From assembly GCF_000006765.1 (NCBI RefSeq), contig NC_002516.2: DNA of 64,000 nucleotides; one strand, given 5' to 3'. Under the pieces are notes generated by a model, which saw nothing but the letters and a program-made list of their open reading frames with translations, searched no databases and was not told where the DNA came from. Both the position numbers and the translations under genes were made by a program. This stretch comes from Pseudomonas aeruginosa PAO1. Its GTDB lineage: Bacteria > Pseudomonadota > Gammaproteobacteria > Pseudomonadales > Pseudomonadaceae. Below are positions 1 to 64,000 of the stretch, one piece after another; within the stretch, counting starts at the first letter, position 1; each line of letters starts with the position of its first letter.

Positions 1-1
1 C

Positions 2-1168
2 GGCCATCTCGGCGACCGCATCGGCCGCAAGACCACCCTGGTGATCACCCTGATAATGATGGGCATCGCCACGACCTGCATCGGCCTGTTGCCGGTCTAT
101 ACGCAGATCGGCATCTGGGCACCGATCTCCCTGGTGGCGCTGCGTATCGTCCAGGGCATCGCGGTCGGCGGCGAGTGGGGCGGCGCGATCCTGATCGCCA
201 GCGAAAGCGCGCCCAAGGGCAAAGGCATCCTGTACGCCGCCTTCGCCCAGCAGGGCTCGCCCACCGGCAACCTGCTGGCGACCCTGGCGTTCTTCGCCCT
301 CAGCGCCCTGCCCGCCTCGGACTTCATTCTCTGGGGCTGGCGCGCGCCGTTCCTGCTCTCTGCGGTGCTGGTCATCGTCGGCATGGTGATCCGCCTGAAG
401 CTGGAGGAGTCGGAAGACATGAAGCGCGTGCTGGCGCAGAAGCGCACGGTGAAGCTGCCGCTCGCCGAGGTGCTGGGCAAGCACTGGAAGATCGTCCTGC
501 TCGGCGCCGGCGTGCTGCCGATCATCCACGTCACCTACTTCAAGAGCACCTTCGCCCTCTCCTGGGCGACCAAGACCCTCGGCTACAGCCAGGGCACCTT
601 CCTCAGCATCATCGTGGTCGCGCTGGTGGTGCAGTTCCTCAGCCAGCCACTGGGGGCGCTGCTCACTTCGCGCATCGACATGCGCAAGGCGGCATGCCTG
701 ATGGTGCTGCCGGAGTTCATCCTGATGCCGGCGATGTTCTTCGCCGTAGAAACCAAGGTCTACTGGATCGCCGCGGTCGGCATGTGCCTGGCCACGGTGC
801 CGCACGCGATGTTCTACGGCGCGGTGGGCGGTATCCTCGCCCGAGCCTTCCCGGCGCGGGTGCGCTACACCGGCCTGTCGCTGGCCTACCAGCTCTGCTC
901 GCTGCTGGTCGGCGGCGGTACACCGGTACTGGCCCAGTGGATTCTCAACAGTACCGGCAGCATCGTCGGCGTGGCCCTGGCCTCAGCCTGCTACGCGCTG
1001 GTCTCGCTGGCCTGTACCCTGGCCCTGTTGCGGATCACCGGGTTCCACGCCAGCGACCTGTCGACCGCCGAGCGCGCCGACGCCGAGGACTTGCAGCGGC
1101 CCGTAGCGGTCGAGCGGGAACCGGTGTTGCGCGCCCCCGCCCGGCTTCTGGGCGGCGATCCCGGCTAG
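2..1168 (+). CDS. MFS metabolite:H+ symporter (MHS family), 5' end outside window
   Basis: Frame is open from base 2 (GHLGDRIGRKTTL, MFS motif A); QGIAVGGEWGG motif; many TM segments. Confidence 0.9.
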   Translation, partial: GHLGDRIGRKTTLVITLIMMGIATTCIGLLPVYTQIGIWAPISLVALRIVQGIAVGGEWGGAILIASESAPKGKGILYAAFAQQGSPTGNLLATLAFFALSALPASDFILWGWRAPFLLSAVLVIVGMVIRLKLEESEDMKRVLAQKRTVKLPLAEVLGKHWKIVLLGAGVLPIIHVTYFKSTFALSWATKTLGYSQGTFLSIIVVALVVQFLSQPLGALLTSRIDMRKAACLMVLPEFILMPAMFFAVETKVYWIAAVGMCLATVPHAMFYGAVGGILARAFPARVRYTGLSLAYQLCSLLVGGGTPVLAQWILNSTGSIVGVALASACYALVSLACTLALLRITGFHASDLSTAERADAEDLQRPVAVEREPVLRAPARLLGGDPG

Positions 1169-2238
1169 CCGGCAGCGCCCATGCGCCGCTCGTGCTCCAG
1201 CAACCAGCGCTTGCGCCACAGGCCACCGCCATAGCCGGTCAGGGAACCGTCCGAACCGATGACGCGGTGGCAGGGAATCACGATGGCGATCTGGTTGGCT
1301 CCGTTGGCGCGGGCCACGGCGCGCACCGACGACGGCGAGCCGATGGACCTGGCCAGCCCGGCGTAGCTCTGCGTGCTGCCGCACGGTACCTCGCGCAGCG
1401 CCTGCCAGACCGTGCGGGTGAAGGCCGAGGCGTTCAGCGCCAAGGGGGTCTGGAAGCGCACTGGAGTACCGCCGAAGTAGTCGGCGAGTTCCGCCTCGAT
1501 CCTGTCGATGGAGGCGAAACGGCCGAAACCGATGCTCGATCCGCTGCTCTTCTGCAGGCGTTTCAGCTCCCCGCTCAACGCCGGGCGGTCGAAGAATTCC
1601 AGCAGGTGCAGGGCCTGCGCATCGGCCACCGCGAGCATGGCGCCGAGCGGGGTCTGCAGCCAGTCCGCCTTGAGCAGCTCGCGCCCGCGCAACTGCGACG
1701 GCGGCTCGCCCAGCAGGCGCGCGAAGGCGCTACGGAAGCCGCTGTCGGAGTCGAAGCTGGCATCCAGTTGCGCGTCGATCACCCGCGCGCCCGAGGACAG
1801 CCGCTCGGCGACCTGGCCAAGACGGCGCAGGCGAGCCATTTCCAGAAAGGTCACGCCGAACTCGCGCTTGAAGGCACGGCGCACGGTGGACGGGTCATAG
1901 CCCAGCGCCGCCAGGTCGTCTTCGAACCAGCGCCGCTGCGGTTGCCGACCGAGGCGCTGGAGCAGGTCGCTGACCAGCGGCCCCTGCGTGCCGAGCCGTT
2001 CCAGCGGCCGGCAACGCAGGCAGGGCCGGAAGCCGGCCTCGACGCAACCCTTGATCGAATCGAAGAACAGGGTGTTCTCGCGCTTCGGCTTGCGCGCCGG
2101 GCAGGTCAGGCGGCAGAACACCCCGGTGCTCTTCACCCCGACGAAGGCGAAGCCATCGTAGGCGGGGTCGCGCGCCAACAGCGCGGCATACAGGGTGTCG
2201 TCATCGGGAAGGGGAAGGAACAACGCTGCATGGGACAT
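1165..2238 (-). CDS. ada: Ada-type bifunctional regulator / O6-methylguanine-DNA methyltransferase
   Basis: ATG at 2238 (MSHAALF); Zn domain CRLTC...PCLRC, AraC HTH, C-terminal PCHRV active site. The 3732 start in the track is a shadow extension. Confidence 0.9.
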   Translation of the reverse strand: MSHAALFLPLPDDDTLYAALLARDPAYDGFAFVGVKSTGVFCRLTCPARKPKRENTLFFDSIKGCVEAGFRPCLRCRPLERLGTQGPLVSDLLQRLGRQPQRRWFEDDLAALGYDPSTVRRAFKREFGVTFLEMARLRRLGQVAERLSSGARVIDAQLDASFDSDSGFRSAFARLLGEPPSQLRGRELLKADWLQTPLGAMLAVADAQALHLLEFFDRPALSGELKRLQKSSGSSIGFGRFASIDRIEAELADYFGGTPVRFQTPLALNASAFTRTVWQALREVPCGSTQSYAGLARSIGSPSSVRAVARANGANQIAIVIPCHRVIGSDGSLTGYGGGLWRKRWLLEHERRMGAAG

Positions 2239-2327
2239 GGCCGGCTCCGGAACCAGGGAGGCGATGGATAGCCACTCTAGGCCAGGAGCCTGCGCCTTGC
2301 CGCCGCGAAACAGGCGTCGATTCTTTC

Positions 2328-3650
2328 TCAGCCCTCCTCGAAACGCATCTCCGGCGGCGGCTCGCGGAAACCGTGGGTGATCGCCGCCAGGTACACCGCG
2401 CCCAGCGCCAGCCAGCAGAGGCCGAGGATGATCGCCAGATGGTCGAGGCTGGCCATCAACCACAGGTCGGCGACCAGGCCGATGCCAGGGAATACCAGGA
2501 ACAACAGGGTTTCCCGTGGACCGCGGCGCTCGGCGCCAAGGTAGTAGTGGAAGACCACCGACAGGTTGACCAGGCTGAAGGCGAGGAAGGCGCCGAAGTT
2601 GATGAACGACGTGGAGGTGGTCACGTCCATCTGTAGCGCCAGCAAGGCCACCACACCGCACAGGATGATGCTGTTCGCCGGCGTCTCGAAGCGCTTGCCG
2701 AGACGACCGAAGAACGGCCGCGGAAGGACGCCGTCGCGGCCCATGGCGAAGAGCAGGCGCGAGGCGCTGGCCTGGGCCGAGAGACCGGAGGTGAACTGGC
2801 CGACGATCAGGCCGACCAGGAAGAAGGTCACGAACAGGTCGCCACCGATGTTGCGGGCGATCTCGTAGGCCGCCGAGTCCGCGCTGTCGAAGGCGAACGA
2901 CGGGTGCGCCAGTTGCACGAAGTACGAGGTGACGATGAAGATCAACCCGCCCAGCAGGGTGATCAGCAGGATCGCCCGCGGGATGTTGCGCCGCGGGTCG
3001 CGGGTTTCCTCGGTCAGGGTACTGACCGCGTCGAAACCGAGGAACGAGTAGCAGGCGATCGCCGCACCGCTCATCACCAGCGGCACCTGCAGGTCGCCAC
3101 CGAGCAACGGTTGCAGTGACCATAACGGCTTGCCCGGGTCGCCCAGCACGTAGTGCACGCAGAGTGCGACGAAGGCGCCGAGGACCAGGAACTGCACCAG
3201 CATCAGCAGGCCATTGACGTTCTTCGCCAGGCGCAGGCCGACGATGTTGATCGTCGTGGTCACGCCGATGAACGCCAGCACCCAGACCGCGTTGGGTACC
3301 GCGGGAAAGGCCGAGTGCAGGTAGGCGGCGCCGATCAGCCAGATCGCCATCGGCAGGAACAGGTAGTCGAGCAGCACCGCCCAGCCGGCGATGAAGCCGA
3401 GCCGGGAATCGATGGCCTTGCGCACGTAGGTATAGGCCGAGCCGGCCACGGGGAAGGCCGCGGCCATGCGCCCGTAGCTGAGGGCGGTGAAGAGCATCGC
3501 CAGGGAAGCGGCGATGTAGGCGGCGGGGACGTGTCCCTGGGTGGTCTCGGCGAGGATGCCGAAAGTCCCGAGGACGATGATGGGGGTCATGTAGGCGATG
3601 CCGAACAGCACCACGGAACCCAGCGACAGGGTGCGCTTGAGTCTGGCCAT
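2328..3650 (-). CDS. APC-family amino acid/polyamine permease
   Basis: 440 aa, about 12 TM; AGSAYTY and FLGFDAVSTLTEE motifs; GGAG RBS. Confidence 0.9.
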   Translation of the reverse strand: MARLKRTLSLGSVVLFGIAYMTPIIVLGTFGILAETTQGHVPAAYIAASLAMLFTALSYGRMAAAFPVAGSAYTYVRKAIDSRLGFIAGWAVLLDYLFLPMAIWLIGAAYLHSAFPAVPNAVWVLAFIGVTTTINIVGLRLAKNVNGLLMLVQFLVLGAFVALCVHYVLGDPGKPLWSLQPLLGGDLQVPLVMSGAAIACYSFLGFDAVSTLTEETRDPRRNIPRAILLITLLGGLIFIVTSYFVQLAHPSFAFDSADSAAYEIARNIGGDLFVTFFLVGLIVGQFTSGLSAQASASRLLFAMGRDGVLPRPFFGRLGKRFETPANSIILCGVVALLALQMDVTTSTSFINFGAFLAFSLVNLSVVFHYYLGAERRGPRETLLFLVFPGIGLVADLWLMASLDHLAIILGLCWLALGAVYLAAITHGFREPPPEMRFEEG

Positions 3651-3666
3651 TACTGCTTACTCCGGA

Positions 3667-3681
3667 ATTATCGTTTGTTAT
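3667..3681 (-). promoter_or_regulatory. A-rich Hfq/Crc-type motif ahead of permease RBS
   Basis: Minus strand ATAACAAACGATAAT directly 5' of the GGAG RBS in otherwise GC-rich DNA. Confidence 0.45.
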
Positions 3682-3849
3682 GGCAGTGGCCCGCAGCCGG
3701 CCGGGCCGCGGGGCGCAGGGGCCTCCCCTCACCCGGGAGACCGGCGGACGCTCGGGCGCCCATCGTTGTGCTACGGCTTTCCGGGCCCATCCTCGCCCGC
3801 TCGCTGGCGGACGGAGGACGACGCGACGCTCCTGTCGCGCCGCGGTGAA

Positions 3850-4665
3850 TCAGGGAATCAGCAGCTCGCGCAGGCCGTCCGGGTGCTCGCGGCGCTCGCC
3901 GGGCAGGACCAGGCGACGCTCTTCGAGGTAACGGTAATCCCGACGCGCATCCTGCAACCGGCCGAGGTCCAGTTCGACGATCTGCCGGCATTCTTCGCGC
4001 CCGGCCTCGCAGAGCAACTGGCCGTAGGGATCGACCACAGCGCTGCCGCCGGCGAAGACCAGCCCGCCGTCGCCATGCCCGACGCGGTTGACCATCACCG
4101 CGTAGGCCTGGTTTTCCATGGCGCGGGCCATGATCGCGGTGCGATGGGTCGGGCCATAGGGGTCCATGTTGCCATTGGTCACGATGATCAGTTCCGCACC
4201 CAGTTGGCCGAGGGCCCGCGCGCTTTCCGGGAACTCGATGTCGAAGCACACCAGCAGGCCGACCCGGATGCCGTTCCACAGGGCGGTGGCGTAGCGGTCG
4301 CCAGGCGTGAAGATGCCGCGGTCGGAGGCCCACAGGTGGGTCTTGCGGTATTTCAGGGCGATGCCGTCGGGAGCGATCAGCAGGGTGGTGTTGTAATAGC
4401 GGCCGGCGTCCGCCTCGGCGATGCCGATCGCCACCGAAACGTTACGTTCACGGGCGACGCGCTGCACCGCGCTGACCGTCGGGCCGTCGAGCGGCTCGGC
4501 GAGGGCGGCGATGTTGTCTTCGCTGGGGAAGCCGGTCAGGTGGGTTTCCGGGAACACCACCAGTTCGGTGTCCGCCGCACAGTCGGCGATGGCCGCCAGG
4601 GCGCGCTCCAGGTTGTGCGCGGTGTCGCCATCGCGACCGGCGATCTGGACGAGTTCGACTTTCAT
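3850..4665 (-). CDS. Carbon-nitrogen hydrolase (nitrilase superfamily), RamA-like amidase
   Basis: Glu-Lys-Cys triad motifs FPET, YRKTHLW, VCFDIEFPE; N-terminus MKVELVQIAGRDGD resembles recalled Pseudomonas R-amidase RamA. Confidence 0.85.
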   Translation of the reverse strand: MKVELVQIAGRDGDTAHNLERALAAIADCAADTELVVFPETHLTGFPSEDNIAALAEPLDGPTVSAVQRVARERNVSVAIGIAEADAGRYYNTTLLIAPDGIALKYRKTHLWASDRGIFTPGDRYATALWNGIRVGLLVCFDIEFPESARALGQLGAELIIVTNGNMDPYGPTHRTAIMARAMENQAYAVMVNRVGHGDGGLVFAGGSAVVDPYGQLLCEAGREECRQIVELDLGRLQDARRDYRYLEERRLVLPGERREHPDGLRELLIP

Positions 4666-4674
4666 CGGAATTCC

Positions 4675-4682
4675 TTGTTGTT
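4675..4682 (-). promoter_or_regulatory. Hfq/Crc catabolite-activity motif AACAACAA
   Basis: Exact AAnAAnAA on minus strand abutting the AAGGA RBS of the amidase. Confidence 0.6.
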
Positions 4683-4792
4683 CTCGGCGCTGTTCGGCAC
4701 GCGCGCTGTTCGTATGCAGGGGTCGGCACAGTATGCTTGGCGTTCCCCGCGCCGATAATTACGTCCGAGGGTTAACCCAACAGGGGTAGAAG

Positions 4793-5578
4793 ATGAGTTT
4801 CACCTTGCAGGACATCGCCTGGCACCGCTCCGTCGGGCAACTGGTCGAGGCGCTGGATGCGCCGGACTTCTGGATTCGCCTGGTACGCCTGCTCGAACAG
4901 TACGTTCCGTTCGACAGCTGGGTGGCCCTGCTGTTCAGCCAGGGCCGGCCACAGGTGTTCGCCGAATGCCCGGGCGCCGACGGCGGGCCGGACCCGCTGT
5001 TCCAGGACTACCTGCGAGGCCTCTACCTGCTCGACCCGTTCTACATCGCCAGCCGCGAGAACCCGTGCAGCGGCCTGTTCCGTCTGGCCGACGTGGCACC
5101 GGAATGCTTCGAGCAGACCGATTACTACCAGCGTTACTTCCGCCTCAACGTGGTGGCCGATGAAATCCAGATCAACGTCCAGCTCTCCGGCGAACGCACC
5201 CTCTGCCTGTCGCTCGGCTCGCGGCGCCGCTTCACCCCCGAGCAACTCGCCGTGCTCGGTCTGGTGCGGCCCTGGGTGGCCGGGCTGATGCGCCAGCGCC
5301 TGGCCTTCGAGGACGAAGTGTTGAACAGCCCCGCGGCGCCGGAGCCGGGCTGGCAGGGTTCGCTGGAGAAGGTCGCGGAGCAGATGGGCACGCCGCTGAC
5401 GGCGCGCGAACTGGAGGTCGGCAGGCTGATGCTCAGCGGCTGCTCGAGCAAGGAGATCGCCCGCAAGCTGGCGATCTCGGCGGAAACCGTGAAGGTCCAC
5501 CGCAAGCACATGTACGGCAAGCTCGGCATCAAGTCGCAGTCCGAGCTGTTCGGCCTGTTCCTCCAGGCCCAGGGCTGA
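4793..5578 (+). CDS. LuxR-family regulator with N-terminal ligand-binding domain
   Basis: C-terminal HTH LTARELEV...SKEIARKLAISAETVKVHRKHMYGKLGI; divergent from amidase. Confidence 0.9.
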   Translation: MSFTLQDIAWHRSVGQLVEALDAPDFWIRLVRLLEQYVPFDSWVALLFSQGRPQVFAECPGADGGPDPLFQDYLRGLYLLDPFYIASRENPCSGLFRLADVAPECFEQTDYYQRYFRLNVVADEIQINVQLSGERTLCLSLGSRRRFTPEQLAVLGLVRPWVAGLMRQRLAFEDEVLNSPAAPEPGWQGSLEKVAEQMGTPLTARELEVGRLMLSGCSSKEIARKLAISAETVKVHRKHMYGKLGIKSQSELFGLFLQAQG

Positions 5579-5600
5579 CGGGACGGGCGACCGTCCCGTC
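5577..5600. terminator. GC hairpin between convergent genes
   Basis: GACGGGACGG-GCGA-CCGTCCCGTC, 10-bp perfect stem, GNRA loop, no U-tract. Confidence 0.5.
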
Positions 5601-5605
5601 GCCGC

Positions 5606-5758
5606 TCAGCGGCGCTTGATCTTCGGCTTCGGCCGGCCCTGCACGCACTTGAAGCGCGGATTCGACTTGCAGATCACGTAGAGCCGGCCACGGCGCTTCA
5701 CCACCTGGCAATCGCGATGGCGCAGCTTGGCCTGTTTCAGCGAGGCGAGGACTTTCAT
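5606..5758 (-). CDS. rpmJ2: 50S ribosomal protein L36 type B paralog (missed by ORF track, 50 aa)
   Basis: Hand-translated [50 protein letters not shown]; TGATG coupling to upstream L31. Confidence 0.95.
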
Positions 5759-6021
5759 CAGGCCCCCTTGCCGCCGACGAAGCCGGCGAAACGCTTGTTG
5801 AACCCGGCCACGCGGCCTTCGCTCTTGGTCTTGCGCTGTTCGCCGGTGTAGACCGGGTGCGAGGCGCTGGAAACGTCCAGCGTCACGTAGGGATAGGTCT
5901 TGCCGTCGGTATGGGTATGGGTCTTGTCGGTCTCCGCGGTGGAGCCGATCAGGAAGTACACGTCGGCCGAGGTGTCATGGAACAGGACGGGACGGTATTC
6001 GGGATGGATGCCGGGTTTCAT
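5758..6021 (-). CDS. rpmE2: 50S ribosomal protein L31 type B (Zn-free)
   Basis: MKPGIHPEY...[10 protein letters not shown]...[10 protein letters not shown]; no cysteines; AGGAGG RBS. Confidence 0.95.
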
Positions 6022-6038
6022 GGGGATGCCTCCTACAT

Positions 6039-6057
6039 AATGTTATATAGTTACATA
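6039..6057. promoter_or_regulatory. Zur box
   Basis: AATGTTATATAGTTACATA versus consensus TGTTAT-N3-ATAACA; overlaps the predicted start site of rpmE2-rpmJ2. Confidence 0.85.
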
Positions 6058-6082
6058 TTACTCCGATAAGAATAATTCGCAA
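6055..6082 (-). promoter_or_regulatory. sigma70 promoter of rpmE2-rpmJ2
   Basis: TTGCGA-N16-TAATAT on minus strand. Confidence 0.65.
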
Positions 6083-6261
6083 CTCCGGAAAGAGTTCCCG
6101 GCGACCATTCGGCTGCTCGACCATCCAGACACAATTATTAGCTTGCTTTCTATCCCCGTTTGTTTCCCATAATCAGCGCTTGGTTAGCGCGGGGGGAACC
6201 CGTCGTAGACGCCTCGAAGAAGGTGACTACCATTTTGAACCGAAGCCTGAAGATTGGAGAC

Positions 6262-7875
6262 ATGATGAATCTGTCGCTACTCAGTCGCTATGCGTTTTTC
6301 GCCTGTATCGCCCTGTTCACCTTGCTCAGCCTGCCGTTCCTCGGCAGCACCGAATGGCTCTGGCCATTCACCCTCCTGGGCGTGGCCCTGAGCCTGCTCG
6401 GCCTGTTCGACCTGATCCAGACGCCACACGCGGTGCGCCGCAACTATCCGATCCTGGGCAACATCCGCTATCTGGTGGAAGGCATCCGCCCGGAGATCCG
6501 CCAGTACCTGCTGGAAGCCGACGGCGACGCCCTGCCCTTCTCCCGCGCCCAGCGCTCGCTGGTCTACTCGCGGGCGAAGAACGAAAGCTCGGAGAAGCCC
6601 TTCGGCACCCTGATCGACGTGTACACCGCCGGCTACGAATTCATCAGCCACTCGATGCGTCCGGCGCCACTCAGCGATCCCTGCGAGTTCCGCGTCGACA
6701 TCGGCGGGCCACAATGCAGCAAGCCGTACTCCGCTTCGCTGTTCAACGTCTCGGCGATGAGTTTCGGCGCCCTCAGCGCCAACGCCATTCGCTCGCTGAA
6801 CCGTGGCGCGCAGATGGGCAACTTCTACCACGACACCGGCGAGGGCAGCATCAGTCCCTATCACCGCGAGAACGGCGGCGACCTGGTCTGGGAACTGGGC
6901 AGCGGCTACTTCGGGTGCCGCACCCGCGATGGCAAGTTCGACCCTGAGCGCTTCGCCGCCCAGGCCCTCGACCCGCAGGTGAAGATGATCGAGATCAAGC
7001 TCAGCCAGGGCGCCAAGCCGGGACACGGCGGTATCCTGCCCAAGCACAAGGTCACCCCCGAGATCGCCGCCACCCGTGGCGTGCCGATGGGTGAGGATTG
7101 CGTTTCGCCGTCGCGCCACAGCGCCTTCTCCACGCCGATCGAGCTGATGCAGTTCATCGCCCAGCTGCGCGAACTGTCCGGCGGCAAGCCGGTCGGCTTC
7201 AAGTTCTGCCTGGGCCATCCATGGGAGTTCATGGGCATCGCCAAGGCCATGCTGGAGACCGGCATCCTCCCCGACTTCATCGTCGTCGACGGCAAGGAAG
7301 GCGGCACCGGCGCGGCGCCGCTGGAGTTCACCGACCATATCGGCGTGCCGCTGCGCGAAGGCCTGCTGTTCGTCCACAACACCCTGGTCGGCCTCAACCT
7401 GCGCGACAAGATCAAGGTCGGCGCCAGCGGCAAGATCGTCAGCGCCTTCGATATCGCCAGCGTCCTGGCCACCGGCGCGGATTGGGCCAACTCGGCGCGC
7501 GGCTTCATGTTCGCCATCGGCTGCATCCAGTCGCAGAGCTGCCATACCAACAAGTGCCCGACCGGCGTCGCCACCCAGGACCCGCTGCGCCAGCGCGCGC
7601 TGGTGGTGCCGGACAAGGCCGAGCGGGTGCGCAACTTCCATCGCAACACCCTCAAGGGCCTGGCCGAGATGCTCGCCGCGGCGGGCCTGGAACATCCCTC
7701 GCAGCTCGAAGCCAAGCACCTGGTGCGACGCATCACCGACACCGAGATCCGCCTGTTCTCGCAGCTGCACTACTTCCTCAAGCCGGGCGAACTGCTTTCC
7801 GGCAAGATCGAGGGCGAGTTCTACGAGCGCATGTGGAACATGGCGCGGGCCGACAGCTTCGACGCGGCGGCCTGA
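6262..7875 (+). CDS. FMN-binding glutamate synthase-like protein (YerD type) with N-terminal membrane anchor
   Basis: GGAGA RBS before ATG 6262; IKLSQGAKPGHGG, DGKEGGTGAAP, C-x5-C-x4-C [3Fe-4S] motif; no amidotransferase domain. Confidence 0.85.
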   Translation: MMNLSLLSRYAFFACIALFTLLSLPFLGSTEWLWPFTLLGVALSLLGLFDLIQTPHAVRRNYPILGNIRYLVEGIRPEIRQYLLEADGDALPFSRAQRSLVYSRAKNESSEKPFGTLIDVYTAGYEFISHSMRPAPLSDPCEFRVDIGGPQCSKPYSASLFNVSAMSFGALSANAIRSLNRGAQMGNFYHDTGEGSISPYHRENGGDLVWELGSGYFGCRTRDGKFDPERFAAQALDPQVKMIEIKLSQGAKPGHGGILPKHKVTPEIAATRGVPMGEDCVSPSRHSAFSTPIELMQFIAQLRELSGGKPVGFKFCLGHPWEFMGIAKAMLETGILPDFIVVDGKEGGTGAAPLEFTDHIGVPLREGLLFVHNTLVGLNLRDKIKVGASGKIVSAFDIASVLATGADWANSARGFMFAIGCIQSQSCHTNKCPTGVATQDPLRQRALVVPDKAERVRNFHRNTLKGLAEMLAAAGLEHPSQLEAKHLVRRITDTEIRLFSQLHYFLKPGELLSGKIEGEFYERMWNMARADSFDAAA

Positions 7876-7896
7876 GCCGCCGCCCTCGCACGCAAG

Positions 7897-7930
7897 AAAA
7901 AGCCGGAGGCATCGCTGCCTCCGGCTTTTT
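7897..7930. terminator. Bidirectional Rho-independent terminator
   Basis: AAAAAGCCGGAGGCA-TCGC-TGCCTCCGGCTTTTT between convergent genes. Confidence 0.9.
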
Positions 7931-7944
7931 CATGTCCGCGTAGA

Positions 7945-8316
7945 TCAGCCCAGCAGGATGGTCGCCCAGGTCACGGTGATCACGGTGAGGGCCACGAACT
8001 GCGCGGCGCTGCCCATGTCCTTGGCATTCTTCGACAGAGGGTGGCGTTCCAGCGAGACGCGGTCGACGGTGGCCTCGATCGCCGAGTTGAGCAGCTCGAC
8101 GATCAGCGCCAGCAGGCACACCGCGATCATCAGCGCGCGTTCGCCGCGACTGACGTCGAGGAGGAAGGCCACCGGGATCAGCACCACGTTGAGCAGCACC
8201 AGTTGGCGGAAGGCGGCTTCACCGCGGAAGGCGGCGAGGAAACCTGCGAGGGAATAGCCGGTGGCGTTGAGGATACGCTTGAGGCCGGTCTGGCCTTTGA
8301 AGGGGGAAGGCGACAC
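7945..8316 (-). CDS. dgkA: Diacylglycerol kinase
   Basis: EAAFRQ, VELLNSAIEATVD, SKNAKDMGSAA motifs. Confidence 0.95.
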   Translation of the reverse strand: MSPSPFKGQTGLKRILNATGYSLAGFLAAFRGEAAFRQLVLLNVVLIPVAFLLDVSRGERALMIAVCLLALIVELLNSAIEATVDRVSLERHPLSKNAKDMGSAAQFVALTVITVTWATILLG

Positions 8317-8387
8317 GTCGGGTTCTCATCGATTCGGAAGGCCGGCAGTCTAGCCGCCGGCTGGTCAAAAAAGCGTTAAGCCGTCTC

Positions 8388-9041
8388 TCAATGAGAAGCG
8401 GGAACCGTCTCCATTTGTTGCAGCAGCAGCGCGGCCTGGGTCCGGGTGCGCACGTTGAGCTTGCGGAAGATCGCCGTGACGTGGGCCTTCACCGTCGCCT
8501 CGGAAACGTTCAGGTCGTAGGCGATCTGCTTGTTCAGCAACCCTTCGCAGACCATGGTGAGTACCCTGAATTGTTGCGGGGTGAGGCTGGCGAGCCCGGC
8601 GCTGGCGGCCTTGGCCTCCTCGCTGAGGGCTTCGGCGGCGGCATCCTGCGGCGGCCACCAGGTGTCCCCGTCGAGCACTGCGCGCACCGCCTGCTGCAGG
8701 GTTTCCAGCGGACTGGACTTGGGAATGAAGCCGCTGGCGCCGAACTCGCGGGAGCGCTGCACCACCGCGGCCTCCTCCTGTGCCGAGATCATCACCACCG
8801 GCACCTGCGGGTATTGCCCGCGCAACAGCACCAGGCCGGAGAAGCCATAGGCCCCCGGCATGTTGAGGTCCAGCAGGACCAGATCCCAATCGGCCTTCTC
8901 GTTCAGCCGCGCTTCCAGTTCGGCGATGCTGGCGGCTTCCACCAGGCGCACGTCGGGGCCCAGCCCGAGGGTGAGGGCCTGGTGCAAAGCGCTGCGAAAC
9001 AGGGGGTGATCGTCGGCGATCAGGATCTCGTAAGAAGCCAT
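8388..9041 (-). CDS. erdR: NarL/LuxR response regulator ErdR (CrbR)
   Basis: ATG 9041; ILIADDHPLFR and LDLNMPG receiver motifs plus LuxR HTH; orphan, no adjacent kinase. Confidence 0.8.
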   Translation of the reverse strand: MASYEILIADDHPLFRSALHQALTLGLGPDVRLVEAASIAELEARLNEKADWDLVLLDLNMPGAYGFSGLVLLRGQYPQVPVVMISAQEEAAVVQRSREFGASGFIPKSSPLETLQQAVRAVLDGDTWWPPQDAAAEALSEEAKAASAGLASLTPQQFRVLTMVCEGLLNKQIAYDLNVSEATVKAHVTAIFRKLNVRTRTQAALLLQQMETVPASH

Positions 9042-9206
9042 GACATGTCCTAGTTTGTTCGGCCCAGCCGAGGCGGCGCTCAGGATGCCGACCGAGGGCG
9101 GACCGGTCAAGCCGAATGAGGGATACCTCGTACACCGCGTTCGTCTTTTCAAACACCCCGGCTTGCTGGCAGAGTGGCGGACCCTCCCCGCCCCGTCGAG
9201 CGAGCC

Positions 9207-10100
9207 ATGCGAAGCCAAGCCCTGCGTGCCGATGTCCTGATGCTGATCACCGCCATGATCTGGGGGGTGTCGTTCGTCGCCCAGCGCCTGGGGATGGACG
9301 CCATCGGGCCGTTCCTCTATACCGGCCTGCGCTTCGTCCTCGGTGCCCTGGTGCTGGTGCCACTGCTGATGCTGCGCTCGCGACGCGACGGCGCGCAACC
9401 CTTCAATCGCGGACAGTTGCTCGCCGGTGTGATCCTCGGCGTCGCCCTGACCACCGGGATCAACCTGCAGCAGGTCGGCCTGCTGTTCACCAGCGTGACC
9501 AACTCCGGCTTCATCACCGGGCTCTACGTGATCGTCGTGCCGTTGCTCGGCCTGCTGTTCGGCCAGCGCACCGGCGCGGGCACCTGGCTGGGGGCGTCGC
9601 TGGCGGTGCTCGGCATGGCCCTGCTGAGCATCGGCCCGGGCTTCCAGGTCGCCTCCGGCGACTGGCTGCAACTGGCCGGCGCGGTGGTCTGGGGCGCGCA
9701 CGTCCTGCTGGTAGGCCTGTTCGCCAGCCGCTACGACCCGATCCGCCTGGCCTTCCTGCAGTTCGCCACCTGCGCGGCGGTCAGCCTGCTGCTGGCACTG
9801 GTCTTCGAGGAAATCCACTGGGACGCCATCGTCCAGGCCGGTCCCGCCCTGCTATACGGCGGCCTGCTCGGCGTCGGCACCGGCTTCACCCTGCAGGTGG
9901 TGGCGCAGAAGCACGCCATCGCTTCCCATGCGGCGATCATCCTGTCCCTGGAAGCGGTGTTCGCCGCCATCGCTGGCGCCCTGTTCCTCGCCGAGACCCT
10001 GCACCTGCGCGGCTATTTCGGTTGCGCGCTGATGCTGGCGGGCATGCTGGTGGCGCAGTTGTGGCCGCGCAAGCTCGCCGCCGAAGCGCGCCCGGCCTGA
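9207..10100 (+). CDS. DMT/EamA family transporter
   Basis: ATG 9207; two EamA-like repeats, about 10 TM. Confidence 0.85.
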   Translation: MRSQALRADVLMLITAMIWGVSFVAQRLGMDAIGPFLYTGLRFVLGALVLVPLLMLRSRRDGAQPFNRGQLLAGVILGVALTTGINLQQVGLLFTSVTNSGFITGLYVIVVPLLGLLFGQRTGAGTWLGASLAVLGMALLSIGPGFQVASGDWLQLAGAVVWGAHVLLVGLFASRYDPIRLAFLQFATCAAVSLLLALVFEEIHWDAIVQAGPALLYGGLLGVGTGFTLQVVAQKHAIASHAAIILSLEAVFAAIAGALFLAETLHLRGYFGCALMLAGMLVAQLWPRKLAAEARPA

Positions 10101-10103
10101 CGC

Positions 10104-10820
10104 TCAGCCACGGAACGGCGCCAGGGCACGGTGCGCCGGGCTGGCCTCGTCCAGCGGAATGTGCCGCTTGGCGCCCAGGTAGCGCTCGCTGAACACCTCC
10201 AGGTAGGCGCCGAGCGCCTCGCCCGCGGCCTCGTCGCCAGCCAGCTCCAGGCACAGCGCCGCCACTTCGGCGGTGCACAGGTGCTCGCCACGGGTCGAGC
10301 GACGCAGGCGATAGCGCGAGAGCTGCTCGGGCAGCAGGCTGAGCACCGGGAACGGCTCCAGGTAGGGACTCTTGCGGAACATCTTGCGCGCCTCGGTCCA
10401 GGTCGCGTCGAGCAGGATGAACAGCGGTCGCTTGCCTTCCACCAGCGGGGCGACCTCGTTCACCACCCGCTCCGCCGCCACGTATTCGCCGGGGAACACC
10501 AGGTATGGCTGCCACTGCGGGTCGGCCAGCAACTCCAGCAAGCGCGGGTCGACCTCGGTGCGCGACCAGCCGAAGGCGAAGGTGTCGGCCACGGTATCGG
10601 CGATCAGCCAGCCGGTGTTGGTCGGTTTCAGCGCCTCGATGTCGTGCATGACCAGGCACATGCCGGCGCGCGCCTCGACCCGCGGCCGCCAGGCGCACAT
10701 GCAATAGCTCGGCAGCAGCCGACAGCCTTCGCAGCGCGGCATGCGCGAACCGCGCGCGACGAAGGGTTTCAGGCTGCGCGCCAGGCGCTCCTGGCGCAAG
10801 CGGGAAACGGCATGGCTCAT
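10104..10820 (-). CDS. DTW-domain tRNA-uridine aminocarboxypropyltransferase (TapT-like)
   Basis: CxxC-x5-CxC, KPTNTG, LDATWTEARKMF, LCTAE motifs. Confidence 0.85.
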   Translation of the reverse strand: MSHAVSRLRQERLARSLKPFVARGSRMPRCEGCRLLPSYCMCAWRPRVEARAGMCLVMHDIEALKPTNTGWLIADTVADTFAFGWSRTEVDPRLLELLADPQWQPYLVFPGEYVAAERVVNEVAPLVEGKRPLFILLDATWTEARKMFRKSPYLEPFPVLSLLPEQLSRYRLRRSTRGEHLCTAEVAALCLELAGDEAAGEALGAYLEVFSERYLGAKRHIPLDEASPAHRALAPFRG

Positions 10821-11008
10821 CGGGCAGGCTCCCGATACGGAAAGGACGGGCGAAGGAACATCGAAGACTCGAGGAAACGGGCTGGAAAGCGACCGCGAAA
10901 TTCTATCAGAGCCCGCGTGGCTCCTGCTTTGTCGGACAACTTCCGAGGCCGCGAAAAAAAATTCTTCACAGGGGCCTCAGACGTCTAGTTAGAGCGGGAT
11001 GCGATCCC

Positions 11009-11014
11009 TATAAT
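11009..11014 (+). promoter_or_regulatory. -10 box for potABCD
   Basis: Perfect TATAAT 65 nt before potA, with an upstream A-tract; -35 weak. Confidence 0.5.
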
Positions 11015-11078
11015 CCGCCCCCTTTTTCGACACCGGGCAGCCGGCTCCGCCCGCTGACCTTACTGCCTCTCCAGACGA

Positions 11079-12170
11079 GTGACGCCCCCCTTGCTCGAGA
11101 TCCGCAACGTGACCCGCCGCTTCGGCGACTTCACCGCCGTCGACAATGTCAGCCTGACGATCAACACCGGCGAATTCTTCACCCTCCTCGGCCCTTCCGG
11201 GTGCGGCAAGACCACCCTCCTGCGCATGCTCGCCGGCTTCGACCAGCCGGACAGCGGCGAGATCCGCCTCAACGGCCAGGACCTCGCCGGCGTCGAGCCG
11301 GAGAAGCGCCCGGTGCATACGGTGTTCCAGAGCTACGCGCTGTTCCCGCACATGAGCGTAGCGCAGAACATCGCCTTCCCGCTGAAGATGGCCGGAGTGG
11401 CGAAGAGCGAGATCGACGCCCGCGTCGAACAGGCCCTGAAGGACGTACGCCTGGCGGACAAGGGCGGGCGCATGCCGACACAGCTTTCCGGCGGCCAGCG
11501 CCAGCGCGTGGCGATCGCCCGCGCGCTGGTCAACCGGCCGCGCCTGCTGCTGCTCGACGAACCGCTGTCGGCGCTGGACGCCAAGCTGCGCGAAGAAATG
11601 CAGATCGAACTGATCAACCTGCAGAAGGACGTCGGCATCACCTTCGTCTATGTCACCCACGATCAGGGCGAAGCCCTGGCGCTGTCGCACCGCATCGCAG
11701 TGATGAACCAGGGCCGGGTGGAGCAACTGGACGCCCCGGAAACCATCTACAGCTTCCCGCGCAGTCGTTTCGTCGCCGACTTCATCGGCCAGTGCAACCT
11801 GCTCGACGCCACGGTCGAGGCGGTCGACGGCGAACGCGTGCGCATCGACCTCCGGGGCCTGGGCGAGGTCCAGGCGCTGAAATCCTTCGACGCCCAGCCC
11901 GGCGAGGCCTGCGTGCTGACCCTGCGGCCGGAGAAGATCCGCCTGGCGCAGAGCGTCACCGCCGACAGCGACGAGGTGCACTTCCGCGGTCGCGTCGCCG
12001 AACTGCTCTACCTGGGCGACGTGACCCTGTACATCGTCGAGCTGGAGAACGGCGAGCGCCTGGAAACCCTGCTGCCCAACGCCACGCCCGGCCGAGCCAA
12101 GTTCTTCGAGGTGGGCGACGCGGTGGAAGCCGCCTGGCGCTTCGATGCCGGCCATCTGGTCAGGGCCTGA
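11079..12170 (+). CDS. potA: Polyamine ABC transporter ATPase
   Basis: GPSGCGKTT, LSGGQRQR, LLLDEP, TOBE-like C-terminus. Confidence 0.9.
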   Translation: MTPPLLEIRNVTRRFGDFTAVDNVSLTINTGEFFTLLGPSGCGKTTLLRMLAGFDQPDSGEIRLNGQDLAGVEPEKRPVHTVFQSYALFPHMSVAQNIAFPLKMAGVAKSEIDARVEQALKDVRLADKGGRMPTQLSGGQRQRVAIARALVNRPRLLLLDEPLSALDAKLREEMQIELINLQKDVGITFVYVTHDQGEALALSHRIAVMNQGRVEQLDAPETIYSFPRSRFVADFIGQCNLLDATVEAVDGERVRIDLRGLGEVQALKSFDAQPGEACVLTLRPEKIRLAQSVTADSDEVHFRGRVAELLYLGDVTLYIVELENGERLETLLPNATPGRAKFFEVGDAVEAAWRFDAGHLVRA

Positions 12171-12174
12171 CACG

Positions 12175-13068
12175 ATGAGAAAGAACCTCGGCAAGTGGCT
12201 GCTGGTCTGGCCGCCGCAAGCGTATCTGCTGTTCTTCTTCCTGGTTCCGGCGCTGATCATGCTGTTCGCCTCGTTCCGCTTTCCCGGCGACTACGGCGGC
12301 CTGGCGCCCTGGATGTACAGCGAGGACGGGCAGACCGTCTACGACCTCAGCGTGGAGAACTACACCCGGCTCACCGAGAGCTGGGTGTACCTGCAACTGT
12401 TCGTCAAATCCTTCGGCTACGCCCTGGTCACCACCCTGGCCTGCCTGCTGCTCGCCTACCCGGTGGCGACCACCCTCGCCCGGGCCCCGGCGAAGTGGCG
12501 CAACCTGCTGATCCTGCTGGTGATCCTGCCGTTCTGGAGCAACCTGCTGGTACGCGTCTACGCCTGGATGATCATCCTCTCGCCGTCCGGTGCCCTGACC
12601 CGCGGGATCAACGCCGCGCTGGACCTGTTCGGCGCGCAGCCGATCAGCCTGATGTTCACCCCGTTCGCGGTGATCCTGTGCATGGTCTACGTGCACCTGC
12701 CGTTCATGATCCTGCCGCTCTACGCCAACCTGGAGAAACACGACCCGGCCCTGCTGGACGCCGCCCAGGACCTCGGCGCCGGTCGTTGGCAACGCTTCTG
12801 GCGGGTGACCTTCCCGCTCTCGCTGCCGGGCGTGGCCGCCGGCGCGGCACTGGTATTCATCCCGGTGCTGGGAATGTTCGCCATCCCCGACCTGGTCGGC
12901 GGTACCGACGGCATCATGATCGGCAACCTGATCAAGAGCCAGTTCCTCGACTCCCGCGACTGGCCGTTCGGCAGCGCGCTGTCGATCGCCCTGACCGGCT
13001 GCATCCTGCTGCTGGTCGCCCTCGGCATGGGCGCCGCGCGCGCCCGCAAGGGAGGCGCCCATGCGTAG
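12175..13068 (+). CDS. potB: Polyamine ABC transporter permease
   Basis: ATG 12175; ILPFWSNLLVRVYAW; DAAQDLGA EAA-like loop. Confidence 0.9.
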   Translation: MRKNLGKWLLVWPPQAYLLFFFLVPALIMLFASFRFPGDYGGLAPWMYSEDGQTVYDLSVENYTRLTESWVYLQLFVKSFGYALVTTLACLLLAYPVATTLARAPAKWRNLLILLVILPFWSNLLVRVYAWMIILSPSGALTRGINAALDLFGAQPISLMFTPFAVILCMVYVHLPFMILPLYANLEKHDPALLDAAQDLGAGRWQRFWRVTFPLSLPGVAAGAALVFIPVLGMFAIPDLVGGTDGIMIGNLIKSQFLDSRDWPFGSALSIALTGCILLLVALGMGAARARKGGAHA

Positions 13069-13831
13069 GCCCTACCTGCTCTGGAGCGCCACCGCGCTGG
13101 TGTACCTGTTCCTCTACGTACCGCTGGTGATCGTGGTGCTGTACTCCTTCAACGACTCGCGGCTGAACGCCGAGTGGGTGGGCTTCACCCTGGACTGGTA
13201 CCGCAAGCTGTTCGGCAACCGCGACATGCTCCAGGCCGCCGCCAACTCGCTGGTCATCGCGCTGGTTTCGGCCAGCGTGGCGACCCTGCTCGGCACCCTC
13301 GCCGGGGTCGCCCTGCATCGCTTCAAGCTGCGCGTGCTGCCCCTGCTGGTGCTGACCCCGATCGCCATTCCGGAACTCCTGATGGGGGTCTCGCTGGTGA
13401 TCTTCTTCATCGGCCTGAACATGAGCCTGGGCATGCTCTCGGTGACCCTCGCGCACATCACCTTCTCGGTCGGCTTCGTCGCCCTGGTGGTGCAGGCGCG
13501 CATGTCGGGCATGGACGAAAGCCTCACCGAGGCGGCCCGCGACCTCGGTGCCACGCCCTGGCAGAGCTTCCACCTGGTGACCCTGCCGCTGATCATGCCG
13601 GGCATCGTCGCCGGCGCGCTGATGGCCTTCACCCTGTCCATCGACGACTTCGTGATCACCTTCTTCACCGCCGGCGGCGGCTTCGCCACCCTGCCGACGC
13701 AGATCTACACCATGATCAAGATCGCCGTGACGCCCGAAGTGAACGCCGTCTCCACCCTGCTGATGCTGCTCACCCTGGTGCTGATCGTGATCGCCTCGAA
13801 ACTCTCCCCCAGCGCCATCAAGGGCCATTGA
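13061..13831 (+). CDS. potC: Polyamine ABC transporter permease
   Basis: YLFLYVPL..YSFN, EAARDLGA, FTLSIDDFVI. Confidence 0.9.
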   Translation: MRRPYLLWSATALVYLFLYVPLVIVVLYSFNDSRLNAEWVGFTLDWYRKLFGNRDMLQAAANSLVIALVSASVATLLGTLAGVALHRFKLRVLPLLVLTPIAIPELLMGVSLVIFFIGLNMSLGMLSVTLAHITFSVGFVALVVQARMSGMDESLTEAARDLGATPWQSFHLVTLPLIMPGIVAGALMAFTLSIDDFVITFFTAGGGFATLPTQIYTMIKIAVTPEVNAVSTLLMLLTLVLIVIASKLSPSAIKGH

Positions 13832-13919
13832 TCCGCCGAAACCCGCGTGCCTCCCGGAGAGGCCCGCGGCCTTGCCCTGCTCCGGTTTCCGGAGCCCTGC
13901 CACCCCGTAACAAGGAACC

Positions 13920-14984
13920 ATGATGAAAAAGCTGTTGCTCGTCGCAACCCTCATGGCAGGAGCCGCCCAGGCCACCGCCGCCGAGAAGCTGTATCTGTTC
14001 AACTGGAACGACTACATCGCCGAGGACACGCTGAAACGCTTCGAGCAGCAATGTGGCTGCGAGCTGGTGCAGGAGTTCTATTCCGGCACCGAGGAAATGA
14101 TGGCCAAGCTGGCCGCCGGGGCCAGCGGCTACGACGTGATCATCCCGACCCAGAACGCGGTCGAGGCGCTGATCCGCAAGGGCGACCTGCTGGAGCTGGA
14201 CAAGAGTCGCCTGGCGAACCTGAGCAACGAGGCCGCGGGCTACCTCGACAAGGATTTCGACAAGGGCAACCGCTATTCCCTGCCCTACGCCTTCACCACC
14301 ACCCTGGTCGGCTACAACAAGACCGAGCTGGACAAGCTGGGCATCGACCCCGCCGACTGGTCGGTGATCTTCGACCCGGCGGTCCTGGAGAAGATCAAGG
14401 GCAGGGTCACGGTGATGGACGACCCGCAGGAACTGTTCGGCGCCGCCCTGAAGTACCTCGGTCACTCCGCCAACGACACCGACCCGCAGCACTGGAAGGA
14501 AGCCCAGGCGCTGATCCTCGCGGCCAAGCCGTACTGGGCCGCGTTCAACTCGTCGAGCTATATCAAGGAGCTGACCCTGGGCAACATCTGGGTCGCCCAT
14601 GGCTACTCCAGCGACATGTACCAGGCCAGGGCCGACGCGGAGGCTGCCGGCCGCGCCTTCAAGGTCGACTTCGCCCTGCCCCGCCAAGGTGCGGTGCTGG
14701 CCATCGACAACATGGTGATCCACAAGGGCTCGAAGAACCCTGACCTGGCCTACCGCTTCATCGACTTCATGCTCGACGGTCGGAACGCTTCCGAGCTGAC
14801 CAACCAGATCGGTACCGGCACGCCCAACGCCGCCGCCCTGCCCTTCATCAAGCCGGAAATCAAGACGCTCGCCGCCCTGTTCCCGGACGCCACCACCCAG
14901 GCCAGGCTGGAGCCGCTGAAGGACCTGAACTCGCGCCAGCGACGCGCCCTGAACAAGCTCTGGACAGAGATCAAGCTGCGCTGA
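13920..14984 (+). CDS. potD: Polyamine ABC transporter periplasmic binding protein
   Basis: Signal peptide; FNWNDYI, GYDVIIP, IDNMVI motifs. Confidence 0.9.
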   Translation: MMKKLLLVATLMAGAAQATAAEKLYLFNWNDYIAEDTLKRFEQQCGCELVQEFYSGTEEMMAKLAAGASGYDVIIPTQNAVEALIRKGDLLELDKSRLANLSNEAAGYLDKDFDKGNRYSLPYAFTTTLVGYNKTELDKLGIDPADWSVIFDPAVLEKIKGRVTVMDDPQELFGAALKYLGHSANDTDPQHWKEAQALILAAKPYWAAFNSSSYIKELTLGNIWVAHGYSSDMYQARADAEAAGRAFKVDFALPRQGAVLAIDNMVIHKGSKNPDLAYRFIDFMLDGRNASELTNQIGTGTPNAAALPFIKPEIKTLAALFPDATTQARLEPLKDLNSRQRRALNKLWTEIKLR

Positions 14985-15002
14985 TCCGCACCGCTATCGA
15001 CG

Positions 15003-15028
15003 AAAGGGCGACCCTCGGTCGCCCTTTT
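15003..15028 (+). terminator. Rho-independent terminator after potD
   Basis: AAAGGGCGACC-CTC-GGTCGCCCTTTT. Confidence 0.85.
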
Positions 15029-15159
15029 GCGTTTCCGTGCCCCGCCCCGAACGCGGTAACATGGCGCCCATTCGCCACCGTCCGTCCCGGGAATGGGCCG
15101 ACGGAAACAATTCGCCCCCTCCATCGGTCGAATCCGCTTATTGCCCCAGGAGATCTTCG

Positions 15160-15570
15160 ATGTCGCGCTTCATGGCCCTTGCCCTTTGTTTCGTCCTGCC
15201 CACCGCCGCCCATGCCGCCTCGCTCAAGGATTTCGAACTGAGCAAGATGCTGGAGAAAGTGGCCAAGGAAAGCAGCGTAGGCACTCCCCGCGCCATCAAC
15301 GAAGACATCCTCGACCAGGGCTACACCGTCGAAGGCAACCAGTTGATCAATCACCTCAGCGTACGCGCCAGCCACGCCGAGCGCATGCGCTCCAACCCGG
15401 ACAGCGTGCGCAGCCAGCTCGGCGATAGCGTGTGCAGCAACACCGGCTATCGCCAGTTGCTCGCCCGCGGCGCGATCCTCACCTACAGCTTCACCGAGTA
15501 CAAGACCAACCAGCCGGTCGCCACCGAACGCTTCGATGCCGGCAGCTGCCGCATCCAGGGCAAGAAGTAA
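15160..15570 (+). CDS. Small exported protein (PA3611-type, quorum-sensing-regulated family)
   Basis: AGGAG RBS; signal peptide ending AHA; two Cys; 136 aa. Confidence 0.75.
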   Translation: MSRFMALALCFVLPTAAHAASLKDFELSKMLEKVAKESSVGTPRAINEDILDQGYTVEGNQLINHLSVRASHAERMRSNPDSVRSQLGDSVCSNTGYRQLLARGAILTYSFTEYKTNQPVATERFDAGSCRIQGKK

Positions 15571-15588
15571 GCGCGCCGCGCGGTCGCC

Positions 15589-15810
15589 ATGCTGGACAAG
15601 CAGCATCTGCTGAAGATCGCCAGGACGCCGATGCCGTTCGGCAAGTACCAGGGACGGATGCTGGTCGACCTGCCGGAGGAGTACCTGCTGTGGTTCTACA
15701 AGAAAGGCTTCCCGCCTGGTGAACTCGGGCGGCTGATGCAGTTGACCCTGGAACTGAAGATCGACGGGCTGGACGGGCTGCTCAAGCCGCTTCGTCCCCC
15801 CGCTCCGTAG
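15589..15810 (+). CDS. DUF3820-type small protein
   Basis: MPFGKYQG...DLPEEYLLWF motif. Confidence 0.8.
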   Translation: MLDKQHLLKIARTPMPFGKYQGRMLVDLPEEYLLWFYKKGFPPGELGRLMQLTLELKIDGLDGLLKPLRPPAP

Positions 15811-15923
15811 GCGAATGACGTCGCCGACGCTATCCGCCGATACCCTGCCCATACCCTGCCTTCACCAGACACCCGCCCCCGTTCGGCAGGGCGAATAACG
15901 CCACAGACGTTATCCGCCGATAC
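15807..15923. repeat. Pair of REP-like palindromes (direct-repeat doublet)
   Basis: GTAG-GCGAATGAC...GCTATCCGCC (15807-15838) and GCAG-GGCGAATAAC...GTTATCCGCC (15886-15918), each followed by GATAC; tandem ATACCCTGCC between them. Confidence 0.75.
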
Positions 15924-15933
15924 GCAGCCGAAC

Positions 15934-18339
15934 TCAGCGCAACAACGCCGGATCGCCCTTGCCGGCCACCGCCGCCGCTTCCTCCGGGGTCAGCAGCGCG
16001 GTGCGCGGGACCTCCATCAAGCGGGCGCAAGCCGCCAGCACGTTGCCCCAGCAGGCGCGGTTGGCGAACTGCATACCCGCCTCGTCGAGGGTGCCGCCGC
16101 GGTTGCGATAGCCGAGTACCGAGGTGCGCCGGGCATCCGGCAGGATCGGCCAAAGATGACCGCGCGCCACTTCCGCGCGCATATGGGTGAGTAGCACGCG
16201 GCGCTCATGGCTATCCGGGAACAGTCGTTCCACCAGCGCCTCGTCGGCCACCGCCTCGACCTCCCAGCGATCGCGCGGCGCGCGGAAGCGTCCCGGCTCC
16301 TGCAGGTAGACCAGCCGGTAGGCCTGCCCGGCCTCGGCCAGGCGCTGCGCGGCGCGGCGCATCTGTTCGAGCTGGTAGCTGCCGTTGGCGATCAGCAGCA
16401 GCGGATCGGAGCCGCAGCGCTCCTCGACCAGGATCGCGCCGTCGCGGGCCAGGCGCTCGGCCTGGACGGCGTCGAAAACCATCGGCCGGTCGCGCTTGGG
16501 GATCACCAGGCAGGCCAGTTGCCCCCGGCTGCGGTAGATCGTCGGTAGCAGCGCCAGGGCGCTGTTGTGATCGGCCGGGAAGAGCACCCGGACCATGTCG
16601 CTCATCTCGCCAAGCAGGGCCTCGCAGAAGGTGGTGTCCTGGTGCGACTGCTGGTTCTTGCCGTTCTCCCAGGTATGCGAAGTAGCGACCAGCGGCCAGC
16701 CCAGCCAGCCGGCCGGACGCCCGACTTCCTTCTGCTGGCGGGCGAAGATCAGGGTCTGGCGCACCGCGCCGAGCATCTTCACGCAGAACGCCTCGTAGCT
16801 GGCAACCAGGTTGAGTCCGCCCTGGTTGGCCAGGCAGGCGGACACCACCGCCTCCTCGTTGAGCGCGGTGATGACCCGACCGCTCACCGATTCCAGTTCG
16901 CTCTCCGGCTCGCTGACCCGATGCTTGAGCGCCTTGAGCACGCCGCCGAGGCGGTTGCTGGCCAATTCGTCGGGATTGCCGACCCGGGCGCGCAGGTCGG
17001 GGTTGGCCTCCACCAGTTCGGTATAGAAGCGGTCCAGCGCGGCCATCGGCGAGCAGGCGTCGTCGCGATAGCGCAGCGGCGGGATGATCGGTTCGATGGG
17101 ATGGCGCAGGGCCAGCGGGTTGTCCCGTTCGAGGGGACGCTCGCCGCGCTGCTCGGCGAACAGCCGGCGGGCCAATTCGAGAGCCTCAGGCTCGACCCAG
17201 AGTTCGTTTGCATGCTGGTTGAACAGTTGCCGGGCCTGTTCGTCGTTATGCGGATTGCCCGGCAGCGGCAGGTTGTGCGCGGCGTTGCTGCCGGCGCCAT
17301 AGAAGCCGAAGCCCTTGACCGTCTCGGCGATGCCGTAGGGAATCGGCAGCGGGTAGCGGAGGATGCCGCTGTTCTTCTCCTGCACGCGCCGCTCCAGGCG
17401 CTGCTCCATCTCCCAGAGCGTACAGACGAAGGCGGCCGGGTCGCGCCCATCGAAGCTGATCGGATCGAAGCCGCATCGGCGCAGATGCAGCTTGAAGCCC
17501 TCCAGCCCCTCATGGGTGCCCAGCTCGGTGCGCTGCTCGATGCGCCGGCCATTGGCGATCATCACCGGCAGCGCCGCCCCGCAATCCTCGGCTCGCCACC
17601 AGCGCGGAATCCAGTCGCTGCCGCGCTGTTCCTCGGCGGCACCATCGGAGAGGAACGCCACCAGGGTCTCGCCGGGCAGCGGCATGTGCGCGTACTGCAA
17701 TTCGGCGAAGCCGAGGTAACCGCCCTCGGCGATACCGCCGGCGGTATGCGGATTCACGTGGCTGCCCAGTGGCGCCGCCGGTGCGCCGTTGGGGGCCTGG
17801 GCGTAGCCGTAGAAGTCCTGCAGCAAGCGGTTCAGCCCTTCCTCGCCGTCGGCATAGGCGCGCTCCTGCTCCGGGTGCAGGTTGCCGGTGAGGACGTTCA
17901 GCGCGTCGATGGCGGCCACGCAATGGCCCTGGCCCATCAGCCAGGCGCGAGTCTTGCCGGTCAGGACGTTGAGTGCCAGATAGCCGGCGTAGGCCGGGAC
18001 CATGTTCAGGGCTCCGCCGGTGTGGCCCTCGGGCTGTGTCTTGAAATCCTCGGCCTGCAACGGCTGGCCGTCCAGGCGGATGCGCCGGGCGTAGGTCATG
18101 TGCACGACGATGCGCAGGGCGCTGGCGGTCAGCCGGTCGAGGGCGCGGAACAGCTGGTAGACGCTGGCCAGGTCCGGTTGCAGCCCGGCTTGGACCAATT
18201 GATGAGCGGTGCGGAACACGGCGGCGCGGGTCTCTGCGCTATGCTGGAGCGGACCATGGCCTTGCAGCCACGCGGCAAACGCCGGCTCGGCCGCCGCATG
18301 GGCAAGCAACTCGTCCTGACTGGGCAGAATCTGACTCAT
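15934..18339 (-). CDS. Divergent phosphoketolase (XFP family, TPP-dependent)
   Basis: ATG 18339, 801 aa; GHTGG, GQGH, EGGYLG, SDGAAEE...NG, PDELASNRL, SYEAF, SHQD motifs. Confidence 0.8.
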   Translation of the reverse strand: MSQILPSQDELLAHAAAEPAFAAWLQGHGPLQHSAETRAAVFRTAHQLVQAGLQPDLASVYQLFRALDRLTASALRIVVHMTYARRIRLDGQPLQAEDFKTQPEGHTGGALNMVPAYAGYLALNVLTGKTRAWLMGQGHCVAAIDALNVLTGNLHPEQERAYADGEEGLNRLLQDFYGYAQAPNGAPAAPLGSHVNPHTAGGIAEGGYLGFAELQYAHMPLPGETLVAFLSDGAAEEQRGSDWIPRWWRAEDCGAALPVMIANGRRIEQRTELGTHEGLEGFKLHLRRCGFDPISFDGRDPAAFVCTLWEMEQRLERRVQEKNSGILRYPLPIPYGIAETVKGFGFYGAGSNAAHNLPLPGNPHNDEQARQLFNQHANELWVEPEALELARRLFAEQRGERPLERDNPLALRHPIEPIIPPLRYRDDACSPMAALDRFYTELVEANPDLRARVGNPDELASNRLGGVLKALKHRVSEPESELESVSGRVITALNEEAVVSACLANQGGLNLVASYEAFCVKMLGAVRQTLIFARQQKEVGRPAGWLGWPLVATSHTWENGKNQQSHQDTTFCEALLGEMSDMVRVLFPADHNSALALLPTIYRSRGQLACLVIPKRDRPMVFDAVQAERLARDGAILVEERCGSDPLLLIANGSYQLEQMRRAAQRLAEAGQAYRLVYLQEPGRFRAPRDRWEVEAVADEALVERLFPDSHERRVLLTHMRAEVARGHLWPILPDARRTSVLGYRNRGGTLDEAGMQFANRACWGNVLAACARLMEVPRTALLTPEEAAAVAGKGDPALLR

Positions 18340-18368
18340 GGTGGGTAGCCTCCCTAGTGGTGCCTTGC

Positions 18369-18409
18369 AGTCTAGGCAGCACACGGCAAAGGGCGCTGAC
18401 CTGCATCAA
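18369..18409 (-). promoter_or_regulatory. ANR/FNR-type box plus -10 for the phosphoketolase gene
   Basis: Minus strand TTGAT-GCAG-GTCAG (18409-18396) and -10 TAGACT (18374-18369); box centre about -41 from predicted start site. Confidence 0.75.
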
Positions 18410-18518
18410 GCTCCCCGCCCCCGATTCGTTCACCCTGGCCCTGTACGAAGGTTCCATGGCATTCCACGATCCCCGAAAGGTATCGGGGTGTCGACAGAGC
18501 TCTGACGGAGGAGGCTCG

Positions 18519-19922
18519 ATGGCATCACTGACGTTTCTAGGCGCCGCCCAGGAGGTCACTGGCTCCTGTTATCTGCTGGAAACCCTCGATGGCGTGAAGG
18601 TCCTGCTCGAATGCGGCATGCGCCAGGGGCGCCGCGAAGCCGACAACGGCAACCGCGCGCCCTTCCCCTTCGATCCCGCGAGCATCGACGCGGTGGTCAT
18701 CTCCCACGCCCACCTGGACCACAGCGGCCTGCTGCCGCGCCTGGCGGCCGAGGGCTTCAAGGGCCCGATCTTCGCCACCGAGGCCACCTGCGAACTGCTG
18801 GAACTCATGCTGCTGGACTCCGCGCACATCCAGGAAAAGGACGCCGAGTGGGAGAACCGCTGGCGCAACCGGATCGGCAAGCCGAGCATCAAGCCGCTGT
18901 ATACCCAGGCCGACACCGAACGCGCGCTCAAGCTGCGCCGGCCGATCAGCCTCGGCAGCACCGTGGCGGTCGCTCGTGGCGTGCGGGTGACCTTTCACAA
19001 CGCCGGGCACATCCTCGGCTCGTCGATCGTCGAAGTGCAATTCCACGACCAGGTGCAACCGCGCCGCCTGGTGTTTTCCGGCGACCTCGGCAACACCTGC
19101 TCGCCGTTGATGCGAGCGCCCTCGCCGCTGAGCCGGGCCGACGTGGTGATGCTCGAATCCACCTACGGCGATCGCGATCACCGCGACAGCAACGACACCC
19201 TGGAGGAACTGGCGGCGATTCTCGACCAGGCGCATCGCGACGGCGGCAACGTGCTGATCCCGTCGTTCGCCGTCGGTCGCACCCAGGACCTGCTCTACTA
19301 CCTCGGCCGCTTCTACCAGGAGGGCCGCCTGCCGCAACAGGCGGTATTCCTCGACAGCCCGATGGCCGCCCGTGCCAATGGCATCTACCTGCGCCACAGC
19401 AACGAGTTCGACGACCGCGACCGCGAGTACATTCGCGGCACCGGCACCACCCGCCTGGAGGAATGGCTGCCGGTGCTGCGCGTCACCCGCAGCGCCGACG
19501 AGTCGATGGCGATCAACCGGATCAAGAGCGGCGCGGTCATCATCGCCGGCAGCGGCATGTGCACCGGCGGCCGTATCGTCCATCACTTCAAGCACAACCT
19601 CTGGCGCCCGGAATGCCATGTGGTATTCCCCGGCTTCCAGGCGCGCGGCACCCTGGGCCGCAACATCGTCGACGGCGCCAGCGCGGTTCGCGTGTTCCAC
19701 CAGCGCATCGCGGTCAAGGCGCAGATCCATACCCTCGGCGGCTTCTCCGCCCACGCCGGGCAATCGCAGCTGCTCGACTGGGTCGGTCACTTCGCCCACC
19801 GTCCAGCGCTATACCTGATACATGGCGAGCGGGAAAAGATGGAAGCGCTGCAGAGCGCGATCCGCGAGCGTCTCGACTGGGATGCCGAGATACCGGAACC
19901 CGGCGAACGCATCGAGATCTGA
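18519..19922 (+). CDS. MBL-fold beta-CASP nuclease (CPSF73/RNase J superfamily)
   Basis: GGAGG RBS; SHAHLDH, NAGHILGS, SGDLG, ESTYGDRDH, FSAHAG motifs. Confidence 0.85.
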   Translation: MASLTFLGAAQEVTGSCYLLETLDGVKVLLECGMRQGRREADNGNRAPFPFDPASIDAVVISHAHLDHSGLLPRLAAEGFKGPIFATEATCELLELMLLDSAHIQEKDAEWENRWRNRIGKPSIKPLYTQADTERALKLRRPISLGSTVAVARGVRVTFHNAGHILGSSIVEVQFHDQVQPRRLVFSGDLGNTCSPLMRAPSPLSRADVVMLESTYGDRDHRDSNDTLEELAAILDQAHRDGGNVLIPSFAVGRTQDLLYYLGRFYQEGRLPQQAVFLDSPMAARANGIYLRHSNEFDDRDREYIRGTGTTRLEEWLPVLRVTRSADESMAINRIKSGAVIIAGSGMCTGGRIVHHFKHNLWRPECHVVFPGFQARGTLGRNIVDGASAVRVFHQRIAVKAQIHTLGGFSAHAGQSQLLDWVGHFAHRPALYLIHGEREKMEALQSAIRERLDWDAEIPEPGERIEI

Positions 19923-20004
19923 GCCGCCGTCCGCAACTGTCACGCAGTCCGTGGCAGTATGCGGATGACCGCCTGTCCAGGGTGGTTGTAGAAGGAGTAT
20001 GCGA

Positions 20005-21075
20005 ATGCCCTACGAAGCCGATGACTATCTTTCCCGGCACTTCCAGACCAGCGGCACCGACCTGGCGCGGAAGGTCGACGAACTGGCGGCCCTTGCGGCT
20101 CCCGGCGACAGCCCCAATCTCGCGCTCTACCGCGAGATGCTCTTCACCGTGACGCGCATGGCCCAGGCCGACCGCAACCGCTGGGACGCCAAGATCATGC
20201 TGCAGACCCTGCGCGAGATGGAGCATGCCTTCAGCGTCCTCGAGCAGTTCAAGCGGCGACGCAAGGTCACCGTGTTCGGCTCGGCGCGCACGCCGGTCGA
20301 ACATCCGGTCTATGCCCTGGCGCGCAAGCTGGGCGAGGAACTGGCCCGCTACGACCTGATGGTGATCACCGGCGCCGGCGGCGGCATCATGGCCGCCGCC
20401 CACGAAGGCGCCGGGCTGGAGAACAGCCTGGGCTTCAACATCACCCTGCCCTTCGAGCAGCACGCCAACCATACGGTGGACGGCAGCGGCAACCTGCTGT
20501 CGTTCCACTTTTTCTTCCTGCGCAAGCTGTTCTTCGTCAAGGAAGCCGACGCCCTGGTGCTCTGCCCCGGCGGCTTCGGCACCCTCGACGAGGCACTGGA
20601 AGTGCTGACCCTGGTACAGACCGGCAAGAGTCCGCTGGTGCCGATCGTGCTGCTCGACCAGCCGGGCGGCCGCTACTGGGAACACGCCCTGGAGTTCATG
20701 CAGGAACAGTTGCTGGAGAATCACTATATCCTGCCGGCCGACATGCGCCTGATGCGCCTGGTGCATTCGGCCGAAGACGCGGTGAAGGAAATCGCCCAGT
20801 TCTACCGCAACTTCCACTCCAGCCGCTGGCTGAAAGGCACTTTCGTGATTCGCCTGAACCACGCCCTGAACGAAGCCGCGCTGGCGCACCTGCACGAACA
20901 CTTCGCCAGCCTCTGCCTGAGCGGCGGCTTCCAGCAGCAGGCCTACAGCGAGCAGGAACAGGACGAACCGGAGTTCCGCAACCTGACCCGCCTCGCCTTC
21001 GTGTTCAACGGGCGCGACCAGGGGCGGCTGCGGGAATTGCTGGACTACATCAACCTGCCGGAAAACTGGGACTGA
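20005..21075 (+). CDS. LOG/SLOG-family nucleotide monophosphate nucleosidase
   Basis: AAGGAG RBS spacing favours ATG 20005; VTVFGSAR, ITGAGGGIM, PGGFGTLDE motifs. Confidence 0.85.
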   Translation: MPYEADDYLSRHFQTSGTDLARKVDELAALAAPGDSPNLALYREMLFTVTRMAQADRNRWDAKIMLQTLREMEHAFSVLEQFKRRRKVTVFGSARTPVEHPVYALARKLGEELARYDLMVITGAGGGIMAAAHEGAGLENSLGFNITLPFEQHANHTVDGSGNLLSFHFFFLRKLFFVKEADALVLCPGGFGTLDEALEVLTLVQTGKSPLVPIVLLDQPGGRYWEHALEFMQEQLLENHYILPADMRLMRLVHSAEDAVKEIAQFYRNFHSSRWLKGTFVIRLNHALNEAALAHLHEHFASLCLSGGFQQQAYSEQEQDEPEFRNLTRLAFVFNGRDQGRLRELLDYINLPENWD

Positions 21076-21096
21076 AGCTGCCGCTCCGGCACGCGC

Positions 21097-22604
<1,508 letters not shown>

Positions 22605-22647
22605 TGAAGTCCTCGCGAAGTCAGGGCGGCCGGACGGCCACGAACAA

Positions 22648-22663
22648 CTGTATAAGTAGACAG
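22648..22663. promoter_or_regulatory. LexA (SOS) box
   Basis: CTGTATAAGTAGACAG (CTG-N10-CAG) upstream of recA. Confidence 0.95.
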
Positions 22664-22737
22664 TATTATTCCACAGGGCAAGTCGCTCGCCTACCCCCGA
22701 CGGGAAGAATGTTCCGAACGGTTGCCCGCAGGCGCGG

Positions 22738-23244
22738 CTAGCCCGGGTTCTCGCCGTTGCTCATGCGCAGCAGGCCGGTCAGCGCGGTCGCCACCGTCTG
22801 CCGGCGCACGGCGTCGCGGTCGCCGTTGAACTGGCAGCGCTCACTGACCAGCCGCTCGCCGTCGGCCCAGGCCAGCCAGACCGTGCCTACCGGCTTTTCC
22901 GGCGAGCCGCCGTCGGGCCCGGCGACACCGCTCACCGCCACCGCGAAACGCGCCCCGCTGTGCCGCTGGGCGCCGCGCACCATGGCCTCGACCACTTCCC
23001 GGCTGACCGCGCCGACTGCCGGGAACAGCGACTCGGGCACCTCCAGCTGGAGGGTCTTCTGGCGGTTCGAGTAGGTCACGTAGCCAGCCTCGAACCAGCC
23101 CGAACTCCCCGGGATGCGGGTGATCGCCTCGGCGATGCCGCCACCGGTGCAGGATTCCGCCGTGCTGACCTGCTCGCCCAGGTAACGAAGGCTTTCGCCG
23201 AGGCGGGCGGCCAGTGCGGTCAGGTCGGACTCCATCAGGGTCAT
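22738..23244 (-). CDS. pncC: CinA/PncC nicotinamide-nucleotide amidohydrolase
   Basis: [23 protein letters not shown] motifs; GGAGA RBS favours ATG 23244. Confidence 0.85.
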
Positions 23245-23391
23245 CACTGTTCTCCAGGGTAGAAACGGAAAGGGACTACCCTACACCATCGGCTTTTCCA
23301 TTCAGAAGCAGCTTTCGGACAAGCGCAACCGCGCGAAGGCAGCGAATGCGCGAACATGCGTGTTCCATCACCGTCCAAGGAAAGGCACCCC

Positions 23392-24399
23392 ATGAACATC
23401 GCGCCACTCAAGGTCTCTCTGCTCTCCCTCGCCCTGCTCCTCTCCCCCGTTGCCAGCCTCCCCGCCCATGCGGCCTGCACCGCCAACCTGGCCCTGCAAC
23501 CCGCCAGCAGCCTGCCCGCGCTCGGCGGGCGCCTGGTCTACCACAGCTATATGGAGTACGGGGACGGCTCCTCGAACCTCTACCTGCACGATTTCAAGAG
23601 CAAGAGCACCCGCCAGCTCAACCAGCCCGGCTGGAACATCGAGGACCCGATGAATGCGCATTTCTCCCCGGACGGCCGCTACCTGACCTTCATGGGCCGC
23701 CAGAATGGCGCCTGGCACGTGTTCGCCTGGGCCATCGGCGGTACCCAGGCGCCGAGCAACCTGACCGCGGCCATCGGCGGTCGCAACGAGGATCCGAAGT
23801 TCTCCTTCGACGGCCGCCAGGTCGTGCTCAAGCACGAGGGCGACATCCGCCTCGCCACCCTGGTCTTCAATGGCGATGGCAGCGTCGGCGTGAGCGCCTG
23901 GAAAGCCGTGACCGGCGACGGCTGGAGCACCGAGGAGTCGATGCCGTTCCTCACACCCTCAGGCAAGTACGTGGTCTACGCGACAGGAGCCGGCGACAGC
24001 CTGCGGGTGGTGCGCAGGAACCTGGAGAACGGCCAGGTCTGCGCCCTCGCCACCCCGGCCGCGGGGGGCCGCGACTATTACCCGGTGGTACGCGACTACA
24101 CCGCCTACTTCCTCTCGCGTACCCAGCCGGCCGGCAACGACCAGTTGGCCATGGTCGTACCCAACAGCCCGCCCGGCACCCCGGCGATCCTGCCGCTCAA
24201 CCACTGCCAGGGCGACAATTCCGACGCCGCGCCGGTGAACGAGGACTACCTGATCTTCTCCAGCACTTCGTTCGACCCGACCTACAGCCTGCTCCTCGGC
24301 GACATCGCCGCGGCGCGGGTCTGGCGTCTCGACCCGGCGCAGATCAACCTGCCCGACGGTCGGCAGAAGCTCGGCGCCAGCTATACCGCGGCACGCTGA
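23392..24399 (+). CDS. Exported TolB/PD40-like beta-propeller protein, function unknown
   Basis: Signal peptide ending AHA; repeats [30 protein letters not shown]. Confidence 0.7.
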
Positions 24400-24524
24400 A
24401 AGCAGCCCGCACAGGCACGGACCTGAGGGTCCGCGCCGGTTCCGAACGGACCCGACACAGGCCGGCGAATCGGGTTAACATTACCCTCTTTTGCACCGTC
24501 CAAAGCCCGCTTCCGAAGGCCCGT

Positions 24525-27092
24525 ATGACCGACCTCTCCCAGCACACGCCGATGATGCAGCAGTACTTCAAACTGAAGCATCAGCACCCCGACCAATTGA
24601 TGTTCTATCGCATGGGCGACTTCTACGAGCTGTTCTACGAGGACGCGAAGAAGGCCGCCAAACTGCTCGACATCACCCTGACCGCACGCGGCCAGTCCGG
24701 CGGCAAGGCGATCCCGATGGCAGGCATTCCCTTCCATTCGGCGGAGGGCTACCTGGCCAAGCTGGTCAAGCTCGGCGAGTCGGTGGCGATCTGCGAGCAG
24801 ATCGGCGACCCGGCCACCAGCAAGGGGCCGGTGGAGCGCCAGGTGGTGCGGATCATCACCCCCGGCACGGTGAGCGACGAGGCGCTGCTCGACGAACGCC
24901 GCGACAACCTGCTGGCGGCGATCCTCGGCGACGAGCGCCTGTTCGGCCTCGCCGTGCTGGACATCACCAGCGGCCGCTTCAGCGTCCAGGAGATAAAAGG
25001 CTGGGAAACCCTGCTGGCCGAACTGGAGCGCCTCAACCCGGCCGAGCTGCTGATTCCAGACGACTGGCCACAGGGCCTGCCGGCGGAGAAGCGCCGCGGC
25101 GTACGTCGCCGCGCGCCATGGGACTTCGATCGCGACTCGGCGCACAAGAGCCTCTGCCAGCAATTCGGCACCCAGGACCTGAAAGGCTTCGGCTGCCAGA
25201 ACCTGACCCTGGCCATCGGCGCCGCCGGCTGCCTGCTCGCCTACGCCAAGGAAACCCAGCGTACCGCCCTGCCGCACCTGCGCAGCCTGCGCCACGACCG
25301 CCTCGATGACACGGTGATCCTCGACGGTGCCAGCCGCCGCAACCTGGAGCTGGATATCAACCTCAGCGGTGGCCGCGAGAACACCCTGCAATCGGTGGTC
25401 GACCGCTGCCAGACCGCCATGGCCAGCCGCCTGATGAGCCGCTGGCTGAACCGTCCGTTGCGTGACCGCGCGGTACTGGAAGCCCGCCAGGAGTCCATCG
25501 CCTGCCTGCTGGAACGCTACCGCTTCGAGAACCTGCAACCGCAGCTCAAGGAAATCGGCGACCTCGAACGCATCCTCGCCCGCATCGGCCTGCGCAACGC
25601 CCGCCCTCGCGACCTGGCGCGCCTGCGCGACGCGCTGGCGGCGCTGCCGGACCTGCAGAACGCCATGACCGAACTGGAAGCGCCGCACCTGCAGGCGCTG
25701 GCCACCACCATCGGCACCTATCCCGAACTCGCCGAACTGCTGGCCAAGGCGATCATCGACAACCCGCCAGCGGTGATCCGCGACGGTGGCGTGATCAAGA
25801 CCGGCTATGACGCCGAGCTGGACGAGCTGCAGGCGCTGAGCGAAAACGCCGGGCAATTCCTGATGGACCTGGAAGCGCGCGAGAAGGCCCGCACCGGCCT
25901 GCCCAACCTGAAGGTCGGCTACAACCGCATCCATGGCTACTTCATCGAGCTGCCACGGGTGCAGGCCGAACAGGCGCCGGCCGACTACATCCGCCGGCAG
26001 ACCCTGAAAGGCGCCGAGCGCTTCATCACGCCGGAACTGAAGGCCTTCGAGGACAAGGCGCTGTCGGCCCAGAGCCGCGCCCTGGCCCGCGAGAAGGCGC
26101 TCTACGAAGAGCTGCTGGAACGCCTGATCGGCCACCTCGCTCCGCTCCAGGACAGCGCCTCGGCGCTGGCGGAACTGGACGTGCTGGCGAATCTCGCCGA
26201 ACGCGCGCTGAACCTCGACCTGAATCGCCCGCGGTTCGTCGAACACACCTGCCTGCACATCGAGCAGGGCCGCCATCCGGTGGTCGAGCAGGTGCTGGAG
26301 ACACCGTTCGTGGCCAACGACCTGGCGCTGGATGCCGACACCCGGATGCTGGTGATCACCGGTCCGAACATGGGCGGTAAATCCACCTACATGCGGCAAA
26401 CCGCGCTGATCGTGCTGCTTGCGCACATCGGCAGCTTCGTTCCGGCTGCACGCTGCGAGCTGTCCCTGGTGGACCGCATCTTCACCCGCATCGGCTCGTC
26501 CGACGACCTTGCCGGCGGCCGCTCGACCTTCATGGTGGAGATGAGCGAAACCGCCAACATCCTGCACAACGCCACCGACAAGAGCCTGGTGCTGATGGAT
26601 GAGGTCGGCCGCGGCACCAGCACCTTCGACGGCCTGTCGCTGGCCTGGGCAGCGGCCGAGGACCTGGCCCGGACTCGCGCCTTCACCCTGTTCGCCACCC
26701 ACTATTTCGAACTGACCGTACTGCCGGAAAGCCAGCCCGCGGTAGCCAACGTGCACCTGAACGCGACCGAGCACAATGAACGCATCGTGTTCCTGCACCA
26801 TGTACTGCCGGGACCGGCGAGCCAGAGCTACGGCCTCGCGGTGGCCCAGTTGGCCGGCGTGCCGGCCCCGGTAATCCAGCGCGCCCGCGAACACCTCAAG
26901 CGCCTGGAAACCACCAGCCTGCCGCACGAGATGCCGAGCCAGCAGAGCGGCAAGCCCGCCTCGCCGATGCAGAGCGACCTGTTCGCCAGCCTGCCGCACC
27001 CGGTGATCGATGAATTGTCGAGGATCAATCCCGACGATATCAGCCCGCGGCAAGCTCTCGATCTGTTATATGCATGGAAGATGCGGGTCTGA
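24525..27092 (+). CDS. mutS: DNA mismatch repair protein MutS, intact (855 aa)
   Basis: [25 protein letters not shown] motifs. Confidence 0.99.
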
Positions 27093-27118
27093 CGGACTAC
27101 CGCACAAGCTGCTAGAAT
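27089..27118 (+). promoter_or_regulatory. fdxA promoter with extended -10
   Basis: TGcTAGAAT at 27110-27118; CTGACG -35-like hexamer overlaps the mutS stop. Confidence 0.55.
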
Positions 27119-27158
27119 CGCGCGCGCTTAGCCGCCCGCCTGAGGAGAGAACTAGAAA

Positions 27159-27482
27159 ATGACCTTCGTCGTCACCGACAACTGCATCAAGTGCAAATAC
27201 ACCGACTGCGTGGAAGTCTGCCCGGTAGACTGCTTCTACGAAGGACCCAACTTCCTGGTCATCCATCCGGACGAGTGCATCGACTGCGCCCTGTGCGAGC
27301 CCGAATGTCCGGCCCAGGCGATTTTCTCCGAAGACGAAGTGCCGGAGAACATGCAGGAATTCATCGAGCTGAACAGCGAGCTGGCGGAAGTCTGGCCGAA
27401 CATCACCGAGAAGAAGGATGCCCTGCCCGACGCCGAGGAATGGGACGGCGTCGCCGGCAAGCTCCAGCATCTGGAGCGCTGA
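27159..27482 (+). CDS. fdxA: 7Fe ferredoxin I
   Basis: [14 protein letters not shown] and [12 protein letters not shown] motifs. Confidence 0.97.
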
Positions 27483-27488
27483 TACGCC

Positions 27489-27517
27489 AAGGCCCGCAAT
27501 CAGCGGGCCTTTTCTTT
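27489..27517 (+). terminator. fdxA terminator
   Basis: AAGGCCCGC-AATCA-GCGGGCCTTTT. Confidence 0.85.
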
Positions 27518-27540
27518 GGCGACGAGTAAAACGGCAGGCA

Positions 27541-27659
27541 AAAAAAAGGGGCGGGGTATTACCCCGCCCACTCTTCAGTCCCTCGTCATCATCCTGATGA
27601 ATCGCCTCCCTGGCGACGTCCCTTCCCCGATCCTTCGGGGTTGCGTGTTCCCTGTACGC
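27541..27659 (-). ncRNA. rsmZ: RsmZ sRNA (RsmA/RsmF sponge)
   Basis: Seven GGA motifs, mostly in short stem-loops; ends GGGCGGGGUAAUACCCCGCCCC-U7; matches recalled RsmZ sequence. Confidence 0.97.
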
Positions 27660-27666
27660 AGGAGTG

Positions 27667-27694
27667 ATATTAGCGATTCCCAGTGCTCCCGCAA
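27667..27694 (-). promoter_or_regulatory. rsmZ core promoter
   Basis: TTGCGG-N16-TAATAT on minus strand. Confidence 0.7.
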
Positions 27695-27832
27695 CCTGCC
27701 AGAAAACCCAGCGAAGCTTCTTCGGCAGCCATTTTAGAAAAATATATTCCTTTAATTTCAATAAGTTACTTAAATTCACCGAGCGTTTTTGGCAAACCTC
27801 CCGGGCATTTATCTACTTAGGCTCACACGCCG

Positions 27833-27850
27833 TGTAAGTTAATGCTTACA
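27833..27850. promoter_or_regulatory. GacA upstream activating sequence
   Basis: TGTAAG-N6-CTTACA palindrome about 180 nt upstream of rsmZ. Confidence 0.9.
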
Positions 27851-27861
27851 AGAGCAGACAC

Positions 27862-27885
27862 AAAAAACCCGGCGAACGCCGGGTC
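27862..27885 (-). terminator. rpoS terminator
   Basis: ACCCGGC-GTTC-GCCGGGT followed by a T-run on minus strand. Confidence 0.85.
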
Positions 27886-27908
27886 TTCAGTGGGTCTAAG
27901 GTTTTCCG

Positions 27909-28913
27909 TCACTGGAACAGCGCGTCACTCGACAGGCCATTCTTCTCCAGAATCTCCCGCAGGCGCTTCAGCGCCTCGACCTGGATCTGACGAACCCGCT
28001 CGCGGGTCAGGCCGATTTCCTGGCCGACCTCTTCCAGCGTGCTGCTTTCGTGACCGCGCAAGCCGAAGCGGCGAATCACCACCTCACGCTGCTTGTCGGT
28101 GAGTTCCGTCAGCCACTGGTCGATGCTTTCGCTGAGATCGTCATCCTGCAGCAGCTCGCACGGATCGGTGGGGCGATCGTCGGTGAGCGTATCCAGCAGG
28201 GTCTTGTCCGAGTCCGGACCAAGAGAGACGTCTACCGAAGTCACCCGTTCGTTCAGGCCGAGCATGCGCTTGACCTCGGCGACCGGCTTCTCCAGCAGGT
28301 TGGCGATTTCTTCGGGTGAAGGTTCGTGGTCGAGCTTGTGGGTCAGTTCCCGCGCCGCACGCAGGTAGACGTTGAGCTCCTTGACCACATGGATCGGCAA
28401 GCGAATGGTCCGGGTCTGGTTCATGATGGCCCGCTCGATGGTCTGGCGGATCCACCAGGTGGCGTAGGTCGAGAACCGGAATCCGCGCTCCGGATCGAAC
28501 TTCTCCACGGCGCGGATCAGGCCTAGGTTGCCTTCCTCGATCAGGTCGAGCAGGGACAGTCCGCGATTGACATAGCGCCGGGCGATCTTCACCACCAACC
28601 GCAGGTTGCTCTCGATCATCCGCTTCCGACCAGCGGGATCGCCCTTCTGCGCCAGACGAGCGAAGTGGACTTCCTCTTCGGGCGTCAACAGGGGCGAGAA
28701 ACCGATTTCGTTGAGATACAGCTGCGTTGCGTCCAACGCGCGCGTGTAGTCGATGTGCTTGTGTTGTTTGGAAGAGAAGGAAGTGGTGGCTTTTGGAGTT
28801 GCCCGGGGAGAAGGCTGCTCGTCGGCAGACGACTCGTCCAGCATGATGCCGGGCTCCAGGAGGAGCACTTCATCATCGTGGTCAAACTCCGGCCCTTCTT
28901 TTTTGAGTGCCAT
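27909..28913 (-). CDS. rpoS: RNA polymerase sigma factor RpoS (334 aa, intact)
   Basis: ATG 28913; [25 protein letters not shown] motifs. Confidence 0.99.
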
Positions 28914-29017
28914 GTCGTTATCCCTTGCATGAGTTCGACTCAAGCCCGGGCGATTCCTTTCCCGCTGGACACGCCCGGACCCGCTCACCTACATGATGTG
29001 GGCGGGCGAACTCCCGG

Positions 29018-29911
29018 TCAGCGACGTGGCAAATATTGCAGTGGATCGACAGGCTTACCCTGGCGGCGAATCTCGAAGTGCAGCTTCACCCGATCGGTTC
29101 CTGTGGAGCCCATCTCGGCAATCGATTGCCCTACCTTGACCTGTTGCCCTTCCCGCACCAGCAGCCTGCGGTTGTGACCGTAGGCACTCACGTAGGTCTC
29201 GTTGTGTTTGATGATGACCAACTCGCCGTAGCCCCGCAAACCACTACCGGCGTATACAACGGTCCCACCAGACGCAGCCAGGACAGGCTGGCCCAATTGA
29301 CCGGCTATATCAATCCCTTTATTCAAACTTCCGTTTGAGGCAAAACGGCCGATCAGAGTACCGCTCGCAGGCCATGCCCACCCCCCCACCGCAGGCCCCG
29401 CGACGACGGGAGTCGCGCCGCTGCTGGGTGGGGTCGTGGTCGAGGCCGGAGCCGGTGCGGGCTTGGCAGGTACCGACGTACTAACTGCGGGTGGAACCGG
29501 GGTAGGCTTGGTCGCCACGGGCGCAGCGACGACCGGCGTGTTTTTCGCGACGGACGGTTGCGTCGATGCCCGCCCACCAAATTGGATAGCTTGACCGACC
29601 TGGATGGTATAGGGCGGCGCGATGCCATTGCGCGCGGCCAGGGCTTTCCAGTCCCAGCCGAAGCGGAAGGCAATGGAATACAGGGTGTCGCCGCGGCGCA
29701 CGATGTACTGCCCGCTGGTGACCGGCGTACGCCGCGCAGCGGCAGGCGCGGAACCGTTGCGATCGACGACCTTGACCCCGCCGGGAGGCGACGACGAACA
29801 GGCGGCGAGAAGGGAACAGACGACGGCCCCGAGCAACAGGTGGCAGCCACCGTAGAGCCGAGTCCATTGCCGCAGGGTCGCTGCTAGCCTCAATCCTTCC
29901 CCCTTATCCAT
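29018..29911 (-). CDS. nlpD: LysM/M23 lipoprotein NlpD
   Basis: Lipobox LAAC, LysM VRRGDTLYSIA, Pro-rich linker, M23 domain NKGIDI...YGHN. Confidence 0.95.
   Translation of the reverse strand: MDKGEGLRLAATLRQWTRLYGGCHLLLGAVVCSLLAACSSSPPGGVKVVDRNGSAPAAARRTPVTSGQYIVRRGDTLYSIAFRFGWDWKALAARNGIAPPYTIQVGQAIQFGGRASTQPSVAKNTPVVAAPVATKPTPVPPAVSTSVPAKPAPAPASTTTPPSSGATPVVAGPAVGGWAWPASGTLIGRFASNGSLNKGIDIAGQLGQPVLAASGGTVVYAGSGLRGYGELVIIKHNETYVSAYGHNRRLLVREGQQVKVGQSIAEMGSTGTDRVKLHFEIRRQGKPVDPLQYLPRR
29295..29338 (-). promoter_or_regulatory. rpoS promoter and PsrA operator inside nlpD
   Basis: TCAAAC-TTCC-GTTTGA palindrome (29323-29338) overlapping TTGAAT; TCAATT 20 nt downstream; agrees with recalled literature. 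Confidence 0.8.
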
Positions 29912-29956
29912 CTTCTTCGCTTTCGTTCAATCGGGCCGGCGACGCCGGCCGCCGGC

Positions 29957-30625
29957 TCAGGCGATCGGGCCGTTGAGCAGCGGGACGAAACGTACCGAGT
30001 CGAGTACCTGGCGGCTGAACCCGTCCTCGGTGCGGACGATCAGCATCAGTTGCTGGACCTCGCCGCCACCGACCGGGATCACCAGGCGCCCCCCAGGCGC
30101 CAACTGGTCCAGCAACGACTGCGGGACTTCCGTGGCCGCCGCGGTGACGATGATTCCATTGTAGGGAGCCAACGCCGACCAACCCTCCCAGCCATCGCCC
30201 CAACGAAAGACAACATTACGCAGGTTTAGCTCCGCAAGACGCTCCTTGGCCTTGTCCTGCAACGCCTGGATCCGCTCGACGGAGAAGACCCGCTCGACCA
30301 GTTGCGCCAGCACCGCGGTCTGGTAGCCGGACCCGGTGCCGATCTCCATGACCTTGTCCAGCGGGCCGGCCGCCAGCAGCAACTCGGTCATCCGCGCCAC
30401 CATGAACGGCTGGGAAATGGTCTGGTTGTGGCCGATCGGCAGGGCGGTGTCTTCGTAGGCGCGATGCGAGAGCGCCTCGTCGACGAACAGATGACGCGGC
30501 GTGCGGCGGATCACCTCGAGCACGTGGGCGTTGGAAAGGCCTTCTTCGTACAGGCGCTGGATCAGGCGCTCTCGGGTACGCTGGGAGGTCATGCCGATAC
30601 CCCGGCGATGCAGGTCTTCGGACAT
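29957..30625 (-). CDS. pcm: Protein-L-isoaspartate O-methyltransferase
   Basis: EIGTGSGYQ motif; ATG 30625 is TGATG-coupled to surE with GGAGG RBS (alternative ATG 30592). Confidence 0.93.
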
Positions 30626-31374
30626 CACGTCAGTCCTCCCAGCCACTCGTCGAGGCCGCCGAAGGCTTCGTGGAAGGTGCGGTCCAGCTGCAACGGGGTG
30701 ATCGACACGTAGCCTTGCATGACCGCGTGGAAATCCGTCCCCGGCCCGCCATCCTCGGCATCGCCGGCCGCGGCGATCCAGTAGCCTTCCTTGCCGCGCG
30801 GATTGACCACCTTCACCGGTGCGGCGGCACGGGCGCGGTGCCCGAGGCGGGTCAGTTGGATACCACGTACGCGATCCAGCGGCAGGTTCGGGATATTGAC
30901 GTTGAGCACGGTACGCGGCGGCACGGCCAGGCGCTCGTGGGCGGAGACCAGCAGGCGGGCGAAGTGCATGGCGGTGGGCAGGTTGTCCGTCAACCGCGAG
31001 ACCAGCGAGAAGGCGAAGGCCGGCCCCTTCAGGAAGCGCCCTTCGATGGCCGCCGCCACGGTACCGGAATAGAGGACGTCATCGCCGAGGTTGGCGCCCA
31101 GGTTGATACCCGAGACCACCATGTCCGGCAATTCCTCCAGCAAGCCGTTCAGGCCCAGGTGCACGCAGTCGGTCGGCGTGCCGTTGAGGCTGATGAATCC
31201 GTTGTCCAGGCGCTGCGGGTGCAGCGGGCGGTCCAGCGTCAGGGAACTGCTGGCGCCGCTCTTGTCCTGGTCGGGGGCGATCACTACGCAATCGGCATGA
31301 TCCGCCAGCGCGTCGTAAAGCGCGGCGATACCGGGTGCGGTCACCCCGTCGTCGTTGGCAATCAGTATGCGCAT
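30625..31374 (-). CDS. surE: 5'/3'-nucleotidase SurE
   Basis: [23 protein letters not shown] motifs. Confidence 0.97.
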
Positions 31375-32429
31375 GGGTTTTCCGTCTGCCCTGTCGGTAC
31401 CAGGTCGAGGATTTCACGCACCACTACGGTGGCGAAACAACCGGCCGGCAGGACGAATTCCAGTTGCAGAACATCAGGTTCGGGATAATGCCACGCCAGC
31501 CCCTGGATGGGGAGCCGCAGGATGCGCCGTTCGTGCGCCATGCCCGCCTTCGCCAGCCAGCGGCAGAGCGCCGGCTCGCGCCCGGCCAGGGCCAGCTCGC
31601 GGTCGAGGACGCCGGCGCCGCTCGGCGGATCGCCCTCGCCCCAGAGCGGTCCGGTGGGGTGCAGGTCGAGGGCGGCCAGACGGGCATCGCGGCATTCTTC
31701 CTCGCCAGCGAGGAAAAAGCTGCGGCTGTCGGTGAAGGCCAGCAGGTCACCGACCGCTGCCCGGTTCCAGCTACCCTCCGCGACCCGCTCGGCGAGCAGG
31801 CGATTGAACAGGTAGCTGCGCCCGGCGGAAAGGAAGCGCGAACGCAGGTTGCGGTTCGCCGGCAGCAGGTCCTGTTCCGCGCAACTGCGCGCGTCGACCA
31901 GGTTGCCGCCGCCGTGGCCGAAGCGTTGCAGGCCGAAATAATTGGGCACGCCGTCCGCGGCGATACGTTCCAAGCGCGCGTCGAGAGGGGCACGCTCCGC
32001 CCGCAGCCCGGTCAGACGCAGGGTGAAACCGTTGGCGGCATGCGCGCCTCGCTGCAACTTGCGCGAATGACGGGTGCAGCGAAGAATCCGCAGGTCCGCG
32101 CCCTCGGCTGCACCCAGGTCGGGATCGGCCTTGCCCGGCAGGTGCAGGCTGAACCATTGCCGGGTCAGGGCCTGGCGGTCCTTCAACCCGGCGTAGCTGA
32201 CGTTCTTCTGCTGCACGCCGGCGGCGCGGCCGAGGCGACGGGCCGCCTCCTCGGTGTTCAATCCGCGCTTTTCCACCCACAACCAGAGGTGCTCGCCTTC
32301 ACCGCTGAGGGGAATTTCCAGCACCTCGTCGACCTGGAAGTCCTCGGCCACGGCCTTGAGCACCGCCTCGCCGCAGGCTGCCCCATGGGCGCGCGGCCCG
32401 AGCAGGTCGAGTTCGCCGAGAACGCTCAT
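31362..32429 (-). CDS. truD: tRNA pseudouridine(13) synthase
   Basis: [35 protein letters not shown] motifs. Confidence 0.95.
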
Positions 32430-32899
32430 CGGGCCATCAGCAAAGCGACCGCATGTACAGCAATGCCCTCTTCGCGTCCGGTGAAACCTAGCCGCTCGGT
32501 AGTGGTGGCCTTGACGTTGACCTGGTCGACCGCGACGCCGAGGTCCTCGGCGATCAACCCGCGCATGGTCTCGATGTGCGGCGCCATCTTCGGCGCCTGG
32601 GCGACGATCGTGGCGTCGACGTTGCCGACCTTCCAGCCCTTCTCGGCGACGATGGCGACCACGTGTCGCAGCAGCGCGCGACTGTCGGCGCCCTTGAACC
32701 GCGGGTCGGTGTCCGGGAAGTGCTTGCCGATGTCGCCCAGCGCCGCCGCGCCGAGCAGCGCATCGGACAAGGCGTGCAGCAGCACGTCGCCGTCGGAGTG
32801 GGCGACCAGCCCATGTTTGTGGGGAATGCGCACGCCGCCGAGGGTGATGAAGTCGCCCTCGCCGAAGCGATGCACGTCGTAGCCATGGCCAATTCGCAT
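32426..32899 (-). CDS. ispF: 2-C-methyl-D-erythritol 2,4-cyclodiphosphate synthase
   Basis: [24 protein letters not shown] motifs. Confidence 0.98.
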
Positions 32900-32900
32900 G

Positions 32901-32929
32901 AAAAAACGCCCTGGTTGGAATCAGGGCGT
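32901..32929 (-). terminator. Terminator after fghA, abutting the ispF start
   Basis: ACGCCCTG-N8-CAGGGCGT followed by T-run, ending 1 nt before the ispF ATG. Confidence 0.7.
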
Positions 32930-32969
32930 GATTCTACCCCGGATCGGGACAGGCTTCAGGTATCGCGGA

Positions 32970-33821
32970 TCAACCGTTGAGAACCCCGGCATGATGGCGC
33001 AGGTGATCCTCGATGAAACTGGCGATGAAGTAGTAGCTGTGGTCGTAACCTGGTTGCAGACGCAGCTCCAGCGGGTGGCCGGCCTTGTCCGCCGCATTGC
33101 GTAGCGCTTCCGGCTTGAGCTGGACGGCGAGGAAGTCGTCGCGCTCGCCCTGGTCGACCAGGATCGGCAAGCGTTCGGACGCACCCTCGAGCAACGCACA
33201 GGCATCCCACTCGCGCCAGGCCGCCGGGTCCTCGCCCAGGTAGCGGGAGAACGCCTTCTGGCCCCAGGGACAATCGCTCGGATGGCAGATCGGCGCGAAG
33301 GCCGACAGCGACAGGTAGCGCCCCGGGTTGCGCAGCGCGCAAACCAGCGCGCCATGCCCACCCATCGAGTGCCCGCTGATGCCGCGCCGCCGGGACACCG
33401 GGAAATGCGCCTCGATCAGCGCCGGCAACTCGTGCACCACGTAGTCGTGCATGCGGTAGTGCGCGGCCCAGGGCTCCTGCGTGGCGTTCAGGTAGAAGCC
33501 TGCGCCCAGGCCGAAGTCCCAGGCGCCGTCGGGATCGCCGGGGACACCGCTGCCGCGCGGGCTGGTATCCGGCGCCACCAGTACCAATCCCAGTTCGGCG
33601 GCGACCCGCTGGGCGCCGGCCTTCTGCATGAAGTTCTCGTCGGTACAGGTCAGCCCGGACAGCCAGTACAGGGCCGGCAGCGCCGCCTCCGGCTCGGCCT
33701 GGGGCGGCAGGTAGATGGCGAAGACCATCTCGCAGTTCAGGGTCCGGGAAAAATGACGGTAACGCTGGTGCCAGCCGCCGAAGGTCTTCTGGCTGCCGAT
33801 CAGTTCGAGGGAATCCTTCAC
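32970..33821 (-). CDS. fghA: S-formylglutathione hydrolase
   Basis: GTG 33821 with GGAGG RBS; LSGLTC, GHSMGG, GYDHSY motifs. Confidence 0.95.
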
Positions 33822-33874
33822 GTGACCTCCGTGAAACGGTCGTGGCGAGCCGCAGGGCCCGCCGCGACGGCTTG

Positions 33875-35074
<1,200 letters not shown>

Positions 35075-35078
35075 TCAG

Positions 35079-35100
35079 GCAATAATCAAAACATTATTGC
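35079..35100. promoter_or_regulatory. Palindromic operator candidate between adhC and LysR gene
   Basis: GCAATAAT-N6-ATTATTGC; extra AATAATCA copy 11 bp upstream. Confidence 0.65.
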
Positions 35101-35118
35101 CATACAGGGACAATCCAG

Positions 35119-36027
35119 ATGAATCGCTGGGAAGGACTCGACGAATTCGTCGCTGTCGCCGAAACCGGGCAGTTCACCGCGGCAGCCGAACGCATGGGCG
35201 TTTCCTCGTCGCACATCAGCCGCCAGGTCGCCCGCCTGGAAGAGCGCCTGCAGACCCGCCTGCTCTACCGCAGCACCCGGCGAGTATCGCTGAGCGAAGC
35301 CGGACAGACCTTCCTGCAACATTGCCAGCGCCTGCAGGACGCCCGCGACGAAGCCCTGCGCGCGGTCAGCGACCTCTCCGCGGAGCCCAAGGGCCTGCTG
35401 CGCATGACCTGCGCGGTAGCCTACGGCGAACGTTTCATCGTGCCGCTGGTGAATGCCTTCATGGCCGACTATCCGCAACTGCGGGTCGACATCGAGCTGT
35501 CCAACCGCCAGTTGGACCTGCTCCACGAGGGCTTCGACCTGGCCATCCGCCTCGGCCGCCTGAGCGATTCGCGATTGGTCGCCACACGGTTGGCACCACG
35601 CGTCATGTACCTCTGCGCCACCCCGGAATACCTGCGCCGCCACGGCACTCCGCAGTCGCCGGCGGAACTCGGCCAGTTCAACTGCCTGATCGGCAGCAGC
35701 GACCTGTGGAGCTTCCTCGAGGACGGCCGGGAAACCCAGCACCGGGTCCAGGGCAACTGGCGCTGCAACAGCGGCCAGGCGGTGCTCGACGCCGCCCTGC
35801 GCGGCTTCGGCCTGTGCCAGCTGCCCGACTACTATGTGATCGAGCATCTGCGCAGCGGCCGCCTGGCCTCCCTGCTGGAAGGCCACCAGCCGCCGAATAC
35901 CGCGGTATGGGCGCTGTACCCGCAGCAGCGGCACCTGTCGCCGAAAGTCAGGCAACTGGTGGACTATCTCAAGGAAGGCCTGGCGCAATCCCATCCGGGA
36001 CTCGCCGGGGAGAAAAACCTGCGCTGA
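35119..36027 (+). CDS. LysR-family regulator divergent from adhC-fghA (GfnR-like)
   Basis: N-terminal LysR HTH FVAVAETGQFTAAAE...LLYRSTR. Confidence 0.9.
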   Translation: MNRWEGLDEFVAVAETGQFTAAAERMGVSSSHISRQVARLEERLQTRLLYRSTRRVSLSEAGQTFLQHCQRLQDARDEALRAVSDLSAEPKGLLRMTCAVAYGERFIVPLVNAFMADYPQLRVDIELSNRQLDLLHEGFDLAIRLGRLSDSRLVATRLAPRVMYLCATPEYLRRHGTPQSPAELGQFNCLIGSSDLWSFLEDGRETQHRVQGNWRCNSGQAVLDAALRGFGLCQLPDYYVIEHLRSGRLASLLEGHQPPNTAVWALYPQQRHLSPKVRQLVDYLKEGLAQSHPGLAGEKNLR

Positions 36028-36102
36028 AGCAGTAAGGCGATTCACCGCTGCGATAGACTTGGCGGTTTCCCGTTCCACCCGCTATCGATTCAAGGAAGTC
36101 GC

Positions 36103-37329
36103 ATGTCTGCCTTCAATGCGTTTCGCCAACGCTACCTGGTGAGGTTCTGGTCGCCGCTGCCGGCGCTGGTCGCCCTCGGCGTCGCCTCCGCCTACTACTT
36201 CGCGCTCACCGGCACCTTCTGGGCGGTGACCGGCGAATTCACCCGCTGGGGCGGCCACGTGCTGTCCTGGTTCGGCTACCAGCCACAGGACTGGAGCTAC
36301 TTCAGGCTGATCGGCCTTCAAGGCACGCCGCTGGACCGGATCGACGGAGTGATGATCATCGGCATGTTCCTCGGCGCCCTGTGCTGCGCCCTCTGGGCCG
36401 GCAACGTCAGCCTGCGCTGGCCGACCAGCAAACGTCGCCTGCTGCAGGGCCTGGTCGGCGGTATCGTCGCCGGCTTCGGCGCGCGCCTGGCGATGGGCTG
36501 CAACCTGGCGGCGTTCTTCACCGGTATCCCGATGTTTTCCCTGCACGCCTGGGCCTTCATGTTCGCCACCGTCGGCGGCGCCTGGATCGGCGTGAAGATC
36601 AGCCTGCTGCCGTTCCTGCGCACACCGCTGAAAGTCGGCGCCACGGCCAGCGCCCTGCCCAGCGCCGAAAGCCTGGCCCGACGCGCACGCCTGCAGGCCC
36701 GCCTGGGCCTGGCGGTGCTGGCGCTCGCCGCGCTGTTCGCCGCCTGGCGCTTCGAGGTATCGCTGGTGCTGGGCATGGCCTGCCTGTTCGGCCTGCTGTT
36801 CGGCGGCCTGATCGAGCGCGCGCAGATCTGCTTCACCAGCGCCGCACGGGACCTCTGGACCACCGGCCGGACCCGCGCCGCCTTCGGCATCCTGCTCGGC
36901 ATGGCGGCCGCCTGCATCGGTACCTTCGCCGCGATCCGCCTGGGCGTCGCGCCGAAGATCTTCTGGATGGGCCCGAATGCGATCATCGGCGGCATTCTCT
37001 TCGGCATCGGCATCGTCCTCGCCGGCGGTTGCGAGACCGGCTGGATGTACCGCTCGATGGAGGGCCAGGTGCACTTCTGGGTGGTCGGCATCGGCAACGT
37101 CATCGGCGGAACCCTGGTGGCGATCTTTTGGGACCAGTTGGGCACCCGCCTCGCCCTGCCCTATCCCAAGCTCAACCTGCTGGAAAGCTTCGGGCCCGGC
37201 AACGGCCTGCTATTGACCTTCGCCGGCCTGGCCCTGTGCCTGCTGCTGGTGCAACTGAACGCCTCCCGATTCACCCGACCGCGGAAACCGAACCATGAGC
37301 CAGACCGACAAACCGACCCTGTCGCTTGA
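36103..37329 (+). CDS. yedE: YeeE/YedE sulfur-compound transporter
   Basis: Three Cys motifs GCNLAAF, QICFTSA, GGCETGW; multi-TM. Confidence 0.85.
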   Translation: MSAFNAFRQRYLVRFWSPLPALVALGVASAYYFALTGTFWAVTGEFTRWGGHVLSWFGYQPQDWSYFRLIGLQGTPLDRIDGVMIIGMFLGALCCALWAGNVSLRWPTSKRRLLQGLVGGIVAGFGARLAMGCNLAAFFTGIPMFSLHAWAFMFATVGGAWIGVKISLLPFLRTPLKVGATASALPSAESLARRARLQARLGLAVLALAALFAAWRFEVSLVLGMACLFGLLFGGLIERAQICFTSAARDLWTTGRTRAAFGILLGMAAACIGTFAAIRLGVAPKIFWMGPNAIIGGILFGIGIVLAGGCETGWMYRSMEGQVHFWVVGIGNVIGGTLVAIFWDQLGTRLALPYPKLNLLESFGPGNGLLLTFAGLALCLLLVQLNASRFTRPRKPNHEPDRQTDPVA

Positions 37330-37543
37330 CCTGCGCGGCGAACATTGCCCGTACAACGCCATCGCCACCCTGGAAACCCTGGCGACCATGCAGCCGGGCG
37401 AACGCCTGGAAGTGGTCACCGACTGCTCGCAATCGGTCCACGGGATTCCCGAAGATACCCAGCGCCAGGGCTACAAATGCCTGGCGGTGGAGCAGCATGG
37501 CGCGCTGTTCCGCTTCCTCATAGAGGTGCCGCTGGAAAGCTGA
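37295..37543 (+). CDS. yedF: TusA-like sulfur carrier YedF
   Basis: LDLRGEHCPY...GERLEVVTDC; 82 aa. Confidence 0.85.
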   Translation: MSQTDKPTLSLDLRGEHCPYNAIATLETLATMQPGERLEVVTDCSQSVHGIPEDTQRQGYKCLAVEQHGALFRFLIEVPLES

Positions 37544-37561
37544 ACGAGCGAGCCTGCAACG

Positions 37562-37595
37562 ACAAGAAAGCCGACCCGAGGGTCGGCTTTCTTGT
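37562..37595. terminator. Bidirectional terminator
   Basis: ACAAGAAAGCCGACC-CGAG-GGTCGGCTTTCTTGT, 15-bp perfect arms between convergent yedF and ispD. Confidence 0.85.
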
Positions 37596-37603
37596 GCCAG
37601 GGT

Positions 37604-38308
37604 TCAGTGCGGAAAACTGCGCTGCAGGCGCAGCAGGTCTTCCGGGGTGGTGATCTTCAGGTTGTCGGCGCGCCCTTCCACCAGCTTCGGCGCATAGCCG
37701 GCCCACTCCATCGCCGAAGCCTCGTCGGTGATCGCCACGCCGGCCACCAACGCATCGGCCAGCGCCCGGTGCAGGGCGCCGAGGCGGAACATCTGCGGCG
37801 TATAGGCCAGCCAGACCACCGAGCGGTCGATGGTTTCGCTGACCCGGCCGTCGCGGTCGGAGCGCTTGAGAGTGTCCCTCGCCGGCACCGCCAGCAGCCC
37901 GCCGACCGGATCTTCGGCGAGTTCTTCGAGCAGGCGGTCGAGGTCGCCGCGGGTCAGGTTCGGCCGCGCGGCGTCATGCACCAGCACCCAGTCGTCGGCC
38001 TGTGCCCCCAACTCCAGCAGGCGCAGCAAGCCGTTCAACACCGAGCCGGCGCGCTCGGCGCCCCCGGCGGCGCGCTGCACATGCCGGCTGGCGGCGCAGT
38101 CCAGCCCGGGCCAGTAGGGATCGTCCTCGGCCAGGCAGACCACCAGGCCCCTGAGCATCGGGTGTTCGAGGAAACAATCGAGGGTACGCTCGATCACGGT
38201 GCGACCGGCAAGATCGAGATATTGCTTCGGGCGGTCGGCGCGCATGCGCGAACCCACGCCGGCGGCGGGGATCACCGTCCAGAAGGCGGGAAGGTCGGAA
38301 GTCGTCAT
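37604..38308 (-). CDS. ispD: 2-C-methyl-D-erythritol 4-phosphate cytidylyltransferase
   Basis: IPAAGVGSRM...PKQY, VHDAARP, TPQMF, NLKITTPED motifs. Confidence 0.97.
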   Translation of the reverse strand: MTTSDLPAFWTVIPAAGVGSRMRADRPKQYLDLAGRTVIERTLDCFLEHPMLRGLVVCLAEDDPYWPGLDCAASRHVQRAAGGAERAGSVLNGLLRLLELGAQADDWVLVHDAARPNLTRGDLDRLLEELAEDPVGGLLAVPARDTLKRSDRDGRVSETIDRSVVWLAYTPQMFRLGALHRALADALVAGVAITDEASAMEWAGYAPKLVEGRADNLKITTPEDLLRLQRSFPH

Positions 38309-38327
38309 CGGGAGAAGGGTCGTCAGC

Positions 38328-38612
38328 TCACTTGGCGAGCTGGTAGAGGGTTTCGCCGTCCTTGACCATGCCGAGCTCGTGCCGCGCACGCTCCTCGACG
38401 GTCTCGGTGCCTTTCTTCAGCTCGGCGACTTCGGCTTCGAGAATCCGGTTGCGCTCCAGCAGGCGCTCGTTCTCGCCATGCTGGTCGGCGATCTGCTTCT
38501 GCAGGTCGCGCACCTGCGCCAGGCTGCCATCGCCGACCCACAGGCGATATTGCAGGCCCGCCAGCGCCAGGATCAGCACCACGAACAGCCAGTAGGGGCT
38601 ACGTAACCTCAA
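38328..38612 (-). CDS. ftsB: Cell division protein FtsB
   Basis: TTG start with AAGGAG RBS; LQYRLWVGDGS, VEERARHELGMVK motifs. Confidence 0.95.
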   Translation of the reverse strand: MRLRSPYWLFVVLILALAGLQYRLWVGDGSLAQVRDLQKQIADQHGENERLLERNRILEAEVAELKKGTETVEERARHELGMVKDGETLYQLAK

Positions 38613-38631
38613 GCCTCGAACTCCTTGAGAA

Positions 38632-38658
38632 GAAAAGGGGTGGCTCTTGCCACCCCTT
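38632..38658 (-). terminator. Terminator between eno and ftsB
   Basis: AAGGGGTGGC-AAGA-GCCACCCCTT followed by TTCTTCT on minus strand. Confidence 0.7.
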
Positions 38659-38676
38659 CACCGTACCAGACTAGGC

Positions 38677-42503
<3,827 letters not shown>

Positions 42504-42638
42504 TCAGCGTTTAGGCGGGATCAACCGCCGGGGATTCGGAGAAGGGAGGCCAGCTCCCGCCACGGACAAATCCGTGGGCAAAGCAAACTCCTGCTGATTC
42601 CGGAGGGAATCGGCGGGAGCAGTACAAGACGGGAGCGT

Positions 42639-42667
42639 AGTCTACTGGAAACGGCTTACTAGCTCAA
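42639..42667 (-). promoter_or_regulatory. sigma70 promoter of pyrG-kdsA-eno
   Basis: TTGAGC-N17-TAGACT; -35 lies in the last codons of tilS. Confidence 0.75.
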
Positions 42668-43987
42668 ACCCGGGTCGTTCGTCGGCGGGCTCCAGGACAG
42701 TCGCCAGCCCCCCTCGCGGGGACTGTCCAGGCCAGGAATGTTGGCCACCGCGAGCAGTTCGTCGGCTCGGAAGAGCAGCGGCAAACGACCGCGCAGGAAG
42801 CTCGGTACGCCCGCTTCGTTGAGCAATCGCTTGAGGTCGCGGCGACCGCGCCCGGCCAGGGCCAGCACCTCCCCACCCCGCCGGTAGTCGACGCGCAACG
42901 GTCCCGCCGGAACCTCGCCGAGCAACGCCAGCCGACCATTGCCGGGAAGAAGCAATGGATGAGCGGGACGCTCCCAGACGAACGGTCCCGCCGCCGCCCG
43001 CCAGTCCGCCGGCAACCACCAGATCCGCCCCGCGCCGCGACGCAGCTCGCCGCTCTCCAGGCGCCAGATCGGGTCGGCATCGTCGCCGGCGTCGCGCAAC
43101 GACTCCCAACCGGCCCAGTGGTCACTGTCCGGCAACCGCGTCAGCTGTCCCAGCCAGGCCCGCAGCAGGTTGCGCTGGCGCGCAGCGCTGAGGCGGCGCA
43201 GAGGCTCCAGGGCGATCCGGGGCAGATCCAGCCAGTCCGGCCAATCCAGTTCCGAGGGTTGGCGGCAGGCCCGGAGGTCGATGGCGGCCAGTTCAGCCAG
43301 CAGGTCTTCGGCCTCGCGCAGATGCGCCGCGCAGCGCGCCATGCCGGCGACGGCCTGCGGCCAGTGGGAGGCGAGACGCGGCATGATCTCCCGGCGCAGG
43401 TAGTTGCGCGAGAAGCGCGGATCCTGGTTGGAAGGATCCTCCACCCAGTCCAGCCGGTGCGCCTGCGCATAGGCTTCCAGTTCGGCGCGGGAAACCCCGA
43501 GCAAGGGTCGGCACAGGCGGCCACCGCCCAGCGGCCGGCTCGCCGGCATCGCCGCCAGGCCGCGCAGGCCCGCTCCACGCAACAGGCGGAACAGCAAGGT
43601 CTCGGCCTGGTCGTCGAGGTGCTGCGCGGTGAGCAGCACCTGTCCCTCGCCCAGGTTCGCCTGGAATGCGCGATAGCGGGCGTCGCGCGCCGCCTGCTCG
43701 ATGCTGCCGCCAACGGCGACCTGCACCCGCTCGACCCGCAGCGGGATACCCAGCGACCGGCAGACCGCCTGGCAGTGCGCCGGCCAACCGTCCGCCGCAG
43801 CCTGCAAGCCATGGTGGACATGCAGCGCCGACAGCGCCGGCAAGGCTTCGCTCCGGGCCAGTTGGGCGAGCAGATGCAGCAACACCGTGGAATCCAGCCC
43901 GCCGGAAAACGCCACGCACCAGCCCCCCGCTTCGCGCCAGGGCGCCAGGGCCTGTAACAGACGGGATTCGAGCGGCACCGCCGGCAT
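42659..43987 (-). CDS. tilS: tRNA(Ile)-lysidine synthetase
   Basis: GAGGAG RBS before ATG 43987; SGGLDS, HLDDQAET, EDPSN motifs. Confidence 0.95.
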   Translation of the reverse strand: MPAVPLESRLLQALAPWREAGGWCVAFSGGLDSTVLLHLLAQLARSEALPALSALHVHHGLQAAADGWPAHCQAVCRSLGIPLRVERVQVAVGGSIEQAARDARYRAFQANLGEGQVLLTAQHLDDQAETLLFRLLRGAGLRGLAAMPASRPLGGGRLCRPLLGVSRAELEAYAQAHRLDWVEDPSNQDPRFSRNYLRREIMPRLASHWPQAVAGMARCAAHLREAEDLLAELAAIDLRACRQPSELDWPDWLDLPRIALEPLRRLSAARQRNLLRAWLGQLTRLPDSDHWAGWESLRDAGDDADPIWRLESGELRRGAGRIWWLPADWRAAAGPFVWERPAHPLLLPGNGRLALLGEVPAGPLRVDYRRGGEVLALAGRGRRDLKRLLNEAGVPSFLRGRLPLLFRADELLAVANIPGLDSPREGGWRLSWSPPTNDPGLS

Positions 43988-44003
43988 TCTTGCGCTCCTC
44001 ATG

Positions 44004-44033
44004 CGACAAGCCCGGCGAATGCCGGGCTTGTCG
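44004..44033. other. Perfect 13-bp hairpin between accA and tilS
   Basis: CGACAAGCCCGGC-GAAT-GCCGGGCTTGTCG; no U-tract. Confidence 0.6.
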
Positions 44034-44056
44034 ATCGTACCAGTGCGCCGGATGGC

Positions 44057-45007
44057 TTACGGCGCGCCGTAGCTCATCAGGCGGTCGTAACGACGCTCCA
44101 GCAACTCACCCATTTCCAGGCCCTGGAGCATCTTCAGTTGCGCCAGCAGTTCGCCACGGATCGATTCGGCCATGCTCGCCGGATCGCGATGGGCGCCGCC
44201 CAGCGGTTCGTCGATGACCTTGTCGACGATGCCCAGGCCTTTCAGGCGCTCGGCGGTGATGCCCATGGCCTCGGCGGCTTCCGGCGCCTTCTCGGCGGTC
44301 TTCCAGAGGATGGAGGCGCAGCCTTCCGGCGAGATCACCGAATAGGTGGAGTATTGCAGCATGTTCAACTGGTCGCAGACACCGATGGCCAGCGCGCCGC
44401 CGGAACCGCCCTCGCCGATCACGGTGGCGATGATCGGCGTCTTCAGTCGCGCCATCACCCGCAGGTTCCAGGCGATCGCCTCGCTCTGGCCGCGTTCCTC
44501 GGCATCGATCCCCGGGTAGGCGCCGGGCGTGTCGATGAAGGTGAGGATCGGCATCTTGAAGCGTTCGGCCATTTCCATCAGGCGGCAGGCCTTGCGATAG
44601 CCTTCCGGACGCGGCATGCCGAAGTTGCGCCGGACCTTCTCACGGACTTCGCGGCCCTTCTGGTGGCCGATGACCATCACCGGGGAACCGTCGAGGCGGG
44701 CAACGCCGCCGACGATCGCCGGGTCGTCGGCGAAATGCCGGTCGCCGTGCAGTTCCTCGAAATCGCTGAACAGGTAGCCGATGTAGTCGAGGGTATAGGG
44801 ACGCTTGGGATGGCGCGCGAGCTGGGCGATCTGCCAACTGGACAGATTGCCGAAGATGTTTTCGGTGAGCGCCTTGCTCTTGTCCTGCAGACGCGAGATT
44901 TCGTCGCTGATGTTCAGCGCATTGTCGTTGCCCACCAGGCGCAGCTCTTCGATCTTGGCTTGCAGGTCGGCGATCGGCTGTTCGAAATCAAGAAAGTTCG
45001 GGTTCAT
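44057..45007 (-). CDS. accA: Acetyl-CoA carboxylase carboxyltransferase alpha
   Basis: [26 protein letters not shown] motifs. Confidence 0.99.
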
Positions 45008-45156
45008 AGGCTTCCGTCGTGCGCAGATTCTAGTGGGCCGTTTCCGTTTGGCGCCCTACCTTACGGGATCGGGCGCCAGGGGTCGAGCCGGGAGCAAGGG
45101 CGATCCGCGTTTTCCCGCCGCAGAGCGCGGAACAACGGCGTTATCGCCCATCGCGA

Positions 45157-48678
<3,522 letters not shown>

Positions 48679-48807
48679 GAAGGCCCCGGAGCAGAAATAA
48701 CGCAAAAACGACAAGGCCCGGATTGTACCGGGCCCGGTGGCAAAGCTACAGGTTCAAGAGCGGACGATGCGCCTCGGCTGCGCCGAGAAGCCTCGCCCGC
48801 CCCGCGC

Positions 48808-50223
48808 TCAGGCGCGGCGGTCGTCCCAGATGCCCGGCTCGAGCTTCTGCTGGACTTCCGGGAACTGGCTGGCGTCGAAGGTCGGCAGCTTGCCGGCCTT
48901 GCGCTGGGCGTTGTAGTCCTTGGCCAGCTTGATCGCGAGGTTGGACAGCAGCAGGATGGCGATCAGGTTGGTGATCGCCATCAGGCCCATCGACACGTCG
49001 GCAAGGTTCCAGACGAACGGCAGCGAAGCCAGCGCGCCGAACATCACCATCGCCAGCACGATCAGGCGGAAGATCAACAGGCCCGCCAGGTGGTTGTGCT
49101 CGAGGAATACCAGGCAGTTCTCGGCATAGAAGTAGTTGGCGACGATCGAGGTGAAGGCGAAGAACAGGATGATCACCGCCAGGAAATAGCGGCCCCAATC
49201 GCCGACCTGGCTGGTCAGGGCATTCTGCACCAGCATGATGCCCTCGCCTTCCTGCGGTCCGGCCAGCAGGATGATGGCGGCGGAAGCGGTACAGATCAGC
49301 AGGGTATCGATGAACACGCCGGCCATCTGCACGTAGCCCTGGGACGCCGGGTGCGGCGGATAGGGCGTGGCCGAGGCGGCGGCGTTGGGCGCCGAGCCCA
49401 TGCCTGCTTCGTTGGAGAACAGGCCGCGCTTGAAGCCGTTGAGGATCGCCGCGCCGATGCCGCCGGCGGCGGCCTCGTGCCAGCCGAAGGCACTCTTCAC
49501 CACCATCGCCAGGACGCCCGGCAGTTCGCTGAGGTTGAACAGGATGATGCCCACCGCCAGCAGCAGGTAGGCCACCGCCATGAAGGGTACCGCCAGTTCG
49601 GAGAAGCGCGCGATGGAACGCAGGCCGCCGAAGATGATCAACGCGGTGAGGATCACCACGGCGATGCCGCTGATCCAGGTCGGCACGCCGAAGGCGCCCT
49701 GCATGGCACCGGTGATGGTATTGGCCTGCACCGAGTTGAAGACGAAACCGAAGGCGATGATCAGGAAGATCGAGAACAGGATGCCCATCCAGCGCGCGCC
49801 CAGGCCCTTCTCCATGTAGTAGGCCGGGCCGCCACGGAACTGGCCCTTGTCGTCGCGAATCTTGAACAACTGGGCCAGGGTCGCCTCGACGAAGCCGGTC
49901 GCCATCCCCACCAGGGCGATCGCCCACATCCAGAACACTGCGCCGGGACCGCCGAGCGTGATCGCTACCGCCACGCCGGCGACGTTGCCGGTACCGACCC
50001 GCGCCGCCAGAGAGGTGCAGAGCGCCTGGAACGAGGAGATTCCCGAGTCGTCCGACTGGCGGCTGCCCTTGAGCACGCTGAAGGTATGACCGAAGTGGCG
50101 GAACTGGATCAGCCCCAGGCGCACGGTGAAGTACAGGCCGCAACCGACCAGCAGCCAGATGAGGATCTTGCCCCAGATAAGGCCGTTGAGCAGGTCGACG
50201 ACCTGAGTGGCGAATTCTTGCAT
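48808..50223 (-). CDS. Alanine/glycine:cation symporter (AGCS)
   Basis: ARVGTGNVAGVA, GLFSNEAGMGSA motifs. Confidence 0.92.
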   Translation of the reverse strand: MQEFATQVVDLLNGLIWGKILIWLLVGCGLYFTVRLGLIQFRHFGHTFSVLKGSRQSDDSGISSFQALCTSLAARVGTGNVAGVAVAITLGGPGAVFWMWAIALVGMATGFVEATLAQLFKIRDDKGQFRGGPAYYMEKGLGARWMGILFSIFLIIAFGFVFNSVQANTITGAMQGAFGVPTWISGIAVVILTALIIFGGLRSIARFSELAVPFMAVAYLLLAVGIILFNLSELPGVLAMVVKSAFGWHEAAAGGIGAAILNGFKRGLFSNEAGMGSAPNAAASATPYPPHPASQGYVQMAGVFIDTLLICTASAAIILLAGPQEGEGIMLVQNALTSQVGDWGRYFLAVIILFFAFTSIVANYFYAENCLVFLEHNHLAGLLIFRLIVLAMVMFGALASLPFVWNLADVSMGLMAITNLIAILLLSNLAIKLAKDYNAQRKAGKLPTFDASQFPEVQQKLEPGIWDDRRA

Positions 50224-50439
50224 GGATAACTCCCCTGTTCCGCTTGTGGCGGATTGTTGTCAGCCGACCTCCCGGGTAGAAGGCCGCGTGTTTCGGACAC
50301 ACACGGAATGACGTGCGAGCCGAAGGAAATTTCGCTGTGAATGGCACTTGGCAGGAAGGGGCAGGACTTTCCGCTATTGACGTCGCTCGCCGCTTGTCAC
50401 CAGGCGACAGATACGGTCAGTCATGCGACATCCGTTCAA

Positions 50440-51045
50440 TTATTGAACAGAGACGTCCAGCAATTCGCGAACCGGCGCAAACGAGCGTCGATGGATCGGC
50501 GTCGGGCCGAGGCGGGAAAGCGCCTCGAGATGGACCGCGGTCGGATATCCCTTGTGCCCGGCCATGCCATAGCCCGGATAGACCCGGTCCAGCTCGACCA
50601 TTTCCCGGTCGCGACTGACCTTGGCCAGGATCGACGCCGCAGCGATCGCCGGCACCTGGCTGTCGCCCTTGACCACCGGCGCGCAGGGCACCGCCAGTTT
50701 CGGACAACGATTGCCGTCGATCAGGGCCAGCCGCGGAATCACGCTGAGGCCTTCGACCGCGCGCTGCATGGCGAGCATGGTGGCATGCAGAATGTTCAGC
50801 CGGTCGATCTCCTCGACCTCGGCGCGGGCGATGCACCAGGCCAGGGCCTTCTCGCGGATCTCTTCGAACAGCGCCTCGCGGCGGGCTTCGCTGAGCTTCT
50901 TCGAGTCGTTCAGGCCGAGGATCGGGCGGCTCGGGTCGAGAATCACCGCGGCGGTGACCACCGGGCCGCACAACGGACCGCGACCGACCTCGTCGACGCC
51001 CGCGACCAGATCCTCCACCAGATTGAAATCCAGACCCAGTTGCAT
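50440..51045 (-). CDS. rnhB: Ribonuclease HII
   Basis: [24 protein letters not shown] motifs. Confidence 0.98.
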
Positions 51046-52181
51046 CAGCGGCGCTCCACCAGTTGCAGGACGGCTTCCGCCGCCTGTGCCGAAGCATCCT
51101 GGCGCAAGGCCCGATGGATGGCATCGAAGAATTCCACCTGCTGCGAGCCGTCGTCCAGCAGCGGCGAGAGGGTTGCGGCTAGCGCTTGCGGGGTGGCGGC
51201 GTCCTGGATCAGTTCCGGCACCAACAGGCGTCCGGCCAACAGGTTCGGCAGGGAGATGTAAGGGCTTTTCACCAGGCGCTTGAGAATCCGGTACGTCAGC
51301 CCGGCGACCCGATAAGCCACCACCATGGGCCGCTTGTAGAGCAGCGCCTCGAGGGTCGCGGTACCGGAGGCGATCAGCACCGCATCGCAGGCGGCAAGCG
51401 CTTCATGGGAAGCGCCGTCGAGCAGCGTCAGCGGCAGAGGCTCGCGGCCCTGGAGCATCTGCTCGATCTGTTCGCGCCGTGCAGCGCTGGCGCAGGGCAG
51501 CACGAAACGCAGGCCCGGCCGTTCGACGAGCAGGCGCTGGGCGGTGTCGAGGAACAAGGCGCCGAGCTTGCCGACCTCGCCGCCGCGACTGCCCGGCATC
51601 AGCGCCAGCACCTGTCCGTCCGCCGGCAATCCGAGCCGCGCGCGGGCCGCAGCGCGATCCGCCTGCAGGGGAATGGTGTTGGCCAGGGGGTGGCCGACGA
51701 AACGCACGGGCACCCCATGCTCTTCGTAGAAACGTGCTTCGAAGGGGAACAATGCCAGCATCAGGTCGCAGGCTTCGCGAATCTTCAGCACCCGCTTCTG
51801 CCGCCAGGCCCACACCGAAGGGCTGACGTAATGCACGGTGCGCAGGCCAGCCTGGCGCAGCTTGTGTTCGACGCCGAGGGTGAAGTCGGGAGCGTCGATG
51901 CCGATCATCACATCCGGCCGGGCCTCGATGAGCGTGCGGATCAGGCGCTTGCGCCGTCGCAACAACTCCGGCAGCCTGCCCAGCACTTCTACCAGGCCCA
52001 TCACCGACAGGCGCTCCATGGGGAAATAGCTGGACAGCCCTTCGGCCTCCATGCGCGGCCCACCGACGCCGATGAACTCGATATCCGGGTGCCGCGCCCG
52101 CAGCGCCTGCATCAGTCCGGACCCGAGGATGTCGCCGGAGGCCTCGCCGGCGACCAGGGCTACGCGTAATCCGTCAGCCAT
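51045..52181 (-). CDS. lpxB: Lipid A disaccharide synthase
   Basis: [24 protein letters not shown] motifs. Confidence 0.98.
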
Positions 52182-52184
52182 GGC

Positions 52185-52961
52185 TCAGCGGGTGATGCCG
52201 CGGGTTGCGCTCTGGATGGAATCACGGAACACCGCGACCTCGGGGAACTGGGCAGCGCTTTCGGCCAGCTCGGCCAGGGCTTCCTCGACGGTATGTCCCT
52301 GGCGATAGACCACCTTGTAGGCACGCCGCAGGGCATGGATGGCCTCGCTGCTGAAGCCGCGCCGACGCATGCCTTCGAAGTTCATGCTGCGGGCTTCGGC
52401 CGGGTTGCCGAAGACCGTCACGTAGGCCGGGACGTCCTTGCCGATGGCGCTGCCCATGCCGGAAAAGCTGTGCGCGCCGATCCGGCAGTACTGGTGCACC
52501 AGGGTGTAGCCGGACAGGATCGCCCAGTCGTCCACGTGGACATGCCCGGCCAGCGCCGTGTTGTTCACCAGGATGCAATGGTTGCCGATCACGCTGTCAT
52601 GGCCGATGTGCGCATAGGCCATGATCAGGTTGTGGTCGCCAATGGTGGTTTCCGCGCGATCCTGGACGGTTCCGCGATGGATGGTCACGCCTTCGCGGAT
52701 CACGTTGTGGTCACCGATCACCAGGCGCGTCGGCTCGCCCTTGTATTTCAGGTCGGGAGTATCCTCGCCGACGCTGGAAAACTGGTAGATGCGGTTGTGC
52801 TTGCCGATCTTCGTGGGGCCCTTGAGCACCACGTGCGGACCGATCACCGTCCCTTCACCGATCTCCACTTCCGCCCCGACGATGGACCACGGGCCCACCT
52901 GGACGTCAGCCGCCAGCCTGGCGCTCGGATCGATGATGGCGCGAGGATCGATCAAACTCAT
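52185..52961 (-). CDS. lpxA: UDP-GlcNAc acyltransferase
   Basis: Hexapeptide repeats; QDLKYKGE-like DLKYKGE motif. Confidence 0.98.
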
Positions 52962-53398
52962 AGTTTGCGTTCCGCACAGATGATTTCAGCCGAGCATACC
53001 GGCTTGTCGTCGACGGTAGCGTGGCAGTCGAATTTCCAGATGCTGCGCTTCACGCTGATGAACTTGGCGTGCAGTTGCAGTTGGTCGCCCGGCAGGACCG
53101 GCTGGCGGAAGCGCAGCTTGTCCGAACCGACGAAGTAGTAAAGGGTGCCGTCGGCGGGCTTCACGTCGAGCATCTTGAAACCGAGGATACCGGCCGCCTG
53201 GGCCATCGCCTCGATGATCAGCACGCCCGGCATGATCGGGTGCTCGGGGAAATGTCCGTTGAAGAACGGCTCATTGATACTGACATTCTTGTAGGCGCGA
53301 ATGCGCTTGCCCTCGATGTCCAGCTCTACCACCCGATCCACCAGCAGGAAAGGATAGCGATGAGGCAGGTATTCGCGAATCTCGTTGATGTCCATCAT
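52958..53398 (-). CDS. fabZ: 3-hydroxyacyl-ACP dehydratase
   Basis: [21 protein letters not shown] motifs; ATG 53398. Confidence 0.98.
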
Positions 53399-53443
53399 GT
53401 TAGGGGGAGCCTGTTCAGAAAAGGGTGACGCAAAAAACGTCAA

Positions 53444-54505
53444 TTACGCATCAGATGAAGCGTCACCGCTTGAGGTCACGGCAGCCAGGCGTTTTTCCAG
53501 CTGCTGAAGTCGACGCGCCATGTCGTCCAGTTGACGAATGCGCGCGGCGCTTTTTTTCCATTCGGCCGCCGGTTGCATGGCGGTACCGGAGGAATACGAT
53601 CCCGGCTCGGTGATCGAGCGGGTCACCATGGTCATGCCGGTCACGAAAACGTTGTCGCAGATCTCGATATGGCCGACCAGGCCAACGCCGCCGGCGAGCA
53701 TGCAATGCCTGCCGATCTTGGCGCTGCCGGAAATGCCGACGCAAGCGGCCATGGCGGTATGATCGCCGATCTGCACGTTGTGCGCGATCATGATCTGGTT
53801 GTCCAGCTTCACACCGTTGCCGATCAGCGTATCGGACAGTGCTCCACGGTCGATGGTGGTGTTCGCGCCGATCTCGACGTCGTCACCGATGGTCACCCCG
53901 CCGATCTGGGCGATCTTCTGCCAGACGCCCTTCTCGTTGGCGAAACCGAAACCTTCGCCGCCGATCACCGCGCCCGACTGGATACTCACCCGCGCGCCGA
54001 TGGTGACGTCGTGGTAGAGCGTGACTCGCGGCGCCAGCCAGCCGCCTTCGCCGATCACGCTACGGGCTCCGATCACGCAGTGCGCGCCGATGCTGACGCC
54101 AGCGCCGATGCGGGCGCCACTCTCGATCACCGCATAGGCGCCGACGCTGGCGCTCGGATCGACCTCGGCGTCCGCCGCGACGATGGCGGTAGGATGGATA
54201 CCGGCGGCCGCCTTCGGTTTGCGATCGAACAGGTGCGACAGGCTGGCATAGGCCAGGTAGGGGTTGGCCACCACCAGCGCGGTACCGGCGAACCCGTCGG
54301 CGTCGGCAGCCGTCAGCAGGACGGCGCCGGCACGGCTTTCGGGCAGGTACTTGCGATACTGCGGGTTGGCCAGGAAGCTCAGCTGAGCCGGTCCGGCCTC
54401 CTGCAAGGTCGCCAGGCCCTGGATTGGCAGGTCCGCGTCGCCACGGACTTCCGCGCCGACATGCGCGGCCAGCTGGCCCAGGGTGTAGGACAAGGTACTC
54501 ATCAT
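53444..54505 (-). CDS. lpxD: UDP-3-O-acylglucosamine N-acyltransferase
   Basis: LSFLANP, GEGFGFA, IDRGAL motifs; TGATG coupling to skp. Confidence 0.98.
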
Positions 54506-55011
54506 CAACGCAGCTGGTTCATCCGCTCGATCACCTGGCGGGTGATGTCGTATTGCGGCTTGACGTCGACCACGGCGCCACGTTCGATGACCATGTCGTA
54601 ACCACCTTTCTTGATGGTCTCCTCGACGGCCTGGTCCAGCTTCGGCTTGAGTTTCTTCAGCATGTCGCGGTCGGCGGCGGCCTTCGACTCGTTCAATTCC
54701 TTGGACTGGAACTGGAAGTCACGGGCCTTCTGCTTGAAGTCCAGCTCGGCCTTCTCGCGGTCGCCCTGGGACATCTTGCTGCCGTTGGAAACCAGCTTGT
54801 CCTGCAGCGCCTTGGCGTCGCGCTCGAGGTTCTTCAGCTTGTTCAGCTGGGGGCCGAACTTCTTCTCGGCATCCACGGCGTATTGCTTGGCGGCATCGGA
54901 CTCGAGCAGCGCCATCTGGTAGTTGAGCACCGCGATCTTCATTTCAGCGAACGCCGAAGGAGCCGCCATGATGGCTGCGGTGATCAGGACGAACTGGGTG
55001 AACTTACGCAC
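54505..55011 (-). CDS. skp: Periplasmic chaperone Skp/OmpH
   Basis: GTG 55011 with AGGAG RBS; signal peptide; [15 protein letters not shown] motifs. Confidence 0.93.
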
Positions 55012-55061
55012 GATGCACTCCTGCACAAAGCATGGTTTCGTTACTCGGTACTACGTACAAA

Positions 55062-57455
55062 TCAGAAGGTCTGGCCCAGGGAGAACTGGAAGACCTGGGT
55101 TTCCGCGTTGTCCGGCTTCTTGATCGGCGTCGCCAGGCTGAAGCTCAGCGGGCCCAGCGCGGTGATCCAGGTCAGGCCGACGCCCACGGAACTGGCGAGG
55201 TTGTCGGTCTTGATGCCGTCGCAGTTGGTGGTGGTCTTGGTCGGGCAGTCGGTATCGAAGGTGCTACCCACGTCCCAGAACAGCACGGTACGCAACTGGC
55301 GCTGGTCCTTGACGAACGGCAGCGGGAACAGCAGCTCGGCGCCGCCGGTGATCAGGATGTTACCACCGAAGGCTTCGGGATCCTGGTCCGGGTCGGTGTA
55401 ACGGCCCTTGCTGTCAGGCCCTTGGTTCTTCATAGGCGTACCGTCTGGATTACGAGCCACAGAGGGCGTACTGCGCGGGCCCAGCGTGCTGTCCTTGAAG
55501 CCCCGCACCGAGTTGAAGCCGCCGGCGTAGTAGTTCTCGTAGAACGGCAGGCGCTCGGTGGATCCGTAGCCGTCGCCATAGCCCAGCTCGGTGTGGAAGC
55601 GCATGGTGTAGTTGTCGGTCAGCGGGGCGAAGACCTGGCCACGGTAGTCGATCTTGTAGAACGACAGGTCGCTGCCCGGCAGGGTGGTTTCCAGGGTCAG
55701 GCTCTGCGAGTGACCACGGGTGGCCAGTACGCCCTTGTTCAGGGTCGATTCGGACCAGCCGATGGAAGCCTTGAAGTTGGTGAAGTTGTCGCCTTCCTTG
55801 TCGAGGAAGTCGTAGATCTCGTCCACGGTGTAGCGGCCGGTGTCGATCTGGTCGCGCTGCACGCTCAGGCCATAGGTCAGGCGCGAGGTCTCGCTGATCG
55901 GGTAGCCGATGCTCATGCCGGCGCCCAGGCTGTTCACCGAGTAGCTGGCGACGTCGACGTCGAGTTCGTCGTAGTCGGTCTTCCGGTAGAAGGCATTGTA
56001 GCCGAGGCTGACGCCGTCGACGGTCCAGTAGGGGTCGACGAAGCCGAAGTTGTAGCGGGTTTGGTATTCGCTGCGGGTCAGGCCGATGCTGACCTTGTTG
56101 CCGGTACCCAGGAAGTTGTTCTGGCTGATCGAGCCGCCGAGGATCAGGCCGGCGCTCTGGGCGAAGCCGACGCTGGCGGTGATCGAGCCGGACGGTTGCT
56201 CTTCGACGCTGTAGTTGACGTCGACCTGGTCGTCGGTGCCGGGAACCGCCGGGGTCTCGACGTTGACTTCCTTGAAGTAGCCGAGGCGCTCCAGACGGGC
56301 CTTGGACTGGTCGATCAGGTAGGTGGAGGCCCAGCCGCCTTCCATCTGGCGCATTTCGCGGCGCAGCACTTCGTCTTCGGTCTTGGTGTTGCCGCGGAAG
56401 TTGATGCGGTTGACGTAGGCGCGCTTGCCCGGGTCGACGACGAAGGTCACCGAGACGGTCTTGTCGTCGTCATGGGCTTCCGGCACGCCGTTGACGTTGG
56501 CGAAGGTGTAGCCCTCGTTGCCCAGGCGACGGGTGATTAGGTCGGAGGTGGTGGTCATCACCTTGCGCGAGAACACCTGGCCCTTCTGTACCAGCAGCAG
56601 GCGCTTCACTTCCTCTTCCGGCACCTTCAGGTCGCCGGTCAGCTTCACGTCGCGGATGGTGTACTTCTCACCCTCGTTGATGTTGACGGTGATGTAGACG
56701 TGCTTCTTGTCCGGGGTGATGGATACCTGGGTGGAGGCGATATCCATGTTGATGTAGCCGCGGTCCAGGTAATAGGAGCGCAGGCGCTCGAGGTCGCCGG
56801 AGAGCTTTTCGCGGGCGTACTTGTCGTCGTTCTTGAAGAACGACAGCCAGTTGGTGGTCTTCAGTTCGAACAGGTCGGTCAGGTCTTCTTCGGAGAAGAC
56901 GGTGTTGCCCACCACGTTGATGTGGGAAATCGCGGCGACCGTGCCTTCGTTGATGTTGATCTTCAGCGCGACGCGGTTGCGCGGCTGCGGGATCACTTCC
57001 GCGTTGATCTCGGCCGAGTAGCGGCCCTGGGCCACGTACTGGCGTTGCAGCTCGTTGCGCACGCCTTCGAGGGTGGCGCGCTGGAAGATCTCGCCCTCGG
57101 CCAGGCCGGACTGTTTCAGGCCCTTGAGCAGGTCTTCCTTGGAGATCGCCTTGTTGCCCTCGATCTCGATGCTGGAGATCGACGGGCGCTCGACTACAGT
57201 GACTACCAGCACGTTGCCATCACGGCCGAGCTGGATGTCCTGGAAGAAGCCGGTCTTGAACAGGGAGCGGGTGGCCTGGACCAGGGCCTGGTCGTCGATG
57301 GTCTCGCCGACGTTCAGCGGCAGGGCGGCGAACACGCTACCGGCGGACACGCGCTGCAGGCCATTGACCCGGATATCGGAAACAGTGAAGGACTCGGCGT
57401 GAACCTCGGCGATCATCAGCGCTGACAGCAGCGCGGGTAGCAGAAAGCGTTTCAT
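55062..57455 (-). CDS. bamA: Outer-membrane assembly factor BamA (Opr86)
   Basis: POTRA repeats, VRGF motif, C-terminal FQFSLGQTF; 797 aa. Confidence 0.99.
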   Translation of the reverse strand: MKRFLLPALLSALMIAEVHAESFTVSDIRVNGLQRVSAGSVFAALPLNVGETIDDQALVQATRSLFKTGFFQDIQLGRDGNVLVVTVVERPSISSIEIEGNKAISKEDLLKGLKQSGLAEGEIFQRATLEGVRNELQRQYVAQGRYSAEINAEVIPQPRNRVALKININEGTVAAISHINVVGNTVFSEEDLTDLFELKTTNWLSFFKNDDKYAREKLSGDLERLRSYYLDRGYINMDIASTQVSITPDKKHVYITVNINEGEKYTIRDVKLTGDLKVPEEEVKRLLLVQKGQVFSRKVMTTTSDLITRRLGNEGYTFANVNGVPEAHDDDKTVSVTFVVDPGKRAYVNRINFRGNTKTEDEVLRREMRQMEGGWASTYLIDQSKARLERLGYFKEVNVETPAVPGTDDQVDVNYSVEEQPSGSITASVGFAQSAGLILGGSISQNNFLGTGNKVSIGLTRSEYQTRYNFGFVDPYWTVDGVSLGYNAFYRKTDYDELDVDVASYSVNSLGAGMSIGYPISETSRLTYGLSVQRDQIDTGRYTVDEIYDFLDKEGDNFTNFKASIGWSESTLNKGVLATRGHSQSLTLETTLPGSDLSFYKIDYRGQVFAPLTDNYTMRFHTELGYGDGYGSTERLPFYENYYAGGFNSVRGFKDSTLGPRSTPSVARNPDGTPMKNQGPDSKGRYTDPDQDPEAFGGNILITGGAELLFPLPFVKDQRQLRTVLFWDVGSTFDTDCPTKTTTNCDGIKTDNLASSVGVGLTWITALGPLSFSLATPIKKPDNAETQVFQFSLGQTF

Positions 57456-57485
57456 GGAGTCCTTTTTTTCCAACTGACAAATAGA

Positions 57486-57512
57486 GAATCTGCCGCAAAG
57501 GGCGGCAGATTC
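57486..57512. other. Hairpin between mucP and bamA
   Basis: GAATCTGCCGC-AAAGG-GCGGCAGATTC, 11-bp arms. Confidence 0.55.
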
Positions 57513-57525
57513 GAATTCAACATGA

Positions 57526-58878
57526 CTACAGACGACTCAGATCGTTGACCAGAGCGAGCAACATCACGCCAACGACCAGACTGATGCCGATCTGCATCCC
57601 CCAAGCCTGTACCCGTTCGGATAATGGGCGCCCGCGCACCCACTCAACCAGATAGAACAGCAGATGCCCGCCATCGAGGACAGGGATCGGCAGCAGGTTG
57701 AGAACCCCCAAGCTAATGCTCAGATAGGCCAGGAAATTGAGAAAATCCCCCACGCCAGACTGGGCTGAAGCGCCCGCCACTTTAGCAATGGTTATCGGCC
57801 CGCTCAAGTTTTTTACCGAGAGCTCGCCGAGCAACATTTTCTTTATGGAGTCGAGCGTTAGCAGGCTCATGGTCCAGGTTCGGGAAAGCGCCTGACCCAC
57901 CGCCTCCAGCGGTCCGTAGCTCACTTCGCGGAGCATTTCCGCCGGCCATTCGGTACCGGCGACCCCCGCCCCCATGTAGCCGCTCCGGGCCTTGCCCTCG
58001 CCGCGCACCGCCAGTTCCAGGGCAACATCCAGCACTTCGCCGTCGCGCAGCACCTTGAGCTGGACGCGCTGCCCGGGACGGGCACGGACGCTGTCCACCA
58101 CCTGCTGCCAGTCGTCGACGGCGATGCCATCGATGCTCTGCAAGCGGTCGCCGAGCTTCAGCCCGGCGGCCTGCGCCGGCCCCTTGGGGTCGAGTTCGGC
58201 CAGCACCGGCGGCAAGGCCGGCCGCCAGGGCCGGATGCCCAGCGAGGCGATGGGATCGGGATTGTCCTCGCCCTTCAGCCAGCCATCCAGACGCACCTGG
58301 TGGGTGGAATCGACATTCGAGCCTTTTTCCTGCACCCGCACTTCCAGCGTACCGCTCTCGCCGAGACGGCGAACCAGCTGCAGGTTGACCCCGTTCCAGC
58401 CGGTGACGGGCTCGCCATCCACCGCCAGCAGCTCCTGCCCGGCCTCCAGGCCGGCCTGGGCGGCCAGGCTCTCCGGCGCCACGGAACCGATGACCGGGCG
58501 TACCTGCTGGCTACCGAGCAGGGCGACGACCCAGAAGAACAGAATCGCCAGTAGGAAATTGGCGATGGGACCAGCCGCGACGATGGCGATCCGCTGACGG
58601 ACCGTCTTACGATTGAAGGACTGTTCGAGCAGATGGGCCGGTACTTCCGCCTCGCGCTCGTCGAGCATCTTGACGTAGCCGCCCAGCGGAATGGCCGCCA
58701 CCACGAACTCGGTGCCGTGCCGGTCGTGCCAGCGCACCAGCGGCGTGCCGAAGCCGACGGAGAAGCGCAGGACCTTCACCCCGCAGCGTCGCGCGACCCA
58801 GAAGTGGCCGAATTCGTGGAACGTCACCAGCACACCCAGGGCTACCAGGGTGCCGACGATCATGTAAAGCGCACTCAT
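57526..58878 (-). CDS. mucP: RseP-type intramembrane metalloprotease MucP
   Basis: HEFGH, two PDZ domains, NLLPIPVLDGG motif. Confidence 0.97.
   Translation of the reverse strand: MSALYMIVGTLVALGVLVTFHEFGHFWVARRCGVKVLRFSVGFGTPLVRWHDRHGTEFVVAAIPLGGYVKMLDEREAEVPAHLLEQSFNRKTVRQRIAIVAAGPIANFLLAILFFWVVALLGSQQVRPVIGSVAPESLAAQAGLEAGQELLAVDGEPVTGWNGVNLQLVRRLGESGTLEVRVQEKGSNVDSTHQVRLDGWLKGEDNPDPIASLGIRPWRPALPPVLAELDPKGPAQAAGLKLGDRLQSIDGIAVDDWQQVVDSVRARPGQRVQLKVLRDGEVLDVALELAVRGEGKARSGYMGAGVAGTEWPAEMLREVSYGPLEAVGQALSRTWTMSLLTLDSIKKMLLGELSVKNLSGPITIAKVAGASAQSGVGDFLNFLAYLSISLGVLNLLPIPVLDGGHLLFYLVEWVRGRPLSERVQAWGMQIGISLVVGVMLLALVNDLSRL
57779..57807 (-). promoter_or_regulatory. Internal sigma70 promoter in mucP, pointing at bamA
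   Basis: TTGAGC-N17-TAAAGT with TGn extension and an upstream A-tract. Confidence 0.65.
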
Positions 58879-58903
58879 CTCCTACCTCCAGGCCGTCCGA
58901 AGA

Positions 58904-60094
58904 CTAGCCGGCGTGCCGGGTCAACCATTGCCCGGCGACCGAACGCGCGCGGCGATCGGCAGCCAGGACCTGATCGAGCGATTCGACTGCGGTCACCGCC
59001 TCGCGGTTCAGCACGTCCTCGATGATAACCGCGATGTCGCTGAAGCGGATGTGCCGCTCGAGAAATGCGGCCACGGCCACCTCGTTCGCGGCATTCAGCA
59101 TGGCCGGGGCGCTGCCGCCGGTTTCCGCGGCCTGGCTCGCCAGGCGCAGGCAGGGGAAGCGCTGCTCGTCGGGGCGCTGGAAATCCAGGCGACCGACGGC
59201 GAACATATCCAGCGGCGAAACGCCGGAATCGATTCGCTCCGGCCAGGCCATGGCATAGGAAATCGGCGTGCGCATGTCCGGATTGCCGAGCTGGGCGATC
59301 ACCGAACCGTCGACGTAGTCCACCATCGAGTGGATCACGCTCTGCGGGTGGATCACCACCTCGACCTGGCTCGGCTGGGCGTCGAACAGCCAGCACGCCT
59401 CGATCAGTTCGAGCCCCTTGTTCATCATGCTGGCGGAGTCGACGGAAATCTTACGCCCCATCGACCAGTTCGGGTGCGCACAAGCCTGCTCCGGCGTCAC
59501 CGAAGCGAGTTGCTCCAGCGGCGTCTCGCGGAACGGGCCGCCGGAGGCGGTCAAGAGGATCCGGCGCACGCCGACCCGCTCCAGGCCATCGGCATAATTG
59601 CGCGGCAGCGACTGGAAGATCGCGTTGTGCTCGCTGTCGATCGGCAGGAGCACCGCGCCGCTGCGCTTGACCGCCTGCATGAACAGCGCGCCGGACATCA
59701 CCAGCGCCTCCTTGTTGGCCAGCAGTACGCGCTTGCCGGCCTCGACGGCCGCCAGGGTCGACGGCAGCCCGGCGGCGCCGACGATGGCCGCCATTACCAT
59801 GTCCACTTCGGGCGCGCTGGCCACTTCGCACAACGCCTGCTCGCCGAACAGCACCCGGGTGCGGATACCCGCCGCGGCGAGCGAGCCCTGCAAGGCAATC
59901 GCCGCGGCCTGCTCCGGCACCACCGCATAGACGGGGCGGTGCCTGAGGCACAGCGCCTCGAGTTCGGCCAGGCGGCTGAAGCCAGTCAGGGCGAAGGCTT
60001 CGTAACGATCGGGATGACGCTGGACGACGTCCAGGGTGCTCAGGCCGATCGAGCCGGTCGCGCCGAGCACGCTGATCCGCTGCGGTCGACTCAT
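58904..60094 (-). CDS. dxr: 1-deoxy-D-xylulose 5-phosphate reductoisomerase
   Basis: [24 protein letters not shown] motifs. Confidence 0.98.
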
Positions 60095-60906
60095 GGCGCA
60101 CCCCAGCCGGCGGCCCAGAGCAGGGCCGCGAACACCGGGATGGCTGCCGTCAGGCTGTCGATGCGATCCAGCACGCCACCGTGGCCGGGCAGCAGGTTGC
60201 TGCTGTCCTTGATTCCGGACTGGCGCTTGAACATGCTTTCGGTGAGGTCGCCGACGATCGAGACGAACACCACCAGCGCCGCACCGAGCAGGGCCAGGAG
60301 CAGCGCGCCGAGGGACCAGCCGCGGTAGAGGCCGACCGCCAGGGTGATCGCCAGGCTGGCCGCCAGGCCGCCGTAAACGCCTTCCCAGCTCTTGCCGGGG
60401 CTGACCCGCGGCGCCAGCTTGCGCTTGCCGAAGGCCTTGCCGGAGAAGTAGGCGCCGATATCCGCGCCCCAGACCAGCACCATCACGGCGATGATCAGGC
60501 CATTGGCCAGCGGCCACTGCTTGAGCAGGACCAGCCCCTGCCAGGCCGGCAACAGGATCAGCAGGCCCATGCCCAGGCGGCGCCAGCGGCCGCCCCAGTA
60601 GCCGACGCTTTCCGGGTAGGTGAGCACCAGCACGGTGGCCAGCGTCCACCAGACCAGCGCCAGCAGCAGCACGGCTCCGGCAAGCTGCGGCAGATGGTAG
60701 AGAGCGACCATCAGCACGGCGACCGTCGCCGCGTAGGCAACGCGGCCGAACTGTTGTTCATAGCCGGCCAGGCGCGCCCATTCCCAGGCCCCCAGGCTCA
60801 CCACCGCGCCGATGAACAGGGCGAAGAACGCCCCTTCGAGAAGGAAAAAACCACCCAGCGCGATGGGCAAAAGCACCAGCGCCGTGATGATCCGTTGTTT
60901 CAGCAT
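60091..60906 (-). CDS. cdsA: Phosphatidate cytidylyltransferase
   Basis: [26 protein letters not shown] motifs. Confidence 0.98.
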
Positions 60907-61655
60907 GACGGACGGGCCTCGGCCTCGACTTGCTCGCTGGTCTTGCCGAAGCGGCGCTGGCGCTTGGAGAAATCCGCCAGGGCAGCCCGCATCGCCGCGT
61001 GCTTGAAGTCGGGCCAGAACAGGTCGGAGAAATACAGCTCGGCGTAGGCCAGCTGCCAGAGAAGGAAATTGCTGATGCGATGCTCGCCGCCGGTGCGGAT
61101 GCACAGGTCGGGCAGCGGCTGGTCGCCGGTCACCAGGCAGCCCTGGAGCAGCTCGGCGGAGATATCGTCCGCCGCCAGGTGCCCGCCCTGGACCTCGCGC
61201 GCCAGGCGCTGTGCGGCCTGGACGATGTCCCACTGGCCGCCGTAGTTGGCGGCGACCTGGAGGAGGAAACGGGTATTGCCGGCAGTGGCGGCTTCCGCTT
61301 CGCGCATGGCCGCCTGCAACTCCGGATGGAAACGCGTGCGATCGCCGATGATGCGCAGGCGGATGCCGTTCTCGTCGAGCTTGCGCACCTCGCGGCGCAG
61401 GGCCACGAGAAACAGCTCCATCAGCGCGCTGACTTCGTCCGCCGGACGCTGCCAGTTCTCGCTGGAGAACGCGAACAGGGTGAGGACCTCGACCCCTGCC
61501 TCGGCGCAGACCTCGATCACCGCCCTGACGGCATCGACACCGGCCTTGTGGCCGGCGACGCCGGGCAGAAGACGCTTCTTCGCCCAGCGATTGTTACCGT
61601 CCATGATAATGGCCACGTGGCGTGGCACGCACACATCCTTCCGGGTCTTTTCCAT
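60900..61655 (-). CDS. uppS: Undecaprenyl diphosphate synthase
   Basis: IMDGNNRW, FSSENW, RTGGE.RISNF motifs. Confidence 0.98.
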   Translation of the reverse strand: MEKTRKDVCVPRHVAIIMDGNNRWAKKRLLPGVAGHKAGVDAVRAVIEVCAEAGVEVLTLFAFSSENWQRPADEVSALMELFLVALRREVRKLDENGIRLRIIGDRTRFHPELQAAMREAEAATAGNTRFLLQVAANYGGQWDIVQAAQRLAREVQGGHLAADDISAELLQGCLVTGDQPLPDLCIRTGGEHRISNFLLWQLAYAELYFSDLFWPDFKHAAMRAALADFSKRQRRFGKTSEQVEAEARPSC

Positions 61656-61670
61656 GACGTCAGCCCGGCC

Positions 61671-62228
61671 TCAGACAGCCATGAGGTCCGCTTCTTTGGC
61701 TTCCAGTGCCTTCTCGATCTCACCGATGAACTTGTCGGTCAGCTTCTGCACGTCGTCGCCGGCGCGGCGCTCTTCGTCCTCGCTGATTTCCTTTTCCTTC
61801 TGCAGGTCCTTCAACTGGGCCAGCGCATCGCGACGGATGTTGCGCACGGAAACCCGCGCCTGCTCGGCCTCGGCACGCGCCTGCTTGGTGTAGCCCTTGC
61901 GGGTCTCCTCGGTCAGGGCCGGCATCGGTACGCGGATGGTGGTGCCGGCGGTGGCCGGGTTGAGCCCCAGGTCGGAGGTCATGATGGCCTTCTCGACCGC
62001 CTGGATCATGCTCTTGTCGAACACGGCCAGGGCCAGGGTACGGGAGTCTTCCACGGTGACGTTGGCGACCTGGCGCAGCGGCGTATCGGCCCCGTAATAG
62101 GAAACCATCACGCTATCCAGGATGCTCGGATGCGCGCGACCGGTACGAATCTTCGCGAAGGCATGGCCCAGCGCTTCCAGGGTCTTGCCCATGCGCTCCT
62201 GCGCTTCCTTCTTGATCTCGTTGATCAT
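61671..62228 (-). CDS. frr: Ribosome recycling factor
   Basis: [13 protein letters not shown] motifs; 185 aa. Confidence 0.98.
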
Positions 62229-62230
62229 TC

Positions 62231-62968
62231 TCAACCCTCCTCGATCAGGGTGCCTTCGGCACCACCAACAACAATATTCAGCAATGCGCCCGGCTTGTTC
62301 ATGTTGAACACCCGCAGCGGCATGTTCTGGTCACGGCACAGGCAGATGGCGGTCAGGTCCATCACGCCGAGCTTGCGGTCGAGCACTTCATCATAGGTCA
62401 GGCGCTCGAACTTCTCGGCATTCGGGTCCTTGAACGGGTCGGCAGTGTACACGCCATCGACCTTGGTAGCCTTAAGGACCACGTCGGCGTCGATCTCGAT
62501 GGCGCGCAGGCAAGCCGCCGAGTCGGTGGTGAAGAACGGGTTGCCGGTACCGGCGGAGAAGATCACCACCTCGCCACCGCCGAGGTGGCGCATGGCCTTG
62601 CGGCGGTCGTAGTGGTCGGTCACACCGACCATGGAGATCGCCGACATCACCAGCGCGGGGATGTTCGAGCGCTCCAGCGCATCGCGCATCGCCAGGCCGT
62701 TCATCACGGTGGCCAGCATCCCCATGTGGTCGCCGGTCACCCGGTCCATGCCGGCCGCGGACAGGGCCGCGCCGCGGAACAGGTTGCCGCCGCCGATGAC
62801 CAGGCCGACCTGCACGCCGATCCCGACCAACTGGCCGATTTCCAGCGCCATGCGGTCCAGCACCTTGGGATCAATGCCGAACTCCTCCGAGCCCATCAGG
62901 GCTTCGCCGCTCAACTTTAGAAGAATGCGTTTATAGCGAGGTTGACGAGCGCTCAGTTGCTGAGCCAT
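62231..62968 (-). CDS. pyrH: Uridylate kinase
   Basis: [24 protein letters not shown] motifs. Confidence 0.98.
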
Positions 62969-63166
62969 GACCTTTTCTCCTGCGGCGATAAAAATACGTG
63001 ACGGCCGGGCCGTCGTGGGCGGAGACGACTTTGCGCCTGCGTTGCGTGCAAGCCCGCCGAGCGGGCCGGCAACGCGGAAGCTGCCCCGAACGCTTCCCCA
63101 TTTGACGAAGAGGCCGCACGCATCAGCGGGCAGCCTCTTCCGGGGCGACAGTCGAAACCGTCTTTG

Positions 63167-64000
63167 TTACTGCTTGGTGGCGGCTACTTGAGCGGCAACT
63201 TCGGCAGCGAAGTCCACTTCGGCCTTCTCGATGCCTTCACCCACTTCGTAACGAACGAAGGAAACGATTTCGGCACCGGCCTGCTTGGCCAGGTCGCCGA
63301 CCTTCACTTCCGGGTTCTTCACGAAAGGCTGCTCGACCAGGCTCGCTTCGGCGAGGAACTTGCTGATGCGGCCCTTGACCATGTTCTCGACGATGTTCTC
63401 CGGCTTGCCGGCGATCTTGTCGGCGTTCAGCGCCAGGAAGATTTCCTTCTCTTTCGCGATCGCTTCTTCGGAAACTTCCGAAGCGCTCAGGAACTGCGGG
63501 TTGCTGGCGGCGACATGCATGGCGATGTCCTTGGCCAGTTCCGGGTTGCCGCCTTTCAGGTTGACCACGACACCGATGCGGTGGCCGTGCAGGTAGGCGC
63601 CGACCACGTCGCCCTCGACGCGGGTCAGGCGGCGGATGTTGACGTTCTCGCCGGTCTTGGCGACCAGGGCCAGACGAGCTTCCTCACGTGCTTCGACCAG
63701 CGGAGCGGCGTCGGTCAGCTTCTCGTTGAAGGCCTTTTCCAGGCTCTCGGCGACGAAGCCCTTGAAGTCGTCCTGGAGGGCCAGGAAGTCGGTCTGGGAG
63801 TTGACTTCGATGATCACGGCGGCCTTGTTGTCGGCAGCGATCTTGACGGCGATCGAGCCTTCGGCGGCAATGTTGCCGGCCTTCTTGGCAGCCTTGATCG
63901 CACCGGCAGCGCGCATGTCGTCGATGGCCTTCTCGATGTCGCCGCCAGCGGCGGTCAGCGCCTTCTTGCACTCCATCATGCCCAAGCCGGTACGCTCGCG
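63167..64000 (-). CDS. tsf: Elongation factor Ts, 5' end outside window
   Basis: RERTGLGMMECKKAL, EVNSQTDF motifs. Confidence 0.98.
   Translation of the reverse strand, partial: RERTGLGMMECKKALTAAGGDIEKAIDDMRAAGAIKAAKKAGNIAAEGSIAVKIAADNKAAVIIEVNSQTDFLALQDDFKGFVAESLEKAFNEKLTDAAPLVEAREEARLALVAKTGENVNIRRLTRVEGDVVGAYLHGHRIGVVVNLKGGNPELAKDIAMHVAASNPQFLSASEVSEEAIAKEKEIFLALNADKIAGKPENIVENMVKGRISKFLAEASLVEQPFVKNPEVKVGDLAKQAGAEIVSFVRYEVGEGIEKAEVDFAAEVAAQVAATKQ

Follow-up and report, generated by a model that had tools for sequence, protein, structure and literature searches.

Why does a respiratory bacterium carry a phosphoketolase-like gene back to back with the genes for a beta-CASP nuclease and a LOG protein, and do the three products act in one route? 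The question comes from a first-pass annotation of the window (the whole stretch of 64,000 nucleotides analysed here, from Pseudomonas aeruginosa PAO1, contig NC_002516.2), in which an XFP-family gene with an ANR-type promoter, divergent from co-oriented beta-CASP and LOG genes, was read as part of a hypoxic system for turning RNA into ATP. All three genes lie where that annotation had placed them, in the orientations described and with their families correctly named. The features concerned are listed below.

15934–18339, minus strand: PA3613, divergent phosphoketolase-family (XFP-like) ThDP enzyme (801 aa; Pfam XFP and XFP_N, PDB matches).
18369–18374, minus strand: −10-like hexamer TAGACT of PA3613, 21 nt downstream of the Anr box.
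18396–18409, no strand assigned: Anr (FNR-type) box CTGACCTGCATCAA, common to the divergent PA3613 and PA3614; published, position conserved.
18519–19922, plus strand: PA3614, beta-CASP metallo-beta-lactamase RNase, TTHA0252/CPSF73-like (467 aa; Pfam domains, TTHA0252 match).
19937–19957, plus strand: CTGTCAC-N7-GTGGCAG element in the beta-CASP–LOG spacer, kept in the P. aeruginosa group (loci L001, L004, L032).
20005–21075, plus strand: PA3615, type-II LOG of the NMP phosphoribohydrolase family (356 aa; Pfam, PDB and Foldseek matches).

The open frame of PA3613 covers 15934–18384 on the minus strand; its true start is the ATG at 18339, with GGGAGG just before it, and the protein matches a P. 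aeruginosa cluster of 1504 sequences at 100% identity. Pfam detects XFP (151 bits) and part of XFP_N (52 bits; profile positions 10–243 of 364), both exceeding the Pfam thresholds, and gives no detection of XFP_C. Phosphoketolases of the PDB match at E 1e-25 to 1e-21 (phmmer; 64–94 bits); the NCBIfam phosphoketolase models score 72–135 bits against cut-offs of 777–1518, the best (134.8 vs. 777) thus lying below its threshold. Judged by these scores, PA3613 is a member of a divergent subfamily of phosphoketolases, not an equivalog; the clade is small and separate, with 775 representatives (50% clustering, E ≤ 0.001).

Residues H64, H97, H142, H320, Y501, N549, and H553 (Bifidobacterium longum numbering) have established roles in phosphoketolase structures. 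The catalytic set H64/H97/H142/H320/E479/Y501/N549/H553 is kept in PA3613 upon alignment to PDB phosphoketolases, as H106, H139, H194, H355, Y515, N562, and H566 for the seven residues above and E495 for E479, the glutamate activating N1'; the Mg-ThDP motif (GDG…NG) reads SDG(232)…NG(263). The set is complete in 163 of 169 homologues of PA3613 (PK-like proteins). Beside the catalytic N549 and H553, PA3613 has the replacements R545E, Q546N, and H548K relative to canonical enzymes. Its substrate is uncertain because it scores far below the NCBIfam cut-offs and differs from those enzymes at Q546 and H548.

PA3614 occupies ORF 18357–19922 on the plus strand, with its start ATG at 18519 preceded by GGAGGAGG. 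Pfam domains are Beta-Casp (129 bits), RMMBL (70 bits), and Lactamase_B. A 513-aa ORF overlapping it (18611–20152), without Pfam match or GC3 support, was set aside as a wrong-frame artefact of high G+C. The closest solved relative is TTHA0252 of Thermus thermophilus (E 1e-94 over residues 7–448), which shares its domain order and metal-binding motifs; HxHxDH and the later His/Asp motifs align (HAHLDH, AGH, SGDLG, ESTYGDR, SAHAGQ, and IHGE in PA3614). PA3614 departs from TTHA0252 in an insertion of 16 residues (at about 107–122), in its longer C-terminus, in its regulation by Anr, and in its pairing with a phosphoketolase-like gene. TTHA0252 has 5'→3' exoribonuclease activity, and its loss alters global mRNA levels (PMC4229858). 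By this relationship PA3614 would be a cytoplasmic 5'→3' exo/endo-ribonuclease releasing 5'-NMPs.

For PA3615, starts at 19999 and 20005 are both possible; homologues use the second ATG (20005). Pfam finds Lysine_decarbox (105 bits) and LDcluster4; TIGR00730 scores 94.4 bits, slightly below its cut-off of 96.35. Type-II LOGs of the PDB match at E 1e-37 to 1e-31, with TGAGGGIMAA (GGGxGxM) and PGGFGTLDE (PGGxGTxxE) aligning to 5wq3 and 5zi9, and the best Foldseek matches are likewise type-II LOGs. In core fold and motifs PA3615 shows about 38% identity to type-II LOGs (PDB 5wq3, 5zi9, 1wek, 9us2); unlike these and PpnN, it carries an additional C-terminal domain of about 90 aa (pLDDT of the predicted model, 91), for which the PDB yielded no significant match, PpnN included. 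Identity with PpnN itself is ruled out (NF038390, 32 bits vs. a cut-off of 450). Type-II LOG and PpnN enzymes convert NMP to base and ribose 5-phosphate. By their motif and residue alignments all three enzymes appear catalytically intact.

In class II promoters of Anr/FNR, a TTGAT-N4-ATCAA box precedes the transcription start by about 41.5 nt, and expression depends on oxygen. The centre of the box between PA3613 and PA3614 lies 63 nt from the PA3613 ATG and 116 nt from the PA3614 ATG. It has two mismatches to the consensus; since 29 such matches, mostly coding, occur in the whole window, the match alone is weak evidence. The box is nonetheless real: the identical one was assigned to PA3613 and PA3614 by Tribelli et al. 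2019 (PMC6588701, supplement), and a box with at most two mismatches stands at the same position in 72 of 79 related loci, placed for both directions. In the alignment of 75 distinct spacers from Pseudomonadaceae it is the best-conserved block, followed by CTAGACT, and its distance from TAGACT would be compatible with a class II FNR-type promoter. Most likely, one Anr box activates both genes on oxygen depletion. The hypoxic co-induction presumed for all three genes holds for two of them: PA3613 and PA3614 are listed as up-regulated by low oxygen or Anr (PMC8575079), whereas PA3615 does not appear in the low-oxygen or Anr gene lists consulted from PMC8575079 and the supplement of PMC6588701.

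The three genes are syntenic in all 75 informative Pseudomonadaceae loci. In most Pseudomonas genomes they adjoin recX and recA, with cinA and mutS also at the locus; they are intact as well in lineages where they lie outside the recA region, there with a beta-CASP–LOG spacer of 12 bp. This spacer ranges from 12 to 571 bp among the loci compared, and in P. alcaligenes and P. mendocina the site still holds the same LOG gene but lacks the phosphoketolase-like and beta-CASP genes. Because LOG persists alone in these two species, what varies as a unit within Pseudomonas is the pair and not all three genes; LOG does not strictly belong to it, and the claim of a three-gene unit is to that extent narrowed. 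P. alcaligenes, where the beta-CASP gene is absent, likewise has a CTGTCAC some 60 nt ahead of LOG, and CTGTCAC-N7-GTGGCAG may serve the LOG gene as its own promoter or operator. It was rejected as a LexA box, the CTG…CAG spacing being wrong.

More distant relatives were surveyed in 80 PK-like loci from metagenomes, whose PK-like proteins are 50–55% identical to PA3613; partners were scored within 3 kb. They were beta-CASP (52/80), AMP-phosphorylase-like (43/80), PRPP-synthetase-like (Prs-like; 40/80), and acetate kinase (13/80); the commonest order, on one strand, is Prs-like, PK-like, beta-CASP, AMP-phosphorylase-like. PK-like and beta-CASP genes remain neighbours, whether divergent, convergent, or co-directional, even where PK-like identity has fallen to about 35%. 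In two loci (L087, L089) the acetate kinase gene overlaps the start of PK-like; two others (L107, L126) read beta-CASP→LOG, with stop and start overlapping, then AckA→PK-like. Acetyl phosphate is indicated as the PK-like product by this translational coupling to acetate kinase in several lineages. The first-pass link to acetate kinase and NMP cleavage is supported by distant PK-like homologues, which lie directly after acetate kinase and also share operons with beta-CASP and an NMP-cleaving enzyme; the last is LOG in two distant loci and an AMP-phosphorylase-like protein in most (best PDB match, T. kodakarensis AMP phosphorylase 4ga5, E 3.5e-95; TIGR02645 above cut-off). None of the partner genes is near PK-like in 20 of the 80 loci, and one homologue adjoins a gene for a glycogen-type enzyme, so the carbon source may vary by lineage. 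In deep-branching PK-like proteins the catalytic residues are lost, yet AMP-phosphorylase-like, Prs-like, and beta-CASP genes are still clustered with them; acetyl-phosphate formation only cannot explain such clustering. Taken as gene order, the distant clusters support a nucleotide-to-acetyl-phosphate module without proving it.

The reading we prefer, at slightly less than even odds (about 0.45), is a hypoxic chain from RNA through ribose and acetyl phosphate to ATP. PA3614 would break RNA down to 5'-NMPs; an NMP-cleaving enzyme would free base and ribose 5-phosphate, this being the neighbouring PA3615 in Pseudomonas and, in most other lineages, the AMP-phosphorylase-like protein with its PRPP-synthetase-like partner. 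Housekeeping isomerase and epimerase would turn ribose 5-phosphate into xylulose 5-phosphate, which PA3613 would cleave to acetyl phosphate and glyceraldehyde 3-phosphate, no NAD(P)H being made. ATP would then come from acetate kinase, whose gene lies outside this locus in P. aeruginosa and within the cluster in other bacteria. Directly seen are what the genes encode, that their active-site residues are intact, that the Anr promoter is conserved, and that the clustering recurs in distant lineages; all the enzymatic steps, the origin of the ribose in RNA, and expression of LOG together with the pair are inferred. The first-pass interpretation is, overall, partly supported.

The same genes could instead serve separate ends. 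PA3613 might be a hypoxic phosphoketolase whose substrates are central sugar phosphates, whatever the carbon source; this would form an NAD(P)H-free bypass easing reductive stress, with PA3614 and PA3615 engaged in RNA turnover and nucleotide-pool control at growth arrest; regulator and neighbourhood, not a pathway, would then be shared. This is doubtful, although several observations fit it: Horak et al. 2026 put reductive stress, not RNA, in the foreground of their title; P. alcaligenes and P. mendocina have LOG but not the pair; nucleotide-related neighbours are missing from a quarter of the metagenomic PK-like loci, and one PK-like gene lies beside that of a glycogen-type enzyme; and the shift in global mRNA on loss of TTHA0252 indicates a general RNase role (PMC4229858). 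Co-regulation alone is nevertheless a poor explanation, because PK-like/beta-CASP adjacency persists to about 35% identity in several orders, usually with an NMP-cleaving enzyme. A different chemistry for the phosphoketolase-like protein is more improbable still. Its substrate might be a pentose bisphosphate or a PRPP-derived sugar, or it might be in part a non-catalytic subunit of a nuclease or nucleotide-processing complex, as could be argued from the low NCBIfam scores and undetected XFP_C, from the replacements at 545, 546, and 548, from the catalytically dead homologues retained in the cluster, and from partner enzymes that resemble AMP phosphorylase, which produces ribose 1,5-bisphosphate. 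Against it, nearly all homologues (163/169) keep the histidines, E479, Y501, and N549 on which dehydration and phosphorolysis depend, acetate kinase is translationally coupled to PK-like in several lineages, and the partner in Pseudomonas is LOG, with plain ribose 5-phosphate as product.

The neighbourhood with recX, recA, cinA, and mutS could also mean that the adjacency is without significance, or that the nuclease serves DNA repair; some beta-CASP enzymes, SNM1 and Artemis among them, do act on DNA. Both versions are very improbable. PA3614 has the RMMBL domain of RNA specificity and an RNase as its closest solved relative; the genes stay together where recA is distant and in unrelated metagenomic contexts; the motif between the beta-CASP and LOG genes does not qualify as a LexA box; and PADLOC returned no defence-system matches.

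Returning to the chain from RNA to ATP, a wider form of it is offered tentatively, as the less probable claim: bacteria may possess a widespread, so far undescribed module that leads from nucleotides to acetyl phosphate, of which the pair would be the Pseudomonas version. The proteins may be joined in a physical complex, since catalytically dead phosphoketolase homologues are retained in the cluster. The module may comprise an RNase, an NMP-cleaving enzyme (LOG, or AMP-phosphorylase-like with PRPP-synthetase-like), a divergent phosphoketolase, and acetate kinase. The caution of the first-pass annotation that parts might already be reported was apt: the Anr box and low-oxygen induction of PA3613 and PA3614 were known, as was their membership of the Anr regulon, and Horak et al. 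2026, by its title, describes a P. aeruginosa phosphoketolase that supports anaerobic survival. New here is the comparative evidence, that is, spacer conservation, catalytic residues, and distant operons. In a study of anaerobic maintenance, RNase R and transaldolase mutants lose viability (PMC13622516), which favours the proposed chain; against it, PA3613–PA3615 are not named among the validated hits in the portion of its text consulted.

Among known systems, the Xfp/XFPK phosphoketolases of Bifidobacterium, Lactococcus, and cyanobacteria share with PA3613 the ThDP fold, XFP_N and XFP, the D…N Mg-ThDP motif, and all key catalytic residues, and the phosphoketolase pathway with acetate kinase has its likeness in the PK-like homologues coupled to acetate kinase. 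PA3613 is unlike them in its low similarity (PDB E 1e-25 at best; XFP_C undetected), in its Anr control in a respiratory bacterium, and in clustering with RNase and nucleotide-cleaving enzymes, not sugar-uptake genes. Within the Anr regulon of P. aeruginosa, the promoter of PA3613 and PA3614, both published members, is of the Anr class II type. AckA-Pta supplies ATP during anoxic survival of P. aeruginosa (as summarised in PMC13492107); in the chain proposed here, acetyl phosphate would come from nucleotide pentose phosphate, not from pyruvate or acetyl-CoA. The hypoxia-induced lxa locus of Burkholderia cenocepacia includes acetate kinase, a 'lysine decarboxylase' gene, and pentose-turnover genes (PMC3721108); the 'lysine decarboxylase' label is often given to LOG-family genes. 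Its organisation differs from that of PA3613–PA3615, and 'phosphoketolase', 'nuclease', and 'lactamase' have no occurrences in the main text of that paper (PMC3721108).

Closest in logic is the archaeal NMP shunt of AMP phosphorylase, ribose-1,5-bisphosphate isomerase, and RuBisCO, in which NMP likewise gives base and phosphorylated ribose for central carbon metabolism. The full three-enzyme shunt was rejected as a description of these loci, the AMP-phosphorylase-like gene being its one component found, in the related PK-like operons and not in the window; neither R15P isomerase nor RuBisCO happened to turn up in the tBLASTn survey or, in the six loci inspected closely, among the genes with Pfam annotation. 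The PK-like operons have phosphoketolase-like and Prs-like proteins in place of isomerase and RuBisCO, and the P. aeruginosa window has LOG instead of the phosphorylase. If the wider module exists, bacteria would have in it a counterpart to the archaeal shunt, with substrate-level ATP, not RuBisCO, as its endpoint.

A divergent phosphoketolase-family (PK-like) gene and a beta-CASP RNase gene are kept side by side across deep divergence, in every relative orientation, and an enzyme that removes the base from nucleoside monophosphates (NMPs) recurs beside this pair in two unrelated solutions, a LOG protein or an AMP-phosphorylase-like (AMPpase-like) protein. From the adjacency, the recurrent NMP-cleaving enzyme and repeated linkage to acetate kinase (AckA), a functional module is argued, in which nucleotides, plausibly derived from RNA, would be converted to pentose phosphate, acetyl phosphate and finally ATP. 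For the complete chain from RNA to ATP, working as proposed, we put the probability at roughly 0.45, a little below even.

The region is presumably PA3610–PA3620 on the PAO1 map, so that the finding covers PA3613 (PK-like), PA3614 (beta-CASP) and PA3615 (LOG), together referred to as the trio. G+C of the window is 61–69%, and a P. aeruginosa cluster (n = 1504 sequences) matches the region's largest protein at 100% identity. The trio has a PotD-like binding protein gene, recX, recA and cinA as neighbours; features with coordinates are as follows.

14971–15852, strand opposite to the QSregVF gene: 293-aa ORF without family match, probably spurious
15037–15570, convergent to the PK-like gene: QSregVF-family gene (PF13652)
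15589–15810, convergent to the PK-like gene: 73-aa ORF
15934–18339, minus strand: PK-like gene PA3613 (801 aa); GGGAGG before the ATG
18519–19922, plus strand: beta-CASP gene PA3614 (467 aa), in the frame of ORF 18357–19922; ATG at 18519 after GGAGGAGG
20005–21075, plus strand: LOG gene PA3615 (356 aa); the second ATG is the start in homologues
24381–27053, minus strand: 890-aa ORF, at the position of mutS in P. alcaligenes

The beta-CASP nuclease reported in the first-pass annotation is a real gene, encoded in the frame of ORF 18357–19922; the overlapping 513-aa ORF 18611–20152, without family matches and in the wrong GC3 phase, was rejected as the nuclease and is an artefact of high G+C. Spacers are 179 bp between the PK-like and beta-CASP genes and about 80 bp between the beta-CASP and LOG genes. 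No convincing terminator was found in the latter by terminator scan, and a sigma-70 scan of 15500–21300 gave no promoter-like site.

Pfam places XFP and a partial XFP_N domain in PA3613; the protein's scores against the NCBIfam phosphoketolase models are only 72–135 bits (cut-offs, 777–1518 bits), and the best E-value against solved phosphoketolases is 1e-25. In the alignment to the structures from B. longum, L. lactis and others, the SDG…NG Mg-ThDP motif and the activating glutamate are present; H64, H97, H142, H320, Y501, N549 and H553 are all kept; R545, Q546 and H548 are substituted. Because the catalytic residues are retained despite the low scores, PA3613 is apparently a divergent but competent enzyme of the phosphoketolase type, and, given these domains and residues, the name 'xylulose 5-phosphate 3-epimerase' carried by many NCBI records looks like a misnomer. 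Transposon disruption of PA3613 caused no attenuation in the worm, fly, cell and acute mouse-lung models of PMC4676916, a result that speaks neither for nor against a role in anoxic maintenance.

PA3614 aligns with the Thermus thermophilus RNase TTHA0252 (E 1e-94) over every metal-binding motif, and differs from it by a 16-residue insertion (residues ~107-122, …EKDAEWENRWRNRIGKPSIK…); TTHA0252 has 5'→3' exoRNase and probably also endonuclease activity, with an effect on global mRNA levels (PMC4229858). PA3615 belongs to the type-II LOGs (~38% identity to 5wq3, 5zi9, 1wek and 9us2), with intact motifs and an extra C-terminal alpha/beta domain of ~90–95 aa (window 20788-21072; modelled at pLDDT 91). 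This domain is kept in all Pseudomonadaceae orthologues, is absent from the 288-aa LOG of metagenome locus L126, and had no significant match in a Foldseek search of the PDB (best, an ACT-like domain, E 0.13); a regulatory or interaction role is possible.

A promoter of the ANR type had been assigned to the PK-like gene, and this is borne out. The box CTGACCTGCATCAA (18396–18409) departs from the Anr consensus at two positions; since the window holds 29 FNR-box matches with at most two mismatches (7 expected), mainly in coding sequence, the motif match alone is not evidence. The same box was, however, listed by Tribelli et al. 2019 (PMC6588701 supplement), at 57 nt upstream of PA3613 and 110 nt upstream of PA3614, and a TTGAT-N4-(A/G)TCAG box is found in 72 of 79 related loci near the midpoint of a ~125-bp spacer, at distances of 58–69 nt (PK-like ATG) and 57–71 nt (beta-CASP ATG). 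No part of the spacer is better conserved than this box and CTAGACT, an element 21 nt from it towards the PK-like gene. With transcription starts at inferred positions, the arrangement is consistent with a promoter of FNR class II type on the PK-like side and with sharing of the activator site by the divergent beta-CASP gene. Hypoxic co-induction, proposed for all three genes, holds for two: PMC8575079 tabulates PA3613 and PA3614 among genes induced at low oxygen or by Anr (citing Alvarez-Ortega & Harwood 2007, Trunk et al. 2010 and Tribelli et al. 2019), and PA3615 is not among the low-oxygen genes in the lists examined. For PA3613 and PA3614, the Anr box and induction at low oxygen had thus been published before. 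Elsewhere in the window, the FNR-like site TTGATCATTCTCAA (62221-62234; one mismatch) lies within coding sequence at the junction of minus-strand ORFs 61671–62234 and 62231–62968, and is most likely a chance match.

Scanning a genome collection with the PK-like protein returned Pseudomonadaceae only (identity at least 73%). The PK-like gene is divergent from the beta-CASP gene, which is followed by LOG, in 75 of 75 informative loci (80 examined; the remaining five are truncated at contig ends). The trio lies away from recA in Thiopseudomonas, Denitrificimonas, Serpens and P. flexibilis; in Denitrificimonas caeni (L055, 1692-9893) it adjoins pyruvate:ferredoxin/flavodoxin oxidoreductase and dihydroorotate-dehydrogenase-like genes, another anaerobic-metabolism neighbourhood. 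The beta-CASP/LOG spacer in Thiopseudomonas and Denitrificimonas is 12 bp with the ribosome-binding site inside, so that the two genes form an operon there; elsewhere in the family it reaches up to 571 bp.

The first-pass annotation had treated the trio as a unit, which agrees with the synteny in all informative Pseudomonadaceae loci but not with P. alcaligenes and P. mendocina, where LOG is separable. These two species keep the same LOG gene (77–80% identity, equal length) between a QSregVF gene and recX or nadA; neither a PK-like nor a beta-CASP gene is present at their LOG locus, and a search for remnants of the two found none there; the QSregVF gene thus remains the neighbour of LOG in species without the pair. 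A CTGTCAC-N7-GTG(G/T)CAG-like element (window 19937-19957) precedes LOG and is kept in the P. aeruginosa group (L001, L004, L032), and CTGTCAC occurs ~60 nt upstream of LOG in P. alcaligenes (L172), where no beta-CASP gene lies upstream, which suggests that LOG has a promoter or operator of its own. As LOG is retained without the pair, the divergent pair is the variable hypoxia unit in Pseudomonas, and LOG is a neighbour from the backbone, probably under a promoter of its own.

Two other readings of the locus were considered. The neighbourhood of recA and recX and the CTGTCAC element could point to DNA repair under LexA; the spacing of the element is wrong for a LexA box and the trio travels without recA, and this reading was rejected. 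A defence system was likewise rejected, PADLOC having returned no match of PA3613, PA3614 or PA3615 to any defence-system model.

With 775 representatives (50% clustering, E ≤ 0.001), the PK-like clade is a small one. Distant contexts were taken from exact-protein look-ups (nine) and a metagenome scan (80 loci at 50–55% identity to PA3613). Within 3 kb of the PK-like gene, the metagenome loci contain beta-CASP (52/80), AMPpase-like (43/80), PRPP-synthetase-like (Prs-like; 40/80) and acetate kinase (13/80) genes. Usually the genes run Prs-like, PK-like, beta-CASP, AMPpase-like along a single strand, separated by 3–50 bp; the four-gene operon recurs in about 40 of these loci (L090-L169) and in L084 (8001-14139), there as an overlapping operon in the order PK-like, beta-CASP, AMPpase-like, Prs-like, and acetate kinase is often found within 6 kb. 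The Prs-like partner is a PRK07199-type ribose-phosphate diphosphokinase. The AMPpase-like protein is of archaeal type (TIGR02645 above cut-off; TIGR03327 468–477 bits, cut-off 535; best PDB match T. kodakarensis 4ga5, E 3.5e-95). Among the nine look-up contexts, L082 and L086 have the same four genes as L084 with beta-CASP convergent; L087 and L089 have acetate kinase overlapping the start of the PK-like gene; three have no partners of this kind, and in one of the three the PK-like gene adjoins that of a glycogen-type enzyme. In metagenome loci L107 and L126, beta-CASP and LOG (stop/start overlap), LpxR, cytochrome c', acetate kinase and PK-like genes follow on a single strand. The L126 cluster (2635-13713) adjoins genes for a DUF3363/MobA-like relaxase and a signal peptidase S26, and may lie on a mobile element. 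In L088, beta-CASP and PK-like genes are followed by genes for a DksA/TraR-type zinc-finger protein and a cation P-type ATPase (2915-4090); a TraR-like gene (PA4577) and a P-type ATPase are among the P. aeruginosa low-oxygen genes in PMC8575079. Partner genes are absent near the PK-like gene in a quarter of distant loci.

Co-occurrence behind FNR boxes, also expected, is partial among distant operons: a box with at most one mismatch lies upstream of 8/74, an enrichment over background windows (1.5%) to be read with several of the loci being related and the operon starts estimated.

Deep-branching PK-like proteins at 35–41% identity (L082, 8001-10352; L085, 8001-10370; L086, 8001-10214; L088, 574-2817) have lost most catalytic histidines, and three of the four also lack the ThDP-Mg ligands; by their residues they look like pseudo-phosphoketolases. 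L082, L086 and L088 are nevertheless still beside beta-CASP, the first two also beside AMPpase-like and Prs-like genes; L085 lacks them all. Since catalytically dead homologues are kept in the cluster, the association may not be a matter of metabolite flow alone and could reflect, for instance, a protein complex.

For the RNA-to-ATP module, ribose 5-phosphate would be turned into xylulose 5-phosphate and then into acetyl phosphate and glyceraldehyde 3-phosphate, with no NAD(P)H made; this chemistry is sound, both conversions being known, the second as in pentose heterofermentation. Anoxic survival of P. aeruginosa relies on AckA-Pta (summarised in PMC13492107). Mutants in RNase R and transaldolase lose viability in anaerobic maintenance, according to a recent screen (PMC13622516), a circumstantial sign of the importance of RNA turnover and the non-oxidative pentose pathway in this state. 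The module is proposed with caution on genomic grounds, LOG being separable, partners missing from part of the distant loci and the substrate assignment of the PK-like protein putative.

It has long been asked where P. aeruginosa and other respiratory bacteria find their maintenance energy when anoxic niches in biofilms and infections offer neither fermentable substrates nor nitrate. If the module is real, the cell's own RNA and nucleotide pool would be a concrete endogenous fuel, giving acetyl phosphate without NAD(P)H and up to ~3 ATP per ribose (stoichiometric estimate), and the presence of an Anr-controlled phosphoketolase next to an RNase would be explained. Beyond Pseudomonas, the pair is joined to an archaeal-type AMPpase-like gene and acetate kinase in many uncultured bacteria, so that the idea is testable in several systems; the comparison also raises the question of what the Prs-like partner and the catalytically dead homologues do.

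We know of no second phosphoketolase-family gene in P. aeruginosa. The phosphoketolase that, going by the title of Horak et al. 2026 (doi 10.1111/mmi.70059), reportedly supports anaerobic survival of this species is therefore very probably PA3613, and a survival role of the enzyme is not new. In a literature search of incomplete coverage, no paper was found that ties this phosphoketolase to RNase, LOG or AMPpase-like genes. At the system level, the proposed module resembles both the phosphoketolase pathway and NMP salvage shunts, of which it would be a variant.
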